Shown in pieces: positions 1-64,000 of a stretch of DNA of 64,000 nucleotides. The position numbers were made by a program, and so were the translations under genes. The stretch spans positions 224,001-288,000 of the forward strand of contig OZ241883.1 in the NCBI GenBank assembly GCA_965203445.1. Direction: 5' to 3'. Origin of the DNA: Candidatus Oxydemutator sp. GTDB taxonomy: Bacteria > Pseudomonadota > Gammaproteobacteria > Poriferisulfidales > Oxydemutatoraceae. Each line of letters begins with the position of its first letter. Within the stretch, counting starts at the first letter, position 1. A model generated the notes under the pieces. That model was not told the DNA's origin, ran no database searches, and was given only the letters and a program-made list of their open reading frames with translations.

Positions 1-2450
1 GCCGAACCCTGCATCGGCGCGTTGATGGCGGTGCGCTCGGCGTAGCGGCGGCGCTGCGGATTTTTCGCGTTGATCTCCGGCACGTAGAGGCGGCGTCCGA
101 AGATCGTCTCGACGTAGCCGCGCGCGCGCGCCTCGTCGCGCGTGTGCTCCATGTAGCGCCGCACGCCCGGATAACGCTCGAAGTACGCGTCCACGTAGTC
201 CTGCGCGGCGCGGCGCGCCAGCCCCAGCTGCTTTGCGAGACCGAAGGCCGACATGCCGTAGATGAGGCCGAAGTTGATCGCCTTGGCGATGCGCCGGCGG
301 TCGGCGCCGACCTGATCCGGCGTCGTCGCAAAGACCTCGGCGGCGGTCGCCGCGTGCACGTCGCCGCCGCGCGCGAACACCTCGAGCAGGGCGGCGTCGC
401 GCGACAGGTGCGCCATGATGCGCATCTCTATCTGCGAGTAGTCGGCGGCTATCAGCCTGCGCCCGGCGGCGGCGATGAACGCCCGGCGGATGCGGCGCCC
501 GCGCGCGGTGCGCACCGGAATATTCTGCAGGTTGGGGTCGGACGACGACAGCCGCCCGGTGGCGGTAACCGCCTGGTGGTAGCAGGTGTGGACGCGCCCG
601 CTGGCGGCGTGCACCATCGTCGGCAGCTTGTCGGTGTAGGTGGATTTGAGCTTGCTGAGCGAGCGAAACTCGAGAATGACGCGCGGCAGTTCGTAGTCGG
701 CGGCGAGCTCGACCAGCACGTCCTCGGCCGTGGACGGCTGGCCCTTGGGCGTCTTCCTGATCATCGGCAGGCCGGCCTCGTCGAACAACACCTCCTGTAT
801 CTGCTTCGGCGAATCCACGTTGAACTCGCGCCCCGCCAGCTCGAACGCGCGCCGCGAGACGCGCGCCGCGTCGGCGCCCAATTCAGCGCTCAGGCGCACC
901 AGCAGTTCGCGGTCTATCAGCACGCCCCGACGCTCGACGTCGGCCAGCACCGGCAACAGCGGCATCTCGATCTCGCGATAGACCGAGGCCGGCGCGCCCT
1001 GCTTTTCAAGGAGCGGTTGCAGATGCCGGTGCAGGCGCATGCTCAGGCCGGCGCCCGCGGCCGCGTAGTCGCAGGCGCTCTTGAGCGCGACGCGCTTGAA
1101 CGACTTTTGTCTCGCGCCCTTGCCGGCGACGTCCTCGTAGCGCGGCGCGCGCACGCCCAGGTAGTGCTCGCCCAGGCCGGCCACGTCGTGGCGCGCCGCG
1201 ACCGAGTTATAGACGTACGACTCGAGCATGGCGTCGTCGCGGATGCCGCGCAGCCGGATGCCGTGGTTTTCGAGCACTTGGCGCGCGTATTTCAGGTCGT
1301 GGCCGATCTTGGCCGGCGTCTTCGCCTCGAGCAACGGGCGCAGCCGCTCGAGCACGCGCGCGCGCGGCAGCTGCGCCGGCGCGCCGTCGTAGTCGTGCGC
1401 CAACGGCACGTACGCCGCCTGCTCCCCGGCGAGCGCGAACGCCACGCCGACGATCTCGGCGCGCATGTAATCGGCGCCCGAGGCGTGCACCGCGAACGCG
1501 AAACAATCGCAGGCGGCGAGCCTTTCGAGCCATTGCCGCAGCGATGCCTCGCTCAGCACGAGCCGGTAGTCGCAGCGCGCGGCGGCGGCGGCGGGCGCCG
1601 CGGCCGTCGGCAGTTGCCTGAGCCAGGACGCAAAGCCGTGCTCCTCGAACAGCGCGCGCAACGCGGCGACGTCCGGCGCGCGCGGCCGTAGCGTATCGAA
1701 CGCGACCTCGAGCGCGAGGTCGCGGCGGATCGTCGTAAGCGTGCGGTACAGCGGCAACGCCTCGGCCGCGGCGCGCAGGTTTTCGCCGGCCTTGCCCTGG
1801 ATCTTCGCGGCGTTTGCGATGACGCCGTCCAGATCGCCGTACTCGGCGAGCCATCTGGCCGCGGTCTTAGGACCGACGCCGGGCACCCCCGGAATATTGT
1901 CGGACTTGTCGCCGCTCAGCGCCAGGAAGTCGGCGACGCGCTCCGGGGCGACGCCGAACTTGTCGCGCACCCTGGCGGCGTCGAGGCTCTCGCCCTTCAT
2001 CGTGTCGACCATGGTCACGCCGTCGCCGAGCAGCTGCGTCATGTCCTTGTCGCAGGTCGAGATGACGACCGCGCAGCCGCGCCGCACGCCGTCGCGCGCG
2101 AGCGTGCCGATGACGTCGTCGGCCTCGACGCCCGCCACCTGCAACAGCGGGTAGCCGGACGCCTCGATGATGCGAAACAGGGCCTGCACCTGCGCCTTCA
2201 GATCCTCCGGCGTAGGCGGGCGGTGCGCCTTGTAATCGGGAAACATTTCGTGGCGAAAGGTGCCGCCGCGCGCGTCGAAGACCACCGCCAGCCGCTGCGG
2301 CGCCTGCTGCCTGATCAACGCGCGCAGCATGTTGACGACGCCGTACACGGCCCCGGTCGGGCGCCCGTCGGGCGAACGCAACTCCGGCAGCGCGTTGTAG
2401 GCGCGGTGCAGATAGGAGGAACCGTCCACGAGAACGAGCTTTTCAGCCAT
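1..2450 (-). CDS. polA: DNA polymerase I (3' end runs off the window)
   Basis: Manual minus-strand translation: N-terminus MAEKLVLVDGSSYLHRAYNALPELRSPDGRPTGAVYG (5'-3' exonuclease) and RYAERTAINAPMQGSA at the window edge. Alternative ATG at 2456. Confidence 0.97.
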   Translation of the reverse strand, partial: MAEKLVLVDGSSYLHRAYNALPELRSPDGRPTGAVYGVVNMLRALIRQQAPQRLAVVFDARGGTFRHEMFPDYKAHRPPTPEDLKAQVQALFRIIEASGYPLLQVAGVEADDVIGTLARDGVRRGCAVVISTCDKDMTQLLGDGVTMVDTMKGESLDAARVRDKFGVAPERVADFLALSGDKSDNIPGVPGVGPKTAARWLAEYGDLDGVIANAAKIQGKAGENLRAAAEALPLYRTLTTIRRDLALEVAFDTLRPRAPDVAALRALFEEHGFASWLRQLPTAAAPAAAAARCDYRLVLSEASLRQWLERLAACDCFAFAVHASGADYMRAEIVGVAFALAGEQAAYVPLAHDYDGAPAQLPRARVLERLRPLLEAKTPAKIGHDLKYARQVLENHGIRLRGIRDDAMLESYVYNSVAARHDVAGLGEHYLGVRAPRYEDVAGKGARQKSFKRVALKSACDYAAAGAGLSMRLHRHLQPLLEKQGAPASVYREIEMPLLPVLADVERRGVLIDRELLVRLSAELGADAARVSRRAFELAGREFNVDSPKQIQEVLFDEAGLPMIRKTPKGQPSTAEDVLVELAADYELPRVILEFRSLSKLKSTYTDKLPTMVHAASGRVHTCYHQAVTATGRLSSSDPNLQNIPVRTARGRRIRRAFIAAAGRRLIAADYSQIEMRIMAHLSRDAALLEVFARGGDVHAATAAEVFATTPDQVGADRRRIAKAINFGLIYGMSAFGLAKQLGLARRAAQDYVDAYFERYPGVRRYMEHTRDEARARGYVETIFGRRLYVPEINAKNPQRRRYAERTAINAPMQGS

Positions 2451-2550
2451 CGGCATAGAATAACGTATCGGCGGCAACGCCGGCGGCGACCCGGTCGAAG
2501 AAATCAGGCGGCGACGCCGACACCGACGAAAAAAGTGGGGAATTGTGTGA

Positions 2551-2578
2551 CTGGGTTCCCGCTTTCGCGGGATGACGG
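2551..2578. repeat. Short palindromic REP/dRS3-like element
   Basis: CTGGGTTCCCGCTTTCGCGGGATGACGG forms a hairpin (TCCCGC...GCGGGA) resembling the widespread TTCCCGC-N-GCGGGAATGAC intergenic repeats. Confidence 0.5.
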
Positions 2579-2745
2579 AGCGGCGGCTGCGCGTTTTGTC
2601 TTCAGCGCCGCGCCGGGGCGGGCGCGAGTTTCGTATTTATCGCTTGAAGTTGCTGATTTGGCAATGAAATATTCCCGACGAACGGTATCGTTTCAGCACG
2701 TGCAGCGGCGCCCCCACCGGAAAGGGGCACGGCCGAACTACCCGC

Positions 2746-5700
2746 TCAGGGCTGGCGGACGGCGCAGATCGCGCAGGCGGGGGCCGCGCTGCCGTTGGTA
2801 TTCAGAATAATGTAGTAACGGTCCGCCGAGAGCACCTCGCCGTCAAAATCCAGATCAGCGTTCATGCCGTAGCCGCCGGCGCCGATGATCGCCAGATTGC
2901 GCGTACGGATCACGGCTTCGTCGTCAGCGTCTATGTCGTTGTCGCGGTCCACGTCGCCTGCGAACATCGCATAGCGGCCGCCGGCCAGCACCGCCTGCCG
3001 GCTCGGATGCGATTGCCGGCTCCTGAAGTCAAAGCAGTAATCGGCGCCGGCGCAGCCCGTGCTGGTGGCGGTCGCCATCACCGACAGGTGGTTGCGGTGG
3101 TGCACCAGCACCCACAAGTCCTCGCTGGCGTCGTCTATGTCGAGCGTAAAGTCCACGCCCTCGGTGCGCAGCCGGTCGCCGTCAACGCCGGCGACGGTGC
3201 CGTCGCTCAGCAGCAGCGCCGCGGCGCGCGCCTGCGAGACGGTGGCGGAGGCGGCCCGCGCGCCCCGCGCCGTCTTGCGCAACTCCACCAGCACCCAATC
3301 CACGACCGTGTCGGTCACCGCGGCCAGGCCGAAATCACCGGCGCTCAATCCGGGCGCGGTAACCGACGGCGCGTTCCACGGCGCCGCCCCGTAAGGCTGG
3401 CTCGCCGGCAGGCGGCGTATCAGATCGGTGCTCATGCGCCCGCCGTCATACGCGCCCTGCAAAAACACCCCGACCTGCACCGTGTACTGCGACGCGCGCA
3501 TTATCTCCACGGTGTAAGTCCTGAAATATTCCGTCCCGCGCACCGTGCGGGTCACGGTTATCGTCGCGCGCGTCGTCTCGCCGGGGGTCAAATCCTGCGT
3601 TTCGCGGTCAAACCTCGCGCCATGGGTCCGTGTTACGTCGGAGACGGTGACCTCGGCGCTTCCCCGCGGCGTCCCGCTCACGGTCACCCGCGCCACGTCC
3701 GGCGACACTTCAACCGTGTAGTCGAGCGTAAGACCGTCGAAAGCGGGCGTCAGCGTGCCCGCCGACAGCGACAACGATTCCAGGCCGACCGTCAGATCGT
3801 CGCGCGCAACCCCCACCGTGTAGCCCCTTGTCGTTACCCCGTCCTGCGCCGTCACCACAAAGGTGACGCTGGTTACCGCGCCGCGCACAAGAGTAAGACT
3901 ATGGCTCGCGCCACGCCCCAACGTTGCGTCGTCCACCGTAATCGTGGCGTTGCCGTCGTTGGCCACCGGCGTCACTTCCACACGGGCCACGGTATCGGTT
4001 ACGCTCGCGCGATAGGCGAAGGTCGCGCTGTTGAAGGCCGGCTCCAATACGACACCGCCCGACAGCGCCAGGCTCGACAGGGTCGCATCCGACGACCCAG
4101 CCCGCGTCACCGTGATGACGTAGGCTTTCCTCGTAGTCCCGTCCTGCGCCGTTACCGTCGCCGTGACCGCGTTCGCACCGACCTCGAGTTCCACCGTCTC
4201 GCCCGGCTCGATCTCCACTTGAGCACCGGCGTGGCTCGCGGTCGCCGCAACCATCACGCTGCTGACCTCTGCGCCGACGCTCGCGCTATAGGCGGTGACC
4301 GCGCTGCTGAAGGTCGGATCCAATACGACGCCGTCCGACAGCGCCAGGGCCGACAAATTCGCATCCGACGACGCCGCGCGCGTCACCGTGATGACGTAGG
4401 CTTTCCTCGTAGTCCCGTCCTGCGCCGTTACCGTCGCCGTGACCGCGTTCGCACCGACACTGAGTTCCACCAACTCGCCCGGCTCGATCTCCACTTGAGC
4501 ACCGGCGTGGCTCGCGGTCGCCGCAACCATCACGCTGCTGACCTCCGCGCCGACGTTCGCGCTATAGGCGGTGACCGCGCTGCTGAAGGTCGGATCCAAT
4601 ACAATGCCGTCCGACAGCGCCAGGGCCGACAGATTCGCATCCGACGACGCCGCGCGCGTCACCGTGATCACGTAGGCTTTCCTCGTCATCCCGTCCTCGG
4701 CCGTTACCGTCGCCGTGACCGCGTTCGCACCGACCTCGAGTTCCACCGTCTCGCCCGGTTCGATCTCGACCTGAGCACCGGCGTGGCTCGCGGTCGCCGC
4801 AACCATCACGCTGCTGACCTCCGCGCCGACGTTCGCGCTATAGGCGGTGACCGCGCTGCTGAAGGTCGGATCCAATACAATGCCGCCCGACAGCGCCAAA
4901 TCCGACAGATTCGCATCCGACGACGCCGCGCGCGTCACCGTGATCACGTAGGCTTTCCTCGTAGTCCCGTCCTGCGCCGTTACCGTCGCCGTGACCGCGT
5001 TCGCACCGACACTGAGTTCCACCAACTCGCCCGGTTCGATCTCCACTTGAGCACCGGCGTGGCTCGCGGTCGCCGCTACCATCAGACTGCTCACCTCTGC
5101 ACCGACGCTCGCGCTGTAGGCGGTGACCGCGCTGCTGAAGGCCGGATCCAATACAACGCCGCCCGACAGCGCCAGGGCCGACAAATTCGCATCCGACGAC
5201 GCCGCGCGCGTCACCGTGATCACGTAGGCTTTCCTCGTAGTCCCGTCCTCGGCCGTTACCGTCGCCGTGACCGCGTTCTCGCCAACACTGAGTTCCACCA
5301 ACTCGCCCGGCTCGATCTCCACCGAAGCACCGGCGTGGCTCGCGGTCGCCGCAACCATCAGACTGCTGACCTCCGCGCCGACGCTCGCGCTATAGGCGGT
5401 GACCGCGCTGCTGAAGGCCGGATCCAATACAATGCCGTCCGACAGCGCCAAATCCGACAGATTCGCATCCGACGACGCCGCGCGCGTCACCGTGATCACG
5501 TAGGCTTTCCTCGTAGTCCCGTCCTGCGCCGTTACCGTCGCCGTGACCGCGTTCGCACCGACCTCGAGTTCCACCAACTCGCCCGGCTCGATCTCCACCG
5601 AAGCACCGGCGTGGCTGGCGGTCGCCGCAACCATCAGACTGCTGACCTCCGCGCCGACGCTCGCGCTATAAGTGGTGGTCACACTGCTGAAGGCCGGCTC

Positions 5701-8700
5701 CAATACAACCCCGCCCGACAGCGCCAGGGCCGACAAATTCGCATCCGACGACGCCGCGTCGCGCGTTATCTCCACGGTGTAGGTCCTCGAATATTCCGTC
5801 TCGCCCACCGTGCGGGTCACCGTTATCGTCGTGCGCGTCGTCTCGCCGGGGGTCAAATTCTGCGTTTCGTCGGCAAAACTCTCGTTGTCATAGGTGCGTT
5901 TTACGCTGGAGGCGGTGACCTCCGCCCTGCCCCTCGGCGTTCCGCTCACGGTTACCCGCGTTACCTCATATGGCACCTCGACCGTGTAACCAAGCGTCTG
6001 GCCGTCAAACTCAGGCACCAGCGTCCCCGGTGTAACCGACAACGATTCCAGCCCGACCGTCAGATCGTCGCGCGTAACCACCACCGTGTAGCCGTTCGTC
6101 GTAACCCCGTCCGGCGCCGTTACCACGATGGCGACGGTGGCGCTCAGGCCGCGCCCTATGGAGATGCTGCGGCCCGCGCCTCCGGCTACCGCCACCCCGT
6201 CAATCTCGACCGTGGCGTCGCCATCGTTGGCCATCGGCGTCACTTCCACGCTGGCCACGGTATCGGTTACGCTCGCGCTATAGACGAAGGTCGCGCTGCT
6301 GAAGGCCGGATCCAATACGCCACCACCCGACAGCGCCAGGGCCGACAGGGTCGCATCCGACGACAACACCGCCGATCTGTCCACGACGATCCGATACGCC
6401 TGCGTGGTTTCGTCCTCGGCCGTTACCGTGACCCCGATGGTGGTAACCCCGCCTTCCACAAGACTCACCTGGTGGCCGGGAACGTCATCGTCGGCGTCCG
6501 CCGGGGTGATGGCCACCGTCGCGCGCGCGTCTATGGACACCGCCGTCACCGTTACCACGCCCACCGCCGGCTGCACCCGTATGGCGTGCTCGGTTACGCC
6601 GCCGGCAAGATCGAACATCCGGCTCACGCCGACACCCGAAACCCCCAACTCGCTCAAACCCGCCTCCGACGACGCCGCGCGTGTCACCGTGATGACGTAG
6701 GCTTGCCTCGTAGTCCCGTCCTGCGCCGTTACCGTCGCCGTGACCGCGTTCTCGCCGACACTGAGTTCCACCAACTCGCCCGGCTCGATCTCTACCCGGG
6801 CACTGGCGTGGCTGGCGGTCGCCGCAACCATCACGCTGCTGACCTCCTCGCCGACGTTCGCGCTATAGGCGGTAACCGCGCTGCTGAAGGCCGGATCCAA
6901 TACAACGCCGCCCGACAGCGCCAGGGCCGACAGGTTCGCATTCGACGAAACCGCCCGGATAATATTCACGACGTAGGTGTTACTCGTACCGTCGCTCCCC
7001 GTAACCACAACCTCGACTCTGTTGGAACCGTGCGCCAAACCGTCGGGCAGACCGACGATCGTCGTCGCCTCGGCGGTCGCCGTCGTCGAACCGTCGCCCA
7101 CCGGATCGATTATCCGTATCGTCGTGTCTCTGGCTATGGCCGTCGCCCCGACCCGCACGCTGGCCACCGTCTCGGCGACGTTCAACGTGTAGTCGGCCCG
7201 CGTGGCGCGGAATCTCAAGAGGCCTACGGAAACCCTCAAGCCCGAAAGACGCGCGCGGCTCTTCGACACCGCGACGGTGTACGCTTTCATGGTGCCGTCC
7301 TGGGCCGTTACCGTAACCGTCAGCGTCGTCACACCGACTGGCAGCAGCGATATTTCCGCCCCGCTCCCCGCGGCGTTACGCACGTTCACCCACGAATAGT
7401 CCAGCGTCGCCGCAGAATCGGCGGGCGCCGCAAACACCGTAACCTCGTCCACCGAAAGCGGCTCGACGATCAACCTGTAGGACAACGTGTCCGCGTCGAA
7501 CTCGCCTATCGCAAACTCCCCTACCTCGGTCGCGGACACGCGCAAACTCCGCAAATCGGCGTTCGACGGCAACGGCCTGTCCAGCGTGATCCGGTAGGCC
7601 CGTCTTGTGGCGCCGTCCTCGGCCGTTACCGCGATATTGACCTCGGTTTCTTCGCCCGCGGTAAGACTCACTTGGTGGCCGGGAACGGCACCGTCGGCGT
7701 CGTCGGGCGTTATCGTCACGTCGGCACCACCGTGGCGGGCCACCGCGGTAACCGTCACAACGGCCGCCGCGGGCGCTGCCGTGATGGTGTGCCGGGTCAC
7801 GCCGCCGGCAAGCTCAAATAGCCGAACCACACCGTCTCCCGAAGAAATACCCAACTCGCTCAACTCCGCGTCCGACGACACCGATCGCGTTACCGTAATG
7901 ACGTAGGCTTTGCTCGTAACCCCGTTCTGTGCCGTCACCGTGGCCGTGATGACGTTCGCGCCGGGCGCAAGCTCCACCATCTCGCTCGGCTCGATACGCA
8001 CCGTGGCATTGACGTCCCTGGCAGTCGCCACCACCGCTATACGAAACACCGAGACGCCCACCGTGGCGGTGTAGCTTGTGCGGGTGGAGTAGAAAGACTC
8101 CGACAGAGAACCCGGCGATATGCCCAACGCCGACAGGTCGGCGTCGGACGACGGTTCTGCCCGAATTATATCCACGTAGTAGCTTCCGATAGTAGAACGA
8201 TCAACATCATGATTGGTGTTCCCCACGGCTATTCGCACGCTCGTCGTCCCCACCGGCAAATCGCCCACGTCCTGGGTGACGCGGTTCGATCCGGGTGCGA
8301 AGCTACGAGGGCGAGAAAGCAATAAGGTATCTCCTTGATAAAAGCGAATTCCATCGTAGGCTACGCCGCCCTCCGTATCCGGATTGAGCCCCATCGTAAC
8401 CCGCACGCTCGTCACCTGGTTCGGCACACGCACGACGTATCGGTTCTCGCTCCCCAAGCGACCACTGGCAAACGGCGGCACCAAGTGCCCCTGCGACACG
8501 TCCAACGTGGAGAGACGACCAAGAAACCCGAACCCGACGGCAGCGCGCACGACGTTGACGACGTAGGTGTTTCTCGTGCCGTCGCTCCCGGTAAGCGCGA
8601 TCTCCACTCTGTTGGAACCGTGGCGCAAACCGCCGGGCAGACCGATGATCGTCGCCGCCCCGCCGCTCGCCGTTATCGAACCGTCGCCCACAGGATCGGT

Positions 8701-11700
8701 GATCCGGATCAAAGTGTCGGCGGCCACGGCCGTGGCCGTGACCCGCAGGCTGGTCACCGTCTCGACAACGTTCAACGTGTAATTGGCCTGCACGGGGTCG
8801 AAGTTCAAGACGCCCGCGGAAACCATCAAGCCCGCAAGATAGTCGCGCCTCTTCGACATCGTGACGGTGTACGCTTTGTCAGTCCCGTCCATGGCCGTTA
8901 CCGTGATCGTCAGCGTCGTCGCACCGACCCGCGGCAGCGATATTTCGGTGCCGCTCCCCATAACGCCGTTTGTGTCCACCCACGAGAAGTCCAACGTCGC
9001 CCCGACGCCGGCGGCCGTCGCGGACACCGTAACCCGCTCCACGGACGGCAACCCGACGAGCGTACCGTAGGACAACCTGTCCGCGTCAAACTCGCCTATG
9101 TCATACTCCCCTTCCTCGACCGACGACACGCGCAAACTCCGCAAGTCCGCGTTCGATGACCGCAACCTTTCTACCGTGATCTGGTAGGCTTTCCTTGTGA
9201 CGCCGTCCTCGGCCGTAACCATGATATTGACCTCGGTTTCTACGCCCGCCGTAAGATTCACCTGATGGCCGGCAAGGTCGCGGTCGGCATCGGTGGGCGT
9301 TATGGCCACGTCGGCACTACCGTCGCGCACCACCGCGGTAACCGTCACAACGGCCGCCGCAAACGGCACGACGACGGTATGCCGCGTCGTCATGCCGCCG
9401 GCAAGATCAAATAGCCGAACTACACCGACCTCCGAAGAAATACCCAATTCGCTCAACTCCGCGTCCGACGACGCCGCGCGCGTCACCGTGACGACGTAGG
9501 CTTTGCTCGTCATCCCGTCCTGCGCCGTTACCGTCGCCGTGACCACGTGCGCACCGACGCCGAGCTCCACCGTCTCGCCCGGCTCGATCTCCACTTGAGC
9601 ACCGGCGTGGCTGGCGGTCGCCGCAATCATCAGACTGCGCACCTCGGCGCCGACGTTCGCGCTATAGGCGGTGACCGCGCTGCTGAAGGTCGGATCCAAT
9701 ACGACGCCGCCCGACAGCGCCAAAGCCGACAGGTTCGCATCCGACGACGCCACCACGCGCGTTATCTCCACGGTGTAGGTCCTCGAATATTCCGTCCCGC
9801 CCACCGTGCGGGTCACCGTTATCGTCGTGCGCGTCGTCTCGCCGGGGGTCAAATTCTGCGTTTCGTCGGCAAAACTCTCGTTGTCATAGGTGCGTTCTAC
9901 GTCGGAGACGGTGACCTCGGCCCTGTCCCTCGGCGTTCCGTTCACGGTTACCCGCGCCACCTCATACGGCACCTCGACCGTGTAACCAAGCGTCTGGCCG
10001 TCAAACTCAGGCACCAGCGTCCCCGGTGTAACCGACAGCGACTCCAGCCCGACCGTCAGATCGTCGCGCGTAATCACCACCGTGTAGCCCTTCGTCGTAA
10101 CCCCGTCCGGCGCCGTTACCACGATCGCGACGGTGACGCTCAGGCCGCGCCCTATGGAAATGCTGCGGCCCGCACCTCTGGCTACCGCCATCCCGTCAAT
10201 CTCGACCGTGGCGTCGCCGGCGTTGGCCATCGGCGTCACTACCACGCTGGCCACGGTATCGGTTGTGTTCGCGCTATAGGCGAGGGTCGCGCTGCTGAAG
10301 GCCGGATCCAATACGGCACCGTCCGACAGCGCCAAAGCCGACAGGTTCGCATCCGACGACGCAAGCCGCGTCACCGTGACGACGTAGGCTTTGCTCGTAA
10401 CCCCGTCCTGCGCCGTTACCGTCGCCGTGACCACGTTCTCGCCGACACTGAGTTCCACCGTCTCGCCCGGCTCGATCTCTACCGAAGCACCGGCGTGGCT
10501 GGCGGTCGCCGCAATCATCAGACTGCTCACCTCCTCGACGACGTTCGCGCTATAGGCGGTGACCGCGCTGCTGAAGGCCGGCTCCAATACAACGCCGCCC
10601 GACAGCGCCAAAGCCGACAGGTTCGCATCCGACGACGGCGCCACGCGCGTTATCTCCACGGTATAGGTCCTGGAATATTCCGTCTCGCCCACGTCGCGGG
10701 TCACCGTTATCGTCGTGCGCGTTGTCTCCCCGGGGGTCAAATTCTGCGTTCCGTCGGCAAAACTCTCGTTGTCATAGGTGCGTTCCACGTCGGAGACGGT
10801 GACCTCGGCCCTGCCCCTCGGCGCCCCGCTCACGGTTACCTGCGTTACCTCATACGGCACCTCGACCGTGTAACCAAGCGTCTGGCCGTCAAACTCAGGC
10901 ACCAGCGTCCCCGGTGTAACCGACAACGATTCCAGCCCGACCGTCAGATCGTCGCGCGTAACCACCACCGTGTAGCCGTTCGTCGTAACCCCGTCCGACG
11001 CCGTTACCTCGATCGCGACGGTGACGCTCAGGCCGCGCCCTATGGAGATGCTGCGGCCAGCACCTCTGGCTACCGCCACCCCGTCAATCTCGACCGTGGC
11101 GTCGCCGTCGTCGGCCATCGGCGTCACTACCACGCTGGCCACGGTATCGGTTACGTTCACACGATAGACGAGGGTCGTGCTGCTGAAAGCCGGCTCCAGT
11201 TCCCCGGGCGATACGCCCAGCGCCGACAGACTGGCGGCGGGCGAACCGGCCCGGATTACGTCCACGTAGTAGTTCCTCTGAAAGCCACCAACGTCATTGT
11301 CTATTCGCAGGCTTCTCGTGGCCCCCGCTCGCAGAGTAACATCCTGGTTGTATTCTCTGGTGCTGCCCGTACCATGGCCGCCCAAGAGGGCATTGCCTCC
11401 TCCTGTAACGTCATAATAATAAAGCTGGCTATAGTTCCTGGCAGTGCGCTGATCCTGCACGGTCATGAACCGGATGCTCGTCACGCGGTGCGGCACGCGC
11501 ACGGTGTACAGGTTCCCGGCCCCATGCCGGTCGGTGGCGAACGGCGGCGTCAGCGTGCCCTCCGACACGCGCATCGTGGCGATATATCTCGAGGGACTCG
11601 CGCGCCCGCGCGTGACGTTGACGGTGTAGGCTTGTTGTGTGCCGTCGCTTCCCGTCGCCACGATTCCCACTGCGTTGGCGCCCAAACGCAAACCGTCGGG

Positions 11701-14700
11701 CAGACCGACCGTGGTCGCCGCCACGCCGCTCGCCGTCGTCGAACCGTCGCCCGCCGGATCGGTGATCCGTATCATCGTGTCGCCGGCGACGGCCGTCGCG
11801 GTAACCCGCAGGCTGGTTACGATATTGGCTACATTCACCGTGTAGGCGGCCTGTGTGCCGCGGAAGTTCAAGGTGCCCGCGGAAACCATCAAGTCCGCAA
11901 GGCGCCCGCGGCTCTTCGACACCGCAACGGTGTATTCTTTCTCGCTCCCGTCCTGGGCCGTTACCGTGATCGTCAGCGTCGTCGCACCGACCGGCAGCAG
12001 CGACAATGCGGTGCCGACGCCCGCTCCACCGTCCGCGTCCGCCCACGAGTAGTCCAGCGTCGCCGCAAAACCGGCGGTCGTCGCAAGCACCGTGACCTGA
12101 TCGACCGAAAGCTGCTCGACGGTCAACTCGTAGGCCAAGGTGTCGGCGTCGAACGTGCCGATGGACAACTCGCCGACCCCGGCCGCCGATACGCGCAGAC
12201 TCTGCAAGTCGGCGTTCGACGACAACGCTCTGTCCACCGTGATCCGGTACGCCTGCATCGCCATGCCGTCCTCGGCCGTCACCCGGATATTGATCGCGGT
12301 TTCCACGCCCGCCACAAGATTCACCTGATGGCCGGGAACGCCCGCGTCGGCGTCGTCGGGGGTTATGGTCACGTCAGCGCCAGCGTGGCGAGCAACCGCG
12401 GTAACCGTCACGACGCTCGCCGCGAACGGCACCGAAATGGCATGCTCCGTCGTGTCGCCGGCAAGGTCGAATCGAGTCACGCCGACCCCTGAGGAAACCC
12501 CCAGCTCCGCCAAGTCCGCGTCCGACGACGCCGCTTCCCGCATAGCCTTGATTTCGTATCTCTTCCTCGTGGTGCCGTCCTCGGCCGTAACCCGGATCGT
12601 GATGGTGGTCGTCGCGCCCGCCCTGAGATTCACTTGCTGATTCACTCGGTGGCCGTCGGCGTCAACGGCGGCGTCGGCCGGAGCTACGACGCTCAACCTG
12701 GCTCTGCGGTCGCGGGCGACCGCGGTAACCGTAACGATGCCCACCGGAAACGGCACGAGAACGGTGTGCTGCGTCGCCGCGGCAAGATCGAACCGTTGCA
12801 TCACGCCGCTGTCCGTGGAAACTCCCAACTCCGCCAAGTCCGCGTCCGACGACACCGGGCGCGTTACCGTGATGACGTAGGCCTTCTCCGTTACTCCGTC
12901 CTGCGCCGTTACCGTGGCCGTGATGACGTTCGCGCCGGGCGCAAGATCCACCGTCTCACCCGGCTCTATGCGCACCGTGGCATTGGCATCATTGGCGGTC
13001 GCCGACACCGCCAAACGCGACACCGAGGAGTCCGCGGTGGCTGTATAGGCCGTGGTCGCGCTGCTGAAAGCCGGTACCAGTTCTCCCGGCGATATGCCCA
13101 ACGCCGACAGGTTGGCGTCGGAACTGCCGGCGCGGATTACGTCCACGAAGTATCTTCTGTCAGTAGGATTGCGATGGCCACTACTCACGTCTATTCGCAG
13201 GTTCCTCGTCCCCACCTGCAGATTATCAACGGTCTGATCATGGCTCGAGAATAAGCCACCAAAATGGGAACCGAACGGGAGGCTAGGACTTCCTTCTGTG
13301 ACATCGTAAAAGTAAACGCTATCATAGAGGGTGCTACTCGGAATGGGCCTTGCCGTGATCCTGAACTGGACGCTTGTCACCCGGTGCGGCACGCGCACCG
13401 TGTATGGGTCTTCCCTGCTCCCGAAGCGGTCGCCGGCAAACGGCGGCACCAGCACGTACCCCTGCACGCTCAAATCGGCCAAACGCCCACGGCCAGCCTG
13501 AGCGCGCACGACGTCGACGGTGTAGGTGCCGTTCGTGCCGTCGCTCCCCGTGGCCGTGATCTCCACCCTGTTGGAACCGGGACGCAAACCGCCGGGCAGG
13601 CCGATGATTGTCGTCGCCTCGGCGCCCGCCGTTATCGTACCGTCGCCCGCCGGATCGGTGATCCGTATCATCGTGTCGCCGACGACGGCCGTCGCGGTAA
13701 CCCGCAGGCTGGTTACGATATTGGCTACATTCACCGTGTAGCCGGCCTGCGTGCCGCGGAAGTTCAAAGTGCCCTCGGAAACCATCAAGTCCGCAAGGCG
13801 CCCGCGGCTCTTCGACACCGCAACGGTGTATTCTTTCTCGCTCCCGTCCTGGGCCGTCACCGTGATCGTCAGCGTCGTCGCACCGACCGGCAACAGCGTC
13901 AGTTCGGTGCCGACGCCCGAACCACCGTCCGCGTCCGTCCACGAGTAGTCTAACGTCGCCGCATAACCGGCGGTCGTCGCAAACACCGTGACCTGCTCGA
14001 CCGACAGCTGCTCGACGAACAACTCGTAGGCCAACGTGTCGGCGTCGAACGTGCCGATGGACAACTCGCCGACCTCGGTCGCCGACACGCGCAGACTCTG
14101 CAAGTCGGCGTTCGACGACAACGGTCTGTCCACCGTGATCCGGTACGCCTGCGTCGTCACGCCGTCCTCGGCCGTAACCCGGATATTGATCGTGGTTTCC
14201 GCGCCCGCCCCAAGAGCCACCTGGTGGCCGGGAACGTCGCGGTCGCCGTCGGCGGGAGTTATGATCACGTCGGCACCACCGCGGCGGGCGACCGCGGTAA
14301 CCGTCACGACGCTTGCCGCGAACGGCACCGAAACGGTATGCCTCGTCGTCGTGCCGGCGACGTCAAACGATCGGTTCACGCCGTTTCCAAACACGCGCAA
14401 CTCGCGCAACTTCGCGTCGGACGACGGCGCCTCCCGCATAGCCTTGATTTCGTATCTCTTCCTCGTGGTGCCGTCTTCGGCCGTAACCGTGACGGTGATG
14501 GTGATGGTCTCACCCGCCGGAACATTCACCCGGTAGCCGGAAGCGTCGCCGGCGGCGACGGCGGCGTCCGAAGTTACGTTCAGCCCGGCTCTGTCGTCGC
14601 GGGCGACCGCGGTAACCGTAACGACGCCCACCGTGAACGGCACGACAATGGAGTGCTTTGTGGTCGCGGCAAGATCAAATCGTTGCATCACGCCGACTCC

Positions 14701-17700
14701 CGAGGAAACGCTCAACTCGGCCAGATCCGCGTCCGACGACGCTTGCCGCGTTACCGTGATGACGTAGGCCCTCTCTGTATCCCCGTCCTGCGCCGTTACC
14801 GTGGCCGTGATCACGTTCGCACCAAGCGCAAGATCCACCGTCTCGCCCGGTTGGATATCCACCGTGGCACGGCTATCCGCGGCCGTCGCCGACACCGTCA
14901 AACTTCTCACCGAAGCATCAACGGTGGCGGTGTACATCGTGCGCGCGAGGTTGAAAGTCTGCGCCAAGGTCCCCGGCGAAATGCTCAAATCCGACAGGTT
15001 GGCGTTATTCGAGGGAGCTCGGGTTACGTCCACGTAGTAGGCCCGAGCTTGCTTGATTACCACGACTTCCCTCGTCATTCCAGTCATCGGCAAGGTCACA
15101 TTCCTTGAATGGAAGGCGTTAATGGCAGTACTTCGATCACCATCAATGGTTATGGTCATAAATCCCTGCCGTTGAGATTCAGCAGCTGCCACCGTTTGTA
15201 CAATGTTCCTATCCAGGAGGACGGTATACCTGCGATTACTCCCATACCAGTCGGCGGCGAACGGCGGTTCCAGCCGCCCCGGGGAAAAAGTCAGTTCATA
15301 CACGAAACGCGCGTTAGAGGGGTCGGCGCGCACGGCGTTGATGGTGTAATCGCTCGACTGACCGCCGCTCGCCGTTACCGTGATAAAGAAGCTGTTGACG
15401 TTGTCCATGGCATTGCGGACACCCGCAAGCCTGTCGCGTGAACGACGGTGAAAGCCATCGGGCAAACCGACGGTGGTGGCCACAACGTCTCCGCCCGAGA
15501 TGAAACCTTGCGTCCCCGGCACGTCGGTGATCGTGATCGTCGCGTTTCTTTCGAGGGCCGTCGCGGTAACCCGCAGATGGGTCACCACCTCGCCGAAGTT
15601 CAAATCGTACGTAGTTACCGCGTTGGCGAAGTTGAAACCAATGTTGCGGGAAGGCGTCAGATTATCAACGATCATCAAATTCGCCAGATGCGACGCACTC
15701 TTCTCGACCGTTACGACGTAGGTCTTGCTCGCCTGCGCGTTATGCGCGGTAACCACGACCGTGTTCGTAATCAGGCTGCCCGTACCGAAGCGTGCTTCTC
15801 CCGTGCCCGATTCGCCCGCGTCGTTGTTCCACGAGATGACCCTGGTCGCGCTGACGTAGTCGGTCTGCGCGGTGACCGTAACCCCGGTGGTGTCCTGGGA
15901 GACGTACGCGTCGTATCTCACGTTCTCGGGGGTAAATCTGACCAATGGCAAGGGCCCGACGCCGGGCGCCGATACGCGCAAACTGCGCAGGTTCGCATTG
16001 GCGGACAGGTCGCGGGTCGCGGTTATGCTATAGGTTCTTAAGGTCTCGCGGTCTTCGGCCGTAACCGTAATACGGATAACGCGGGGAACGCCCGGAACAA
16101 GCATCACCTGGTGGCCGGCGACGCCGCCGTTTTCGTCGTCCGGCGTTATCGTGAGCGACGCGTAGACGTCAGCGTCGGTACGCGCCACCACCGTAACGAC
16201 GTCGGCCGTGAACGGTACCCTGATAGCGTGCCGCGTTACGGCGACGGCAAGCGACTGATTCAGACCGGCCCCCGAAAGGCGCAACTCGCTCAACTGCACA
16301 ACGTCCGACGGCGCCTCGCGCGTGATTGTCAGCCGGTATTGCAGCCGGCTGCCGTCCGAACCGATGGCCGCGATATGGACCACGGTCTCGGTGTTTTCAC
16401 CAAGCTCCACCTGGTGGCCGTCGGTGCCGGGATGCGCGTCGCGCGGCATTATCTCAGGCGGCGGATTGCCTTGTTGGAGATCCGTCTCCACCGTCACAAC
16501 GCTCGCCCGGTGCGGCACCGTGACGGCGTGCTCGGTCGCGCCGATGGCAACGTCAAACGACTCGGTCACTCGCACGTCGCCGTCGTCCCACGCAATGCCC
16601 AAACCGGTCAGTTGCGCGGCCAGCGGCACGTTTCGCGTTATCGTGACGACGTATTCCCGCGTCGTGTAATCCTCGGCCTCGACCGTGATCGTTACCTGGG
16701 TGCTGGCGCCGGGGCTTAACGGCGACACCTGATGACCGGCGCGCACCCCATCGGCGTCGCCCGCCGCCGAGCGGATGACCGGGGGGTAGCGCCCGTCGGC
16801 GGCTGCCGCGGACACGGTAACGCTGTCCACGTCAACGACGGCAACCGAGTATTGCGTGGTCGCAGCGCTGAAGGAAGGAACCAGGAAGCCCGGCGTCACG
16901 GTCAGGCTGGCTAAGCGGTTCTCGCTGGAGGCGCGCGGCTGAATCGCAAATTGGCGGGCGGTGTCCACGACGACGCCCGACGACCCGTAGCGCAGCACCG
17001 GATACTGGGTGCGGTCGCCGAAATCCCACGGATAGTCGCCGCCGGCAACGCCGTTCAGATCGAGGTTCCAGCCGCTGTAAATGCCGGTGTAGGTGGTCGG
17101 CGCGCGCAGTTGTCTGCCGGTCTGGGCGACGCCGCCGTTCACGTCTAAGAAACCAAAGCCCACACCGCTTGATTGGCCCGTGGCTTCGCGGTCCCAGTAA
17201 CTGTTTGAGATGATTCTGTTGCTGTTGTTTTGTCCCGTACCGGAAGTTCCCACCAAGCCACCCCGTCGAGCACCCGCACCCACCGGGCCGGCCGCATAAC
17301 TGGCGGAAATAGTTATATAGCTAAATATACTACCCACCAGACCACCATGATAGTTGTTGTTTCCACCGCCGACACCGACAGAAGCTATCGCGTAACTGTT
17401 TCTGATCAGGAGAGGGGCTTGTACATTAGAGAGTACTGAGCCTATCAAGCCCCCGACACCTCTCGAGGAGCCTGCTCCTCCTTGGCTTCGGACGGAACCG
17501 GTAACGTAACAAGCAGAGAGGATCGAAACACTGCCACCTGCACTAGCACCTTGGGCAAAGGCTGACATAATCCCCCCCGCCCTTATTGATCCCATCACGT
17601 CCACGTTGACCAGACCGACTCCTTCCACGACGATTCCATTCCTAGTATCGTTTGCGATGCCTGCGAACAAACCGACGTTCTCAGTCGGACGATTGATGTA

Positions 17701-18183
17701 CATGTTGGAAATAGTGTGGCCGTTGCCGCGGAAGTTTGTTCGAAACAGCCTGTCAATGACTAGGGAATTACCAGTATCGCCGATCGGAGCCCAACCCTCG
17801 GTGCTGCTCGCCTTGCTCCAGCGCGACCCGGCGAAGTCCAGGTCGGCCGTCAGTTCGTAGCCGATGCAGTTGCCCGCCGGGCAGCCCATGTGCGGGGTAC
17901 TTTGCGGGTTGGGAAAAGCCCGCGCGTAGTTCTGGTTGTCTGCGCCGTTGTCGGCCCGCCCGTCGCCGTCCAGGTCGTAGCGTACCGCGTTCAGCTTCTC
18001 CAGGCTGTCTATATCAATCAGACCGTCTTCGTCCGCGTCGTACTTGCCCGCCTGCTGAGCATGCACCGCCGTCCCGACCAGCGATGCGACCAGCACCGCA
18101 CAAGCCAGCGAGAAAGGCAAACCGAAGTGGGCCGACGCGCGCGCGCGCCTCGCGCCGTTTATACGGTCAACAACGGTGAACAT
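2746..18183 (-). CDS. Giant secreted adhesin (~5,145 aa): signal peptide, GLUG-like N-terminal domain, dozens of cadherin-like beta-sandwich repeats, C-terminal Ca-binding/dockerin-like domain
   Basis: ORF 2746..18357; preferred ATG at 18183 has GGAG upstream and a signal-like stretch (LACAVLVASLVGTAVHAQQ). Repeats of the type SSDANLSALALS...VTAQDG...YVITVTRA. GGLIG/GGLVG motifs near the N-terminus; GDVDRDNDID and ADLDFDGEV at the C-terminus. Confidence 0.9.
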   Translation of the reverse strand: MFTVVDRINGARRARASAHFGLPFSLACAVLVASLVGTAVHAQQAGKYDADEDGLIDIDSLEKLNAVRYDLDGDGRADNGADNQNYARAFPNPQSTPHMGCPAGNCIGYELTADLDFAGSRWSKASSTEGWAPIGDTGNSLVIDRLFRTNFRGNGHTISNMYINRPTENVGLFAGIANDTRNGIVVEGVGLVNVDVMGSIRAGGIMSAFAQGASAGGSVSILSACYVTGSVRSQGGAGSSRGVGGLIGSVLSNVQAPLLIRNSYAIASVGVGGGNNNYHGGLVGSIFSYITISASYAAGPVGAGARRGGLVGTSGTGQNNSNRIISNSYWDREATGQSSGVGFGFLDVNGGVAQTGRQLRAPTTYTGIYSGWNLDLNGVAGGDYPWDFGDRTQYPVLRYGSSGVVVDTARQFAIQPRASSENRLASLTVTPGFLVPSFSAATTQYSVAVVDVDSVTVSAAAADGRYPPVIRSAAGDADGVRAGHQVSPLSPGASTQVTITVEAEDYTTREYVVTITRNVPLAAQLTGLGIAWDDGDVRVTESFDVAIGATEHAVTVPHRASVVTVETDLQQGNPPPEIMPRDAHPGTDGHQVELGENTETVVHIAAIGSDGSRLQYRLTITREAPSDVVQLSELRLSGAGLNQSLAVAVTRHAIRVPFTADVVTVVARTDADVYASLTITPDDENGGVAGHQVMLVPGVPRVIRITVTAEDRETLRTYSITATRDLSANANLRSLRVSAPGVGPLPLVRFTPENVRYDAYVSQDTTGVTVTAQTDYVSATRVISWNNDAGESGTGEARFGTGSLITNTVVVTAHNAQASKTYVVTVEKSASHLANLMIVDNLTPSRNIGFNFANAVTTYDLNFGEVVTHLRVTATALERNATITITDVPGTQGFISGGDVVATTVGLPDGFHRRSRDRLAGVRNAMDNVNSFFITVTASGGQSSDYTINAVRADPSNARFVYELTFSPGRLEPPFAADWYGSNRRYTVLLDRNIVQTVAAAESQRQGFMTITIDGDRSTAINAFHSRNVTLPMTGMTREVVVIKQARAYYVDVTRAPSNNANLSDLSISPGTLAQTFNLARTMYTATVDASVRSLTVSATAADSRATVDIQPGETVDLALGANVITATVTAQDGDTERAYVITVTRQASSDADLAELSVSSGVGVMQRFDLAATTKHSIVVPFTVGVVTVTAVARDDRAGLNVTSDAAVAAGDASGYRVNVPAGETITITVTVTAEDGTTRKRYEIKAMREAPSSDAKLRELRVFGNGVNRSFDVAGTTTRHTVSVPFAASVVTVTAVARRGGADVIITPADGDRDVPGHQVALGAGAETTINIRVTAEDGVTTQAYRITVDRPLSSNADLQSLRVSATEVGELSIGTFDADTLAYELFVEQLSVEQVTVFATTAGYAATLDYSWTDADGGSGVGTELTLLPVGATTLTITVTAQDGSEKEYTVAVSKSRGRLADLMVSEGTLNFRGTQAGYTVNVANIVTSLRVTATAVVGDTMIRITDPAGDGTITAGAEATTIIGLPGGLRPGSNRVEITATGSDGTNGTYTVDVVRAQAGRGRLADLSVQGYVLVPPFAGDRFGSREDPYTVRVPHRVTSVQFRITARPIPSSTLYDSVYFYDVTEGSPSLPFGSHFGGLFSSHDQTVDNLQVGTRNLRIDVSSGHRNPTDRRYFVDVIRAGSSDANLSALGISPGELVPAFSSATTAYTATADSSVSRLAVSATANDANATVRIEPGETVDLAPGANVITATVTAQDGVTEKAYVITVTRPVSSDADLAELGVSTDSGVMQRFDLAAATQHTVLVPFPVGIVTVTAVARDRRARLSVVAPADAAVDADGHRVNQQVNLRAGATTTITIRVTAEDGTTRKRYEIKAMREAASSDADLAELGVSSGVGVTRFDLAGDTTEHAISVPFAASVVTVTAVARHAGADVTITPDDADAGVPGHQVNLVAGVETAINIRVTAEDGMAMQAYRITVDRALSSNADLQSLRVSAAGVGELSIGTFDADTLAYELTVEQLSVDQVTVLATTAGFAATLDYSWADADGGAGVGTALSLLPVGATTLTITVTAQDGSEKEYTVAVSKSRGRLADLMVSAGTLNFRGTQAAYTVNVANIVTSLRVTATAVAGDTMIRITDPAGDGSTTASGVAATTVGLPDGLRLGANAVGIVATGSDGTQQAYTVNVTRGRASPSRYIATMRVSEGTLTPPFATDRHGAGNLYTVRVPHRVTSIRFMTVQDQRTARNYSQLYYYDVTGGGNALLGGHGTGSTREYNQDVTLRAGATRSLRIDNDVGGFQRNYYVDVIRAGSPAASLSALGVSPGELEPAFSSTTLVYRVNVTDTVASVVVTPMADDGDATVEIDGVAVARGAGRSISIGRGLSVTVAIEVTASDGVTTNGYTVVVTRDDLTVGLESLSVTPGTLVPEFDGQTLGYTVEVPYEVTQVTVSGAPRGRAEVTVSDVERTYDNESFADGTQNLTPGETTRTTITVTRDVGETEYSRTYTVEITRVAPSSDANLSALALSGGVVLEPAFSSAVTAYSANVVEEVSSLMIAATASHAGASVEIEPGETVELSVGENVVTATVTAQDGVTSKAYVVTVTRLASSDANLSALALSDGAVLDPAFSSATLAYSANTTDTVASVVVTPMANAGDATVEIDGMAVARGAGRSISIGRGLSVTVAIVVTAPDGVTTKGYTVVITRDDLTVGLESLSVTPGTLVPEFDGQTLGYTVEVPYEVARVTVNGTPRDRAEVTVSDVERTYDNESFADETQNLTPGETTRTTITVTRTVGGTEYSRTYTVEITRVVASSDANLSALALSGGVVLDPTFSSAVTAYSANVGAEVRSLMIAATASHAGAQVEIEPGETVELGVGAHVVTATVTAQDGMTSKAYVVTVTRAASSDAELSELGISSEVGVVRLFDLAGGMTTRHTVVVPFAAAVVTVTAVVRDGSADVAITPTDADRDLAGHQVNLTAGVETEVNIMVTAEDGVTRKAYQITVERLRSSNADLRSLRVSSVEEGEYDIGEFDADRLSYGTLVGLPSVERVTVSATAAGVGATLDFSWVDTNGVMGSGTEISLPRVGATTLTITVTAMDGTDKAYTVTMSKRRDYLAGLMVSAGVLNFDPVQANYTLNVVETVTSLRVTATAVAADTLIRITDPVGDGSITASGGAATIIGLPGGLRHGSNRVEIALTGSDGTRNTYVVNVVRAAVGFGFLGRLSTLDVSQGHLVPPFASGRLGSENRYVVRVPNQVTSVRVTMGLNPDTEGGVAYDGIRFYQGDTLLLSRPRSFAPGSNRVTQDVGDLPVGTTSVRIAVGNTNHDVDRSTIGSYYVDIIRAEPSSDADLSALGISPGSLSESFYSTRTSYTATVGVSVFRIAVVATARDVNATVRIEPSEMVELAPGANVITATVTAQNGVTSKAYVITVTRSVSSDAELSELGISSGDGVVRLFELAGGVTRHTITAAPAAAVVTVTAVARHGGADVTITPDDADGAVPGHQVSLTAGEETEVNIAVTAEDGATRRAYRITLDRPLPSNADLRSLRVSATEVGEFAIGEFDADTLSYRLIVEPLSVDEVTVFAAPADSAATLDYSWVNVRNAAGSGAEISLLPVGVTTLTVTVTAQDGTMKAYTVAVSKSRARLSGLRVSVGLLRFRATRADYTLNVAETVASVRVGATAIARDTTIRIIDPVGDGSTTATAEATTIVGLPDGLAHGSNRVEVVVTGSDGTSNTYVVNIIRAVSSNANLSALALSGGVVLDPAFSSAVTAYSANVGEEVSSVMVAATASHASARVEIEPGELVELSVGENAVTATVTAQDGTTRQAYVITVTRAASSEAGLSELGVSGVGVSRMFDLAGGVTEHAIRVQPAVGVVTVTAVSIDARATVAITPADADDDVPGHQVSLVEGGVTTIGVTVTAEDETTQAYRIVVDRSAVLSSDATLSALALSGGGVLDPAFSSATFVYSASVTDTVASVEVTPMANDGDATVEIDGVAVAGGAGRSISIGRGLSATVAIVVTAPDGVTTNGYTVVVTRDDLTVGLESLSVTPGTLVPEFDGQTLGYTVEVPYEVTRVTVSGTPRGRAEVTASSVKRTYDNESFADETQNLTPGETTRTTITVTRTVGETEYSRTYTVEITRDAASSDANLSALALSGGVVLEPAFSSVTTTYSASVGAEVSSLMVAATASHAGASVEIEPGELVELEVGANAVTATVTAQDGTTRKAYVITVTRAASSDANLSDLALSDGIVLDPAFSSAVTAYSASVGAEVSSLMVAATASHAGASVEIEPGELVELSVGENAVTATVTAEDGTTRKAYVITVTRAASSDANLSALALSGGVVLDPAFSSAVTAYSASVGAEVSSLMVAATASHAGAQVEIEPGELVELSVGANAVTATVTAQDGTTRKAYVITVTRAASSDANLSDLALSGGIVLDPTFSSAVTAYSANVGAEVSSVMVAATASHAGAQVEIEPGETVELEVGANAVTATVTAEDGMTRKAYVITVTRAASSDANLSALALSDGIVLDPTFSSAVTAYSANVGAEVSSVMVAATASHAGAQVEIEPGELVELSVGANAVTATVTAQDGTTRKAYVITVTRAASSDANLSALALSDGVVLDPTFSSAVTAYSASVGAEVSSVMVAATASHAGAQVEIEPGETVELEVGANAVTATVTAQDGTTRKAYVITVTRAGSSDATLSSLALSGGVVLEPAFNSATFAYRASVTDTVARVEVTPVANDGNATITVDDATLGRGASHSLTLVRGAVTSVTFVVTAQDGVTTRGYTVGVARDDLTVGLESLSLSAGTLTPAFDGLTLDYTVEVSPDVARVTVSGTPRGSAEVTVSDVTRTHGARFDRETQDLTPGETTRATITVTRTVRGTEYFRTYTVEIMRASQYTVQVGVFLQGAYDGGRMSTDLIRRLPASQPYGAAPWNAPSVTAPGLSAGDFGLAAVTDTVVDWVLVELRKTARGARAASATVSQARAAALLLSDGTVAGVDGDRLRTEGVDFTLDIDDASEDLWVLVHHRNHLSVMATATSTGCAGADYCFDFRSRQSHPSRQAVLAGGRYAMFAGDVDRDNDIDADDEAVIRTRNLAIIGAGGYGMNADLDFDGEVLSADRYYIILNTNGSAAPACAICAVRQP
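4085..5750 (-). repeat. Six near-identical tandem 276-bp (92-aa) units inside the adhesin
   Basis: Marker GCATCCGACGAC recurs at 4085, 4361, 4637, 4913, 5189, 5465 and 5741 (exact 276-nt period). Confidence 0.95.
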
Positions 18184-18293
18184 TTTCTCCAGCAAAACAC
18201 AGTCGGGCCTTCTTTGCGACCACCCCCGTCGCTGTGCCACCATATGGAACGCCCTCGGCAAGGACAAACACGAATGATCGGGGGAAGTAAAGG

Positions 18294-18389
18294 GGGCGCA
18301 GTATACCCCTTTCCGGCCCCCGCTGCAAACGCGCAAGATGATGCAGGAAAGAGACACGTATTTGGGCGCAGTATACCCCTTTCCGGCCC
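18294..18389 (-). promoter_or_regulatory. Duplicated 26-bp element containing a TATACT -10-like box upstream of the adhesin
   Basis: GGGCGCAGTATACCCCTTTCCGGCCC occurs exactly at 18294-18319 and 18364-18389; the minus strand reads ...AAAGGGG-TATACT-GCGCCC. Confidence 0.6.
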
Positions 18390-18420
18390 TATACAGGGAA
18401 CGTCATTTCGTCGGAAAAAG

Positions 18421-18470
18421 TCGTTCGTCGGCCATATGCTACCGTTGGTCCGATGATTCATGCTATGCTC
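18421..18470 (+). promoter_or_regulatory. Conserved upstream motif, copy A (TTCGTCGGCCA...)
   Basis: TCGTTCGTCGGCCATATGCTACCGTTGGTC; the motif begins 96 nt before the ATG at 18520, with TATGCT 40 nt after the motif start. Confidence 0.65.
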
Positions 18471-18519
18471 CGGGAGGCGCGTTACAACGCCCCTCTTTCA
18501 ACCGGAAGGAGGAGCGGAA

Positions 18520-19041
18520 ATGCCCCACACAACAAGCGTGATAGACAGTGTCCATACCCTGGAGCGCACCGACATGAGCCGGAAGCAGGCCGAGGCCCTG
18601 ATACAACTGCTGCGCGATTCGATTGCCGAGGCCGTCCAGCATCTGGCGACCAAGGCCGAAGTCGAAGCGCAACTCCTGGCGATCAGGGCCGAATTCGACG
18701 CGCAATTTCTGGCGATCAAGGCCGAATTGGCCGAGCTCAGGCAGCACATGGCGACCCATATGGCGACCAAGGCCGAACTGGCCGCACTGGAGGCACAGGT
18801 CATGGAAATCAAGGCCGAGTTGGTCGAACTCAGGCAGAATATGGTGACCAGGTCCGAACTGGCCGCACTGGAGGCGCGGGTCATGGCCCATACCGACGCG
18901 CAGATAGCGCTTCTCAGAGGTGAGATCAACGAGAAGATGGCCACGAACCTGAAATATACAGTGCTTACCATAGGCTTTTCGACGGTCGCCATTATCGTGG
19001 CCATTTTCACGGCGCTTTTTGCCATGCCCACCGGCATCTGA
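18520..19041 (+). CDS. Coiled-coil protein with C-terminal membrane anchor (DUF1640/CCDC90-like), copy A
   Basis: SD GGAGG precedes the ATG. SRKQAEAL...LATKAEV and repeated ATKAELAALEA segments; hydrophobic C-terminus (TVLTIGFSTVAIIVAIFTALF). Confidence 0.8.
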   Translation: MPHTTSVIDSVHTLERTDMSRKQAEALIQLLRDSIAEAVQHLATKAEVEAQLLAIRAEFDAQFLAIKAELAELRQHMATHMATKAELAALEAQVMEIKAELVELRQNMVTRSELAALEARVMAHTDAQIALLRGEINEKMATNLKYTVLTIGFSTVAIIVAIFTALFAMPTGI

Positions 19042-19048
19042 AGACAAA

Positions 19049-19215
19049 GGATAGCCGCAGCCCACAAACCCTCCCTCTCCGGGAGAGGATAGCCGCAGCC
19101 CACAAACCAAACCCTCTCCCCCTAGGAGAGGGTGGCCAAGGAAGACTGGCCGAAGGCCGGGTGAGGGTGCCAGGTTCTGCAACAACCTTCAACAACCCTC
19201 TCCCAGAGGGAGAAG
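19049..19215. repeat. Cluster of CCCTCTCCC-N-GGGAGAGG hairpins with a 22-bp direct repeat
   Basis: GGATAGCCGCAGCCCACAAACC occurs twice (19049, 19087), with three CTCTCC...GGAGA palindromes. Confidence 0.75.
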
Positions 19216-19549
19216 TCCTTGGTCGGGAACGCCGTGGGGGCATTCCCTTACTGATGTATAAGGCCGGCAAGGTCAACGGGGCGCCCCGCCGCCCCGGGGC
19301 GTGCCCCGCCCAGGCGCGCTGGGACCCCCGTCACCAGGCCAGATCTGAGAAAACCGCCCCCATACTGCCGCCTGCGCCGGCAATAATAGCGACGACGGCC
19401 ACAAACACCTTCGTCCGCCCAGTCCGGCGATCATGGACGCGAACCAGAGTACAGCGACGAATCCCCGAAAGCCGCTCAGCACGGGGGGGGGGCGATGGAG
19501 ACCGGGGGGTCGGTTATAATTTGGGACTCCCGCCCCACCCCGAAAATTG

Positions 19550-20506
19550 ATGTCGGTATATACCAATATCTCCGGCGCCGAACTGGAGCGTTTCCTCGAA
19601 CGCTATCGGTGCGGCGCGCTGGTCTCGTTCGAGGGCATAGGCGAAGGCATTGAGAACACGAATTATTTCGTGGAGGCCCGGTGCGGCTCCTACGTGCTGA
19701 CGTTATTCGAGTGGCTCGCGTACGACGAGCTGCCCTACTTTCTCGAACTGATGGCGCACGTCGCCGACGCCGGCCTGCCGTGCCCGCATCCGGTGGCCGA
19801 CGCGCGCGGCGAGTATCTGCAACGGCTGAAGAACAAGCCGGCGGCGCTGATCACGCGCCTGCGCGGGCGCACGGTCGCCGCCGCCGGCACCGCGCACTGC
19901 GAGCAGGTGGGCGGCGCGCTGGCGCGCCTGCACGCGGCGGCGCGCACCTTCCGCCGGCGGCGCCCCGACGGCCGGGACCTGGACTGGTTCCACGAACAGC
20001 AGCGGCGGCTCGCGCCGGTTCTGGACGCCGACGACCGGGCGTTGCTGCACTCGGAGATCGAGCACCAGGCGCGCGCGGCGCGCGCGTGGCCGACGCTGCC
20101 GGGCGGCACGATCCACGCCGATCTGTTCCGCGACAACGTGCTGTTCGACGGCGCCCGCCTGAGCGGGCTGATTGACTTTTATTACGCGTGCGAGGGGCAC
20201 CTGCTGTACGACGTCGCGGTCGCCGTCAACGACTGGTGCCGGCGCGACGACGGCGGTGTTTCGCGCGGACGCTACGCGGCGCTGATCCGGGGCTACCACG
20301 AACGCCGCGCGCTGACGCCGGCCGAGGCGCGCGCGTGGCCCGACGTGCTGCGCCGCGCCGCGCTGCGCTTCTGGCTGTCGCGGCTGCGCGACCGCGCGCA
20401 GCCGCGCGCCGGCGCGATCACCCACGTCAAGAACCCCGACGTGTTCAAGAGCATCCTGCTCGACTGCCGCGCCGGGGCGCCGCCGCTGGCGACGACGCGA
20501 GGATGA
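19550..20506 (+). CDS. thrB: Homoserine kinase, type II (APH-like fold)
   Basis: MSVYT...GIENTNYF...YVLTLFE, IHADLFRDNVLF, LIDFYYAC, AALRFWLSRL. Confidence 0.95.
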   Translation: MSVYTNISGAELERFLERYRCGALVSFEGIGEGIENTNYFVEARCGSYVLTLFEWLAYDELPYFLELMAHVADAGLPCPHPVADARGEYLQRLKNKPAALITRLRGRTVAAAGTAHCEQVGGALARLHAAARTFRRRRPDGRDLDWFHEQQRRLAPVLDADDRALLHSEIEHQARAARAWPTLPGGTIHADLFRDNVLFDGARLSGLIDFYYACEGHLLYDVAVAVNDWCRRDDGGVSRGRYAALIRGYHERRALTPAEARAWPDVLRRAALRFWLSRLRDRAQPRAGAITHVKNPDVFKSILLDCRAGAPPLATTRG

Positions 20507-20967
20507 ACGTGCGCATCGGTCGCGCCGTGGCGTGGCTGGTTCCGGTCATGGCCGCGGTCGCGTTCGCGGTCGTCGTGCTGCGCTACGGTTTTCAATACGG
20601 GCGCGTGGATTTGCAGGAGAGCATCACCTATCTGCACGCCGCCGTGATCGCGCTGTGCATGGGCTACACGCTGGCGCGCGACGCGCACGTGCGCGTCGAC
20701 GTTCTCTACAACCGGATGACGCCGCGCGCGCGCCTTGTAGTCAACGTTGCGGGCGACGCGCTGCTGCTGCTGCCGACCGCGGCCGCGATTCTCTACCATA
20801 GCTGGGACTACGTGATAATCTCGTGGAAGGTGCTCGAGAGATCGCCGGAAATATCCGGGCTGCCGGGCGTGTTTTTGCTGAAGACGCTGATCCCGCTGAT
20901 GGCGGCGGCGTTGGTCGCGCAGGCGCTCGCGCGCATCCGGAGCGGATGGCGCGAGCTGCGTCGGTAG
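20503..20967 (+). CDS. TRAP transporter small permease (DctQ)
   Basis: Four hydrophobic segments; GYTLARDAHVRVDVLY and GLPGVFLLKTLI motifs; ATGA overlap with thrB. Confidence 0.9.
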   Translation: MNVRIGRAVAWLVPVMAAVAFAVVVLRYGFQYGRVDLQESITYLHAAVIALCMGYTLARDAHVRVDVLYNRMTPRARLVVNVAGDALLLLPTAAAILYHSWDYVIISWKVLERSPEISGLPGVFLLKTLIPLMAAALVAQALARIRSGWRELRR

Positions 20968-20971
20968 GGCG

Positions 20972-22354
20972 ATGGCGCTGCTGCTGTTTGCGGCGGTGAT
21001 CATCGCCGTCATGGCCGGCTACCCGGTCGCGTTCACGCTGGCCGGCGTGGCCCTGGCGTTCGCGCTGCTCGGCACGCTGACGGGCGCGTTCGAACCGAGC
21101 CTGCTGCACGCGATCCCGAGCCGCATCTTCGGCATTCTCACCAACGAGACGCTGATCGCGGTGCCGGTGTTCGTGTTCATGGGCACGGTGCTGCAAAAAA
21201 GCCGCCTCGCCGACGATCTGCTGCTGGCCGGCGCCGACCTGATGAAACGCGCCGCCGGCGGACTCGGCGTGTCGGTGGTGCTCATCGGCGCCCTGCTGGC
21301 GGCTAGCACCGGCATCGTCGGCGCGACGGTGACGACGATGGGGCTGCTGTCGCTGCCGGCGATGCTCAAGCGCGGCTACCATCCGGCCGTCGCGTGCGGC
21401 ACCGTCTGCGCGGCCGGCACGTTGGGGCAGATCATCCCGCCTTCGATCGTGCTGGTGCTGTTGGGCGACGTCATCTCCTCGGCCTACCAGCAGGCGCAAC
21501 TGAAACAGGGCGTGTTCGCGCCCGATGCGGTATCGGTCGCCGACCTGTTCGCCGGCGCCGTCGTGCCCGGCGTGCTGTTGGTCGCGTTGTACTCGGCCTA
21601 CCTGCTGATAACCGCGCTGTGCAAACCCGAATGGATGCCGCCGCCGACGCGCGCGCCGCGCACGTCACAATGGGGCAAACGCGCGCGCGCCGAATGGGTG
21701 CGCCTTGCCAAGGCGCTGCTGCCGACGCTGGCGCTGATTTTCGTGGTGCTCGGTTCGATCCTGAGCGGCGCGGCGACGCCGACCGAGGCGGCCTCGGTCG
21801 GCGCCGCCGGCGCGCTGTCGCTGGCCGTCGCCAAGGGCGGCTTTTCGATGGGGCAACTGGCCGAGTCGGCGCGCGCGACCGCGAGGATCACGTGCATGGT
21901 GTTCATGATCCTGATCGGGGCGACGCTGTTCTCGCTGGTGTTTCGCGGCTTCGGCGGCGACGACGCCGTGCACGAGCTGCTGGGCGGCCTCGCCGGCGGC
22001 TTCGTGACGACGATGATCGTCGTCATGCTGCTGATGTTCGTGCTCGGCTTCGTGCTCGACTTCATCGAGATCACGTTCGTCGTCGTGCCGATAATCGGCC
22101 CGGTGCTGCTGGCGATGGGCGCCGACCCGGTGTGGCTGGGCGTCATGATCGCGGTCAACCTGCAAACGTCGTTCTTGACGCCGCCGTTCGGGTTTTCGCT
22201 GTTCTATCTGCGCGGGGTCGCGCCGCGCGCGCTACAGACGCGGCACATCTATAAGGGGGTGGCGCCGTTCATCGGCCTGCAACTGCTGGCGCTGCTGGCG
22301 CTCGCGCTGTGGCCGCAGGCGGCGACGTGGCTACCGTCGGTGCTGCTGCGCTGA
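20972..22354 (+). CDS. TRAP transporter large permease (DctM)
   Basis: GYPVAFTLAG, GTLGQIIPPSIVL, ATPTEAASVGA, NLQTSFLTPPFGFSLFYLRG. Confidence 0.95.
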   Translation: MALLLFAAVIIAVMAGYPVAFTLAGVALAFALLGTLTGAFEPSLLHAIPSRIFGILTNETLIAVPVFVFMGTVLQKSRLADDLLLAGADLMKRAAGGLGVSVVLIGALLAASTGIVGATVTTMGLLSLPAMLKRGYHPAVACGTVCAAGTLGQIIPPSIVLVLLGDVISSAYQQAQLKQGVFAPDAVSVADLFAGAVVPGVLLVALYSAYLLITALCKPEWMPPPTRAPRTSQWGKRARAEWVRLAKALLPTLALIFVVLGSILSGAATPTEAASVGAAGALSLAVAKGGFSMGQLAESARATARITCMVFMILIGATLFSLVFRGFGGDDAVHELLGGLAGGFVTTMIVVMLLMFVLGFVLDFIEITFVVVPIIGPVLLAMGADPVWLGVMIAVNLQTSFLTPPFGFSLFYLRGVAPRALQTRHIYKGVAPFIGLQLLALLALALWPQAATWLPSVLLR

Positions 22355-22452
22355 CGCGGCGACGCGCTTCCCGCGCGCGCACCGACCGAGAGCAGAGACC
22401 GGCACGGCGAGGACGTGGGCCAGCGCGCTTCCCGCGCGCGGACTGGCCCCGC

Positions 22453-23562
22453 TCATTGACGCCGGACGTCGAAATACGCCTCCTCCGAGATCCGGTTCCA
22501 GCCGCCGACGCCCGCCAGAAACTCGCGGTAGGAAGCATAGGTGCGCCGCGCCAGATCGTTGGCGCCCGCGACCTCCTCGACCACCTCGGCGGACAACTCG
22601 CGGAAACGCGCGAGCACGTCGGCGGGAAACGCGCGCAGGTGCACGCCGTGCTCGTCGCGCAGCACCCGCAACGCGCCGAAATTGCGCGCCGTGTAATCTG
22701 CCAGCATGTCCTGGTTGGCGGCCTCGCAGGCGCGGCGCACGACCGCGCGCAAGTCCGGCGGCAACTGGTCGAACGCGGCGCGGTTGACGAAGCACTCTAT
22801 CGTCGTGCCCGGCTCGTGCCATCCGGGGTAGTAGTAGTACCTGGCGACCTTGTGCAAGCCGAACGCCAGGTCGTTGTACGGGTTGGTCCATTCGGTCGCG
22901 TCTATGGCCCCGGTCTGCATGGCCGTGAACAACTCGCCGCCCGGCAGCGCCACGGCGACGCCGCCGGCGCGCTCCAACACTTTGCCGCCGAGACCCGGGA
23001 TGCGCATCTTGAGCCCCCTGAGGTCGGCGACGCCGTTGATCTCGCGGTTGAACCACCCGCCCATCTGCATGCCCGAATTGCCGGCCGGCAACGGCATCAG
23101 ACCGAACGGCGCGTACGCCTCCCGCCACAGTTCGAGGCCGCCGCCCTTGTAGAGCCACGCGTTCATCTCCAGCGCGTTCATGCCGAAAGGCACGGTCGAG
23201 AAGAAATTGAACGCCGGGTCTTTCCCCTGCCAGTAATAGGCGCTGGCGTGCCCCATCTGCGCGACGCCGCCACGCACCGCGTCGAACGCCTCGAACGCCG
23301 GCACCAGTTCGCCGGCGCCATAGACCTTGACTTCCATCCTGCCGCCCGAGGTGCGCGAGATCAGCCGCGCCAGGTGCTCGGCGCCGGTGCCGAGACCGGG
23401 AAAATTCTTCGGCCACGCCGTGACCATCTTCCAACGGACGGTCTCGGGCGCGGGCGCGACCACGGCCGTGTCTGGTTGCCGCTGCTCGCGCTCGCAGCCG
23501 GCAAGCGGCGCGCCGAGCAACGCGCCGGCGGCGGCGCGGTGAAGGAATTGTCGTCGTTTCAC
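22453..23562 (-). CDS. TRAP substrate-binding protein (DctP, TakP-like), Tat-exported
   Basis: MKRRQFL Tat signal; WKMVTAWPKNFPGLG, DLRGLKMRIPGLGG, YYYYPGWHEPG. Confidence 0.93.
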   Translation of the reverse strand: MKRRQFLHRAAAGALLGAPLAGCEREQRQPDTAVVAPAPETVRWKMVTAWPKNFPGLGTGAEHLARLISRTSGGRMEVKVYGAGELVPAFEAFDAVRGGVAQMGHASAYYWQGKDPAFNFFSTVPFGMNALEMNAWLYKGGGLELWREAYAPFGLMPLPAGNSGMQMGGWFNREINGVADLRGLKMRIPGLGGKVLERAGGVAVALPGGELFTAMQTGAIDATEWTNPYNDLAFGLHKVARYYYYPGWHEPGTTIECFVNRAAFDQLPPDLRAVVRRACEAANQDMLADYTARNFGALRVLRDEHGVHLRAFPADVLARFRELSAEVVEEVAGANDLARRTYASYREFLAGVGGWNRISEEAYFDVRRQ

Positions 23563-23597
23563 GGGGTGCTCCTATGGGGAGAAACTACCGGTGATTA

Positions 23598-24391
23598 TAT
23601 AGGGAATTATGTATCAAAATCTACAGAATGATTGTGAAGTAATTGAATTCGCATAGGAATATGACATGATGTCTGGTGATGAAAGTTCATAGGACAATTC
23701 GATAATGTATCGTATGCCGAATACGGCAAGGCATGAGCGGCGCGTCAAGCATTATCAGAGGATGATGGCGAGGCGTCAGGGGCCGAACCGCAAGAAGGGG
23801 ATCAAGGCGTCGAACCGATGGCTACGCGCACGGTTGCTTCACCAAAGAGCGCAGGCCACGTTGCGCCATGCCAGACGGAATTGGTGTCATGGCGTATCGA
23901 GGGAAGTGGCCGACGGGTATTCTCTGGTTCATTTGGAGAAGTGGAACAATCGGGGCATGACAAGAAGCGCCCAGGGCACGAAGGAAAATCCTGGAACGAA
24001 AGTCCGTGCGAAGGCCGGACTGAACCGAGCGATCCTGGCGTCATGCTGGGGCAAGTTTCACCAGTGTCTGGATTATAAGACGAATACGAACTACGTAGAT
24101 CCTGCATATACGAGTCAGACGTGCAACAAGTGCAGGCACGTGGACAAAAAGAATCGGAAGACGCAGTCGGTATTTATTTGTACCGATTGCGGTTATCGGG
24201 ATAATGCGGATGCGAATGCCGCATTGAACATATTGGCCTCCGGGAATGGGGCTGCTGGGCGTGATAAAACCAGAGGGGAGACTCATCCGGTGGAACGTCA
24301 AACGGGTATCAACAACCTACAGAATCTGGAGCACGACCGGCACAACGGTTCCCGCGCCAAGTCTGTAGATTTTGATACATAATTCCCTATA
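23598..24391. mobile_element. Non-autonomous element bounded by perfect 30-bp inverted repeats, carrying a deleted tnpB
   Basis: TATAGGGAATTATGTATCAAAATCTACAGA (23598-23627) is the exact reverse complement of 24362-24391. The interior is AT-richer and has no transposase. GGNNATTAT ends resemble the IS1595-family ISNwi1 group. Confidence 0.85.
23679..24382 (+). pseudogene. tnpB: Internally deleted TnpB (IS200/IS605 RNA-guided nuclease), C-terminal half
   Basis: ORF 23705..24382 has LVHLEKWN (RuvC-II E), AKAGLNRAILASCWG, a TSQTCNKC...CTDCG Zn ribbon and NADANAALNI (RuvC-III). The N-terminal domains and RuvC-I are missing. A short MKVHRTIR* stub lies just upstream. Confidence 0.85.
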
Positions 24392-24464
24392 ATAAGCTCC
24401 ATGCGTCCCGTCGGACACACGACCTGAGAAAGAGTCAATGACCATCGAGCCACCGTCGCTTTCG

Positions 24465-24512
24465 TCATTCGTCGGCCAAATGCTACCTTTGGTCGGCGCG
24501 CGGGCCATGCCT
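24465..24512 (+). promoter_or_regulatory. Conserved upstream motif, copy B
   Basis: TCATTCGTCGGCCAAATGCTACCTTTGGTC; the motif starts 98 nt before the ATG at 24566. Confidence 0.65.
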
Positions 24513-24565
24513 GATCGAAGCGCACGTATAACCCGGTTTTCTGCAACGATTAACCGGAGAATACA

Positions 24566-25270
24566 ATGACGGAAAAACACAACGAAGCAGTGCGGGAAGC
24601 CTTGCCGCAAGAGATCGAATGGGGGGCACCCATTACGCGAGGCGAGCACAAACGGAGCTCGGACGAACTTGAAAAGAAGTTCGTCGGGCTGCATGGCGAG
24701 CTCAGGGGAGACATAAAGGACCTGCGCGTCGAACTCATCGCGAGCATCGCCAGACTCGACAAAGACATCGTCAACTTGCGCGCCGAACTCAAACAGGACA
24801 GCGCCAACTTGCGCGCCAAACTCAAAGAGGAATTCGGCGAGCAACACGCCAAACTCAAAGAGGATTCCGATAAGCGATACGCCGAACTCATGGCGCACAT
24901 CGCCAGACTCGACAAGGACATAGTCCGCTTGCGCGCCGAACTCATAGAGGAAATCGGCAAGCAACTCGCCAAACTCAAAGAGGATTCCGATAAGCGATAC
25001 GCCGAACTCAAAGAGGATTCCGATAAGCGATACGCCGAACTCAAAGAGGATTCCGATAAGCGATACGCCGAACTCATGGCGCACATCGCCAGACTCGACA
25101 AGGACATCGTCCACTTGCGCGCCGAACTCATGGAGGAAATCGGCAAGCGCCACGACGAACTCAAAGACTATATCGCCAAATCCCAAATCAGGATGCTTCT
25201 GGCCACCACCGCTATCTTTGCCGGCGTAGCCGGCAGCATGTTGGCCAGTATATTGGCCATAGTTCGCTGA
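24566..25270 (+). CDS. Repeat-expanded coiled-coil protein with C-terminal membrane anchor, copy B
   Basis: GGAG SD; N-terminal WGAPITRG; 11-aa repeats (ELKEDSDKRYA) and IARLDKDIVxLRAEL three times; hydrophobic C-terminus. Confidence 0.8.
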   Translation: MTEKHNEAVREALPQEIEWGAPITRGEHKRSSDELEKKFVGLHGELRGDIKDLRVELIASIARLDKDIVNLRAELKQDSANLRAKLKEEFGEQHAKLKEDSDKRYAELMAHIARLDKDIVRLRAELIEEIGKQLAKLKEDSDKRYAELKEDSDKRYAELKEDSDKRYAELMAHIARLDKDIVHLRAELMEEIGKRHDELKDYIAKSQIRMLLATTAIFAGVAGSMLASILAIVR

Positions 25271-25285
25271 CGGATAGGCGTCCGC

Positions 25286-27487
25286 TCAGACGACTTTCAG
25301 GTCGGCGAGCATCAGTATCAGCCACTTGGTGCCGGCGCGCTCGAACTTGACCTGGGCGCGGGCGTGGTCGCCGGCGCCTTCGCAGGCGATGACGACGCCC
25401 GTGCCGAAAGTCTTGTGCTCGACCGACTGGCCGGGGCGGATACCCGACGCGCGCGCCGGCGCGGCGCCACGGGTGCGCGGCGGGCGCGTGACGTGCAGGC
25501 GCGGGCGCACTTCCTCGATCAGTTCCCTCGGGATTTCGCCGAGAAAGCGCGAGGGTTCGTTGATCGTGGTCGCGCCGTAGCCGCGGTTGCGGGTCTCGGC
25601 GAAGGACATCGCCAACTCCTCCCTGGCGCGCGTGATGCCGACGTAGCACAGGCGGCGCTCCTCCTCGAGGTCGGTCTCGTTTGCCGATGCGCGCTCGTGT
25701 GGAAACAGGCCCTCCTCAAGCCCGACGATGACGACCGACGGAAACTCCAGGCCCTTGGCCGAATGCAGCGTCATCAGCTGCACGCAGTCCTGATCGGCGC
25801 GGCCCTGTCCCTCGCCCGCCTCGAGCGCGGCGTGCGCGAGGAACGCATCCACGACGGCCAGCTCCTCGTCACCTTCGTCGCGCCACGCGCGCTCGTAGTC
25901 GCGCGCAGCAGCCGTGAACTCCTCGAGGTTCTCGACGCTGGACAACGCCGCCTCGCTCTTGTCCTTGCGGTAATGCGCGGTCAGCAGCTCGGCGACGCGC
26001 GCGGCCATCTCCGGCAGCGACGGGGGCGCGCCATCGCCAGCCAGGTTTTCCAGCAAATCGTAAAAACCGCGCAGTGCGTTGGCGGCGCGCGCCGCGAGTT
26101 CCTTGCCCTTGAGCAGTTCGATCCCGGCGTCCCACAGGCTGCATTTGCGCGCACCCGCACACGCGCGGATTTCGCCGAGCGTGCGCTCACCGATGCCGCG
26201 CGGCGGGAAGTTGACGACGCGCTCGAACGACGGATCGTCGCGCCGGTTCATCATCAGGCGCAGGTAGGCGAGCGCGTTCTTGACCACGGCGCGCTCGAAG
26301 AAACGCAGACCGCCGTAGATGCGGTACGGAAGGTCCTCGGCGATCAGCGCGCTTTCGATGACGCGCGACTGCGCGTTGGAACGGTAGAGCACCGCGATCT
26401 CATCGTAGCGCCGCTCGCGCCCGGCCCAGGCGCGGACGCGGTCGACGACGAAGGCCGCCTCCTCGCGCTCGTTGAACGCGGCGAACACGACAATCGAGGC
26501 GCCGGCGTCGCCGTCGGTCCACAGCGACTTGCCCAGGCGCCCGCGGTTGTGATCAATCAGCGCGTTGGCGGCGTCGAGTATGGTCGCGGTCGAGCGGTAA
26601 TTGCGCTCCAGGCGAAAGGTGGCGGCGCGCGGAAAATCCTTGACGAAGTTGCGGACGTTTTCGACGCGCGCGCCGCGCCAGCCGTAGATGGACTGGTCGT
26701 CGTCGCCGACCGCGAACACCGGAATCTCGTCGCCGGCGAGCACCCGGATCAGCGCGTACTGGAGCTTGTTGGTGTCCTGGAATTCATCCACCAGGAGGTG
26801 GCGAAAGCGCGCGCGGTAGTGGCGCAGCAGGTCGGCGTTGTCGCGCAGCAGTTCGAGCGCGCACAGCAGCAGTTCGGCGAAGTCCACCAGGCCCAGGCGC
26901 CGGCAGTCCCGCTCGTAGGCGGTGTAGACGCGCAGCAGTTGCACGAGGTTCGCGTCGTCACCGGGTTCCTGCACCGACGACGCGCGCATGCCCCTCTCCT
27001 TGCAGTCGTTGATGAACCACTGCGTCCGGCGCGCCGGCCAATGCGCCTCGTCCAGACCGAGCGCCTGCGTCACGCGCTTGATCAGGCGGCGCTGATCCTG
27101 CGCGTCGAGCACCTGGAAAGTGCGCGGCAGCCCGGCGTCGCCGTGGTGCAGGCGCAAAAAGCGGTGGCACAATCCGTGAAAGGTGCCGAGCCACATGCCC
27201 GAGACCGGATAATCGAGCAGGCTTTCGACGCGCGCGCGCATTTCCTGCGCCGCCTTGTTGGTGAAGGTCACCGCGACGATGCTGTACGGCGACAGGTTCT
27301 CGCTACGGCACAGCCACGCGATGCGGTGCGTCAGCACGCGCGTCTTGCCGCTGCCGGCACCGGCCAGCACCAGCACCGGCAGCGGGGCACTGGTGACCGC
27401 GACGCGCTGCTCGTCGTTCAGCCGCCGCAACAAGTCTTGCGCGTCGGACGCCCGCGCGTCGCCGAACCGCTCTTCGCCGATCAGCAT
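25286..27487 (-). CDS. uvrD: DNA helicase II
   Basis: LAGAGSGKTRVLTHRIAWL, VDEFQDTN, VGDDDQSIYGWRGA, MTLHSAKGLEF, EEERRLCYVGITRA. Confidence 0.96.
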   Translation of the reverse strand: MLIGEERFGDARASDAQDLLRRLNDEQRVAVTSAPLPVLVLAGAGSGKTRVLTHRIAWLCRSENLSPYSIVAVTFTNKAAQEMRARVESLLDYPVSGMWLGTFHGLCHRFLRLHHGDAGLPRTFQVLDAQDQRRLIKRVTQALGLDEAHWPARRTQWFINDCKERGMRASSVQEPGDDANLVQLLRVYTAYERDCRRLGLVDFAELLLCALELLRDNADLLRHYRARFRHLLVDEFQDTNKLQYALIRVLAGDEIPVFAVGDDDQSIYGWRGARVENVRNFVKDFPRAATFRLERNYRSTATILDAANALIDHNRGRLGKSLWTDGDAGASIVVFAAFNEREEAAFVVDRVRAWAGRERRYDEIAVLYRSNAQSRVIESALIAEDLPYRIYGGLRFFERAVVKNALAYLRLMMNRRDDPSFERVVNFPPRGIGERTLGEIRACAGARKCSLWDAGIELLKGKELAARAANALRGFYDLLENLAGDGAPPSLPEMAARVAELLTAHYRKDKSEAALSSVENLEEFTAAARDYERAWRDEGDEELAVVDAFLAHAALEAGEGQGRADQDCVQLMTLHSAKGLEFPSVVIVGLEEGLFPHERASANETDLEEERRLCYVGITRAREELAMSFAETRNRGYGATTINEPSRFLGEIPRELIEEVRPRLHVTRPPRTRGAAPARASGIRPGQSVEHKTFGTGVVIACEGAGDHARAQVKFERAGTKWLILMLADLKVV

Positions 27488-27513
27488 TCGCCGGCCCGCG
27501 CCTCGCGCGCCTC

Positions 27514-29070
27514 TCAGAAAAGCACCACGGCGACGACGATCAGCACGATGCCGACGGCGAGCACCGTCGTCAGACCGCGGCGCAACGCGCGCAGCTCGCG
27601 CTGGACGGTCTCGATTTGCGCGTCGCGGCGACGGGCGTCGAACGACGCCCGCCCGCGCCCCAGCGCCTCGAGCATCTCGGGCGCGCGCTCGGCCAAGACG
27701 GGCAGTTCGCGACGCAGTTTTTTGAGCAGCGCGCGCGGACTCCGGCGCTGCGCCATCCAGCGCTCCAGAAAAGGCTTGGCGGTGTCCCACAGGTTGAGGT
27801 CGGGATACAGCTGGCGTCCCAGCCCCTCGACGTTGAGCAGCGTCTTTTGCAGCAGCACCAGCTGCGGCTGCACCTCCATGTGAAACTGACGCGCCGTTTG
27901 AAACAGCCGCAGCAACAACGCGCCGAACGAAATGCGGCTGAGCGGTTGTTGAAAGATCGGTTCGCACACGGTGCGTATCGCCGACTCCAGCTCGTCTATG
28001 CGGGTGTCGGGCGGCACCCAGCCCGAGTCGACGTGCAGCTCGGCGACGCGGCGGTAGTCGTGGTTGAAGAAGGCCAGGAAATTCTCGGCCAGATAGCGCT
28101 GGTCCTCGACCGCGAGCGCGCCGACGATGCCGAAGTCGACGCCCAGATAGCGCGGCGCCTCGGGGTTCTCGACCGACACGAAGATGTTGCCGGGGTGCAT
28201 GTCGGCGTGGAAGAAGTTGTCGCGAAACACCTGGGTGAAAAAAATCTCGACGCCGATCGCGGCGAGCTGCCTCAGGTCAACGCCGGCGTCCTTCAGGCTT
28301 GCGACGTCGTTGACCGCAACGCCGTAAATCCGCTCCATGACCATGACGTCGCGGCGGCAGTATTCCCAGTGCACGCGCGGCACGTACATCAACGGCGAGT
28401 CCTCGAAGTTGCGGCGCAGCTGGCCGGCGTTGGCGGCCTCGCGCAACAGGTCGAGTTCGGCGAGTATCGTCTTCTCGTATTCCCCGACGACCTCGACGAC
28501 GCGCAGGCGCCGCCCCTCCGACCAGTAGCGCCGCGCCAACGCCGCCATCATCTTCAGTACGGCGACGTCGCGGCGGATCAGTTTTTCGACGTCGGGGCGC
28601 AACACCTTGACGACGACGTCCTCGCCGTCCGCAAGCGTCGCCGCGTGCACCTGCGCCACCGAAGCCGACGCCATCGGCGTCTCGTCGAAGGACGCGAACA
28701 AGTCGCCTATGCCCCTGCCGAGCGAGCGCTCGACGATGGCCGATGCCTGACGGCCCGGAAACGGCGGCACTTCGTCCTGGAGTTTCGCAAGTTCGGCGAT
28801 GACGTCGGCCGGCAGCAGATCGGGGCGCGTCGACAGCGTCTGCCCGAACTTGACGAAGATCGGCCCCAGATCCTCGAGCGCCAGGCGCAGGCGCACCGCC
28901 AGCGGGCGGCGCGCGGCGCGTCTTTTCCGGGACCAGTTCCACGGCAGCAGATAGAAGACGAAATGCACCGGGCGCAAAAAGTGAACCGCAAGGACGATCT
29001 CGTCCAAGCCGTGCCTGATCAACGTCCACTGGATGACGAACAGGCGGCCGATTATGGACAACGACCTCAC
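27514..29070 (-). CDS. ubiB: Ubiquinone biosynthesis kinase UbiB
   Basis: [41 protein letters not shown]. Confidence 0.96.
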
Positions 29071-29085
29071 GTCCCCACCGGTGCC

Positions 29086-29691
29086 TCAATCGGCGCGCAA
29101 TCGGAGCGCGCGCACCCGCGCCTCCAGCCGCTCGAGCGCGTCGCGCAACTCGTCCACGCCCTCGATGAACTCGCGCAACTCGCGCGCGTCGGGCGTCGCG
29201 CGCAGCTCCTCGCGCAGGTACTCGCCGCCGCTGTCGGCGAGCGAATCGAGCGAGCGCTCCAGCCAGGCGGCGGCGGCGCGCGCACCGCGCCCCAGCCCGT
29301 GCGCGCAGGCGTCGCCGAACCACGCCGCCGGCAGCTCCTCCCAGTCGAACTCGAGATCCCGGAATACTTTCTGAAACTCCTGGCCGAGCGCGACGTCGCC
29401 GCGGATCTCGGCGCGCGCCGCGGCACGCCGCGGCGCGCGCCCGGCGAAGGACAGCTTGAACAAATCCACGACGCCGCCACGCACCCAGGTATCCGGTTCG
29501 CGCTCGCATTCGGCGGCGACCGTCACCGAGTCCTCCCCGGGCAGAAAATAGAGCGTCCGTCCGAACGTGGTCACGCACACCGCGATGACCTTGCCGCGCA
29601 TCGCGCCGAGGCGGGCGGCGACCTCGGGGTCGGCTCGCAGCATGCGGTTGACGGCTTTGCCGACCAGCGCGGCGAGCGGTGAATCCTGCAT
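29086..29691 (-). CDS. ubiJ: Ubiquinone biosynthesis accessory factor UbiJ (SCP2 domain)
   Basis: Lies between ubiE and ubiB; FDWEE...GD and VDELRDALERLEARV motifs. Confidence 0.88.
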   Translation of the reverse strand: MQDSPLAALVGKAVNRMLRADPEVAARLGAMRGKVIAVCVTTFGRTLYFLPGEDSVTVAAECEREPDTWVRGGVVDLFKLSFAGRAPRRAAARAEIRGDVALGQEFQKVFRDLEFDWEELPAAWFGDACAHGLGRGARAAAAWLERSLDSLADSGGEYLREELRATPDARELREFIEGVDELRDALERLEARVRALRLRAD

Positions 29692-29699
29692 CGCGACCT

Positions 29700-30440
29700 T
29701 CAGAGCTTGAAAGCCCGGTGCACCGAGGCGATGCCGCCGGCCAGGTTGAAACAGCGGCAGTCCGCGAAACCGGCGCGCGTTATGCGCTCGCCCAACTCGC
29801 GCTGATCGGGATGCCTGCGGATGGACTCGACCAGGTAGCGGTAGCTACCCTCGTCGCCGGCGACGACGCGCCCGAGCAGCGGGATCACGCGGAACGAATA
29901 CCAGTCGTAGGCGGCGCGCAGCGCCGGCGACGGTCTCGAGAAATCGAGCACGACGAAGCGTCCGCCCGGTTTCAGCACGCGGTGCACCGAGGCCATCGCG
30001 GCGTCCTTGCGCGTGACGTTGCGCAGCCCGAAGGCCATCATCACGCAGTCGAAACGGTCGTCGGCGAACGGCAGATTCTCGGCGTCGCAGCGCACGCAGC
30101 CGGGCGCGGCGACGCCGGCGTCGAGCAGGCGCGCGCGCGCGCGCCGCAGCATCGCCCCGTTGACGTCGGCGACGACGAGTTCGCCGCGCTCGCCGAGACG
30201 TTTGCGCATCCTCAGGGCGACGTCGCCGGTGCCGCCGGCGAGGTCGAGAACGCGCTGTCCCGGGCGCACGCCCGCGACCGCCGCGGCGAAACGTTTCCAC
30301 GCCCGGTGCGCGCCGAACGACATCAGGTCGTTCATCAGATCGTAGCGGTGCGCGACCGAGTCGAACACGCCCGCGACCAGCCTGCCCTTCTCGGCGAGGC
30401 CGACCGTGCGGTAGCCGAAGTGCGTGGTTTTGCGTTCCAT
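29700..30440 (-). CDS. ubiE: Ubiquinone/menaquinone C-methyltransferase
   Basis: THFGY...VFDSVAHRYDLMNDLMSFG, VLDLAGGTGD, FGLRNVT, SYRYLVESIRRHP. Confidence 0.96.
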   Translation of the reverse strand: MERKTTHFGYRTVGLAEKGRLVAGVFDSVAHRYDLMNDLMSFGAHRAWKRFAAAVAGVRPGQRVLDLAGGTGDVALRMRKRLGERGELVVADVNGAMLRRARARLLDAGVAAPGCVRCDAENLPFADDRFDCVMMAFGLRNVTRKDAAMASVHRVLKPGGRFVVLDFSRPSPALRAAYDWYSFRVIPLLGRVVAGDEGSYRYLVESIRRHPDQRELGERITRAGFADCRCFNLAGGIASVHRAFKL

Positions 30441-30465
30441 CCCGAGGCGCGCGACGGCGCGGCGC

Positions 30466-30837
30466 TCAATTCAGCCGGTGTTCCTTGCGCCGGTGGCCGG
30501 CCTCGCGCAAGCGCTCGAGATAACGCCGCCAGCGCGCGTCGTGCTCGACGCCGAGCCGGTAGAGATAATCCCAGGTGTAGATGCCGCTGTCGTGGCCGTC
30601 GTCGAACGCAAGCTTCACCGCGTAATGGCCGACCGGCTCGACCGCGACGATCGCGACGTCCTCCTTGCCGACCTGCAACACCTCCTGCCCCGGCCCGTGC
30701 CCGGCGACCTCGGCCGACGGCGAATGGACGCGCAGGTATTCGCACGTCAGCTTGAAGTTGCGCCCGTCCTCGAAAGTCAGCTCGAGCACGCGCGACGCGC
30801 GGTGCAGGTGGATCTCCGACGGTTGCACGGTGCTCAT
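30466..30837 (-). CDS. DUF971 / gamma-butyrobetaine hydroxylase-like N-terminal domain protein
   Basis: EYLRVHSPSAEV.GHG, VGHYAVKLAFDDGHDSGIYTW; usual position between hslU and ubiE. Confidence 0.9.
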   Translation of the reverse strand: MSTVQPSEIHLHRASRVLELTFEDGRNFKLTCEYLRVHSPSAEVAGHGPGQEVLQVGKEDVAIVAVEPVGHYAVKLAFDDGHDSGIYTWDYLYRLGVEHDARWRRYLERLREAGHRRKEHRLN

Positions 30838-30850
30838 CGCGACGCTCCGA

Positions 30851-32167
30851 TCACAGTATGTAGCGGCTCAAATCGCGGTCGCGAGCGAGGTCCGCCAAGC
30901 GCCGGTTGACGTAGTCCACGTCCACCACCAGTTTGCCGCCGCTGTTGTCGGGGGCCGCGAACGAAGCCTCCTCGAGCAGGCGCTCCATCACCGTGTGCAG
31001 GCGGCGCGCGCCGATGTTCTCGGTGTGCTGGTTGATGTCGTAGGCGATGGCGGCAATCGTCTCCACGGCCTCGTCGGTGAACTCGATGGCCAGGTCCTCG
31101 GTGCCGAGCAACTCGCGGTACTGCCGGATCAGCGACACGTCCGGCTCGACCAGGATGCGCACGAACGCGGCGGCGTCCAGCGGCCCCAGCTCGACGCGGA
31201 TCGGCAGGCGCCCCTGCAATTCGGGTATCAGGTCGGACGGCTTCGAGAAATGGAACGCGCCCGAGGCGATGAACAACACGTGGTCGGTCTTGATCATGCC
31301 GTATTTGGTGCTGACGGTGCTGCCCTCTATCAACGGCAACAGGTCGCGCTGCACGCCCTCGCGCGAGACCTCGCCGCCGACGCCGTGGTCGCGCTTTGCG
31401 AGTTTGTCGAGCTCGTCCAGGAACACGATGCCCCGCTGCTCGACGTTTTCGACCGCGGCCGCTTGCAGCTCGTCGTCGTTGACCATTTTTTCGGCCTCTT
31501 CCTGGGCCAGGGCCTTCAGCGCGTTGGCGACGCTCATGCGCCGTTCCTGCTTGTGCTCGCCGCCGAGGCTCTTGAAGACCTTCTGGATCTGCTGCGAGAT
31601 GGCCTCGGCGCCGGGCGGCGACATGACCTCGACGTTGACCGACGTGGCGCCCACGTCTATCTTCAAGTCGGCGTCGTCGAGATCGCCCTCGCGCAGGCGC
31701 GCGCGCAACCGCTGGCGCGCGTCGTCGTCGTCGCGCCGACCATGGCGCGGATTCTGCTCCATCAGCGCGTCGAGCACCCGCTCCTCGGCCAAATCCTGGG
31801 CGCGGTGCGAATTCCTGCGGTTGGCGTGCTCGCGCGCGTCCTTGACCGCGACGTCGGCCAGGTCGCGGACGATGGACTCGACGTCGCGCCCGACGTAGCC
31901 GACCTCGGTGAACTTCGTCGCCTCGACCTTGATGAACGGCGCGTCGGCGAGGCGCGCCAGGCGCCTTGCGATCTCGGTCTTGCCGACGCCGGTCGGCCCC
32001 ATCATCAGGATGTTTTTCGGCGTGATCTCGTCGCGCAGATGCCGCTCCAGCTGCATCCTGCGCCAGCGATTGCGCAGCGCGATTGCGACCGCGCGCTTGG
32101 CGTCGTCCTGCCCGATGATGTGCTTGTCGAGCTCCTGCACGATTTCCCTGGGCGTCATGACCGACAC
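30851..32167 (-). CDS. hslU: ATP-dependent protease ATPase subunit HslU
   Basis: [58 protein letters not shown]. Confidence 0.97.
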
Positions 32168-32206
32168 GATGCTCTCCTAGATGATCTCGTTTGTTTTTGG
32201 ACGCGG

Positions 32207-32740
32207 CTACAGCCGTTCGACGACCAGTTCGCCGTTGGTGTAGATGCAGATGTCGGCGGCTATCAGCAGCGACTCGCGCACCACGGCTTCGGCGTCGAGC
32301 GTCGAATGCCGCAGCAGCGCGTGCGCCGCGGCGCGCGCGTAATTACCGCCCGAACCTATCGCAATCAGATTGTCTTCCGGTTCGATGACGTCGCCGGTGC
32401 CGGAGACTATCAGCGACGACGCCTCGTCGGCGACCGCAAGCAACGCCTCCAGGCGGCGCAGGCTGCGGTCGGTACGCCAGTCCTTCGCCAACTCGACCGC
32501 GGCGCGCATCAACTGCCCGCCGTACTCCTGCAACTTGTTCTCGAAGCGCTCGAACAGCGTAAAAGCATCGGCGGTGCCGCCGGCAAAGCCGGCCAGCACG
32601 CGGTCGCCGTACAGCCGTCGCACCTTGCGCGCGTTGCGTTTGACCACCGTGTCCCCCATCGAGACCTGGCCGTCGCCACCCATGACGACGCAACCGTCGC
32701 CGCGCACCGACAAAACCGTAGTACCGTGGAAGGTCTCCAT
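32207..32740 (-). CDS. hslV: ATP-dependent protease peptidase subunit HslV
   Basis: GTTVLSVR...[29 protein letters not shown]. Confidence 0.97.
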
Positions 32741-32776
32741 CGAGGGGATTATATACGCAGCGCAAAAATCCCCGTG

Positions 32777-33388
32777 TCAGATCGGCAGGTTCGAAACGTA
32801 GGCCGCGGCGGCGACGACGGTGCCGATGAAGGCAATCAGCGTCATCACGTTCCACCGGATTATCCGCGACTCCAGGTCGGATATTCTCCGGTCGAGACGC
32901 AGCTCCACGCCCATGATCTGTCTTTCGAGATCGGCGCGCAGGGCCACCCCGTCGGCGCGCACCTCGGAACGCAGCACGCCCATCTCGGAACGCAGCGCGT
33001 CCATCTCGGAATGCAACACGCCCATCTCGGAACGCAGCGCGTCCATCTCGGAATGCAACACGCCCATCTCGGAACGCAGCGCGTCCATCTCGGAACGCAG
33101 CACGTCCATCTCGGAACGCAGCGCGTCCATCTCGGAACGCAACACGCCCATCTCGGAACGCAGCGCGTCCATCTCGGAATGCAACACGCCCATCTCGGAA
33201 CGCAGCGCGTCCATTTCGGAACGCAGCGCGTCCATCTCGGAATGAAGCGAAGCCAGGTCACCGTGAACGGCGGTCATGGCGTTTTCAAACCGGCCGCGTG
33301 TGACCGGTTCGTTCCAGTTCACCGAGGACGCCTCCAGTTGCCCCGTTTGCGGGTTTGTCGGTGTTTCTTTTGTCATTGTTTTTCGCAT
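32777..33388 (-). CDS. Heptad-repeat coiled-coil protein with C-terminal membrane anchor, copy C
   Basis: AAGGAG SD before ATG 33388; WNEPVTRG motif; 13 tandem L[RH]SEM[DG][AV] heptads; IIRWNVMTLIAFIGTVVAAAAYV C-terminus. Confidence 0.8.
   Translation of the reverse strand: MRKTMTKETPTNPQTGQLEASSVNWNEPVTRGRFENAMTAVHGDLASLHSEMDALRSEMDALRSEMGVLHSEMDALRSEMGVLRSEMDALRSEMDVLRSEMDALRSEMGVLHSEMDALRSEMGVLHSEMDALRSEMGVLRSEVRADGVALRADLERQIMGVELRLDRRISDLESRIIRWNVMTLIAFIGTVVAAAAYVSNLPI
32962..33246 (-). repeat. 21-bp tandem repeat (about 13.5 units) encoding the heptads
   Basis: CCATCTCGGAA(C/T)GCA(G/A)C(G/A)CG(T/C) recurs head-to-tail without spacers. Confidence 0.95.
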
Positions 33389-33444
33389 TGCGGTTCTCCT
33401 TGTTGCTCGCGCAAAAAAGAAAACCACTGTGCCGTCGGCAAAGG

Positions 33445-33493
33445 GCAGCATAACCACAACCGGAACAAAAGGCACGCTTTGGCCGACGAACGG
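33445..33493 (-). promoter_or_regulatory. Conserved upstream motif, copy C
   Basis: Minus strand CCGTTCGTCGGCCAAAGCGTGCCTTTTGTTC...TATGCT; the motif starts 102 nt before the ATG at 33388. Confidence 0.6.
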
Positions 33494-33557
33494 TAAAAAG
33501 CCAGTCGGCAAAGGGCCGACCGGCGCGCACAAAGAAACGGGCCGGCCGCCGTCCACG

Positions 33558-34460
33558 TCATCGCCGTTTGCGCGCGCGCGGGTGTGCGCGGTCATATACC
33601 CCGGCGAGATGCTGAAAATCCAGGTGGGTATATACCTGCGTCGTGCCGACGTCGGCGTGACCCAGCAGTTCCTGCACCGCGCGCAGATCGCCGGACGATT
33701 CGAGCACGTGGCTTGCGAACGAGTGGCGCAGCATGTGCGGGTGCAGGCGCCGCGCCAGACCGTGGCGGCGCGCGAACAGGCGCATGCGTATCTGCACCGC
33801 GCGCGCGCCTATGCGCCCGCCGTGGCGGGCCGTGAACAGCGCCGGTTCGGCGGCGCCCGCGCAATCGGCGCGCGCGCGCAGCCACCCGCGTACGGCGTCC
33901 ACCGCGCGCGCGCCGACCGGCGTCTCGCGCTGTTTCGAGCCTTTGCCAGTTACGCGCACCAGGCCGGCGTCGAGGTCGAGGTCGTCCACGTTCAGCGACA
34001 CCAGTTCCGCCAGGCGCAGCCCCGAGGAATACGCAAGCTCGACCATCGCAAGATCGCGCACCGCCAGCGCGTCGCCGGCGGCGGCGGCGCCGTCTAGCAG
34101 GCGCGTGATCTGATCCACGCTCAGCGTCTCGGGCAGGCGCTTGTCCGCGCGCGGCGGCGTGACCGTCTCGGCCGGATTGCGCGGCGCAAGGCCATGCTCG
34201 ACGCAGTAGCCGAAAAAGCGCCGCAGCGACGACAGCTCGCGTTGCAGGGTGCGCGCGCCGATGCCCGCCACGAAGCGCCACGACACGTACTCGCGCACGT
34301 GCTCGTCGCCGACGCGGTTCCACTCGAGGTGCGCGTCCTCGAGGTAGCCGAGAAAACGCCGCACGTCGCGGGCGTACGCGTCGAGCGTGTGCGCCGAGTA
34401 GCCGCGCTCGCCACGCAGCATCTCGAGAAACCGGCGGCAGGCTTCGCGCGGCGGCGTCAC
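33558..34460 (-). CDS. xerC: Tyrosine recombinase XerC
   Basis: SSGLRLAEL, GKGSKQR, HPHMLRHSFASHVLESSGDLRAVQELLGH, TTQVYTH; dapF-DUF484-xerC context. Confidence 0.95.
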   Translation of the reverse strand: MTPPREACRRFLEMLRGERGYSAHTLDAYARDVRRFLGYLEDAHLEWNRVGDEHVREYVSWRFVAGIGARTLQRELSSLRRFFGYCVEHGLAPRNPAETVTPPRADKRLPETLSVDQITRLLDGAAAAGDALAVRDLAMVELAYSSGLRLAELVSLNVDDLDLDAGLVRVTGKGSKQRETPVGARAVDAVRGWLRARADCAGAAEPALFTARHGGRIGARAVQIRMRLFARRHGLARRLHPHMLRHSFASHVLESSGDLRAVQELLGHADVGTTQVYTHLDFQHLAGVYDRAHPRARKRR

Positions 34461-35176
34461 GCGACCAGGCCCTCGCGCCGCGCGCACGCCTTCAGCGCGC
34501 ACCCGATCAGTTCGCCGTACTGCACCAGAAACATCGTGCCCTTGCCGGCGCGGAAACTGTCGCCGTCGGCGCTGCCGAGCGCCAGCAGGCCGAAACAATC
34601 GTCGCCGCCGGCGAGCGGCGCGACCACGGCCGAGGCGACGCGCCGCGCGAAATGGCCGAACAACGACAGCTTGATCGGGTCGTCGAACGGCCCGCAGTCG
34701 GGCTTGCCGGCCGCGGCCAGCGCGCGCAGCAGGCGCACGACCCTGGCGTCGCCGCCGTCGTCACCCAGGCCGTCCTGCGCGTCGTAGCGGCGCACCAGCC
34801 GGATCACGACCTGGTTGCCGGGCAGCCGGCGCCGCAGTTCGGCGCGCGCCACGGCGGCGACCTCGCGCGGCGTGTCCGCGTCCATCAGTCTCAGCGACAG
34901 GCGGTGCAGGCCGATGCCCAGGTTCTCGTTGGCGCGCGCGGTTTCGATGAGCGCGTCGAGCCGCTCCTTCAGCTCGCCGTTCTTGCCGCGCAACAGCGCG
35001 ACCTGTTTCTCGATGAGCGACGGTATCCTGACGCCGCCATCTTCCGCGTCGCGCACGCGCCCCAGTTCGAGGCTTTCAAGCAGGGCCGCGTGGCGCTCGA
35101 AAAAGGAGGGGTTTTCGCGCAGGTAGCGCGCGACTTCCGCGTCGCGCCGCGCGCCGTCGGCACCTTGCGCGCTCAT
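34457..35176 (-). CDS. DUF484 family protein (YigA-like)
   Basis: VARYLRENPSFFERH, SLIEKQVALLR, GTMFL; lies between dapF and xerC. Confidence 0.88.
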   Translation of the reverse strand: MSAQGADGARRDAEVARYLRENPSFFERHAALLESLELGRVRDAEDGGVRIPSLIEKQVALLRGKNGELKERLDALIETARANENLGIGLHRLSLRLMDADTPREVAAVARAELRRRLPGNQVVIRLVRRYDAQDGLGDDGGDARVVRLLRALAAAGKPDCGPFDDPIKLSLFGHFARRVASAVVAPLAGGDDCFGLLALGSADGDSFRAGKGTMFLVQYGELIGCALKACARREGLVA

Positions 35177-35994
35177 GCCGCCAGCACCCCGTCGTACACG
35201 TGCTCGCACGGTCCGGTCAGCTCGACGCCGCCCTCGTCGCGCGCGACCTCGAGCACGCCGCCCGGCAGGCGCACCTCGACGCGCGCCCCGACCAGGCCGC
35301 GGCCGGCGGCGACCACGGCCGCGGCGCAGGCGCCGCTGCCGCAGGCCGCGGTCTCGCCGACGCCCCTTTCGTACACGCGCAATTCCAGACGGCGTTCATC
35401 AACGCGGCGCATGAAGCCGGCGTTGACGCCGGCGGGAAAACATTCGTGCGCTTGCAGGCGCGCGCCGATCTCGGCGACCGGGCAGTCCTCGAGATCCTCG
35501 ACCTCGGCCACCGCGTGCGGGTTGCCGAAGCCGACCACGCCGAAACGCAAACGCAGGCCGGCGGCGTCGAACGGAAAATCATCGCCGGTGTCGCCGGCGA
35601 AGGGCACGCGCGCGGCGTCAAAAACCGGCGCGCCCATGCCGACGCAGACGCGGCCGTCGTCGCGCACGCGCATCTCGACTATGCGCTCGGCGGTGCGCGC
35701 GCGCAGCGTCGTCTTTTCACTCAGTCCGCGCGCGCGCACGAAGCGCGCGAAGCAGCGCGCGCCGTTGCCGCATTGCGCGACCTCGCGCCCGTCGGCGTTG
35801 AACACGCGGTAGCCGAAATCCACGCCGCCGTCGGGCGGCGCCTCGACCAGCAGCAGCTGATCGAAGCCGACGCCGGTGCGACGGTCGGCCAGCGAGCGCA
35901 CGCGCGCGGCGTCCGGCTCGAACGGGCGCGCGACCGCGTCGACGACCATGAAGTCGTTGCCGAGGCCGTGCATCTTGGCGAATTCGACCGTCAT
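35173..35994 (-). CDS. dapF: Diaminopimelate epimerase
   Basis: KMHGLGNDF, CGNGARC, GNPHAV, ERGVGETAACGSGACA. Confidence 0.97.
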   Translation of the reverse strand: MTVEFAKMHGLGNDFMVVDAVARPFEPDAARVRSLADRRTGVGFDQLLLVEAPPDGGVDFGYRVFNADGREVAQCGNGARCFARFVRARGLSEKTTLRARTAERIVEMRVRDDGRVCVGMGAPVFDAARVPFAGDTGDDFPFDAAGLRLRFGVVGFGNPHAVAEVEDLEDCPVAEIGARLQAHECFPAGVNAGFMRRVDERRLELRVYERGVGETAACGSGACAAAVVAAGRGLVGARVEVRLPGGVLEVARDEGGVELTGPCEHVYDGVLAA

Positions 35995-36057
35995 GGGGAA
36001 ACCGGGGGGAACGGGGGCGGCTGCGACACCCTTGGGATTATACCGGCCGTGCGCGGC

Positions 36058-36738
36058 TCAGCGCACGGCCTCTATGCTCTTGTGCGGCAGGAATATGCCG
36101 CAGCCGAGCTTTTGTCCGTCTCCCAGACCCTGCTGCTGCAAACGCACCGTCTCGTCGAACGTCAGGCCGCCGACCATCAGGCTGGACACCACGATGTCGC
36201 CGTCGGGAACGCGCACGACGCGGCGGCGGCCGCTCATCATTTTGCGCGCGACGATGCCCTTTTGCCGCAACAGGGACGCGGCCCGTTCGAGGAAGGCGTG
36301 TTCACCGCCGTGCGCGGGCGCCGCCAGGCGGCGCGTGAACAGCGTCGTCTCGCGGCTGAGCGGATGCACGGCGGCGGCGCCGACGGCAATCTCGTAGCCG
36401 CCGGCGTCGAGCGTCGCGCCCACGAGAGCGCGCGCGTCATCGAAGCGTTGCTTCGGCAGGCGCAGGCGCAGGCGCGCGCGCCGCGACAGGTGGATCTCGT
36501 CGCGCCCGCCCTGCGGGCGCATCCAGCCGCTGCCCGACTCGGCGCCGTGGATCGAATGGATGGCCGCGAGCGGTTCGTCGTCCAGCCACGGCAATATCTC
36601 GACCAGCGCCCGGTACAGATGCCAAGCGTGGTCCGAAGGCAGGCGGCGGCAGACGACGCGAAAATGCAGGTCGGCGACGTCGTCGGGCACGCGCAACGGC
36701 CGATCTTCTTCGCCCGCCTCTCGCCAATGCGGATTCAT
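36058..36738 (-). CDS. Orphan Cas6-like RAMP protein (Cmx6/type I-MYXAN-like)
   Basis: LPSDHAWHLYRAL...LPWL, LSRRARLRLRLP and the C-terminal Gly-rich loop LQQQGLGDGQKLGCGIFLPHK. No other cas genes or array in the window. Confidence 0.8.
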   Translation of the reverse strand: MNPHWREAGEEDRPLRVPDDVADLHFRVVCRRLPSDHAWHLYRALVEILPWLDDEPLAAIHSIHGAESGSGWMRPQGGRDEIHLSRRARLRLRLPKQRFDDARALVGATLDAGGYEIAVGAAAVHPLSRETTLFTRRLAAPAHGGEHAFLERAASLLRQKGIVARKMMSGRRRVVRVPDGDIVVSSLMVGGLTFDETVRLQQQGLGDGQKLGCGIFLPHKSIEAVR

Positions 36739-36932
36739 CGGACGTTGTCGGCGGCCGAAAAGGCGGCTTCCAGCCGCGCCTCCCAGTCTTCGGGAGTATC
36801 CGCAAACGGCGGGCGCACGTCCATCTCTATGAAAATCTCGCCGGCGCGCGCACGGCTTTTGACGTATTCGACGAGTTCCCCGAAACTAGACCAGTCGCGG
36901 TTGCTCATCAGTGCCTCGCTGATTGCGAGCAT
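36735..36932 (-). CDS. Small conserved protein coupled to the Cas6-like gene
   Basis: 65 aa with MDVRPPFADTPEDWEARLEAAF; ATGA overlap with the cas6 start. Confidence 0.75.
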   Translation of the reverse strand: MLAISEALMSNRDWSSFGELVEYVKSRARAGEIFIEMDVRPPFADTPEDWEARLEAAFSAADNVR

Positions 36933-36935
36933 CGC

Positions 36936-38357
36936 TCAAGTTCGACCCGATTCCGCTTTGGCGACGGGTTTGCCCGCCGGCGCCTTCCTGGCAAGTCGCT
37001 CGACTCTAGTGACGTACAGGGTCTGACCATCGTGGGTGGCCAGCCGCCAGGCGCTGACCGAAATGGACTTGGCGACGGGTCTTGGACGAGACAGCGCAAC
37101 CGCCCGTGCCGTCGTGACACCCAGCTTCAATTCGCACCCGTCGCCGTTGCTTGCGAGTTCCGACAGGATTGACTGCGCTGACGGGGGAGGTGTGACGAGG
37201 CTATGGCCGGCCCTTTGCGGGCCGTCGGCCATTTTGGCCGCCATGGCCTGAAGATACTTCGCATCCTGAACTTGCAGCCAAGGCGACGGCAACCACTCGA
37301 CGCCGGCAAGACATCCCAGCAGGCCGCCGGCCATCGCCGCCAGAGTATCGGTGTCCGCCCCCTTCTCGAAGGCTGCCCTGAGGATGCCTTGAACCGGCTG
37401 CGCCGCGTGTCGCGCCGCAAGGTACGCCGCCGCCGCCGCGCTGCTGGTTCCCGCTCCTTTGGCGCGCCCGAAGCACCCGAGATGCTTAAGAGTCGAGTGA
37501 TCGTCGGCAAGCGCCCCGGCTTGCAGTCCCTTTCGCGCCGCTTCGAGCAGTTCGCGCATTTCGCAAACCGTGTTCTCCCAAAGTTCGCCATAACGACCGT
37601 CCGTCGCCTCCTCCGCCGCCTCGAACCACGCACCGCCCTGGCGCTCGGATTTCGGCAACTGACTCCACTCGGGCGTTTGATCAATCAACAGTTCCAGCAA
37701 TTCGCCGAATCGAAGCGTGCTGCGGTTGCGGGTCAGGCACCAGGCGGCGTAGGCGTATGCCGCCGCCCCGACGAGGGCGCGCGGGTGGCCATGGGTGGCG
37801 GAACCGTCCAAAATCACGTCGTGAATAAGGGTGGCGGCGTTCGCCTGCCCGGCGAGAAACAACGCATGCGGCAGGGCGCGCATGGCCACGCCGTTGCCGC
37901 CGGCCTCAAAGTATTGGCGAACGCTGTTTTTCCGGGTGGACTTCCACGGCGGACACCCGTCGGCCCAAGCTGCGGCGGCGCGCCTGGTGGCGCCGCCGCC
38001 ACCCCGCTCGTACAGCGTCCACAACGGCAGTTCTACGCGAGTGAACGCCTTCCACCAAGCCGGGCCATGGTTCGCCCTGCTACGCGCCACCGCAAGCGTC
38101 AGCTGCGTATCATCGCTGTAGTCTCCGGCGTGAATGACTTCCTCAAACGGATGGAAACGTCCGCCGCTACGCCGCGTCCATTGCGTGAACTCCACCTGAG
38201 GGTTTGCCGAAACGATCTTGCGGACGCTCCCCGGCATCTCTTGCGGCCAGCCCAGCGCGTCGCCGGCGGCCAGCGCCAGAAAGGCGCCCTCGGCCTTCGC
38301 CAGCAGCGACAAACCCGGCCCCCGCGGCTCGTGCCGGCTGCTATCCGGCATTGCCAT
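36936..38357 (-). CDS. ADP-ribosylglycohydrolase (ARH/DraG family)
   Basis: AAGDALGWPQE, YSDDTQLT, GNGVAMR, THGHPRA, GADTDTLAAMAGGLLG; AAGGAG SD 6 nt before ATG 38357. Confidence 0.9.
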   Translation of the reverse strand: MAMPDSSRHEPRGPGLSLLAKAEGAFLALAAGDALGWPQEMPGSVRKIVSANPQVEFTQWTRRSGGRFHPFEEVIHAGDYSDDTQLTLAVARSRANHGPAWWKAFTRVELPLWTLYERGGGGATRRAAAAWADGCPPWKSTRKNSVRQYFEAGGNGVAMRALPHALFLAGQANAATLIHDVILDGSATHGHPRALVGAAAYAYAAWCLTRNRSTLRFGELLELLIDQTPEWSQLPKSERQGGAWFEAAEEATDGRYGELWENTVCEMRELLEAARKGLQAGALADDHSTLKHLGCFGRAKGAGTSSAAAAAYLAARHAAQPVQGILRAAFEKGADTDTLAAMAGGLLGCLAGVEWLPSPWLQVQDAKYLQAMAAKMADGPQRAGHSLVTPPPSAQSILSELASNGDGCELKLGVTTARAVALSRPRPVAKSISVSAWRLATHDGQTLYVTRVERLARKAPAGKPVAKAESGRT

Positions 38358-39120
38358 CTTCATCTCCTTGTCGAAACTTGTGCTCCTTTGGAATTTCTCC
38401 GGAACGGAGCATATCCCTGAGCTTTTGCGGATCAAAAAAATCCGGAACAATCAGGATAGGAAGCGGGTCGGCATGAAGCATCTGCATCCGCACCGCCTCT
38501 CTCTTGGCCTGCGCTTCATTGTACACTGCAACTCCAATCACATCCCGCCATTCGACACGGTCGGGAATAAGAACCTCCGCCTGTTGGTCAGTGGGCAGAA
38601 AGGCGGGATGGAGCGGACCGCGTATGAACGTTCGGTTACCTTCTACAGTTTTTTCAAAAAGACCTTCGAATGCCTGCTCACCCTCCTGAACATATTTGCC
38701 AACCCCCGCCGCCGCATTGCGGGGGCAGAACTTCGTGCCGGGGCGCCATAGATAGTAGCACCTGATCAACAGCACGACCCAGTCTTTGAAGAGACACTTG
38801 CCTGCACTGTCGAACGGGCCGGGCGACCCCGAACCTTGCACGACGCAGTCTTTGAAGAGAGGCTTGCCTGCACGCGCTTTTTTGAAGTACCAGGCATTAG
38901 GATACTGAATGGAGCAGCATACATGATCCGGATACCCATCGAAACGATCCCTATCCGTCGGATTGAAAACCGCTCTCTCATCCTCCTTAAGCTGTTTCGA
39001 GGCGAGGACGCCATGCTGATCCGTCACTATATGCCCGAGATTACGAGACGGCGTGAAGTGACACAGTCTGGTGATGCCGCGCCTTTCAGAAGCTTCTTTG
39101 ATTGCAGTAATTTCCTTCAT
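38341..39120 (-). CDS. DarT-like (DUF4433) DNA ADP-ribosyltransferase
   Basis: LCHFTPSRNL, DRDRFDG, CCSIQYPN, FCPRNAA and QQAEVLI (putative catalytic E) match the DarT/DUF4433 motif layout. Confidence 0.82.
   Translation of the reverse strand: MKEITAIKEASERRGITRLCHFTPSRNLGHIVTDQHGVLASKQLKEDERAVFNPTDRDRFDGYPDHVCCSIQYPNAWYFKKARAGKPLFKDCVVQGSGSPGPFDSAGKCLFKDWVVLLIRCYYLWRPGTKFCPRNAAAGVGKYVQEGEQAFEGLFEKTVEGNRTFIRGPLHPAFLPTDQQAEVLIPDRVEWRDVIGVAVYNEAQAKREAVRMQMLHADPLPILIVPDFFDPQKLRDMLRSGEIPKEHKFRQGDEDGNAG
38772..38873. repeat. 36-bp direct repeat (33/36 identical) around a 30-bp unique segment, in frame within the DarT-like gene
   Basis: GCACGACCCAGTCTTTGAAGAGACACTTGCCTGCAC (38772-38807) versus GCACGACGCAGTCTTTGAAGAGAGGCTTGCCTGCAC (38838-38873). 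Confidence 0.9.
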
Positions 39121-40499
39121 TGCAGTTGATACAAGGCTTTGTTATCCGGCAGCATGGCCGTAACTTGTCCGGAGTGCGTCAGCACCAGGGTGGACCTGGC
39201 CCTGGTGATGCCGACGTATAACAGACGTCCATTGCGCGTCGCCGCTTCTCCACCCCCTAGAAGTTTGACATCGGTGGGATCGGGCCAATGCTTCCTCGAA
39301 AGAAGCGGCAAAAAAACCGTGTCGAACTCCAGTCCCTTGGCGGCATGATAGGTTCCGAAGAAGATGCCGGGGCCGCCCGGCCATTGATCCAGCGTACGAT
39401 GAAGCCGCATCGCACCGGGTATCTGCCACTCTTGTTTGCGCCTTCTGAAAAGAATGGCCACGGTTCCCGTCCGCGCAAGCCCGGTCGCCTGGGAGATAAC
39501 AAACTGTTTTTCCTGCTGTTCATCCGGCAGTTCCCTTAGCGCCGGCGGCGGCTCGTCGGCGACTGGTGCCTTGGGTTCGACCAGATCGGGATCGCGCGGA
39601 AAATACGGCATTTTGGCAAGCGCCAAGGCAAGTCTGGCAATCTGCGGCATGTTGCGATAGTTCTCCTTAAACCGCCAAATCGGATTTTTTACACGAAGAC
39701 CGGCGCTTCGCCACGACACGCGGTGTCCGTATATCTGCTGGGCGATGTCTCCGAAGAAAGTCAGGCTGCCGTTTGGCGGAATCGCCGCCACGAGCGAGCG
39801 CAACATCTCCGGAGAGAAATCCTGCCCCTCGTCAATGACGACGTGGCGGTAACGGCGCTCGCTTCCGTCCCGTTGCAATTCTTTAAGAACGCCGCTGGCA
39901 AGGTCGTTCCAATCGTACAGCTTGCCGTGGCTACGGCGTTCAATCAGGTAGCGTTCGTACAAGCCGAACACGGCGGCCCGTTCGTTTCGCACGACACGAG
40001 TACCGGCTCGACCTGTGCGTTCGGCTTCGATGTAGTCTTGCTCCTCGGTGATTCCTTGCTGCTGGATCCATGCAAACTCTTCATCCCAGAACTCGGGCGG
40101 GCGCTCCAAGGAGGTGCCGGACAATCCATCGGTCTGCGCTCGCCTTATCACATCGCGTATGCATTGCCGCCGCTCCTCAGAGCCGCAGATACCTCCCCAT
40201 GACAACTTGCCTCGGGACGAGAGATAGCCTGTTGCGAACTTGTGGTAATTCTCTACGGTGACGGGTTTCTGATGCGCGCCGGCCAAGTGCCTCATATAGG
40301 TGACCAGACACTTGTTGAACGTCACCAGCAGCGTTCGCCCGCCATGGTCGGTGTTTGGATGGGACAAGTAGTTCGAGCGGTAAATGGCGAGCGTGGTCTT
40401 GCCGCTGCCGGCAGTGCCTAATACCACCGTGTGGCCGTGCGCGGGCAGGTACAGCACTTCCTTCTGCCGACCCGTCGGTCGCGGTAGCGGAGCGGCCAT
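39117..40499 (-). CDS. Compact superfamily-1 (UvrD-like) helicase
   Basis: GTAGSGKT, IDEGQD, GDIAQQIY, ENYRN, TYHAAKGLEFD, LLYVGITRAR; ATGA overlap with the DarT-like start. Confidence 0.9.
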   Translation of the reverse strand: MAAPLPRPTGRQKEVLYLPAHGHTVVLGTAGSGKTTLAIYRSNYLSHPNTDHGGRTLLVTFNKCLVTYMRHLAGAHQKPVTVENYHKFATGYLSSRGKLSWGGICGSEERRQCIRDVIRRAQTDGLSGTSLERPPEFWDEEFAWIQQQGITEEQDYIEAERTGRAGTRVVRNERAAVFGLYERYLIERRSHGKLYDWNDLASGVLKELQRDGSERRYRHVVIDEGQDFSPEMLRSLVAAIPPNGSLTFFGDIAQQIYGHRVSWRSAGLRVKNPIWRFKENYRNMPQIARLALALAKMPYFPRDPDLVEPKAPVADEPPPALRELPDEQQEKQFVISQATGLARTGTVAILFRRRKQEWQIPGAMRLHRTLDQWPGGPGIFFGTYHAAKGLEFDTVFLPLLSRKHWPDPTDVKLLGGGEAATRNGRLLYVGITRARSTLVLTHSGQVTAMLPDNKALYQLQ

Positions 40500-40643
40500 C
40501 AGACGACGTGCCTCATGAACTCGTTTCGCTTCATCGGGATGGGCAAGTGAGCGTCGTTCATCAATTCGGGCGGCGGGAGCGGGGATTATAACTGTATGCG
40601 CTCGCCAATTTCCGACGGGGCGGCGGGGCGCCTTGGTACTACG

Positions 40644-41555
40644 TCACGTCGGCGGACGCCAGCCGGCGGCGCCGAGGCGTTTGCGGTAGCGGGCGCGGTA
40701 CAGCAGGCGGGGGGCGTCGTCTTGGTCCTCGAAGGCGTCGCGCGTGTGCAGGACGTTGTTGCAGACGACGCCCTCGGACGCGGCCAGGCGGCGGTGTATG
40801 CGCCAGTCGCTCGTCGCCAGTATCTCGCCAAGGCGCGTCAGCGCGTCGCGGCACTCGGCGCGCCATTTTATATGCCGCGCGCGCGCCGTATAGCGCGTAA
40901 GCAGCGCGCCGTCGCGCGCATCCACCGCGAACACCGGCACGCTGCGCGCCGGGCGTATCTGCCCGCCGTCCTCGACGTTGGCCGGCAGCGTCATCGCGCG
41001 CGGGTGCATCAGCTGCTCGACGTGGCGCGGGTCGTCGTCGCGCAACAGAATATAGACGAGTTCGGGATCGAGATAGCAATTCGCGCCGCCGCTTGCCGCC
41101 GCGCGCACGCAATACATCGAAAAAGCGCGCACGGCGTCGGCGGCGGAGTTGTAATAGCCGTCGGTGTGCCATTGCAGCGCGCGGCGCGTGTATGGAACGT
41201 AGCGGCTGCCCTCGAGCGCGCGGACGTGGCTGATGCGCCCGGCGTCGGCACACGGGTTGGCGATGAGATCGCCAAGCCCCAGTTGCTGGCCCATGCGCTT
41301 GAACGCGGCGCCGTCGCGCAGCGGCTTCGCAAGACGATAGAAACACAGGTTGGCGCGGCGGCAGTTGGCGATGATCGCGGCGCGCTCGGCGTCGCTCAGC
41401 GCCTGCGCGTCGGCGACGACGACGGTCAGTTCGTCCGCCGAGCGCGCGCGCGTCGCCAGCTTGCGTTCGCGCCAGCGTCGGTACGCGGTTTCGTTGCCGG
41501 GCACGAACGGCGAATCGGAACGGTCGGCGGCAGTCGTCGGGAGCGGATGCGGCAT
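40644..41555 (-). CDS. TauD/TfdA-family Fe(II)/2-oxoglutarate dioxygenase-like protein, divergent from dsrA
   Basis: WHTDGYYN and NNVLHTR facial-triad motifs; RLLYRARY. Confidence 0.88.
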   Translation of the reverse strand: MPHPLPTTAADRSDSPFVPGNETAYRRWRERKLATRARSADELTVVVADAQALSDAERAAIIANCRRANLCFYRLAKPLRDGAAFKRMGQQLGLGDLIANPCADAGRISHVRALEGSRYVPYTRRALQWHTDGYYNSAADAVRAFSMYCVRAAASGGANCYLDPELVYILLRDDDPRHVEQLMHPRAMTLPANVEDGGQIRPARSVPVFAVDARDGALLTRYTARARHIKWRAECRDALTRLGEILATSDWRIHRRLAASEGVVCNNVLHTRDAFEDQDDAPRLLYRARYRKRLGAAGWRPPT

Positions 41556-41613
41556 ACTGCGCCCACTATATAGCGCGTGCCGCGCCAAACGACAAGAACA
41601 CGTTCCGACAAAA

Positions 41614-41680
41614 ACCCCTTTCCCAGAGGGAGAGGGTTTGATTATGGGCCTGCAGCTGCCCTCTCCCAGAGGGAAAGGAG
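41614..41680. repeat. Two CCCT(C/T)TCCCAGAGGGA(G/A)A hairpins
   Basis: Same palindrome family as 19049-19215 and 59650-59800. Confidence 0.7.
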
Positions 41681-41728
41681 TTCATTTTTTGGCCCTTTTT
41701 GGCCCAAGGGCTATGCCAATAGGCCATC

Positions 41729-41757
41729 TTGATACCCTTCGGCAGTTTAACTATAAT
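41729..41757 (+). promoter_or_regulatory. Sigma70-type promoter of the dsr operon
   Basis: TTGATA (41729-34), a 17-nt spacer and TATAAT (41752-57), about 90 nt before dsrA. Confidence 0.75.
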
Positions 41758-41846
41758 CCTTAGTTACCCATTTGGAGGCCGTGCCGGTCACGGCGGGTTT
41801 GCGCCAAGCGCTTGACCCAAGCACAAAACGACCACGGAGGAACGTT

Positions 41847-43112
41847 ATGACGGCTACGCAGAAGCATCAGACGCCGATGCTGGACGAATTGGAGAAAGGC
41901 CCCTGGCCGAGTTTCATCTCCGGAATAAAACGCCTGCGCGACCAGCACGAGGACGAACGCGTAAGCGGCGTCGCCAACGACCTGCTGGGTCAGCTCGAAC
42001 ACTCGTACGAGACGCGCCGCGGCTATTGGAAAGGCGGCACCGTCAGCGTCTTCGGCTACGGCAGCGGCATCATCCCGCGCTTCTCGGAGGTCGGCGCGGC
42101 GTTCCCCGCCTCCAAGGAGTTCCACACGCTGCGCGTGCAGCCGCCGGCGGGCAACTACTACACCACCGACATGCTGCGCAAACTGGCCGAGAGCTGGGAG
42201 AAATGGGGCTCCGGACTGGTGACCTTCCACGGCCAGACCGGCAACATCATGTTCATCGGCGCGAGCACCGAGAACACCCAGCATTTCTTCGACGAGATCA
42301 ACGATTACGGCTGGGACCTCGGCGGCGCCGGGCCGTGCGTGCGCACCGGGCAGTCGTGCGTCGGCGCGGCGCGCTGCGAGCAGTCCAACATAGACGAGAT
42401 GCGCGTCCACCGCACGCTGCTGAACAACTTCACCGACGACGTACACCGTCCGTCGCTGCCCTACAAGTTCAAGTTCAAGGTTTCCGGCTGCCCCAACGAC
42501 TGTATGAACTCGATCGAGCGCTCCGACCTCGCGATCATCGGCACCTGGCGCGACGACATGAAGGTGGATCAGCGCGAGGTCAGGCAATACGTCGAGAAAA
42601 AGGGCCGCCAGTACATCACCGACAACGTCATCGCGCGTTGCCCGACGCAGGCGCTGTCGCTGGCCGAAGACGACACGCTCGAAGTGGACAACCGCAACTG
42701 CGTGCGCTGTATGCACTGCCTGAACGTGATGCCCAAGGCGCTGTCGCCGGGCGACGACAAGGGCGCGACGCTGCTGATCGGCGGCAAGCGCACGCTCAAG
42801 ATCGGCGATTTGATGGGCACCGTCATCGTGCCGTTCATGAAGCTCGAGAGCAAGGAAGACTTCGAGCGCCTCGTCGAGATCGCCGAGGAGACGATAGACT
42901 TCTGGGCCGAGAACGGGCTGGAGCACGAGCGTTGCGGCGAGATGATCGAACGCATCGGTCTGGTCAACTTCCTCGAGGGAGTCGGCCTCGACGTGGATCC
43001 GAACATGATCTCCGACCCGCGCACCAGTTCCTACGTGCGCACCGACGACTGGGAGCAGGAGGCGGCCAAATGGTTCGAGCACAAACGAGAAAAGCTGGCG
43101 GCCACCGCCTAG
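41847..43112 (+). CDS. dsrA: Reverse dissimilatory sulfite reductase, alpha subunit
   Basis: TPMLDELEKGPWPSFISG, YWKGG.V.VFGYGSGIIPRF, LPYKFKFKVSGCPNDC, CVRCMHCLN. Confidence 0.98.
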   Translation: MTATQKHQTPMLDELEKGPWPSFISGIKRLRDQHEDERVSGVANDLLGQLEHSYETRRGYWKGGTVSVFGYGSGIIPRFSEVGAAFPASKEFHTLRVQPPAGNYYTTDMLRKLAESWEKWGSGLVTFHGQTGNIMFIGASTENTQHFFDEINDYGWDLGGAGPCVRTGQSCVGAARCEQSNIDEMRVHRTLLNNFTDDVHRPSLPYKFKFKVSGCPNDCMNSIERSDLAIIGTWRDDMKVDQREVRQYVEKKGRQYITDNVIARCPTQALSLAEDDTLEVDNRNCVRCMHCLNVMPKALSPGDDKGATLLIGGKRTLKIGDLMGTVIVPFMKLESKEDFERLVEIAEETIDFWAENGLEHERCGEMIERIGLVNFLEGVGLDVDPNMISDPRTSSYVRTDDWEQEAAKWFEHKREKLAATA

Positions 43113-43172
43113 GCAAGCCCTAAGGCGAACCCCTAGACACGCGACACGCCGCACCGAACAAGGAGACTATAG

Positions 43173-44249
43173 ATGGCGCAACACCACCGCGAACCGATAG
43201 AGTCGGGCTGCCCCGACGGTTTTCAATACATGCATCCCGTGATGCGCAAGAACTACCGCAACTGGGCCTACCACGAAGACCCGCGCCCGGGCGTGCTCAA
43301 GCACGTTGCGCGCGACGGCGACGACGCGATATGGACGGTGCGCGCCGGCACCCAGCGCATCCTCGACGTGTTCACGCTGCGCAAACTGTGCGACATCGGC
43401 GACCGCTACGCCGACGGCTACGTGCGCTTCACGATACGCAGCAACATCGAGTACATGGTCGCCGACGAAAGCAAGGTCATGCCGCTGATAGGCGCGCTCG
43501 AGGACGCCGGCTTCGTCGTCGGCGGCACCAAGAACTCGGTGACGATGATCTCGCACACGCAAGGCTGGCTGCACTGCGACATTCCGGGCACCGACGCCTC
43601 GGGGGTGGTCAAGGCGATGATGGACGAGCTGGTCGAGGAGTTCAAAAACTGGAACATGCCCAACCGCGTGCACATCACCACGTCGTGCTGCCAGATCAAC
43701 TGCGGTGGCCAGGGCGACATCGCGATCAACGTCCAGCACACCAAGCCGCCGAAGATCAACCACGACCTGGTGTCGAACGTGTGCGAGCGCCCGTCGGTGG
43801 TGGCGCGCTGCCCGGTGGCGGCGATCCGCCCGGCGATGGTCAACGGCAAGCCGTCGCTCGAGGTGGACGAGAAAAAGTGCATCTGCTGCGGCGCGTGCTA
43901 TCCGCCGTGCCCGCCGATGCAGATCAACGACCCGGAACACACCAAGCTGGCGATCTGGGTCGGCGGCAACCACTCGAACGCGCGCGGCAAGCCGACCTTC
44001 CAGAAACTGGTCGCCGCCGGCATTCCGAACAACCCGCCGCGCTGGCCCGAGGCGACCGCGGTGGTCAAGAAAATCCTGAAGACCTACAAGGAAGACGCCA
44101 AGGACTGGGAGCGGATCAACGACTGGATCGAGCGCATCGGCTGGCCGCGCTTCTTCGAGCTGACCGAGCTGCCGTTCACCAAGTACCACATAGACAACTG
44201 GCTGGGAGCCAGACGCAGCCTCAACTCCTCGGCGCACGTGCGCTTCTGA
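43173..44249 (+). CDS. dsrB: Reverse dissimilatory sulfite reductase, beta subunit
   Basis: HTQGWLHCDIPGTDASG, SCCQINCG, CICCGACY, WIERIGWPRFF. Confidence 0.98.
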   Translation: MAQHHREPIESGCPDGFQYMHPVMRKNYRNWAYHEDPRPGVLKHVARDGDDAIWTVRAGTQRILDVFTLRKLCDIGDRYADGYVRFTIRSNIEYMVADESKVMPLIGALEDAGFVVGGTKNSVTMISHTQGWLHCDIPGTDASGVVKAMMDELVEEFKNWNMPNRVHITTSCCQINCGGQGDIAINVQHTKPPKINHDLVSNVCERPSVVARCPVAAIRPAMVNGKPSLEVDEKKCICCGACYPPCPPMQINDPEHTKLAIWVGGNHSNARGKPTFQKLVAAGIPNNPPRWPEATAVVKKILKTYKEDAKDWERINDWIERIGWPRFFELTELPFTKYHIDNWLGARRSLNSSAHVRF

Positions 44250-44269
44250 CGCCGCCGCCGGCGCCGTTG

Positions 44270-44662
44270 ATGAAACTGTCGCTGCTGGTCAACGAGGGCC
44301 CGTACACGCACCAGGCGTCCGACAGCGCGTACCGCTTCGCGCTGGCGGCGTTGGCCAAGGGGCACGAGATCTACCGCGTCTTTTTCTACCACGACGGCGT
44401 TCACAACGGCACGCGCCTGGGAGCGCCGCCGCAGGACGACAGAAACCTGCCGCAGCTATGGTCGGAGCTGGCCGCCAGGCACAAACTCGATCTGGTGGTA
44501 TGCGTCGCCGCGGCGCAGCGCCGCGGCCTGCTCGACGGCGACGAAGCCAAACGCCACGGCAAGGACGCCGACAACATCGCGCCCGGCTTTCGCATCTCGG
44601 GTCTCGGCCAGCTGATAGAGGCCGGCGTGCAGTCCGACCGCCTGGTGACGTTCGGCGATTGA
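44270..44662 (+). CDS. dsrE: Sulfurtransferase DsrE
   Basis: MKLSLLVNEGPYTHQASDSA, VFFYHDGV, VCVAAAQRRG, GFRISGLGQL. Confidence 0.95.
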   Translation: MKLSLLVNEGPYTHQASDSAYRFALAALAKGHEIYRVFFYHDGVHNGTRLGAPPQDDRNLPQLWSELAARHKLDLVVCVAAAQRRGLLDGDEAKRHGKDADNIAPGFRISGLGQLIEAGVQSDRLVTFGD

Positions 44663-44692
44663 CGCCGCGCCCCGCTCGCACCGACACAAACG

Positions 44693-45124
44693 ATGGACGA
44701 AGCACAAGACAACGGCGACGGCACGGTCAAGAAGTTCCTGTACATGAACCGCAAGGCGCCGTACGGCACCGTGTACGCGTTGGAGGCGCTCGAAGTCGTG
44801 CTGATCGCGGCCGCGTTCGACCAGGACGTGAGCATAGTGTTCGCCGACGACGGCGTCTATCAGCTGATGAAGGGGCAGGACACCGGCGACGTCGGCATGA
44901 AAAATTTCTCGCCGACCTACGCGGCGCTCGGCGACTACGACGTCAAGAAGATCTACGTCGAGCGCGAGTCGCTCGAGGAGCGCGGCCTGTCGCCCGGTGA
45001 CTTGCAGGCGCTGACCTACGAGGACGAAGACGACGACTACAAGGAAAAAAACTCGCTGCACGTCGTCGCCCGCGAGCAGCTGGCGAAGCTGATCGCCGAA
45101 CAGGACGTGGTTCTGAGTTTTTGA
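44693..45124 (+). CDS. dsrF: DsrF
   Basis: KKFLYMNRKAPYGTVYALEALE, DDGVYQL. Confidence 0.95.
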   Translation: MDEAQDNGDGTVKKFLYMNRKAPYGTVYALEALEVVLIAAAFDQDVSIVFADDGVYQLMKGQDTGDVGMKNFSPTYAALGDYDVKKIYVERESLEERGLSPGDLQALTYEDEDDDYKEKNSLHVVAREQLAKLIAEQDVVLSF

Positions 45125-45142
45125 CGGCCGCGGAACGACGCG

Positions 45143-45454
45143 ATGGCCATGCTGCACATAGTCAACAAATCGCCGTTCGAGCGCAACGCGCTGGACGCCT
45201 GCCTGCGCCTGGCCGCGCCCGACGCTTCGGTACTGCTGATCGAGGACGGCGTCATCGCCGCAACGCGCGCCGCGCGCGTCGCGGACAAGGTGACCGACGC
45301 CATGCAGAGGGGGCTTGCGTTTTTCGTGCTGGCACCCGACGTGCGCGCGCGCGGCCTCGGCGAGGAGCGCCTGATAAGCGGCGTTACCGCGGTGGATTAC
45401 GACGGCTTCGTGGACTTGGTGGCGAACCACGATAATGTACAATCATGGCTGTGA
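45143..45454 (+). CDS. dsrH: DsrH
   Basis: MLHIVNKSPFE, LLIEDGV, VDYDGFVDLV...QSWL. Confidence 0.95.
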   Translation: MAMLHIVNKSPFERNALDACLRLAAPDASVLLIEDGVIAATRAARVADKVTDAMQRGLAFFVLAPDVRARGLGEERLISGVTAVDYDGFVDLVANHDNVQSWL

Positions 45455-45488
45455 CGCCTGCAACCAGGACAACGACGGAGGAAAAACC

Positions 45489-45821
45489 ATGCCTTTGGAA
45501 GTAGATGGGAAAACCTATGAAACCGACGAGGAAGGCTACCTCGCCAACCTGAGCGACTGGAAACCGGAGTTGGCGACCGCGATGGCCACCGCCGACGGCG
45601 CCGAGCTGGACAGCAACCACTGGGAAGTCATCAACTTCCTGCGCGAGTACTACGAGGAATACCAGATCGCCCCGGCGGTGCGCGTGCTGACCAAGGCCAT
45701 CGGCAAGAAGCTCGGCAAGGACAAAGGCAACAGCAAGTATTTGTACGAACTGTTTCCCTACGGCCCGGCCAAACAGGCCTGCAAATACGCCGGCCTGCCG
45801 AAACCGACCGGCTGCGTCTGA
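45489..45821 (+). CDS. dsrC: Sulfur carrier DsrC
   Basis: ETDEEGYL; C-terminal LFPYGPAKQACKYAGLPKPTGCV with both conserved Cys. Confidence 0.97.
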   Translation: MPLEVDGKTYETDEEGYLANLSDWKPELATAMATADGAELDSNHWEVINFLREYYEEYQIAPAVRVLTKAIGKKLGKDKGNSKYLYELFPYGPAKQACKYAGLPKPTGCV

Positions 45822-45879
45822 AGCGCCGCCGCCGGCGCTCGCACCGGCTTTCCGTGCGGGGGCCGGGGCCGGAATCGTC

Positions 45880-46629
45880 ATGTCATTGCTGACCGCAGCC
45901 TACGCGGCCTTGTTCTATCTGGCGACCGCGGTGCTCGTCGGCGGCGTCGCCTACCGCATATGGCTGTACCGGCGCGCGCCGGCGCCGCTGAAGATCCCGA
46001 CGACGCCGGCGCCGACCACGCGCCGCGGCGTCGTCTTTCGCATGTTCAAGGAAGTCGTGTTTTTCGAGAGCCTGTTCAAGTCGAACAAGTGGATCTGGCT
46101 GTTCGGATGGCTGTTTCACTTCGGCCTGCTGCTGGTGCTGCTGCGCCACCTGCGCTACTTCACGCAACCGGTGTGGTCGTGGGTCGAGTGGCTGCAACCC
46201 GTCGGCAAGTACGCGTCGCTGATGATGGTCGCCGGTCTCGCCGGCCTGTGGCTGCGCCGCATCGTCGTCGACCGCGTGCGCTACATCTCGTCGCCGTCGG
46301 ATCACCTGATGCTGCTGCTGCTGCTTTTGATCGGCGCGACCGGCATGTGGATGACCTTCGCAAACCCGGTCGACATCGTCTCGATGAAGATGTTTTTCCT
46401 GGGACTGATGCGCCTCGAACTGCACCCGCTGCCGCCCGACGCGCTGATGAACGTGCACCTGGCGCTGGTGGCGGCGTTGATGATCGTGTTTCCGTTCAGC
46501 AAACTGCTGCACGCGCCCGGCGTCTTCTTCAGCCCGACGCGCAACCAGGCCGACGACGCGCGCGACAAGCGCCACGTCGCGTCCTGGGCGCTCAAACTGG
46601 AACACTCCGGAGGGCGCCCCGATGGCTGA
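45880..46629 (+). CDS. dsrM: Membrane b-type cytochrome DsrM
   Basis: NarI-like TM protein; PLKIPTTPAP, FPFSKLLHAPG. Confidence 0.95.
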   Translation: MSLLTAAYAALFYLATAVLVGGVAYRIWLYRRAPAPLKIPTTPAPTTRRGVVFRMFKEVVFFESLFKSNKWIWLFGWLFHFGLLLVLLRHLRYFTQPVWSWVEWLQPVGKYASLMMVAGLAGLWLRRIVVDRVRYISSPSDHLMLLLLLLIGATGMWMTFANPVDIVSMKMFFLGLMRLELHPLPPDALMNVHLALVAALMIVFPFSKLLHAPGVFFSPTRNQADDARDKRHVASWALKLEHSGGRPDG

Positions 46630-48145
46630 AGCCCAATTCCAGGTGCCCGAGTTCCGCGAATACCGCGTCATCCCGAAACTGCGCGAAGGCGCGATGGCGC
46701 ACAGCCAACCGTTCGTCGCCAAGCCCGATTTTCAGAAGCCGCTCGGTTTCCCCGGCGAACTGGTGGACGACTGGGAGCGCAAGGCGGTTGCGAAAATGGG
46801 CGAGTTGAACGAGAAGTACCGCTCGTTGCGGGTGTTTCTCGATTCGTGCGTCAAGTGCGGCGCGTGCACCGACAAGTGCCATTACTATCTGGGCACGACC
46901 GACCCCAACAACATGCCGGTCGCGCGCCAGGATCTGTACCGCAAGGTCTATCGGCGCTACTACACCTTCGCCGGCAAATACTTTCCGTGGCTGGTCGGCG
47001 CCAAGGACATGAGCCGGGAAGTGCTCGATCAGTGGTACACCTATTTCCACCAGTGTTCGCAATGCCGCCGCTGCTCGGTCTATTGCCCGTACGGAATAGA
47101 CACCGCCGAAATCTCGATGGCGGCGCGCGAGGTCATGGACCACGTCGGCCACGGGCAGAAGTACTGCAACGAGATCATCGGCAAGGTGCACACGGTCGGC
47201 AACAACCTGGGACTGCCGGAACCGGCGCTGCGCGACACCCTCGAGGGGCTCGAGGAAGAAGTCCTCGAGGACACCGGCGCGGCGGTGCGTTTTCCGCTCG
47301 ACGAGAAAGGCGCCGAGGTGCTGCTGGTGACGCCGTCGGCGGATTTCTTCGCCGAACCGCACGTGGACGGGCTGATCGGCTACGCCAAGGTGCTGCACCA
47401 GGCCGGCGTCTCATGGACCTTAAGCTCCTACGCGAGCGAAGCCGCCAACTTCGGCCTGTTCATCGGCAGCTACGAAAACATGCGCAAGTTGGCGCTGCGC
47501 ATACGCAAAGTGGCGCTCGAGCTCGGCGTCAGTCGCATCGTCTTCGGCGAGTGCGGCCACGCTTGGCGCGTCGCCTACAGTTTTCTGAACACGCTGGCCG
47601 GGCCGTTCGATTTCCTCGACCCCGATTATCCGGTGCCGCAACACGTCTGCGAGGTGACCCACGCCCTGATACAACAAGGCCGACTGCGGCTCGACCCGTC
47701 GCAAAACGACGACAAGATCGTAACCTTCCACGATTCGTGCAACGTCGCGCGCGCGTCGCGCATGGGTGGCGTGGCGGGCGGGCAGTTCACGATCCCGCGC
47801 GACATACTGCGCGCGTGCTGCAACCATTTTTACGACATGCCGGCGGAGACCACGCGCGAGGGCACCTACTGCTGCGGCGGCGGCGGCGGCCTGCTGACCG
47901 ACGATCTGCTAGAGTTGCGCGTCAAGGGCGCGCTGCCACGGATGGAGGCACTGAAGGAGGTCGTCGAGGACTACGGCGTGACCCACATGGCCGCGATCTG
48001 CGCGATCTGCAAAAGCCAGTTTTCCAAGGTGCTGCCTTACTACGGATTCACGATGGACCAGGTCGTAAGCCTGCATCAACTGGTCGGCGACGCGCTCGTG
48101 CTGGAAAAAGAAGCCGGCGCCGAAGCCGCGGAAAAGGCGGCCTGA
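46622..48145 (+). CDS. dsrK: Fe-S protein DsrK
   Basis: CVKCGACTDKC, CSQCRRCSVYCP, GECGHAWR, CCGGGGG. Confidence 0.96.
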   Translation: MAEAQFQVPEFREYRVIPKLREGAMAHSQPFVAKPDFQKPLGFPGELVDDWERKAVAKMGELNEKYRSLRVFLDSCVKCGACTDKCHYYLGTTDPNNMPVARQDLYRKVYRRYYTFAGKYFPWLVGAKDMSREVLDQWYTYFHQCSQCRRCSVYCPYGIDTAEISMAAREVMDHVGHGQKYCNEIIGKVHTVGNNLGLPEPALRDTLEGLEEEVLEDTGAAVRFPLDEKGAEVLLVTPSADFFAEPHVDGLIGYAKVLHQAGVSWTLSSYASEAANFGLFIGSYENMRKLALRIRKVALELGVSRIVFGECGHAWRVAYSFLNTLAGPFDFLDPDYPVPQHVCEVTHALIQQGRLRLDPSQNDDKIVTFHDSCNVARASRMGGVAGGQFTIPRDILRACCNHFYDMPAETTREGTYCCGGGGGLLTDDLLELRVKGALPRMEALKEVVEDYGVTHMAAICAICKSQFSKVLPYYGFTMDQVVSLHQLVGDALVLEKEAGAEAAEKAA

Positions 48146-48229
48146 ATGCGGCCCATGGTGCGGCTCATGGCGCGGCCCGTGATGCATCATAGGCGCCGCG
48201 ACGACGCCGAACAACGATAGGAGCAACCG

Positions 48230-50209
48230 ATGCCAGCAGCCAAGCAAACCACGATGACACGGGCGGGCGCCGAGGCGTCCGAACAAAAGCTGACCTTCCG
48301 ACGCTTTGCGGACGGCGATCACAAGTGGTCGAGCTTTTCCGACCAGATTTTCAGCGCCGATCATTCGCACAAGTGCCCGACCTACGTTCACCGCACGCCG
48401 CCGTGCCAGGGCAGTTGCCCCTCCGGCGAGGACATCCGCGGCTGGCTTGCGATCGTGCGCGGCATCGAGCTGCCGCCCGAAGGCACTTCGATGCAGGAAT
48501 ATGCATTCCGGCGCGCGACCGACGCCAACCCGTTTCCGGCGATGATGGGGCGGGTTTGTCCGGCGCCGTGCCAGGACGGTTGCAACCGCAACCACGTCGA
48601 GGACTACGTCGGCATCAACGCGGTCGAGCAGTACATCGGCGACACCGCGATAGCCGAAAACTTCGCGTACCTCGCGCCCCCCGAACCGAGCGGCAAGAAG
48701 GTTGCGATCATCGGCGGCGGGCCGGCCGGCCTGGCCGCGGCCTACCATCTGCGGCGCAAGGGACACGCCAGCGTCATTTTCGACGAGCACGAGGAACTGG
48801 GCGGCATGATGCGCTACGGCATCCCCGGCTACCGCACGCCGCGCGACCTGCTCGACCACGAGATCAAGCGCATCCTCGACCTGGGCGGCATAGACACGCG
48901 CTTGTCGGTGCGCGTCGGCAAGGACGTGTCGGTCGCCGAGATCGAGGACACGTTCGACGCGGTGCTGTGGTGTCTGGGCTGTCAGACCGGGCGCAGCCTG
49001 CCGGTGCCGAACGGCGACGCCAGCAACTGCATCAGCGGCGTCAAGTTTCTCGAGGTGTTCAACAAAGGGCTGCTCAAGGTGGCCTCGGACAAGGTGGTGT
49101 GCGTCGGCGGCGGCGACACCTCGATAGACGTGGTGTCGGTGGCGCGGCGTCTCGGCCAGATGCGCAGGCTGTCCGAGAACGAACGCCCGGAGTACGTCGT
49201 CGGCGGTCACGTCGCGCACGACGCCGCTTTTGCCGCGGCCCGCGAAGGCGCCGAGGTGGTGCTGACGTCGCTGTTCGAGCGCGAGGACATGACCGCCAGC
49301 GAGCACGAGGTGGAGGACGCGCTGAAGGAGGGCGTGCGCATATTGAACGGCGTGATGCCGGTTGCGGTGGTGCTCGGCGAAAACGGACGCGCGCGCGCGC
49401 TGAAAATGGCGAAGTGCAAGATGGAGGACAACCGCCCGCAACCGGTGGCGGGCACCGAATTCGAGGTCGAGTGCGACCTGGTCGTGTCGGCCATCGGCCA
49501 GGGCGGCGACTTGAGCGGCCTCGAGGAATTCGACAACGGCCGCGGCCTGATGGACGTCGACTCGTTCTACGGCGTCGCCGACAAGCCCGGGCATTTCGCC
49601 GCCGGCGACATCATCCGCCCGCACCTGCTGACGACCGCCATCGGCCAGGCCTCGATTGCCGCCGACGGCGTGGATTACTATCTGCGCAGCGCCGAGCTCG
49701 GCAAGCGCCCCAAGGTCGACGTGCACCATTTCGACCTGCTCAGCAAGTTGAAAGAGAGCGCGCTCGACCCGGAGGCGTTCGACGGCGGCGAGCAGCGCGG
49801 CACCTGCGACGCGGACTACTCGGTGCACAACTACGAAGACCGCGCCAGCCAGGAGGTCATACCCGCGGCGCGCTTGTTTCTCGGGCATTTCTCGTACGTC
49901 GCAAGAGAGATCCGCGGCGGGCGCGGCCCGACGGCCGAGGAAGTGTTGGGGCATTTCGAGGAACGCTCCGTCGGTCTCGACGAGGAACGGGCGGTCGCCG
50001 AGGCCGGGCGCTGCATGAGCTGCGGCATGTGCTTCGAGTGCGACAACTGCGTCATATTCTGCCCGCAGGACGCGGTTTTCCGCGTCGACAAAAAGAAGAA
50101 AACGACCGGACGCTACGTGGACACCGACTACGACCGCTGCATCGGCTGCCACATCTGCGCGGACGTGTGCCCGACCGGTTACATAGACATGGCGCTGGGA
50201 GACCATTGA
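48230..50209 (+). CDS. dsrL: NAD(P)H:acceptor oxidoreductase DsrL
   Basis: GltD-like fold with GGGPAG and GGGDT; C-terminal ferredoxin CMSCGMCFECDNC / CIGCHIC. Confidence 0.95.
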   Translation: MPAAKQTTMTRAGAEASEQKLTFRRFADGDHKWSSFSDQIFSADHSHKCPTYVHRTPPCQGSCPSGEDIRGWLAIVRGIELPPEGTSMQEYAFRRATDANPFPAMMGRVCPAPCQDGCNRNHVEDYVGINAVEQYIGDTAIAENFAYLAPPEPSGKKVAIIGGGPAGLAAAYHLRRKGHASVIFDEHEELGGMMRYGIPGYRTPRDLLDHEIKRILDLGGIDTRLSVRVGKDVSVAEIEDTFDAVLWCLGCQTGRSLPVPNGDASNCISGVKFLEVFNKGLLKVASDKVVCVGGGDTSIDVVSVARRLGQMRRLSENERPEYVVGGHVAHDAAFAAAREGAEVVLTSLFEREDMTASEHEVEDALKEGVRILNGVMPVAVVLGENGRARALKMAKCKMEDNRPQPVAGTEFEVECDLVVSAIGQGGDLSGLEEFDNGRGLMDVDSFYGVADKPGHFAAGDIIRPHLLTTAIGQASIAADGVDYYLRSAELGKRPKVDVHHFDLLSKLKESALDPEAFDGGEQRGTCDADYSVHNYEDRASQEVIPAARLFLGHFSYVAREIRGGRGPTAEEVLGHFEERSVGLDEERAVAEAGRCMSCGMCFECDNCVIFCPQDAVFRVDKKKKTTGRYVDTDYDRCIGCHICADVCPTGYIDMALGDH

Positions 50210-50688
50210 CGGGCGGTAACCGCCGGGCGGCCGCCGCGGCGCTCGCGGCCTCGGCGGCGGCGTGCATCGCGTTCGCGGCCGTCGCCGACGCCGACGATCA
50301 CCGAATGCCGGAACTTCCGAAAGCCAAGGGCGAGCGCTGCGTCGAGCCGACCGAAGTCATGCGCCGCCGCCACATGGAGTTCATCCTGCACCAGCGCGAT
50401 GAGACGGTGCACCGCGGCATCCGCACGCAGAAGCACCGCTTCGTCAACTGCATAGACTGCCACGTGCAGCGCAACGCCTCCGGCGACTGGCCGCGCCACA
50501 CCGACGACGATCATTTCTGCTCGGTCTGCCACCGCTACGCGGGCGTCAGCATGGACTGCTTCCAATGCCACGCCGACCGCCCGCAAGAAGCCTACCGACG
50601 CACCGGCGAGACGGCGCGCCGGGGATCGCGCGCGCGCCTGAGCCTGCGCGATTTGCAACGAACCCTGTCGCGCGAGGAGCCACGATGA
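50206..50688 (+). CDS. dsrJ: Triheme cytochrome c DsrJ
   Basis: CVEPTEVMRRRHM, CIDCH, CSVCH, CFQCH; start codon uncertain (TTG overlapping the dsrL stop). Confidence 0.9.
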   Translation: MTGGNRRAAAAALAASAAACIAFAAVADADDHRMPELPKAKGERCVEPTEVMRRRHMEFILHQRDETVHRGIRTQKHRFVNCIDCHVQRNASGDWPRHTDDDHFCSVCHRYAGVSMDCFQCHADRPQEAYRRTGETARRGSRARLSLRDLQRTLSREEPR

Positions 50689-51425
50689 GGAAAGCATACG
50701 ACCGCCGCGAGTTTCTGAAGACGGCGGCGCTGGCCGCGGGCCTGGCGATAGCACCCGGCGTCCTGCTCTACGGCGTCGGACGCGCCGGCGCGCGCGCCGC
50801 CGACGAGGCGGTCACGGGCGAGGTACGCTGGGGCATGTTGGTGGACGTCGGCGCGTGCGCCGACGGCTGCACCGCGTGCGTCGCCGCGTGCGACGAGGAG
50901 CACGGCCTGAGCGGCTTCGGACGCCCCGAGACCGACGCCCAATGGATACGCAAACTGACCGTGCGCGAGCGCGCCAGCGGCCACTCCAAATCGTTTCCGG
51001 TCATGTGTCAGCACTGCGAGCACCCGCCGTGCGAGGACGTGTGCCCCACCGGCGCGTCGTTTCGGCGCGCCGACGGCATCGTGCTCGTGGACAAGCACAC
51101 CTGCATCGGCTGCCGCTACTGCATGATGGCGTGCCCGTACAAAGCGCGCTCGTTCATCCACGAGGCGCTGACCGACCAACTGCCGCACGCGCCGCGCGGC
51201 AAGGGCACGGTCGAGAGCTGCACGCTGTGCGTGCACAAGGTGGACCGCGGCGACGGCACCACCGCCTGCGTCGAGGCGTGCGAGCGCGAGGGTCACCGCG
51301 CGCTGATGTTCGGCGATCTGAACGACCCCGACAGCGACATCTCGAGACGCCTGGCCGAATACGGCGGCGCGCAGATCCGCGCCGACCTCGGCTTGAACAC
51401 CGGCGTGCGTTACCAGGGGCTGTGA
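50685..51425 (+). CDS. dsrO: Periplasmic Fe-S protein DsrO
   Basis: Tat signal RREFLK; CQHCEHPPC..VCP and CIGCRYCMMACP. Confidence 0.94.
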   Translation: MRKAYDRREFLKTAALAAGLAIAPGVLLYGVGRAGARAADEAVTGEVRWGMLVDVGACADGCTACVAACDEEHGLSGFGRPETDAQWIRKLTVRERASGHSKSFPVMCQHCEHPPCEDVCPTGASFRRADGIVLVDKHTCIGCRYCMMACPYKARSFIHEALTDQLPHAPRGKGTVESCTLCVHKVDRGDGTTACVEACEREGHRALMFGDLNDPDSDISRRLAEYGGAQIRADLGLNTGVRYQGL

Positions 51426-52645
51426 ACGTGCGCCCGTTCCGTTACCGAACCCTCGACGCCGACGGCGTCGGCTTCTTCGCCGGATTGGCGCTGCTCGGGG
51501 GGCTGGCGCTCGCGGGCGCGGGCGCCGCCTGGTACATGGAGCACGAAGGCCACCACGTCACCGGCATGAGCAACCAGATCGTCTGGGGCGTGCCGCACGT
51601 CGTCGCGATCTTCCTGATCGTCGCCGCCTCGGGCGCGCTCAACGTCGCCTCGATGGCGTCGGTGTTCGGCAAACTCGACTATAAGCCGCTGGCGCGGCTG
51701 TCGGGCATCCTCGCAATCGCGTTGCTGGTCGGCGGCCTGGCGATTCTGGTGCTCGACCTCGGACGCCCCGACCGCCTCATCGTCGCGATGACCTACTACA
51801 ACTTCAAATCCATCTTCGCGTGGAACATCTTTCTCTACGTCGGCTTTGTGATCGTGGTCGCGGCCTACCTGTGGATGACGTTCGAGCGCCGCATGGCGCC
51901 CTACGCGAACGCCGTCGGCGTCGGCGCCTTCCTGTGGCGCCTGGTGCTGACCACCGGCACCGGCTCGATCTTCGGTTTTCTGGTCGCGCGCCAAGCCTAC
52001 GACGCCGCGGTCATGGCGCCGTTGTTCGTCGTCATGTCGTTCGCGTACGGTCTCGCGGTGTTCATTTTAGTATTGTTGGTCGCGGGGCGCCTCGCGCGCC
52101 GCCCGGTCGGCGACTACATCCTGTTCAAGCTGAAAAACCTGCTCGGCACGTTCGTCGCCGCGGTGTTGTATTTTGTGCTCGCCTTCAAGCTGACCAACCT
52201 CTACGCGGCCGAACACCACGGCGTCGAGGACTTCATCCTGCGTAGCGGCGGCATATACACCTTTTTATTCTGGGCCGTGCAGATCGGCGCCGGCAGCCTG
52301 CTGCCGCTGTTGCTGTTCTACCTGCCCGCGTGGTCGCGCTCGCGCGCCGCCGCCGCCGCCGGCTGCGCGCTGGTCGTCATCGGCGCGTTCGCGCAACTCT
52401 ACGTAATCGTCATCGGCGGCCAAGCGTACCCGCTGGTGCTGTTCCCCGGCATGGAGGAAAGCAGCAGCTTCTTCGACGGCGTCGTCGCCGCATACGCGCC
52501 GAGTCTGCCGGAACTGACGCTGGGCGTGGGCGGCGTCGCGCTGTCGCTGGCGGTGCTGACGTTCGCGCTGGCCGTACTCGACTTCCTGCCGGAAGACCTG
52601 TCCGACCGCCGCTTCATCGAAAACGCGCCGGCAACCGCCGAATAA
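51422..52645 (+). CDS. dsrP: NrfD-type membrane protein DsrP
   Basis: VTGMSNQIVWG, DLGRPDRL; multiple TM helices. Confidence 0.93.
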   Translation: MNVRPFRYRTLDADGVGFFAGLALLGGLALAGAGAAWYMEHEGHHVTGMSNQIVWGVPHVVAIFLIVAASGALNVASMASVFGKLDYKPLARLSGILAIALLVGGLAILVLDLGRPDRLIVAMTYYNFKSIFAWNIFLYVGFVIVVAAYLWMTFERRMAPYANAVGVGAFLWRLVLTTGTGSIFGFLVARQAYDAAVMAPLFVVMSFAYGLAVFILVLLVAGRLARRPVGDYILFKLKNLLGTFVAAVLYFVLAFKLTNLYAAEHHGVEDFILRSGGIYTFLFWAVQIGAGSLLPLLLFYLPAWSRSRAAAAAGCALVVIGAFAQLYVIVIGGQAYPLVLFPGMEESSSFFDGVVAAYAPSLPELTLGVGGVALSLAVLTFALAVLDFLPEDLSDRRFIENAPATAE

Positions 52646-52688
52646 CCCCGCGCGGCGACGGCCCGCAGCGCGGCGACGCGATACCGCG

Positions 52689-54089
52689 ATGGCACGATTC
52701 CTGGTCAGCGCAATCCGCAAGTCATCGGGCAAGACCGTCGTCTGCGCCGGCCTGTGCGCCGAATTGAGGGCGCGCGGCCTTGCAGTCCGCGCCTTCAAGA
52801 AAGGCCCCGACTACATTGACCCGCAATGGCTGGCGCTCGCCAGCGGCCGCGCCTGCTACAACCTTGATTTTCACGTGCAGTCGCACGAAGAGATCCGCGC
52901 ACTGGCGGCGGCGCGCGCGCCCGGGCGCGGCCACAGCCTGATCGAGGCGAACAAGGGGCTGTTCGACGGCGTCGCCGCCGACGGCAGCGACAGCAACGCG
53001 GCGCTCGCCAAGCTGCTCGACGCGCCGGTGGTGCTGGTCGTGGACTGCGAAGGCATGACGCGCGGCATCGCGCCGCTGTTGCAGGGCTACCGCGCCTTCG
53101 ACGCCGAAGTGACGATAGCCGGCGTCATCCTGAACCGCGTCGGCGGCGAACGCCACCGCGCCAAGCTGACCGCGGCGGTCGAGAACTACACCGACGTGCC
53201 GGTGTTGGGCGCGATCATGCGCGATGCGCGGCTGCAACTTCCAGAGAGGCACCTCGGCCTGGTGCCGTCCGCCGAGGCCGGCGGCGCCGCACAAAGAAGC
53301 GAGAGCATGCGCGAGGCCGTCGCCGCGCAGGTGGACGTGGACCTGTTGCTACGGGCCGTCGACACGTCGGGACACGCGCGGGAGGCCGCCGCCGTCGCTG
53401 CGCCGTTATCCGAAAACGGCGGAAACGACGGACTCAAACTGGCCGTGTTCAAGGACCGGGCTTTTCATTTTTATTATCCCGACGACCTCGAAGACCTCGA
53501 GCGCCGCGGCGTCGAACTGGCGTTCGTGGACGCCCTGCGCGACGCGCGCCTGCCGCCCGTGGACGGCCTGTTCATCGGCGGCGGCTTTCCGGAGACCCAG
53601 GCGGCGGCGCTCGAAGCCAACGGCGACCTGCGCGCCGACGTGGCGCGGGCGATCGGACGCGGGCTGCCGACCTACGCCGAGTGCGGCGGCCTGATGTATC
53701 TGTCGCGCGGCATCACTTGGCGGGGGCGGCGCTATCAGATGTGCGGCGTCGTCGAGGCCGACGTGCTGATGTGCGACGCGCCGCAGGGGCGCGGCTACGT
53801 CGAGTTCAGCGAAACCGCGAACATGCCGTGGCCGGCGGACGCGGACGCGCCGCGATTGCGGCGCGCGCACGAATTCCACTACTCGCGTCTGGTCGGCGCC
53901 GCCGCCTACGCCGCCGCCTACGCGGTCTCGCGCGGCACCGGCATAGGCGGCGGCAGGGACGGCATCGTCCACAAAAACCTGCTCGCCAGCTACCTCCATC
54001 TGCGCGCCACCGGCGGCGCGCGCTGGACCGCGCGCTTTGCCCGGTTCATGCGCCGGAAAATCCGTCGCAACCCGCACGCGGTGGAGTAA
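52689..54089 (+). CDS. dsrN: Siroheme amidase DsrN (CobB/CbiA-like)
   Basis: KSSGKT, FKKGPDYIDP, ERHLGLVP, YAECGGLMYL; last gene of the dsr cluster. Confidence 0.9.
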   Translation: MARFLVSAIRKSSGKTVVCAGLCAELRARGLAVRAFKKGPDYIDPQWLALASGRACYNLDFHVQSHEEIRALAAARAPGRGHSLIEANKGLFDGVAADGSDSNAALAKLLDAPVVLVVDCEGMTRGIAPLLQGYRAFDAEVTIAGVILNRVGGERHRAKLTAAVENYTDVPVLGAIMRDARLQLPERHLGLVPSAEAGGAAQRSESMREAVAAQVDVDLLLRAVDTSGHAREAAAVAAPLSENGGNDGLKLAVFKDRAFHFYYPDDLEDLERRGVELAFVDALRDARLPPVDGLFIGGGFPETQAAALEANGDLRADVARAIGRGLPTYAECGGLMYLSRGITWRGRRYQMCGVVEADVLMCDAPQGRGYVEFSETANMPWPADADAPRLRRAHEFHYSRLVGAAAYAAAYAVSRGTGIGGGRDGIVHKNLLASYLHLRATGGARWTARFARFMRRKIRRNPHAVE

Positions 54090-54145
54090 GGATGCCGTTG
54101 CCCCTATAATAAGGGATTACCGACAACCAACGCTAGCAGGAAATC

Positions 54146-54502
54146 ATGGCCAGAGTAACGGTCGAGGATTGCCTCGAAAAATTAGGAAACCAATTCAAGG
54201 TGGTGCAGGTCGCCGGGCACAGGGCGCGCCAACTCGAGATCGGCATGCCCGCGAAAGTCGAGGAAAACGGCGACAAGTCCACGGTCATCGCGCTGCGCGA
54301 GATCGCCGAGGGCCTGGTCACCGAGGAGGTCCTGGACGAACCGATCAACGAGTTCGAGGATCTCGACAGCGAACTGTCGCATCTGCTGCGGGCGGACGAA
54401 CCGGGCGCGACGATAGACGACGCTTTGCCCGACGACGAAGCCTCGCTCGAGGCCGGCGACGACCCGCAAGACGGCGCCACGCGACAACCTTCGGAGGAAT
54501 GA
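54146..54502 (+). CDS. rpoZ: RNA polymerase omega subunit with acidic C-terminal extension
   Basis: [10 protein letters not shown]...RARQL...[14 protein letters not shown]. Confidence 0.95.
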
Positions 54503-56763
54503 CCCCGCCGGCGGGTTGGCGGCCGATGACGACTGCACGATCCGCGCACGCCGTGCCCCGCGTCGCGGCCACGAACGCGGTGCCATCCCCGGTTCCCGCC
54601 GGCGACGATTATTTCGTGCTCTCGGGCTTGCGCGAGACGCTCGCGGAATACCTGGGCGCGCGCGAGGTCGCCGAAATCCACAAAGCCTGCCGCTTCGGCG
54701 CGCGCGCGCACACCGGCCAGACGCGACGTTCCGGCGAACCGTACATCCACCATCCCATCGAGGTGGCGCGCACGATGGCCGAGCTGCGCCTGGACAAAAT
54801 CACGATCATCGCCGGTCTGTTGCACGACGTGCTCGAAGACACGCACGTAACGCGCGCGCGGCTGCGCGCCGAATTCGGCGGCGCCGTGACCGAAGTGGTC
54901 GAGGGCGTCAGCAAATTGCAGGGACTCGACTTCGAGAGCGTCGAGATCGAGCAGGCGGAAAACTTCCAGAAAATGATGCTGGCCATGGCCAAGGACCTGC
55001 GCGTCATCCTGGTCAAGATCGCCGACCGCCTGCACAACATGCGCACCCTGCGCCACATGCCGCAGGCGCGCCAGAAGGCCATCGCCCGCGAGACCCTCGA
55101 AATCTACGCGCCGCTGGCGTTGCGTCTCGGCATGGGCGAGGTACGCCTCGAGTTCGAGGACCTGGCGTTCAAGACGCTGCACCCGCGGCGGCGCGCGGTG
55201 CTCGAGAAACGGGTGCGCGAACGCGGCGGCAACCGCCTCGAACTGATGGAAAAGGCCGTCGCCGGAATCCGCCGTCATCTGCACGCCGCCGGCGTGCCGT
55301 GCCGGGTGCAGGGGCGGCGCAAGCACGTCTATAGCATCTACCGCAAGATGAGGGAAAAACGCCTGCCGTTCTCGCAGGTCATGGACATCTTCGCGGTACG
55401 CCTGGTGGTGGAAAACGTCGACGGCTGCTACCGCGCGCTCGGCCTGATGCACAACTTCTACAAGCCGGTGCCGGGGCGCTTCAAGGACTACATCGCGATC
55501 CCCAAGGCCAACGGCTACCAGTCGCTGCACACGATACTGTTCGGGCCGCAGGGCGTGCTGATGGAGACCCAGATCCGCACGCGCGAGATGGACGAGGTCG
55601 CGCAGACCGGTATCGCCGCGTACGCGCTCTACAAAATCGCCGACGGGCGCCAGCCGGGCGCGGGTTCCGACGGCGTCGTCAAGACCCAGCAGTGGTTGCA
55701 GGGGCTGTTCGGGTTTCCGCACGGCGCCGCCGATTCGCTCGAGTTCATGGAGCATCTGAAAGCCGGTCTGATACCGGACGACGTCTACGTGTTCACGCCG
55801 CAGGGCGAGATCATGGCGCTGCCGCGCAAGGCGACCGCGCTCGACTTCGCGTTCGCGGTGCACACCGACCTCGGGCTGGCGGCGACCGGCGCGCGCATAG
55901 ACAAGCGCCTGAGCATGTTGAGCACCGTGCTCCAAAGCGGACAGACCGTCGAGGTCGTGACCTCGGAAAACGCCAGGCCGAGTCCCGGTTGGCTCGGTTT
56001 TGCGGTGACCGCGAAGGCGCGCGCCGCGATCCGGCACTACCTGAAGAACATCCGCGACGACGAGGCGGTCAAGCTCGGCAAGCACCTGCTGAACGAGGCG
56101 CTGCGCAATTACCAGACCAGTCTCGGCGAAATTGACAAGGGCTGGTTCGACAAGGTCGCCCTGGCGCTCGAGGTCGCCGGACGCGACAACCTGTTCCGCG
56201 AGATCGGCCTCGGCAACCACATCCCGCAGTTGATCGCGGCGCGTCTGGCCGACTCCGAGCGCGTCGCCGCAAGGCCGCTCGAGATCGCGCGCTCGAGCGC
56301 GCTGCGCGGCGCCAAGGGCATGGTCGTGACCTACGCCAAATGCTGCTACCCGATTCCGGAGGACGCGGTCGTCGGCATTATGAGCCCCGGCAAGGGGCTG
56401 GTCGTGCACCGCGACGGCTGCCCGAACGCGGCCACGGCGCGGCGCAAAAAAGACGGCGTCCTCGCGCTGCAATGGAGCGGCGAGAGCGGCGCCGGCGACG
56501 AATACTCGGCCGCGATCCGCGCCGTGACCCGCCACCAGCGCGGCGTCCTCGCGAGCATCGCCGCGAAGGTCGCCGAGATGGGATCGAACATAGAAAACAT
56601 ATCCATCGAGGAGCGCGGCACCGAGACCGCCGCGATCACGTTCGTCATCAGCGTCAACGGCGGCGCCCAGCTCGACAAGATCATGCGCAAGATCGTACAA
56701 GCGGTCGAGGGCACCGAGGTGCAGAGGATCGGCATCCCCGAGAAAGCCGGCGCCGGTCATTGA
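54499..56763 (+). CDS. spoT: (p)ppGpp synthetase/hydrolase
   Basis: [15 protein letters not shown] (HD intact), [20 protein letters not shown]; TGS and ACT domains; start uncertain. Confidence 0.94.
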
Positions 56764-56789
56764 CCCCCCAACCCGAGGCGAGGCGGAAC

Positions 56790-57173
56790 GTGGGCAAAAA
56801 AACGATAACGACCGAGCGCGCGCCGCGCGCCATCGGAACCTATTCGCAGGCGGTGCGCGCCGGCGATACGGTGTACCTTTCCGGCCAGATCCCGCTGCAC
56901 CCGGAGACCATGGAACTGATCGAAGGCGACGTCCGCGCCCAGGCGCACCGGGTGTTCGCCAACTTGGCGGCAGTCGCCGCCGCCGCCGGCGGCGGCCTGG
57001 ACGACGTCGTCAAACTGAACGTCTATCTGGCCGACGTCCGCGACTTTCCGATCATCAACGAGGTAATGAGCGAGTATTTCAGCGAGCCGTACCCGGCGCG
57101 GGCGGCGCTCGGCGTCGCCGCGCTGCCGAAAGGCGCCGGCGTCGAAATCGAAGCGATTATGCACCTGGGCTGA
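56790..57173 (+). CDS. RidA/YjgF family enamine deaminase
   Basis: [37 protein letters not shown]. Confidence 0.93.
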
Positions 57174-57197
57174 AGCGCGGCGCCGCGGCCGCCGGCA

Positions 57198-59273
57198 ATG
57201 AAAATAACCGAACTCAAAGGCGTAGGCCCCGAGACCGCGGCGCGCCTCGAGAAACTGCATCTGCGCTCGATCGAAGACCTGCTGTTTCACTTTCCGCTGC
57301 GCTACCAGGACAAGACGCGGGCGCTGCCCATCGGCGGCCTGCAACCCGGGCGGGCGGCGTTGATAGAAGGCAGCGTCCACGCCGCGCACGTCGCCTACAC
57401 CGGGCGACGCGTGCTCGTCGTGCAGGTCGGCGACCGCAGCGGCTGGCTGCAACTGCGGTTCTTCCACTTCTCGACGGCGCAAAAAGCGGGCTTCAGGCCG
57501 GGGCAGAAACTGACCGCCTACGGCGAAGTCCGCGCGACGCGCGGCACGCTCGAGATCATCCATCCCGAATACCGCCTGATCGGCGCGCACCGCGCGGCGC
57601 CGCTGGAACGCCACTACACGCCGGTGTACCCGGCGACCGAGGGGCTGGCCCAGAAAAGTCTGCGCCGCTTGGCGCGCGCGGCCGTGGAATGGTTTCAAAA
57701 ACCGGAGAACCGGCTCGAGGAACTGCTGCCCGACGAAGTGACGCGCGAACTCGGCGCCGCCGGGGCGATACCGACACAGGAGGCGTTGCGCCTGCTGCAC
57801 GAGCCGCCCGCCGGCACCGACTTGGCGGCGCTCACCGAGGGACGCCACCCGGCGCGCAAACGCCTGGCGTTCGAGGAATTGCTCGCCAACGTCCTGAGCC
57901 TGAAGAGGCTGCGCGCCAGACAACGACGCCACAAAGCATGGGCGCTCGACTGCGAAGGGCGCTTGTTTCGGGAGTTGACGCGCGCGCTGCCGTTCGCGTT
58001 GACCGCGGCGCAGCACAAAGTCATCGGCGAAATACTGGAAGACGCGCGCCGCGAATCGCCGATGATGCGCCTGGTGCAGGGCGACGTCGGTTCGGGCAAG
58101 ACGCTGGTCGCCACGGCCGCGTTGTTGCAGGCCATCGAGGCCGGCTTTCAGGCCGCGTTGATGGCGCCGACCGAGATCCTCGCCGAACAACACTACGACA
58201 ATCTGCGCGAACTGCTCGCGTCGTCCGACGTGTCCGTGTGCGTGTTATCGAGGCGTCACAAGACACGCGCGCGCCAAGCGGCGCTGCGGCGCATACGCAG
58301 CGGCCAGGCGCGGCTGATTATCGGCACCCACGCGTTGTTCCAGGAAGCGGTCGACTTCCCGCGCCTGGCGATGATCGTGGTGGATGAACAACACCGCTTC
58401 GGCGTGCACCAGCGGCTGCTGCTGAAGGAAAAAGGCGCCCACGGCGAGGTGCGCCCGCACCAACTGATCATGACCGCGACGCCGATCCCGCGCAGCCTGG
58501 CGATGACGATGTACGCCGATCTTGACTACTCGGTGATAGACGAACTGCCGCCCGGACGCAAGCAGATAAAGACCGTCGCGTTGCCGGAAACGCGCCGCGA
58601 CGAGGTCATCGCGCGCCTGCACGAGTCGTGTCGCGGCGGCGCGCAGGCGTACTGGGTGTGCCCGCTGATCGAAGAATCCGAATCGCTGCAATGCCGCGCC
58701 GCCGAGGCGAGCCACCGCCACTTGTGCGGCGTCATGCCCGATCTCAAGCTCGGCCTGATCCACGGCAATCTGCACGGCGACGAGAAAGAGGCGGTCATGC
58801 GCGCGTTCAAGGACGGCGCCGTCGACGTGCTGGTGGCGACGACCGTGATCGAGGTCGGGGTGGACGTCGCGAACGCGACGCTGATGATTATAGACAACGC
58901 CGAGCGCCTGGGGCTTGCCCAGCTCCACCAGCTGCGCGGGCGCGTCGGTCGCGGCCGGCGCCAAAGCTCATGCGTGCTGATCTACGCGCCGCCGTTGTCG
59001 GACAAGGCGGCGCGCCGCCTCCGCGTGATGCGCAAGTCGAACGACGGCTTCGAGATCGCCGCCGAGGACATGCGCCTGCGCGGCCCCGGCGAGATTATGG
59101 GCACCCGCCAAGCCGGACAGATCCACTTCCGCGTCGCCGACCCGTCGCAGGATGCCGAGCAGGTGCAGCAAGTGCTGAAGGTCGCCGACGACTTCGCCGC
59201 GCGCCATCCGCGCCGCGCCGAAGAACTGACGAAACGCTGGCTTGGGAAATTCGCCCGCTACGCCGAGGTGTAA
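57198..59273 (+). CDS. recG: ATP-dependent DNA helicase RecG
   Basis: QGDVGSGKT, DEQHRFGV, MTATPIPR, QLHQLRGRVGRG. Confidence 0.97.
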   Translation: MKITELKGVGPETAARLEKLHLRSIEDLLFHFPLRYQDKTRALPIGGLQPGRAALIEGSVHAAHVAYTGRRVLVVQVGDRSGWLQLRFFHFSTAQKAGFRPGQKLTAYGEVRATRGTLEIIHPEYRLIGAHRAAPLERHYTPVYPATEGLAQKSLRRLARAAVEWFQKPENRLEELLPDEVTRELGAAGAIPTQEALRLLHEPPAGTDLAALTEGRHPARKRLAFEELLANVLSLKRLRARQRRHKAWALDCEGRLFRELTRALPFALTAAQHKVIGEILEDARRESPMMRLVQGDVGSGKTLVATAALLQAIEAGFQAALMAPTEILAEQHYDNLRELLASSDVSVCVLSRRHKTRARQAALRRIRSGQARLIIGTHALFQEAVDFPRLAMIVVDEQHRFGVHQRLLLKEKGAHGEVRPHQLIMTATPIPRSLAMTMYADLDYSVIDELPPGRKQIKTVALPETRRDEVIARLHESCRGGAQAYWVCPLIEESESLQCRAAEASHRHLCGVMPDLKLGLIHGNLHGDEKEAVMRAFKDGAVDVLVATTVIEVGVDVANATLMIIDNAERLGLAQLHQLRGRVGRGRRQSSCVLIYAPPLSDKAARRLRVMRKSNDGFEIAAEDMRLRGPGEIMGTRQAGQIHFRVADPSQDAEQVQQVLKVADDFAARHPRRAEELTKRWLGKFARYAEV

Positions 59274-59576
59274 TCAGCCGTACGTGCCGATGGCCATCGT
59301 CACCAGAAAAATAACGAGCAGCAGCGCCAACGCGACGAACGCCGCGCCGGCCCAAGGGGAATCCAGACAGCGGCGCCACGCGACGGCGCCGCACGCGAGG
59401 CCCGCGACGGTAACGCAAAACGCCGCCCAGTACAGCGCGAACACGCAATCGCTCCGGCAGGCGCGCGTATCGAAGGTTCCCGACAACAACTGCGCCACGA
59501 GCACGACGGTCAAAAGCCAGCCGGCGACGGCGCTCGAAACGAGGCTCGAAACGAGTATCGCGTCTTTCGCGTTCAT
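59274..59576 (-). CDS. Small membrane protein of unknown function
   Basis: About 100 aa, three hydrophobic segments with a CxxxC between helices 1 and 2; start uncertain. Confidence 0.6.
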   Translation of the reverse strand: MNAKDAILVSSLVSSAVAGWLLTVVLVAQLLSGTFDTRACRSDCVFALYWAAFCVTVAGLACGAVAWRRCLDSPWAGAAFVALALLLVIFLVTMAIGTYG

Positions 59577-59647
59577 ATGATTATTGGCCCGAGATGTAAC
59601 GCCGGCCATTGTATCATCGCGGATGGAGTGTAACAGCCCCTGTACAT

Positions 59648-59800
59648 GGCCCATCCTCTCCTAGGGGGAGAGGATTACAGGGTTCTCGGCCCAGCTTCTC
59701 GGCCCAGCTTCTTCGGCCCATCCTCTCCATAGGGGGAGAGGATTACAGGGTTCTTGGCCCGGCCTCTTGGCCCAGCTTCTCCTAAGAGGGAGAGGGTTCG
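59648..59800. repeat. Duplicated ATCCTCTCC-N-GGGGAGAGGAT hairpin unit plus short GGCCCAGCTTCT repeats
   Basis: GGCCCATCCTCTCC(C/CA)TAGGGGGAGAGGATTACAGGGTTCT occurs twice, followed by a third degenerate copy. Confidence 0.8.
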
Positions 59801-59861
59801 GATTGTTAAGCTTTTACAGTCTCCGCGTCGCCGGCTATGGGGCGCCTGTTATTCTGTACCT

Positions 59862-60533
59862 ATGGAACGCATCGTCGAGCCGGAACTGATGGAGGACGCG
59901 GCCCAGGCGCGCGCCTACGCCGCCGCCGACTTTGAGCGTGCGCACTCCATGATCATGCGGTGTTTCGCGCGCTGGCTGCCCGAAGTCGGCGGCGCGTTCG
60001 ACGCCGTCGACCTCGGTTGCGGCGACGCCGACGTCGCGGTGCGCCTGGCGAAAATGCACCGGTGCGCGCGCATCGTCGCGGTCGACGGATCGCGTGAAAT
60101 GCTGCGCCACGCGCGCAAGCGGCTTGCGCGCGAGCGCCTTGCGGGGCGCGTGCGGCTGGTCGAGGCGGTGCTGCCGCACGTGCCGCTGCCCGAGGCCGGT
60201 CACGACGTCATCGTATCGAACAGCCTGCTGCACCATCTGCACGACCCGCGGGTTTTGTGGAGCACGGTGCGGCGTCTCGGCAAGCCGTCGGCAAGCGTGT
60301 TCATCGCTGATCTGGCGCGCCCGGCAAGCCGCGCGTGCGCCGCGACCCTGGTCGAACGCCACGCCGCGCGCGAGGCGCCGGTGCTCAAACGCGACTTTTA
60401 CAACTCGCTGCTCGCGGCCTTCACGCCGCGCGAGATCGAGGATCAGCTGGAACGGGCCGGGCTTGCGCGCCTTTCGGTAAGGCGCATAGACGACTACCAC
60501 GTGGCCGTCTGCGGCGGTATGGACGCGCAATGA
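59862..60533 (+). CDS. Class I SAM-dependent methyltransferase
   Basis: MERIVEPELM, VDLGCGDAD, SNSLLHHL, DFYNSLLAAF. Confidence 0.9.
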   Translation: MERIVEPELMEDAAQARAYAAADFERAHSMIMRCFARWLPEVGGAFDAVDLGCGDADVAVRLAKMHRCARIVAVDGSREMLRHARKRLARERLAGRVRLVEAVLPHVPLPEAGHDVIVSNSLLHHLHDPRVLWSTVRRLGKPSASVFIADLARPASRACAATLVERHAAREAPVLKRDFYNSLLAAFTPREIEDQLERAGLARLSVRRIDDYHVAVCGGMDAQ

Positions 60534-60547
60534 CCAGGCGCCCCGCC

Positions 60548-60624
60548 TGGTAGGCGCGGCTGGACTCGAACCAGCGACCCCCACCATGTGAAGATGGTGC
60601 TCTAACCGACTGAGCTACGCGCCC
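60548..60624 (-). tRNA. tRNA-Val (anticodon CAC)
   Basis: GGGCGCGTAGCTCAGTCGGTTAGAGCA-CCATC-TTCACAT-GGTGG-GGGTCGCTGGTTCGAGTCCAGCCGCGCCTACCA: cloverleaf with TTCGA loop and encoded CCA. Confidence 0.96.
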
Positions 60625-60666
60625 TCAACTCTGCGCCGCGCGCGGCGGCTTGTACACGACGGCCAA

Positions 60667-60996
60667 TCAGTCGCGGCTTCTGGCCAGCGCGTCCTTGGCG
60701 ATCTCGTTGGCGTAAAAATCACGAATGCTGGCCACCGATTCCAGACGGTTGGCGCCGGAACCGACCAGGCACACGCCGTTCTTGTCGCATCCCCACAGCA
60801 GATACGGAGTGAAGTCCTTGAGATCGTCCGGAAACTGATCGCGGTGCGGCACACCCGCCACTTCGACCTTGTCTCCAGAACCGGCCTTGCGCAATTCCTG
60901 TTTTATGCGGGCCAACTCGGTCTTGAGGTCGCCCGCGTCGCGCCCGTCCCATTGGCCGACGACCTCGCCGGCTTTGGTAACAATGTCATCCGACAT
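60667..60996 (-). CDS. Hypothetical protein (109 aa)
   Basis: Protein-like composition (FPDDLKDF...LWGCDKNGVCLVG); upstream -10-like TATAAT. Confidence 0.7.
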   Translation of the reverse strand: MSDDIVTKAGEVVGQWDGRDAGDLKTELARIKQELRKAGSGDKVEVAGVPHRDQFPDDLKDFTPYLLWGCDKNGVCLVGSGANRLESVASIRDFYANEIAKDALARSRD

Positions 60997-61156
60997 GAGA
61001 TGGAACCCCCGATGGATTTGATAAAGGTACGGATTATACCCGCGACGACGGCGGATGCAATCGGCGCCCGCGCCCGTCGCGGATGCCGCGCCGTGCTATA
61101 CTCGTTCGAGCACCCTCAGGAAGTGGGGGAACCGCAAAAGCGAGAACACAACCACG

Positions 61157-61357
61157 ATGACGAAACAGGAAAAAATCCAGGCGCTGTTGGAGATGCAAAA
61201 GCGCTTTCTGGAAAAGGAAAAAAGCGACGGCGTGTCCATGGAGGAATACTTCGCCCCCTCCGACGACTCGCCGTTACACGGCTACACCAAGGATTACAAC
61301 GACCTCGCCATGGAGATCGTGGACGACGCCCACAAGGAAGTGGGGTCGAAACGCTGA
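61157..61357 (+). CDS. Small hypothetical protein (66 aa)
   Basis: MTKQEKIQALLEMQKRF...AHKEVGSKR; TATACT upstream. Confidence 0.7.
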   Translation: MTKQEKIQALLEMQKRFLEKEKSDGVSMEEYFAPSDDSPLHGYTKDYNDLAMEIVDDAHKEVGSKR

Positions 61358-61379
61358 ACGCCGCGCCGCGCGTCAACGG

Positions 61380-61700
61380 ATGCGGCTGAAAGTAACCGCC
61401 GCCGGGCGCACCCGTGAGATGGAAGTGCCCGAGGATCTGCTGGTCGAGGCCGAGGATTTCTTCACCCGCCTCGACGCCGACATGGATCGGGGTTGGCAAA
61501 TGAGCCGCCGTTGGGTCGAAAACCCCGACGTCGTGCAACGGTGCCAGATTCTCGCCGACCGCATGTTGACCGCGTGGCACAAGGAAGACCCGAAGATGGC
61601 CGGCCTCGCCGCCGCCTACATCTTAAAACGCCTGCCCGGCACCCGCCACGTGACGATAGACACCGACGGCGACATGACCTTGACCCGCTTCGACGGGTAG
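61380..61700 (+). CDS. Hypothetical protein (106 aa)
   Basis: FFTRLDADMDRGWQMSRRWVENPD...RCQILAD; co-oriented with the preceding small gene. Confidence 0.72.
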   Translation: MRLKVTAAGRTREMEVPEDLLVEAEDFFTRLDADMDRGWQMSRRWVENPDVVQRCQILADRMLTAWHKEDPKMAGLAAAYILKRLPGTRHVTIDTDGDMTLTRFDG

Positions 61701-61744
61701 CACGACGCTCGGACCGGCGGCGACTAACCTCGGGTGGAAGCGCG

Positions 61745-63067
61745 CTACGCCGCCCCGGCGCTCGGCGGCGGGCCGGCGACGAGGCGCCGGACGGCGCCGG
61801 TCAACCGCGCCAGCTCGTCGTCGCCGATCACGTACGACGGCATCAGATAGACCAGGTTTCTAAACGGGCGTACCCAGACGCCCTGCTCGGCGAAGGCGCG
61901 GCACCAAGCGCCGACGTCGACTTCCCGCTCGAGCTCGACGACGCCGACGGCGCCTAGCACGCGCACGTCGCGCACGCCCTCCAGCCGGCGGCACGGCGCA
62001 AGCCCCTCTTCAAGCAGGTTCTCGATACGCGCGACGCGCGCCCGCCAGTCCCCTCGCGCGAGCAAATCGAGGCTGGCGCAGGCGGCGGCGCAGGCGAGCG
62101 GGTTGGCCATGTAGGTCGGGCCGTGCATCAGGACGCCGGGGTCGCCGGCGTCGAGGACGTCGCTGACGCGGGCGTGGGTGACCGTCGCCGCGAGGCTCAA
62201 ATAACCCGCGCTCAGAGCCTTGCCGACGCACAGAATATCCGGCGTCGCGCCGTCTCCTCCGGCGGCGTGTCCGGCGTGTTCGAGCGCGAACATCTTCCCG
62301 GTTCTGCCGAAACCGGTCGCAATCTCGTCGAAGATCAGCAACACGCCGTGGCGGTTGCACAGACGGCGCGCGTGCTCCAGGTAGCCGGCGCCGTATATGC
62401 GCATACCGCCGGCGCCCTGCACCACCGGTTCGAATATCATCGCCGCGGTTTCGTGCGCGTGGGCCTTCAGTTTGCGCTCGAGATCGGCGACGGCCTCGTC
62501 GTCGCAGCCGCTCCCGCAGCGTGGCGCGCGCGCGAAGATCTGCCTGGGCAACGTTCCCTCGAACAGGTGGTGCATGCCGCCCACCGGATCGCAGACCGAC
62601 ATCGCCGCGAAGGTGTCGCCGTGATAGCCGTAACGAAGCGCCAGCAGCCGCGTTTTGCGCGCTTCGTTCAGCGCGCGCCAGTATTGCAGCGCGATCTTGA
62701 CCGCGACCTCGACCGCCACCGAACCCGAATCGCAAAAGAAGATTTTGTCGAGCCCCGGCGGCAGCACCGCGCACAGTTTTCTCCCCAACTCGACCGCGGC
62801 CGGGTGCGTCAGCCCGCCGAACATCACGTGCGCCATGCGCCCGAGTTGGCGTGTGACGGCGTCGTTTATCTGCGGATGGTTGTAGCCGTGGATCGCGGCC
62901 CACCACGACGACGTACCGTCCACCAGCCGCCGCCCGTCGGCCAGTTGCAGATGGACGCCGCGCGCGGCGACCACCGGCAGCGCGGCGTCGGCGGCGTTCA
63001 TCGCGCTGTACGGGTGCCACAGGTGATCGCGGTCGAAAGCCGCCATCGTCTCGTCGAAGCCGGTCAT
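61745..63067 (-). CDS. bioA: Adenosylmethionine-8-amino-7-oxononanoate transaminase
   Basis: HLWHPY, SSWWAAIHGY, SGSVAVEVAVK, FDEIATGFGRTG, HGPTYMANPLA. Confidence 0.96.
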   Translation of the reverse strand: MTGFDETMAAFDRDHLWHPYSAMNAADAALPVVAARGVHLQLADGRRLVDGTSSWWAAIHGYNHPQINDAVTRQLGRMAHVMFGGLTHPAAVELGRKLCAVLPPGLDKIFFCDSGSVAVEVAVKIALQYWRALNEARKTRLLALRYGYHGDTFAAMSVCDPVGGMHHLFEGTLPRQIFARAPRCGSGCDDEAVADLERKLKAHAHETAAMIFEPVVQGAGGMRIYGAGYLEHARRLCNRHGVLLIFDEIATGFGRTGKMFALEHAGHAAGGDGATPDILCVGKALSAGYLSLAATVTHARVSDVLDAGDPGVLMHGPTYMANPLACAAACASLDLLARGDWRARVARIENLLEEGLAPCRRLEGVRDVRVLGAVGVVELEREVDVGAWCRAFAEQGVWVRPFRNLVYLMPSYVIGDDELARLTGAVRRLVAGPPPSAGAA

Positions 63068-63094
63068 CGGCCCGTTCACGCCGGCGCGGGAATA

Positions 63095-63484
63095 TCAGAC
63101 GTCCGCGATGGGCGGATGGTAGATCATCTGCACGCGGTTGCCCGCCGGGTCGCGGCAGTAGAAACTGCGCGCGCCGTCGCGGTGGGTTTTCGGCGACGCC
63201 TCGACGGCGACGTCGTGCGCCGCCAGAAAGCGGTGCCAGGCGTCCACGTCGCCGGCGCGCCGCAACACGATGCCGACGTGGTCGAGCGCCCCTCCCTGCA
63301 CGGCGTCGCGTGCGCGGTGCAGCGCGAGGTTGTCCGCGCCCGAAGTCAGATAAACGTTGTCGTCGTCGGGACGCCACTCGACGCGGTAGCCGAGCAACCC
63401 GACGTAGAATTGCTCGCAGGATTCGAGGTCCGCCACGACCAACGCAACGTGGCGCAACCCGGCGATTGCAGGAGGGGTTTCCAT
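63095..63484 (-). CDS. VOC/glyoxalase family protein
   Basis: GLRHVAL, LDHVG, HRDGARSFYCRDPAGN. Confidence 0.9.
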   Translation of the reverse strand: METPPAIAGLRHVALVVADLESCEQFYVGLLGYRVEWRPDDDNVYLTSGADNLALHRARDAVQGGALDHVGIVLRRAGDVDAWHRFLAAHDVAVEASPKTHRDGARSFYCRDPAGNRVQMIYHPPIADV

Positions 63485-63677
63485 ATTCCATGGGTGGTCG
63501 TTCGTCGGCTATTTTATACCGCCTATCGCAAAACGCGACGCCAAGCGCCGATACCGGCGTATGTTTTGCCCGCCCCGAAAGAGGCAAAGTTTCAGCCGTG
63601 AAATCAGGTACAATGCATACATTACGCCCAAACGTGGCAACGTGTTCCACGCACTTTCCGCCATGAGGCCGTCGCTG

Positions 63678-64000
63678 ATGAAATCAGAGCGCACCTATCG
63701 CAACAAAGTTTTTTATCAATCGGCGGAAAGGATGGCCGAATTGCCGGATGGCGTCGTGCAGCTGGCGGTGACCTCCCCACCGTACTTCAATATCAAGGAT
63801 TATTCGCAAAACGGCTACCAGGATAGTCGGCACTCCGCACCGGAAGGGGATGACATCGGCGGAATCAACGATTACAAAGCGTATCTTGAGCACCTGCTGT
63901 GCGTGTGGAAAGAGTGTGAGCGCGTGCTCAAACCAAACGGCAAATTGTGCGTGAACGTGCCTCTGATGCCGATGCTGAAAAACGACGTAGCGACCCACTA
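63678..64000 (+). CDS. DNA N4-cytosine/N6-adenine methyltransferase (partial, runs off the window)
   Basis: Manual translation MKSERTYRNKVFYQSAERMAELPDGVVQLAVTSPPYFNIKDY...ECERVLKPNGKLCVNV, with the catalytic SPPY motif first (beta class). Confidence 0.88.
   Translation, partial: MKSERTYRNKVFYQSAERMAELPDGVVQLAVTSPPYFNIKDYSQNGYQDSRHSAPEGDDIGGINDYKAYLEHLLCVWKECERVLKPNGKLCVNVPLMPMLKNDVATH

Follow-up and report, generated by a model that had tools for sequence, protein, structure and literature searches.

In the 64-kb window, by which we mean the whole stretch of DNA analysed here, three coiled-coil genes (A, B and C) carry a shared upstream sequence for which an AlgZR-type regulon is the best and, in our judgement, a highly probable explanation, with the link between regulator and box drawn from sequence features. 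Since the same boxes are common to coiled-coil genes and to pilus, DNA-uptake and recombination genes, they can be taken to mark a regulon. The first-pass annotation had considered an undescribed regulon; the regulon stood, but the box is already described, as it is the known Pseudomonas AlgR box (PMC4064291, PMC4787818). An unexplained repeat can thus be read as a regulon that is open to test and for which a specific regulator is proposed.

Architecture of the shared upstream sequence

Exact copies of TTCGTCGGCCA are present at 18424(+), 24468(+) and 33490..33480(-), with no fourth copy in the window. The start codons of genes A, B and C (ATGs at 18520, 24566 and 33388) follow the motif starts by 96, 98 and 102 nt, in agreement with the first-pass annotation. 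Allowing up to two mismatches, 83 copies were counted in the window versus 35.0 +/- 5.9 in shuffled sequences. The motif is composed of two 9-bp direct repeats with a 21-bp period. Their consensus is CCGTTCGTC, in most cases with GG directly after it, and the gap between them measures 12 bp in genes A, B and C and 12 or 13 bp across the site set. Pairs of direct repeats of this size and spacing, located upstream of a promoter without a good -35 element, characterise a LytTR-type promoter. Comparison of the sites with the literature revealed half-sites identical to the AlgR consensus CCGTTCGTC and to its proven variants CCGTTTGTC, CCGTTGGTC and CCGTTCATC; therein, CCGTTCGTC is the Pseudomonas AlgR box defined by footprinting and ChIP-seq (PMC4064291, PMC4787818) and CCGTTGGTC the footprinted AlgR site of mucR (PMC4787818). 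The exact consensus forms the distal box of gene C and CCGTTGGTC the proximal box of gene A, with CCGTTTGTC and CCGTTCATC occurring in other genomic copies (Table 1).

Table 1. Boxes, promoter-like elements and genes located in the window.
Feature	Position	Strand	Remarks
Single exact CCGTTCGTC	2677..2685	-	between the end of a 5203-aa gene and polA
Gene A, extra upstream box CATTTCGTC	18404..18412	+	8 nt before distal box
Gene A, distal AlgR-type box TCGTTCGTC	18421..18429	+	holds the TTCGTCGGCCA start at 18424
Gene A, proximal box CCGTTGGTC	18442..18450	+	12 bp after distal box
Gene A, TGCTATGCT (YATGCY box), extended -10-like	18461..18469	+	
Gene A, TACAAC, -10-like	18483..18488	+	+59 from motif start
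Gene A, 173 aa, DUF1640/CCDC90-like	18520..19041	+	head, [LM]ATKAE beta-layer motifs, coiled coil, C-terminal TM helix
TnpB (IS605 OrfB/Cas12f-like) remnant	23603..24386	+	TnpB part 23705-24382, 28-nt inverted ends
Gene B, distal box TCATTCGTC	24465..24473	+	
Gene B, proximal box CCTTTGGTC	24486..24494	+	
Gene B, TATAAC, -10-like	24527..24532	+	+59
Gene B, 234 aa	24566..25270	+	W..PITRG head, 11-residue repeats, C-terminal TM helix
Gene C, 203 aa	32777..33388	-	W..PVTRG head, 13.7 heptad repeats, C-terminal TM helix
Gene C, CACAGT, weak -10-like	33426..33431	-	+59; A at position 2, T at position 6
Gene C, proximal box CCTTTTGTT	33464..33472	-	
Gene C, distal box CCGTTCGTC	33485..33493	-	exact AlgR consensus
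Weak tandem site TCGTTCGTC, 12 nt, CCGCCTATC	63498..63527	+	profile E 0.023

The extra upstream box of gene A is also present in the A-type paralogues, where it is often an exact CCGTTCGTC. Two partial copies noted earlier, at 63498 and at 2675-2687, proved to be real, the former as a weak tandem site and the latter as a single exact CCGTTCGTC with no partner box 21 bp away. The weak tandem site is followed by TATGTT at +59 (63560-63565) and by the ATG of an N6/N4 DNA methylase at 63678, 177 nt on.

Downstream of the repeats, a -10-like TAnnnN element starts 59 +/- 1 nt after the TTCGTC of the first repeat and is conserved across unrelated genes. In 39 of 48 distinct sites a TA was found at +58..+61 from the motif start, as compared with at most 17 for every other 7-nt window. 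No recognisable -35 element belongs to this shared promoter anatomy, and no sigma-70 -35/-10 pair was called before gene A on the + strand, for which the predicted transcription start lies near 18495. The constant spacing between a paired transcription-factor site and a -10-like element supports the earlier idea of a promoter site. Counting against the AlgZR reading are the weakness of these -10 elements and the missing TA at this position in the C-type promoters. The YATGCY box described in the first pass was recovered in the A-type and C-type paralogues and in gene B, but is confined to these and thus not a general feature. In the A-type, as a further point against that reading, the good extended -10 element TGCTATGCT follows the proximal box by only 10 bp, with 13 bp to the TATGCT hexamer, and may act as a second promoter of gene A; if it is the real promoter, the boxes would overlap the -35 region, as would be fitting for repression. 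An antisense promoter, previously suggested on the basis of GGTAGCAT, was abandoned, as this sequence falls in the 12-bp spacer and is unconserved outside genes A and B.

An alternative (e.g. ECF-type) sigma factor using the two blocks as its -35 and -10 elements, or an unrelated DNA-binding protein recognising them, would also be consistent with the fixed orientation of the motif and its fixed distance to the genes, and CGTC is frequent in ECF -10 elements. However, the blocks are copies of each other and not two different elements, a separate -10-like element lies 32-34 nt past the second block, and the boxes are confined to the family with the LytTR regulator (4 strict matches in 22 outsiders). 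Together with the identity of the half-site to proven Pseudomonas AlgR sites, these findings render this alternative unlikely. Even less can be said for the view that the motif lies within a transcribed 5' leader, as a riboswitch, attenuator or sRNA target, which we regard as extremely improbable. Single leaders do fold somewhat better than shuffles (z = -2.3, -1.8, -2.9), and GUCGGC could pair with itself through G-U, but the -10-like element is located 3' of the motif and no Rfam family was detected in the region, the sole match in the window being a tRNA (60551-60624). Across 48 distinct sites, pair counts were likewise not above those of shifted controls, with several pairs being mostly non-canonical, and the notion of a transcribed leader is not supported.

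Coiled-coil paralogues and further genes behind the boxes

The first-pass description of the three proteins was confirmed: each combines a head, a repeat-built coiled coil and a hydrophobic C-terminal TM helix, beyond which 1-7 residues remain, pairwise identities amount to only 24-26%, and W..P[IV]TRG and HG[ED]L are common to B and C in pairwise alignment. Their tandem units measure 33/42 nt in A, 33 nt in B and 21 nt (13.7 copies) in C. With the Pfam gathering cut-off of PF07798 at 33.5 bits, the A-type paralogues reached 41.6-48.3 bits; gene A scored 30.9 bits, below the cut-off, yet is PF07798-flagged in a precomputed table, gene C scored 44.8 bits, above the cut-off but with the match falling in the coiled coil, and gene B 17.1 bits. 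A beta-layer motif of the form [aliphatic]-A-T-K-[polar]-[DE] is located at the stalk start of A-type proteins (1-3 per protein), with none in B-type or C-type proteins. No named relatives of gene A were obtained in a first scan for related loci. For gene B, only 2 homologues were found among 5.8 billion proteins. In head, beta-layer motif and membrane anchor, the A-type genes resemble DUF1640/CCDC90 proteins (PF07798; MCUR1, CCDC90B, yeast Fmp32) as characterised in PMC4786415. Differences are the presence of 16 paralogues in one 2.4-Mb genome, the variable stalks, and the B-type and C-type heads, which are of another kind and seldom encountered. Stalk length varies among the paralogues through repeat gain and loss, and the C-terminal TM helix was found in 13 of the 14 boxed ones. 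A defence or phage origin was considered and rejected: the PADLOC matches to B and C were all of the coiled-coil type, LeoC scoring highest at 33 bits, and A had no match.

A profile scan of the 2.38-Mb genome returned 26 sites at E<=0.05 and none in the reversed genome, 11 of which had already been found by the first profile, untrained on them. Fourteen sites precede DUF1640-like paralogues, corresponding to 14 of the 16 in the genome; eight precede pilus, DNA-uptake or recombination genes (pilA, other pilus genes, comEA, comM, recA and a periplasmic DNA ligase), and four lie elsewhere. The claim that copies occur only beside accessory genes was not upheld, since the motif also stands before comEA, comM, recA and pilus genes. 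By ORF inspection, which overrode the 'coding' labels of a gene caller that over-extends starts, 25 of the 26 sites are intergenic, with a same-strand ORF start about 60-205 nt on. Pfam and NCBIfam assignments support the targets (RecA, Pilin, T2SSF, Secretin, PilN, ComM as Mg_chelatase, ComEA as HHH_3, and the ligase as PRK09125). No box was found at dprA, which counts against the AlgZR reading. TfoX/TfoX_N was not found in the genome, which is 100% complete.

The strict tandem pattern occurs 23 times in this genome, 95 times in 18 other genomes of the family and 4 times in 22 outsiders, with 0-2 matches per genome in a backwards control. Among relatives, boxes were present at 16 of 20 comEA loci from four genera, 11 of 18 comM loci, 7 of 19 recA loci and 4 of 6 ligE loci, although two genera that have the regulator showed none at comEA (g5, 0/3 loci; g6, 0/1). 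For DUF1640-like loci, 8 of 14 carried a box in the family compared to 0 of 13 in sister families, and no tandem box was seen at 25 DUF1640 loci in 15 other genomes of the class (one further locus left out). Related genomes being non-independent, this phyletic pattern may reflect a single evolutionary event.

A candidate regulator and its relation to known systems

The genome encodes exactly one LytTR protein, which is 258 aa long, features REC and LytTR domains and is flanked by a PF06580 kinase upstream and by HemC and HemD downstream, reproducing the algZ-algR-hemC-hemD order of the AlgZ/AlgR arrangement. In PAO1, algZR and hemCD are cotranscribed (PMC5790918). Its gene neighbourhood and domains, together with the motif, make the LytTR protein of this genome a putative AlgR orthologue. 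Its best NCBIfam match is BtsR (133 bits, under the 246-bit cut-off), its identity amounts to 75% to the regulator of one MAG and about 42% to those of Sedimenticola and Thiolapillus, and solved structures match the receiver domain only. One LytTR match per genome was detected in 19 of 19 family genomes, versus 0 of 22 genomes in three sister families.

On the AlgZR-type reading, the shared 'leader' would make up the upstream half of a promoter that requires an activator, and its repeats would be bound by the genome's sole LytTR response regulator, the putative AlgR orthologue. Phosphorylation by the adjoining AlgZ/FimS-type kinase would yield a dimer at about -71 and -50 that recruits RNA polymerase. 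The predicted transcription start lies some 71 nt past the beginning of the motif, leaving a 25-35 nt untranslated region that would contain only the ribosome-binding site; the near-constant motif-to-ATG distance (about 95-105 nt) would follow from this fixed start point and short untranslated region. The predicted regulon comprises 14 DUF1640-like tail-anchored coiled-coil paralogues together with type IV pilus, DNA-uptake and recombination genes, namely pilA-pilC, a 321-aa pilin-like gene, two pilus/secretin operons, comEA, comM, recA and a periplasmic ATP-dependent ligase, and probably also comEC.

The system resembles P. aeruginosa AlgZ(FimS)/AlgR in the 9-bp consensus with its tolerated variants and in the LytTR regulator beside a PF06580 kinase followed by hemC-hemD, and also in having type IV pilus genes as predicted targets. 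In Pseudomonas, the AlgR pilus targets are the fimU-pilVWXY1E minor pilins, whereas the targets predicted here are pilA, comEA, comM, recA, the periplasmic ligase and 14 DUF1640-like genes; our literature search found no paper giving pilA, comEA, comM, recA, the periplasmic ligase or DUF1640-like genes as AlgR targets. Pseudomonas AlgR boxes, moreover, usually stand alone and their distances vary widely, in contrast to the 12-bp-spaced pairs at a fixed distance to the -10-like element, and this difference counts against the AlgZR reading; the present sites would provide AlgR boxes in the canonical LytTR pairing, an arrangement noted as absent in work on Pseudomonas. LytTR regulators of Gram-positive bacteria such as AgrA, ComE and PlnC recognise 9-bp direct repeats with a 12-bp gap upstream of activator-dependent promoters, according to a review, which is the 9+12+9 geometry observed here. 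Their repeat sequence is a different one, and their kinases are peptide-pheromone sensors with no hemCD linkage. In streptococci, early competence is regulated by ComE.

A strongly overlapping target set is known from the TfoX/Sxy-CRP (CRP-S) regulons of Vibrionaceae, Pasteurellaceae and Enterobacteriaceae, which include pilins, the secretin operon, comEA, comM and the periplasmic ATP-dependent ligase, but operate through another motif and another regulator. Our results suggest that, in a lineage without TfoX, the DNA-uptake machinery is controlled by an AlgR-type LytTR system, of the kind known in Pseudomonas for alginate and minor pilins. They would also tie a large family of DUF1640-like membrane stalks of unknown function, related to mitochondrial MCUR1, to a DNA-uptake programme. 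A more far-reaching proposal, which we put forward as speculative and with limited credence, is that AlgZR acts in this uncultured gammaproteobacterial family as the master switch of natural competence in the role of TfoX-CRP in Vibrio and Haemophilus, with the expanded set of tail-anchored DUF1640 stalks of variable length forming a structural part of the pilus/DNA-uptake programme and not being unrelated passengers. If true, bacterial MCUR1-like proteins would be placed in a functional context for the first time.

Lineage-specific insertion of genes A, B and C

Genes A, B and C are missing from the matching positions in relatives with syntenic flanks, where polA/thrB, dctP/uvrD and xerC/hslV adjoin directly; the xerC gene beside gene C is itself syntenic in relatives. 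Paralogue similarity begins 8-59 nt before the motif and ends at the stop codon, and the inserted units are promoter plus ORF. One part of the mobile-cassette proposal of the first pass stands, namely that A, B and C are lineage-specific insertions within a block of conserved synteny; the role of the motif as a recombination site is not supported. Single-gene mobile cassettes with the conserved sequence as an attC-like recombination site would accommodate these insertions and the position of gene B, which abuts a TnpB remnant. However, the same tandem site precedes vertically inherited comEA, comM and recA at conserved positions in several genera, the motif is found at a single end of the unit, and types A, B and C have only the boxes in common, with no shared termini beyond the promoter. 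A recombination-site hairpin also found no support, with pairing in 281 of 480 cells compared to 283 at shift +1 and repeats that are direct, not inverted. We thus consider such cassettes very unlikely. The TnpB remnant ends 79 nt before the distal box of gene B, and its end sequence occurs seven times in the genome.

Membrane-anchored coiled-coil genes and their tandem boxes

The first-pass annotation had described three motif-led coiled-coil genes with C-terminal membrane helices, which was borne out when exact copies, distances, repeats and helices were checked. An exact search returned three copies of the 11-mer TTCGTCGGCCA in the window (see table), and the start codons of genes A, B and C follow its first base, the motif start, by 96, 98 and 102 nt, respectively. 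The encoded proteins share 24–26% pairwise identity, are built from tandem repeat units of 33/42 nt (A), 33 nt (B) and 21 nt (C), and all end in a hydrophobic helix at most 7 residues from the C-terminus. A-type proteins, i.e. the paralogue class of gene A, are DUF1640/CCDC90-like and carry one to three [LM]ATK[AD]E motifs each, which Hartmann et al. (PMC4786415) recognised as the beta-layer motif found in trimeric alpha/beta coiled coils and also described from DUF1640 membrane proteins. Alignment of 20 homologues revealed a conserved head and membrane-proximal part and a stalk varying in length by whole repeat units. A W..PVTRG head is common to B-type and C-type proteins, which are rare, with two homologues found for B. 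As a signal peptide is missing and the anchor is C-terminal, most of the protein is expected on the cytoplasmic side.

The genome, a single contig of 2,378,814 bp with 63.6% G+C, holds 19 exact copies of TTCGTCGGCCA, about 11 of which have a longer context in common. Aligned, this context consists of a 9-mer present twice with a 12-bp gap, the distal copy reading (T/C)C(A/G)TTCGTC followed by GGC and the proximal copy CC(G/T)TT(T/G/C)GTC; at A-type genes there is a third, 8 bp farther upstream. Judged by its sequence, this 9-mer is the Pseudomonas aeruginosa AlgR box: the consensus CCGTTCGTC and the footprinted variants CCGTTTGTC (algD RB3), CCGTTGGTC (mucR) and CCGTTCATC (rhlI, czcR), as given in a review (PMC4064291) and a ChIP-seq paper (PMC4787818), are all four present among the sites of this genome. 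According to the same review, LytTR regulators bind direct repeats for which the 12-bp spacing is critical; the Pseudomonas AlgR sites it treats usually lack this arrangement, whereas the boxes here are 12-bp-spaced pairs.

Genes, sites and neighbouring elements (window positions; C1 denotes positions on the genome's contig)
Feature	Position	Strand	Remark
Gene A	18520-19041	+	173 aa
Gene B	24566-25270	+	234 aa
Gene C	33388-32777	-	203 aa
11-mer, gene A	18424	+	
11-mer, gene B	24468	+	
11-mer, gene C	33490	-	
Site at DNA methylase gene	63498		
5203-aa ORF	2746-18357	-	likely start MFTVV..., ~18183
Second TTCGTCGG	2523-2530	-	~70 nt upstream of polA ATG
Exact box	2677-2685		
Direct repeat AGTATACCCCTTTCCGGCCC(C)	18300-18320; 18370-18390		21 nt
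Palindrome ACCCTCTCCCCCTAGGAGAGGGTGG	19111-19135		70 nt past gene A stop
12-mer CCCTTTGCCGAC	33503-33514; 33435-33446	-	
Weak single box	C1:1588639	-	CCGTTCATC context, E 5.8; locus L001
Membrane-protein genes (loci L013, L014)	C1:2177992; C1:371843	-	73-75 aa
C-type paralogue	C1:1128639-1130410		outside window

Genome-wide sites and the candidate regulator

A first profile of 42 nt, derived from 11 copies, retrieved 11 further genome sites at E<0.05, and a second-round profile (cut-off E<=0.05) retrieved 26 sites versus none in the reversed genome. Fourteen of these stand in front of DUF1640-like coiled-coil genes, whose ATG lies 93–112 nt past the motif; boxes are thus present in 14 of 16 coiled-coil paralogues, the two without (genome positions 169.7 kb and 925.8 kb) having a different head. 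Eight sites lie 5' of genes for pili, DNA uptake or recombination whose identity was borne out by Pfam/NCBIfam, namely recA, pilA (with pilC next to it downstream), a 321-aa N-methyl pilin-like gene, a 177-aa ORF ahead of a secretin gene, a 504-aa PilN-domain gene opening an operon with secretin and T2SSE ATPase, comM, comEA, and an ATP-dependent ligase with signal peptide (PRK09125, 358 bits). The other four were located at the DNA methylase gene, a 120-aa lipoprotein gene, a 73-aa membrane protein gene (E 0.15 for the site of its paralogue) and within ispD. Two boxes, 66 nt apart, were found at comEC, and none at dprA in this genome.

Exactly one LytTR protein is encoded in the genome, a 258-aa REC+LytTR regulator preceded by a PF06580 histidine kinase and followed by hemC and hemD; for PAO1, cotranscription of algZR with hemCD is described (PMC5790918). 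TfoX had no match in this genome. With AlgR-like boxes 5' of DUF1640-like, pilus, DNA-uptake and recombination genes, the regulon reading of the first-pass annotation is right, and the predicted regulator is probably an orthologue of AlgR. This regulon link is the sole clue to the function of the A-, B- and C-types.

The weak single box listed in the table lies inside the algZ-like gene, which we take to be reminiscent of the internal algR promoter of Pseudomonas. The two paralogous membrane proteins of 73–75 aa belong to no known family, and each gene has a box pair and TACAAG at +59 from the motif start. The C-type paralogue outside the window also has a box pair and lies ~1.2 kb past a 729-aa secretin match, with a T2SSE ATPase match another 5 kb along; as its C-terminal helix is missing, it may be truncated.

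Promoter geometry and alternative readings

Across 48 distinct sites, taken from the genome and from its relatives, a TA dinucleotide starts at +58 to +61 in 39 sites, and exactly at +59 in 23, while no other 7-nt window has TA in more than 17. Elements at ~+59 include TATTTT, TATGTT, TATAAC, TACAAC, TACCCT and TACTCG; no -35 element was recognisable. Transcription would start ~71 nt past the motif start, with the boxes at about -71 and -50 and an untranslated region of 25–35 nt, which would explain the near-constant motif-to-ATG distance across unrelated genes. That the two blocks are instead elements of an alternative sigma factor is unlikely, since they are copies of one another and a separate -10-like element lies downstream of them. 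The previously noted YATGCY box (TGCTATGCT in A) is restricted to the paralogues and may be a second promoter. The suggested antisense promoter was rejected. A structured RNA leader was likewise discarded: an Rfam search of the region gave no match, and canonical pairs occurred in 281 of 480 hairpin cells (48 sites) versus 283 after a one-position shift of the partner, the apparent hairpin arising because GUCGGC self-pairs through G-U.

The motif had also been read as the recombination site of a mobile cassette. Genomes of three genera share the syntenic block thrB-dctQMP-uvrD-ubiB-ubiJ-ubiE-orf-hslU-hslV-xerC, which there contains neither A (nor its 5203-aa cadherin-like neighbour) nor B (nor its TnpB remnant) nor C; this marks the three genes as lineage-specific insertions. 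As nucleotide similarity among paralogues starts 8–59 nt ahead of the motif and stops at the stop codon, and only the boxes are common to types A, B and C, the spreading unit is promoter plus ORF. Boxes also stand 5' of core, vertically inherited genes. They are regulatory sites that travel with the unit rather than sites of recombination.

Distribution in the family and local surroundings

One LytTR match was found in each of the 19 genomes of the family and in none of 22 genomes of three sister families. The strict tandem pattern matched 23 times in this genome, 14, 11 and 25 times in others of its genus, 0–9 times per genome in genus g3, 0–3 times in genera g2, g4, g5 and g6, and four times in all 22 outsider genomes combined, with 0–2 matches per genome in a backwards control. 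Tandem sites precede 16 of 20 comEA orthologues (family genera g1 4/4, g3 6/6, g4 5/5, g2 1/1, g5 0/3, g6 0/1), 11/18 of comM, 7/19 of recA and 4/6 of ligE, together with 8/14 DUF1640-like loci in other family genomes, 0/13 in a sister family and 0/25 elsewhere in the class; as the genomes are related and not independent, these counts describe a pattern and are not a statistical test.

The 5203-aa ORF, built from Cadherin-like beta-sandwich domain repeats (PF12733), lies with gene A between polA and thrB, which adjoin each other in the same-genus genome G001. From its likely start it is divergent from gene A, so that the AlgR-type boxes fall within a shared 336-nt intergenic region. The two copies of AGTATACCCCTTTCCGGCCC(C), upstream of the gene A boxes, have no further counterpart in the genome. 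The REP-like palindrome ACCCTCTCCCCCTAGGAGAGGGTGG, called terminator-like, has ~50 genome occurrences with at most 4 mismatches. Besides the exact box, the second TTCGTCGG lies ahead of polA. Copies of CCCTTTGCCGAC flank the gene C box pair, the first lying within a hairpin followed by a T-run directly after xerC, and the reverse complement of this 12-mer resembles a partial box (CGTCGGC).

Follow-up and report, generated by a model that had tools for sequence, protein, structure and literature searches.

A three-gene block on the minus strand of a Candidatus Oxydemutator sp. contig (OZ241883.1) combines a helicase, a DarT-family ADP-ribosyltransferase and an eraser of the ARH/DraG fold, and raises the question whether it is an undescribed defence system, as a preliminary description of the sequence had suggested, or belongs to a system already known. 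The window analysed here is the whole stretch of 64,000 nucleotides from position 224,001 to 288,000 of this contig. ORF calls place the helicase gene at 39117-40499 (460 aa, ATG start), the DarT-family gene at 38341-39120 (259 aa, ATG start) and the ARH gene at 36936-38357 (473 aa from the ATG at 38357), co-oriented in the order helicase, DarT, ARH. For the latter, the longest ORF covers 36936-38450, and the ATG at 38357 agrees with the N-terminus of the nearest relative. The three genes overlap as initially noted, with an ATGA at 39117-39120 common to the helicase stop and the DarT start, and a 17-nt overlap between DarT and ARH at 38341-38357.

The lower GC content that had been noticed in comparison with the flanks was also found, with 0.54-0.60 across 38250-40499 (roughly the helicase and DarT genes) vs 0.69-0.74 in 33500-36499 and 0.69 in 40500-41249, while the ARH gene, at 0.64-0.67, is near the window mean of 0.656. 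The location inside a host gene cluster holds as well: housekeeping genes lie on both sides, namely xerC, a DUF484 gene and dapF on one flank, and a TauD-like gene followed by the dsr operon on the other. No integrase belonging to the trio was found in the flanks, a repeat search for island borders gave no convincing flanking direct or inverted repeats, and the nearest tRNA gene, the only one in the window, is at 60548. A nearby recombinase was considered as an island integrase and rejected; it reaches the XerC equivalog cut-off and is therefore housekeeping. Scanning 36500-40800 yielded no promoter-like site (1.0 expected) and four terminator-like sites (4.3 expected). Of the 29 other ORFs of the window, PADLOC matched two, a UvrD with a housekeeping role and an isolated cas6-like gene, and the trio is thus not in a defence island here. 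Neither cas6-like nor TauD-like genes were found near the trio in any of the 54 loci of relatives described below.

An architecture of this kind has been published and tested in E. coli as DarHTG (Liu-DS3), which comprises a UvrD-like helicase without a 2B domain (DarH), DarT and DarG3, an antitoxin of the ADP-ribosylglycohydrolase fold (Liu et al., NAR April 2026, PMC13069673). According to the same source, E. coli DarHTG protects against T4, T7, T5 and SSL_2009a, protection needs the DarT active site as well as the helicase ATP site, a DarG3 mutant could not be built, and the richest phyla are Thermodesulfobacteriota and Bacteroidota (PMC13069673). Measured against this description, the claim of an undescribed system was not borne out, since the trio agrees with DarHTG in its architecture and adds one more, slightly damaged copy to a known type. 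It is probably a DarHTG-type module, a match made by architecture and domain families and not by direct alignment to the prototype. The likeness, drawn from the description, comprises a 2B-less UvrD-family helicase, DarT and an ARH-fold antitoxin, whereas the window DarT carries a 22-residue insertion, the window antitoxin is without the C-terminal tail of its own relatives, and the module is hosted not by E. coli but by a bacterium of high GC that carries a dsr operon. A search of the open-access literature found no description of the trio beyond PMC13069673.

The absence of the 2B domain in the helicase (39117..40499, minus strand), a DarH-like SF1 enzyme of the UvrD family, is seen in Pfam coordinates, profile alignment and folds. 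While UvrD-helicase (PF00580 at 7e-15) spans residues 17-262, the UvrD_C match (PF13361 at 1.6e-16) is confined to the final part of that family, with residues 379-442 aligned to profile positions 287-347 of 350. Aligning the family profile with E. coli UvrD (3lfu) equated profile positions 212-365 with UvrD 209-369 and profile positions 372-448 with UvrD 545-616; UvrD 370-544 is without counterpart, because the alignment skips from UvrD 369 to 545. The AF2 model (pLDDT 87.2) has UvrD, PcrA and Rep as its top fold matches, with a TM-score of 0.70 normalised to the query and 0.52 to the target, and the Walker A motif G28-T35 together with D223, E224, Q226 and D227 is invariant or near-invariant among 31 relatives. 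The helicase also matches PADLOC GajB models at 1e-17 and weaker. Gabija GajB and ietHAS likewise use an SF1 helicase as an essential accessory of a defence effector; in contrast, the window trio has no GajA-like nuclease, and its helicase is a shorter protein (460 aa) without 2B, for which direct binding to the transferase is predicted.

The DarT-family transferase, a putative toxin (38341..39120, minus strand), matches PF14487 at 3.9e-20 over profile positions 1-200 of 201, and both H21 and the glutamate of its QAEV motif, the catalytic E182, are invariant in 40 sequences. Its sole PDB sequence match is DarT1 of E. coli C7 (8baq, 1.2e-18), with no PDB match to DarT2 at E <= 1, and 8baq is also the best fold match (E 2.6e-14, TM 0.75 normalised to the target, 30% identity), compared with TM 0.31-0.65 and 13-20% identity for DarT2 chains. 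By sequence and fold, the window DarT is therefore closest to DarT1. DarT1 is guanine-specific and acts on DNA, leaving an adduct of the guanine-N2 type, while DarT2 targets thymidine; as to the different acceptor linkage that the preliminary description had raised, the evidence points to a DarT1-like, guanine-type target for the window enzyme and not to that of DarT2. DarTG1 pairs DarT1 with a NADAR antitoxin, and DarTG2 pairs DarT2 with the macrodomain protein DarG (Thermus, M. tuberculosis). From DarTG1 the trio differs in that its antitoxin has the ARH fold, its operon also incorporates a helicase gene, and its DarT scores 20.5 bits on the NCBIfam equivalog NF048013 (toxin_DarT), where the cut-off is 150. 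Its toxin belongs, like that of DarTG2, to PF14487, and the principle of writing and erasing ADP-ribose on DNA would be the same, yet its fold likeness to DarT2 is weaker and a macrodomain was found by Pfam in none of the three proteins. An ESM Atlas search with DarT returned DarT clusters only, and tblastn against a phage collection gave no match.

The third gene (36936..38357, minus strand) encodes an ARH/DraG-fold ADP-ribosylglycohydrolase, a DarG3-like putative antitoxin that stands in the place of a macrodomain or NADAR protein; Pfam found no NADAR domain in it. PF03747 is matched at 8.1e-41 over residues 24-358, and the metal-site residues D33, D82-D83-T84 and D335-T336-D337-T338 are invariant in 51 sequences, so that invariant residues are kept in all three proteins and the impression of intact catalytic motifs was confirmed. 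The nearest solved relatives are DraG (2woe, 7.6e-10) and ARH1 (3hfw), which are arginine-specific and act on ADP-ribosyl-arginine in proteins. The window eraser shares their fold and metal-binding motifs, but it scores 63.9 bits on TIGR02662 (DraG) vs a cut-off of 337, in its full-length relatives the enzyme exceeds DraG and ARH1 by about 200 residues, with extra C-terminal domains, and the writer beside it is a DarT and not a DraT-type enzyme. The PADLOC search suggested in the preliminary description recognised the module in part, with a partial match of the DarT model (1.8e-8) and no model in v2.0.0 matching the ARH.

The trio is conserved well beyond the window. Protein clusters number around 1000 for DarT-like and more than 1800 for ARH-like sequences, and DarT relatives occupy 54 species-level loci in many phyla, including Latescibacterota, Acidobacteriota and Pseudomonadota, a list that is not a census because loci were sought with only two peptide patterns in a single genome of each species. 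Helicase, DarT and ARH follow each other in the same order on one strand in 48 of the 54 loci, of which 37 are intact, two are cut by contig ends and nine carry lesions; the trio also occurs on a Ralstonia megaplasmid and a Streptomyces plasmid. Of 179 flanking ORFs, 34 matched PADLOC models at E <= 1e-20, compared with the two of 29 in the window; the 34 are spread over 23 of the 51 scanned loci, with PglX directly upstream in seven loci and PglZ downstream in three. Relatives are embedded in BREX or have restriction-modification, Druantia, pAgo and Abi genes next to them. Both the expected conservation among homologues and their association with defence genes were thus observed, which supports the proposed role of a DarT-type toxin, an ARH eraser and a dedicated helicase in phage defence. 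One relative, L046, has the same helicase-DarT pair followed by a DarT1-type NADAR antitoxin (PF22397 at 1.9e-85) that replaces the ARH, a further likeness to DarTG1 seen in this relative only. A quick, unrooted tree without a DarT1 or DarT2 outgroup groups the L046 DarT with ARH-linked ones in a supported clade.

Structure prediction suggests how the helicase takes part. The helicase-DarT complex scored 0.76 (three runs, 0.71-0.78), while the best of three controls scored 0.00; the score mark is reached by 116 of 157 solved complexes and by two of 215 mismatched pairs, counts that hold only roughly because the analysis's own alignments were used. The runs share at least 76% of contacts with a partner pLDDT of at least 72, and the model thus predicts that helicase and DarT bind directly. 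In the mechanism we propose, the DarT-like enzyme would transfer ADP-ribose from NAD+ to a base of single-stranded DNA, most likely guanine as in DarT1, and the adduct would block the replication of phage and host DNA alike, while the ARH-fold enzyme would strip it via the two-metal site and keep the cell's own DNA clean. Judging from the predicted complex, the 2B-less UvrD-like helicase would carry DarT on its N-terminal domain and use ATP to travel along or open DNA, so that DarT would meet single-stranded replication intermediates. In relatives, the C-terminal tail of the antitoxin is variable (winged-helix-like, glyoxalase-like or DprA/SLOG-like) and is probably regulatory. Tentatively, and with somewhat less than an even chance of holding as a whole, we suggest that the ARH fold reverses base-linked ADP-ribose on DNA (guanine-N2 type), that the helicase physically loads DarT on phage single-stranded DNA instead of acting as a free-standing accessory, and that the variable tail is a sensor releasing the toxin. 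Reversal of a DNA base adduct is suggested because the ARH is replaced by NADAR behind the same helicase-DarT pair; we know of no ARH-fold enzyme for which this chemistry has been shown so far.

Given that the architecture was published and tested in 2026 (PMC13069673), no new defence class is opened, and the value of the locus is the detail it adds to a young DarHTG-type family that is large, widespread and often nested in BREX loci. New here are the DarT1-nearest toxin, one swap of ARH for NADAR, the predicted helicase-DarT binding and the atypical window copy. A toxin nearest DarT1 and an antitoxin that can be swapped for NADAR lead to a testable prediction of the target base and of a new substrate for the ARH fold, and the predicted interface turns the role of the helicase into a concrete hypothesis.

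The window copy itself is atypical in two features that the preliminary description had not noted, and it may be decaying. Its DarT carries an in-frame insertion of 66 nt (about residues 88-109), bounded by two imperfect direct repeats of 36 nt that lie 66 nt apart and are 92% identical (38772-38807 and 38838-38873, minus strand); the 30-nt filler separating them occurs only once in the window. All 11 aligned relatives lack these 22 residues, also the nearest one, with 91% identity outside the gap; none of the best 120 DarT matches exceeds 245 aa, and the alignment to DarT1 breaks at the insertion (query 7-87 and 112-197 vs chain 4-81 and 82-168). The ARH, in turn, ends with a TGA some 85 residues before its relatives do, with lengths of 497-648 aa (mostly 550-565) among the best 120 homologues vs 473 here, and lacks the C-terminal tail present in close relatives. 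Past the stop, the frame stays open for 65 codons (36741..36935, minus strand), the translation of which matched no Pfam or NCBIfam family, had no significant BLASTP match to the tail of a full-length relative (E 0.61) and no match in the 54 loci. A few tblastn alignments cross the stop weakly (L001, L005, L012, L038), and ARH residues 372-473 gave no usable match in the ESM Atlas.

With both the insertion and the missing tail, the copy may be inactive. That it is a decaying remnant of the family, no longer working as a defence or toxin-antitoxin module in this host, is a possibility we take seriously while holding it unlikely. In its favour, the insertion is unique to this DarT and adjoins residues 108-113 of the predicted helicase interface, the tail is kept by nearly all of the best 120 ARH homologues, and P0121, the nearest ARH relative, resembles a frameshifted gene past about residue 400; lesions are also common in the family (nine of 48 trios, eight of them in the helicase), although some of these may be assembly errors in metagenome-assembled genomes. 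However, all three frames are open with every invariant catalytic residue retained, the insertion is modelled as a surface loop (pLDDT below 50 at residues 86-110) on a confidently predicted core fold, and the tail is likewise absent from P0205 (497 aa) and an ORF of L030.

At the level of the system, the trio might have been assembled independently and share only its domain make-up with E. coli DarHTG, by analogy and not by homology. This would agree with the blastn search in distant mode, which found nothing in any of the complete E. coli genomes for either the window trio or the two lower-GC trios, those of L052 and L047, and with loci in other phyla than the Thermodesulfobacteriota and Bacteroidota named as richest in PMC13069673. 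We regard such an analogous origin as improbable, as three unusual features coincide in a gene order that the name DarHTG implies, and the phylum list is not a census. Still more improbable is a role in housekeeping, in which the module would regulate replication or DNA repair by reversible DNA ADP-ribosylation and would not act against phages. A UvrD-like helicase would suit a repair role, the window trio is flanked by housekeeping genes outside any defence island, and a regulatory role of DarTG in Mycobacterium tuberculosis has been proposed in print (PMC12170906), but the patchy distribution across phyla, the low GC, the plasmid copies, the defence neighbours of relatives and the phage protection described for E. 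coli DarHTG (PMC13069673) argue for defence. Least probable of all, in our view, is that the transferase modifies protein (arginine) or RNA and the ARH is a DraG-like protein de-ADP-ribosylase, a reading that the arginine-specific DraG and ARH1 would favour as closest solved relatives. Against it, both sequence and fold identify the transferase as a DarT nearest the DNA-acting DarT1, its obligatory partner is a DNA helicase, and in L046 the ARH is exchanged for the NADAR antitoxin associated with DarT1.

The gene trio described from the sequence at first reading is real and consists of three ORFs with matched domains, arranged in tandem on the minus strand, which encode a helicase (39117-40499, 460 aa), the ADP-ribosyltransferase DarT (38341-39120, 259 aa) and an ADP-ribosylglycohydrolase of the ARH/DraG fold (ARH; 36936-38357, 473 aa). 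The helicase stop and the DarT start have an ATGA in common, and the DarT and ARH genes overlap by 17 nt; the ATG of ARH was chosen by match to the N-terminus of its nearest relative, with the longest ORF in this frame extending to 38450. GC content is 0.54-0.60 across 38250-40499, compared with 0.69-0.74 in the left and 0.69 in the right flank, and 0.64-0.67 in the ARH gene, close to the window mean of 0.656. The surroundings are housekeeping genes, namely xerC, a DUF484 gene, dapF, a TauD-like gene and the dsr operon.

The helicase matches the Pfam models UvrD-helicase (7e-15, residues 17-262) and UvrD_C (1.6e-16), the latter over the last part of the profile only (residues 379-442, profile positions 287-347 of 350). 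When the helicase family profile (31 members) was aligned with E. coli UvrD, 212-365 corresponded to UvrD 209-369 and 372-448 to UvrD 545-616, so that UvrD 370-544, the range which we take from the UvrD structure literature to hold the 2B domain, has no counterpart in the family. The AF2 model (pLDDT 87.2) resembles UvrD, PcrA and Rep (TM about 0.70 on query, 0.52 on target), and the family retains its Walker A and DEGQD motifs. DarT covers the entire PF14487 profile (3.9e-20) and partially matches the PADLOC DarT model (1.8e-8). Its sole sequence match in the PDB, E. coli C7 DarT1 (8baq, 1.2e-18), is also the best fold match of its AF2 model (pLDDT 84.9; E 2.6e-14, TM 0.75 on target, 30% identity), whereas DarT2 chains reach TM 0.31-0.65 at 13-20% identity, from which we infer a DarT1-like toxin. 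ARH matches PF03747 (8.1e-41), its nearest solved relatives are DraG and ARH1, and at the metal site D33, D82-D83-T84 and D335-T336-D337-T338 do not vary among 51 sequences.

The functional reading of the preliminary description (toxin, eraser and helicase) is largely right, but the system can no longer be called undescribed, since the same architecture has been published as DarHTG (Liu et al. 2026, PMC13069673). According to that article, DarHTG, or Liu-DS3 of E. coli, comprises DarH (a UvrD-like helicase without 2B domain), DarT and DarG3, an antitoxin resembling ADP-ribosylglycohydrolases, is distributed over several phyla and protects against T4, T7, T5 and SSL_2009a; in the prototype, protection requires both the active site of DarT and the ATP site of the helicase, and a DarG3 mutant was not obtainable (PMC13069673). 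The three defining features, a 2B-less UvrD-like helicase, DarT and an ARH-fold antitoxin, are all present in the window's trio, which is therefore likely to be a member of the DarHTG kind, as judged by architecture and domain families. DNA searches of E. coli genomes gave no match to the trio, and our literature search found no further description of it beyond PMC13069673.

Searches for relatives retrieved 986 for DarT at E <= 1e-3 (of 1413 candidates) and 1838 for ARH at E <= 1e-20 (of 8000 scored candidates). When a single genome was scanned for each species, 54 loci emerged, which belong to Latescibacterota, Acidobacteriota, Pseudomonadota, Cyanobacteriota, Planctomycetota, Bacillota, Actinomycetota and other phyla. 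Sorted by tblastn, 37 of these loci carry the intact trio in the order helicase-DarT-ARH, two are interrupted by a contig end, nine contain a frameshift, stop or truncation (with a helicase lesion in eight of the nine), and six are non-trio loci. The trio was also found on a Ralstonia megaplasmid and on a Streptomyces plasmid, where the annotations read '3'-5' exonuclease', 'DarT ... family protein' and 'ADP-ribosylglycohydrolase family protein'. One locus, L030, has a single DarT with two helicase paralogues upstream (L030:2573-5992; paralogues at 2573-3979 and 4583-5992, separated by about 600 nt).

For the defence neighbourhood, up to four nearest ORFs per locus were scanned against PADLOC, covering 179 ORFs in 51 loci and omitting L019 and L039 (no qualifying flanking ORF) and L048 (flanked by PTS genes); the threshold was E <= 1e-20 throughout, to which the first part, searched at 1e-10, was filtered afterwards, while the second was searched at 1e-20 directly. 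Matches were obtained for 34 of the 179 flanking ORFs, distributed over 23 of the 51 loci. BREX PglX lies immediately upstream of the trio in seven loci (L006, L009, L010, L013, L015, L021 and L031) and PglZ downstream in three (L006, L010 and L012), so that in L006 and L010 the trio is sandwiched by both. Further defence neighbours are DpdJ, Ppl, HEC-01, DruE, an E1-E2/JAB protein, pAgo, SoFic, type I, IIG and IV restriction enzymes, AbiE, AbiL and a reverse transcriptase. The other ORFs of the window served as a crude control, and 2 of these 29 matched at the same threshold, a housekeeping UvrD and a single cas6-like gene.

Among the six non-trio loci, L040 and L044 encode DarT and ARH without the helicase, L053 helicase and DarT without ARH, L051 holds remnants only, and L048 has DarT at the contig start. 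In the sixth, L046 of Paraclostridium (L046:4564-7324), helicase and DarT are followed by a DarT1-type NADAR antitoxin (PF22397, 1.9e-85) in place of ARH, which is an antitoxin swap inside the helicase-linked family; a quick, unrooted tree groups the L046 and L048 DarTs with ARH-linked ones in a supported six-member clade. ARH and DarT1-type NADAR would accordingly appear interchangeable behind the same helicase-DarT pair, and because NADAR replaces ARH in this position, the ARH eraser probably acts on the type of base adduct that is removed by NADAR. Known ARH enzymes cleave the N-glycosidic bond to the guanidino group of arginine, a linkage chemically near the exocyclic amino group of guanine.

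The predicted helicase-DarT complex scored 0.76 (runs 0.71, 0.76 and 0.78), with 0.00 for the best of three controls; of solved complexes, 116 of 157 attain the score mark, as do 2 of 215 mismatched pairs, counts that apply here only roughly because our own alignments were used. At least 76% of contacts are common to the runs, partner pLDDT is at least 72, and the predicted interface joins helicase residues 7-20, 24, 40-52 and 272-275 to DarT residues 25-33, 108-113, 203-216 and 251-252. The modelling supports helicase-DarT binding as a prediction, and because to our knowledge no helicase-DarT complex has been solved, a pass from structure memory is unlikely.

Whether the window's copy is still active is about an even bet. 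In its DarT gene there is an insertion of 66 nt that keeps the frame (about residues 88-109) and is flanked by a 36-nt imperfect repeat whose copies are 92% identical and 66 nt apart. None of the 11 aligned relatives, among them the nearest (91% identity), has this insertion, no protein among the best 120 DarT matches exceeds 245 aa, and the alignment to DarT1 is interrupted exactly at this point. The insertion was modelled as a loop (pLDDT <50), and since DarT residues 108-113 border it, it could disturb the predicted helicase contact. ARH ends at a TGA after 473 residues, compared with 497-648 aa (mostly 550-565) in the best 120 homologues, and lacks the winged-helix-like tail that terminates its close relatives. 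Downstream of this stop the frame is open for 65 codons, which showed no significant similarity to the ARH tails of relatives. Elsewhere the tail is glyoxalase-fold (L018, L026 and L038), DprA/SLOG-like (L044, ARH gene L044:6668-9088, 806 aa) or unrecognised (L012, L047 and L054). The closest relative of the window's ARH, protein P0121, may also be damaged or mis-assembled, because its sequence loses the family likeness after about residue 400 and there resembles an out-of-frame translation.

Immediately downstream of the trio lies a single cas6/cmx6-like gene (36058-36738, minus strand; PF09559 3.8e-54; TIGR02807 129 bits, exceeding the cut-off of 98.85). A tandem-repeat scan of the window showed no CRISPR array, the cas models of PADLOC matched none of the window's 29 other scanned ORFs, and the gene is linked to the trio in none of the 54 related loci. 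The dsr cluster (41772-50209, plus strand) points to a sulfur-metabolising, high-GC host: DsrA attains the equivalog cut-off, and the genes after it match Pfam models for sulfite-reductase domains (second subunit), DsrE, DsrH and DsrC, together with a nitrate-reductase-gamma-like protein, an iron-sulfur protein and a pyridine-nucleotide oxidoreductase. Within a giant ORF of 5203 aa (2746-18357, minus strand) lies a tandem repeat with a 276-nt unit (6.4 copies, 92% match, 4001-5763). Between hslV and xerC, a coiled-coil ORF (32777-33595, minus strand), with Pfam matches to low-complexity coiled coil only, contains a 21/42-nt tandem repeat (13.7 copies, 32963-33249). Short intergenic palindrome-based repeats at 41616-41686 and 59648-59780, CCC[TC]TTCCCAGAGGGA[GA]AGG and GGCCCATCCTCTCCTAGGGGGAGAGG, look REP-like.
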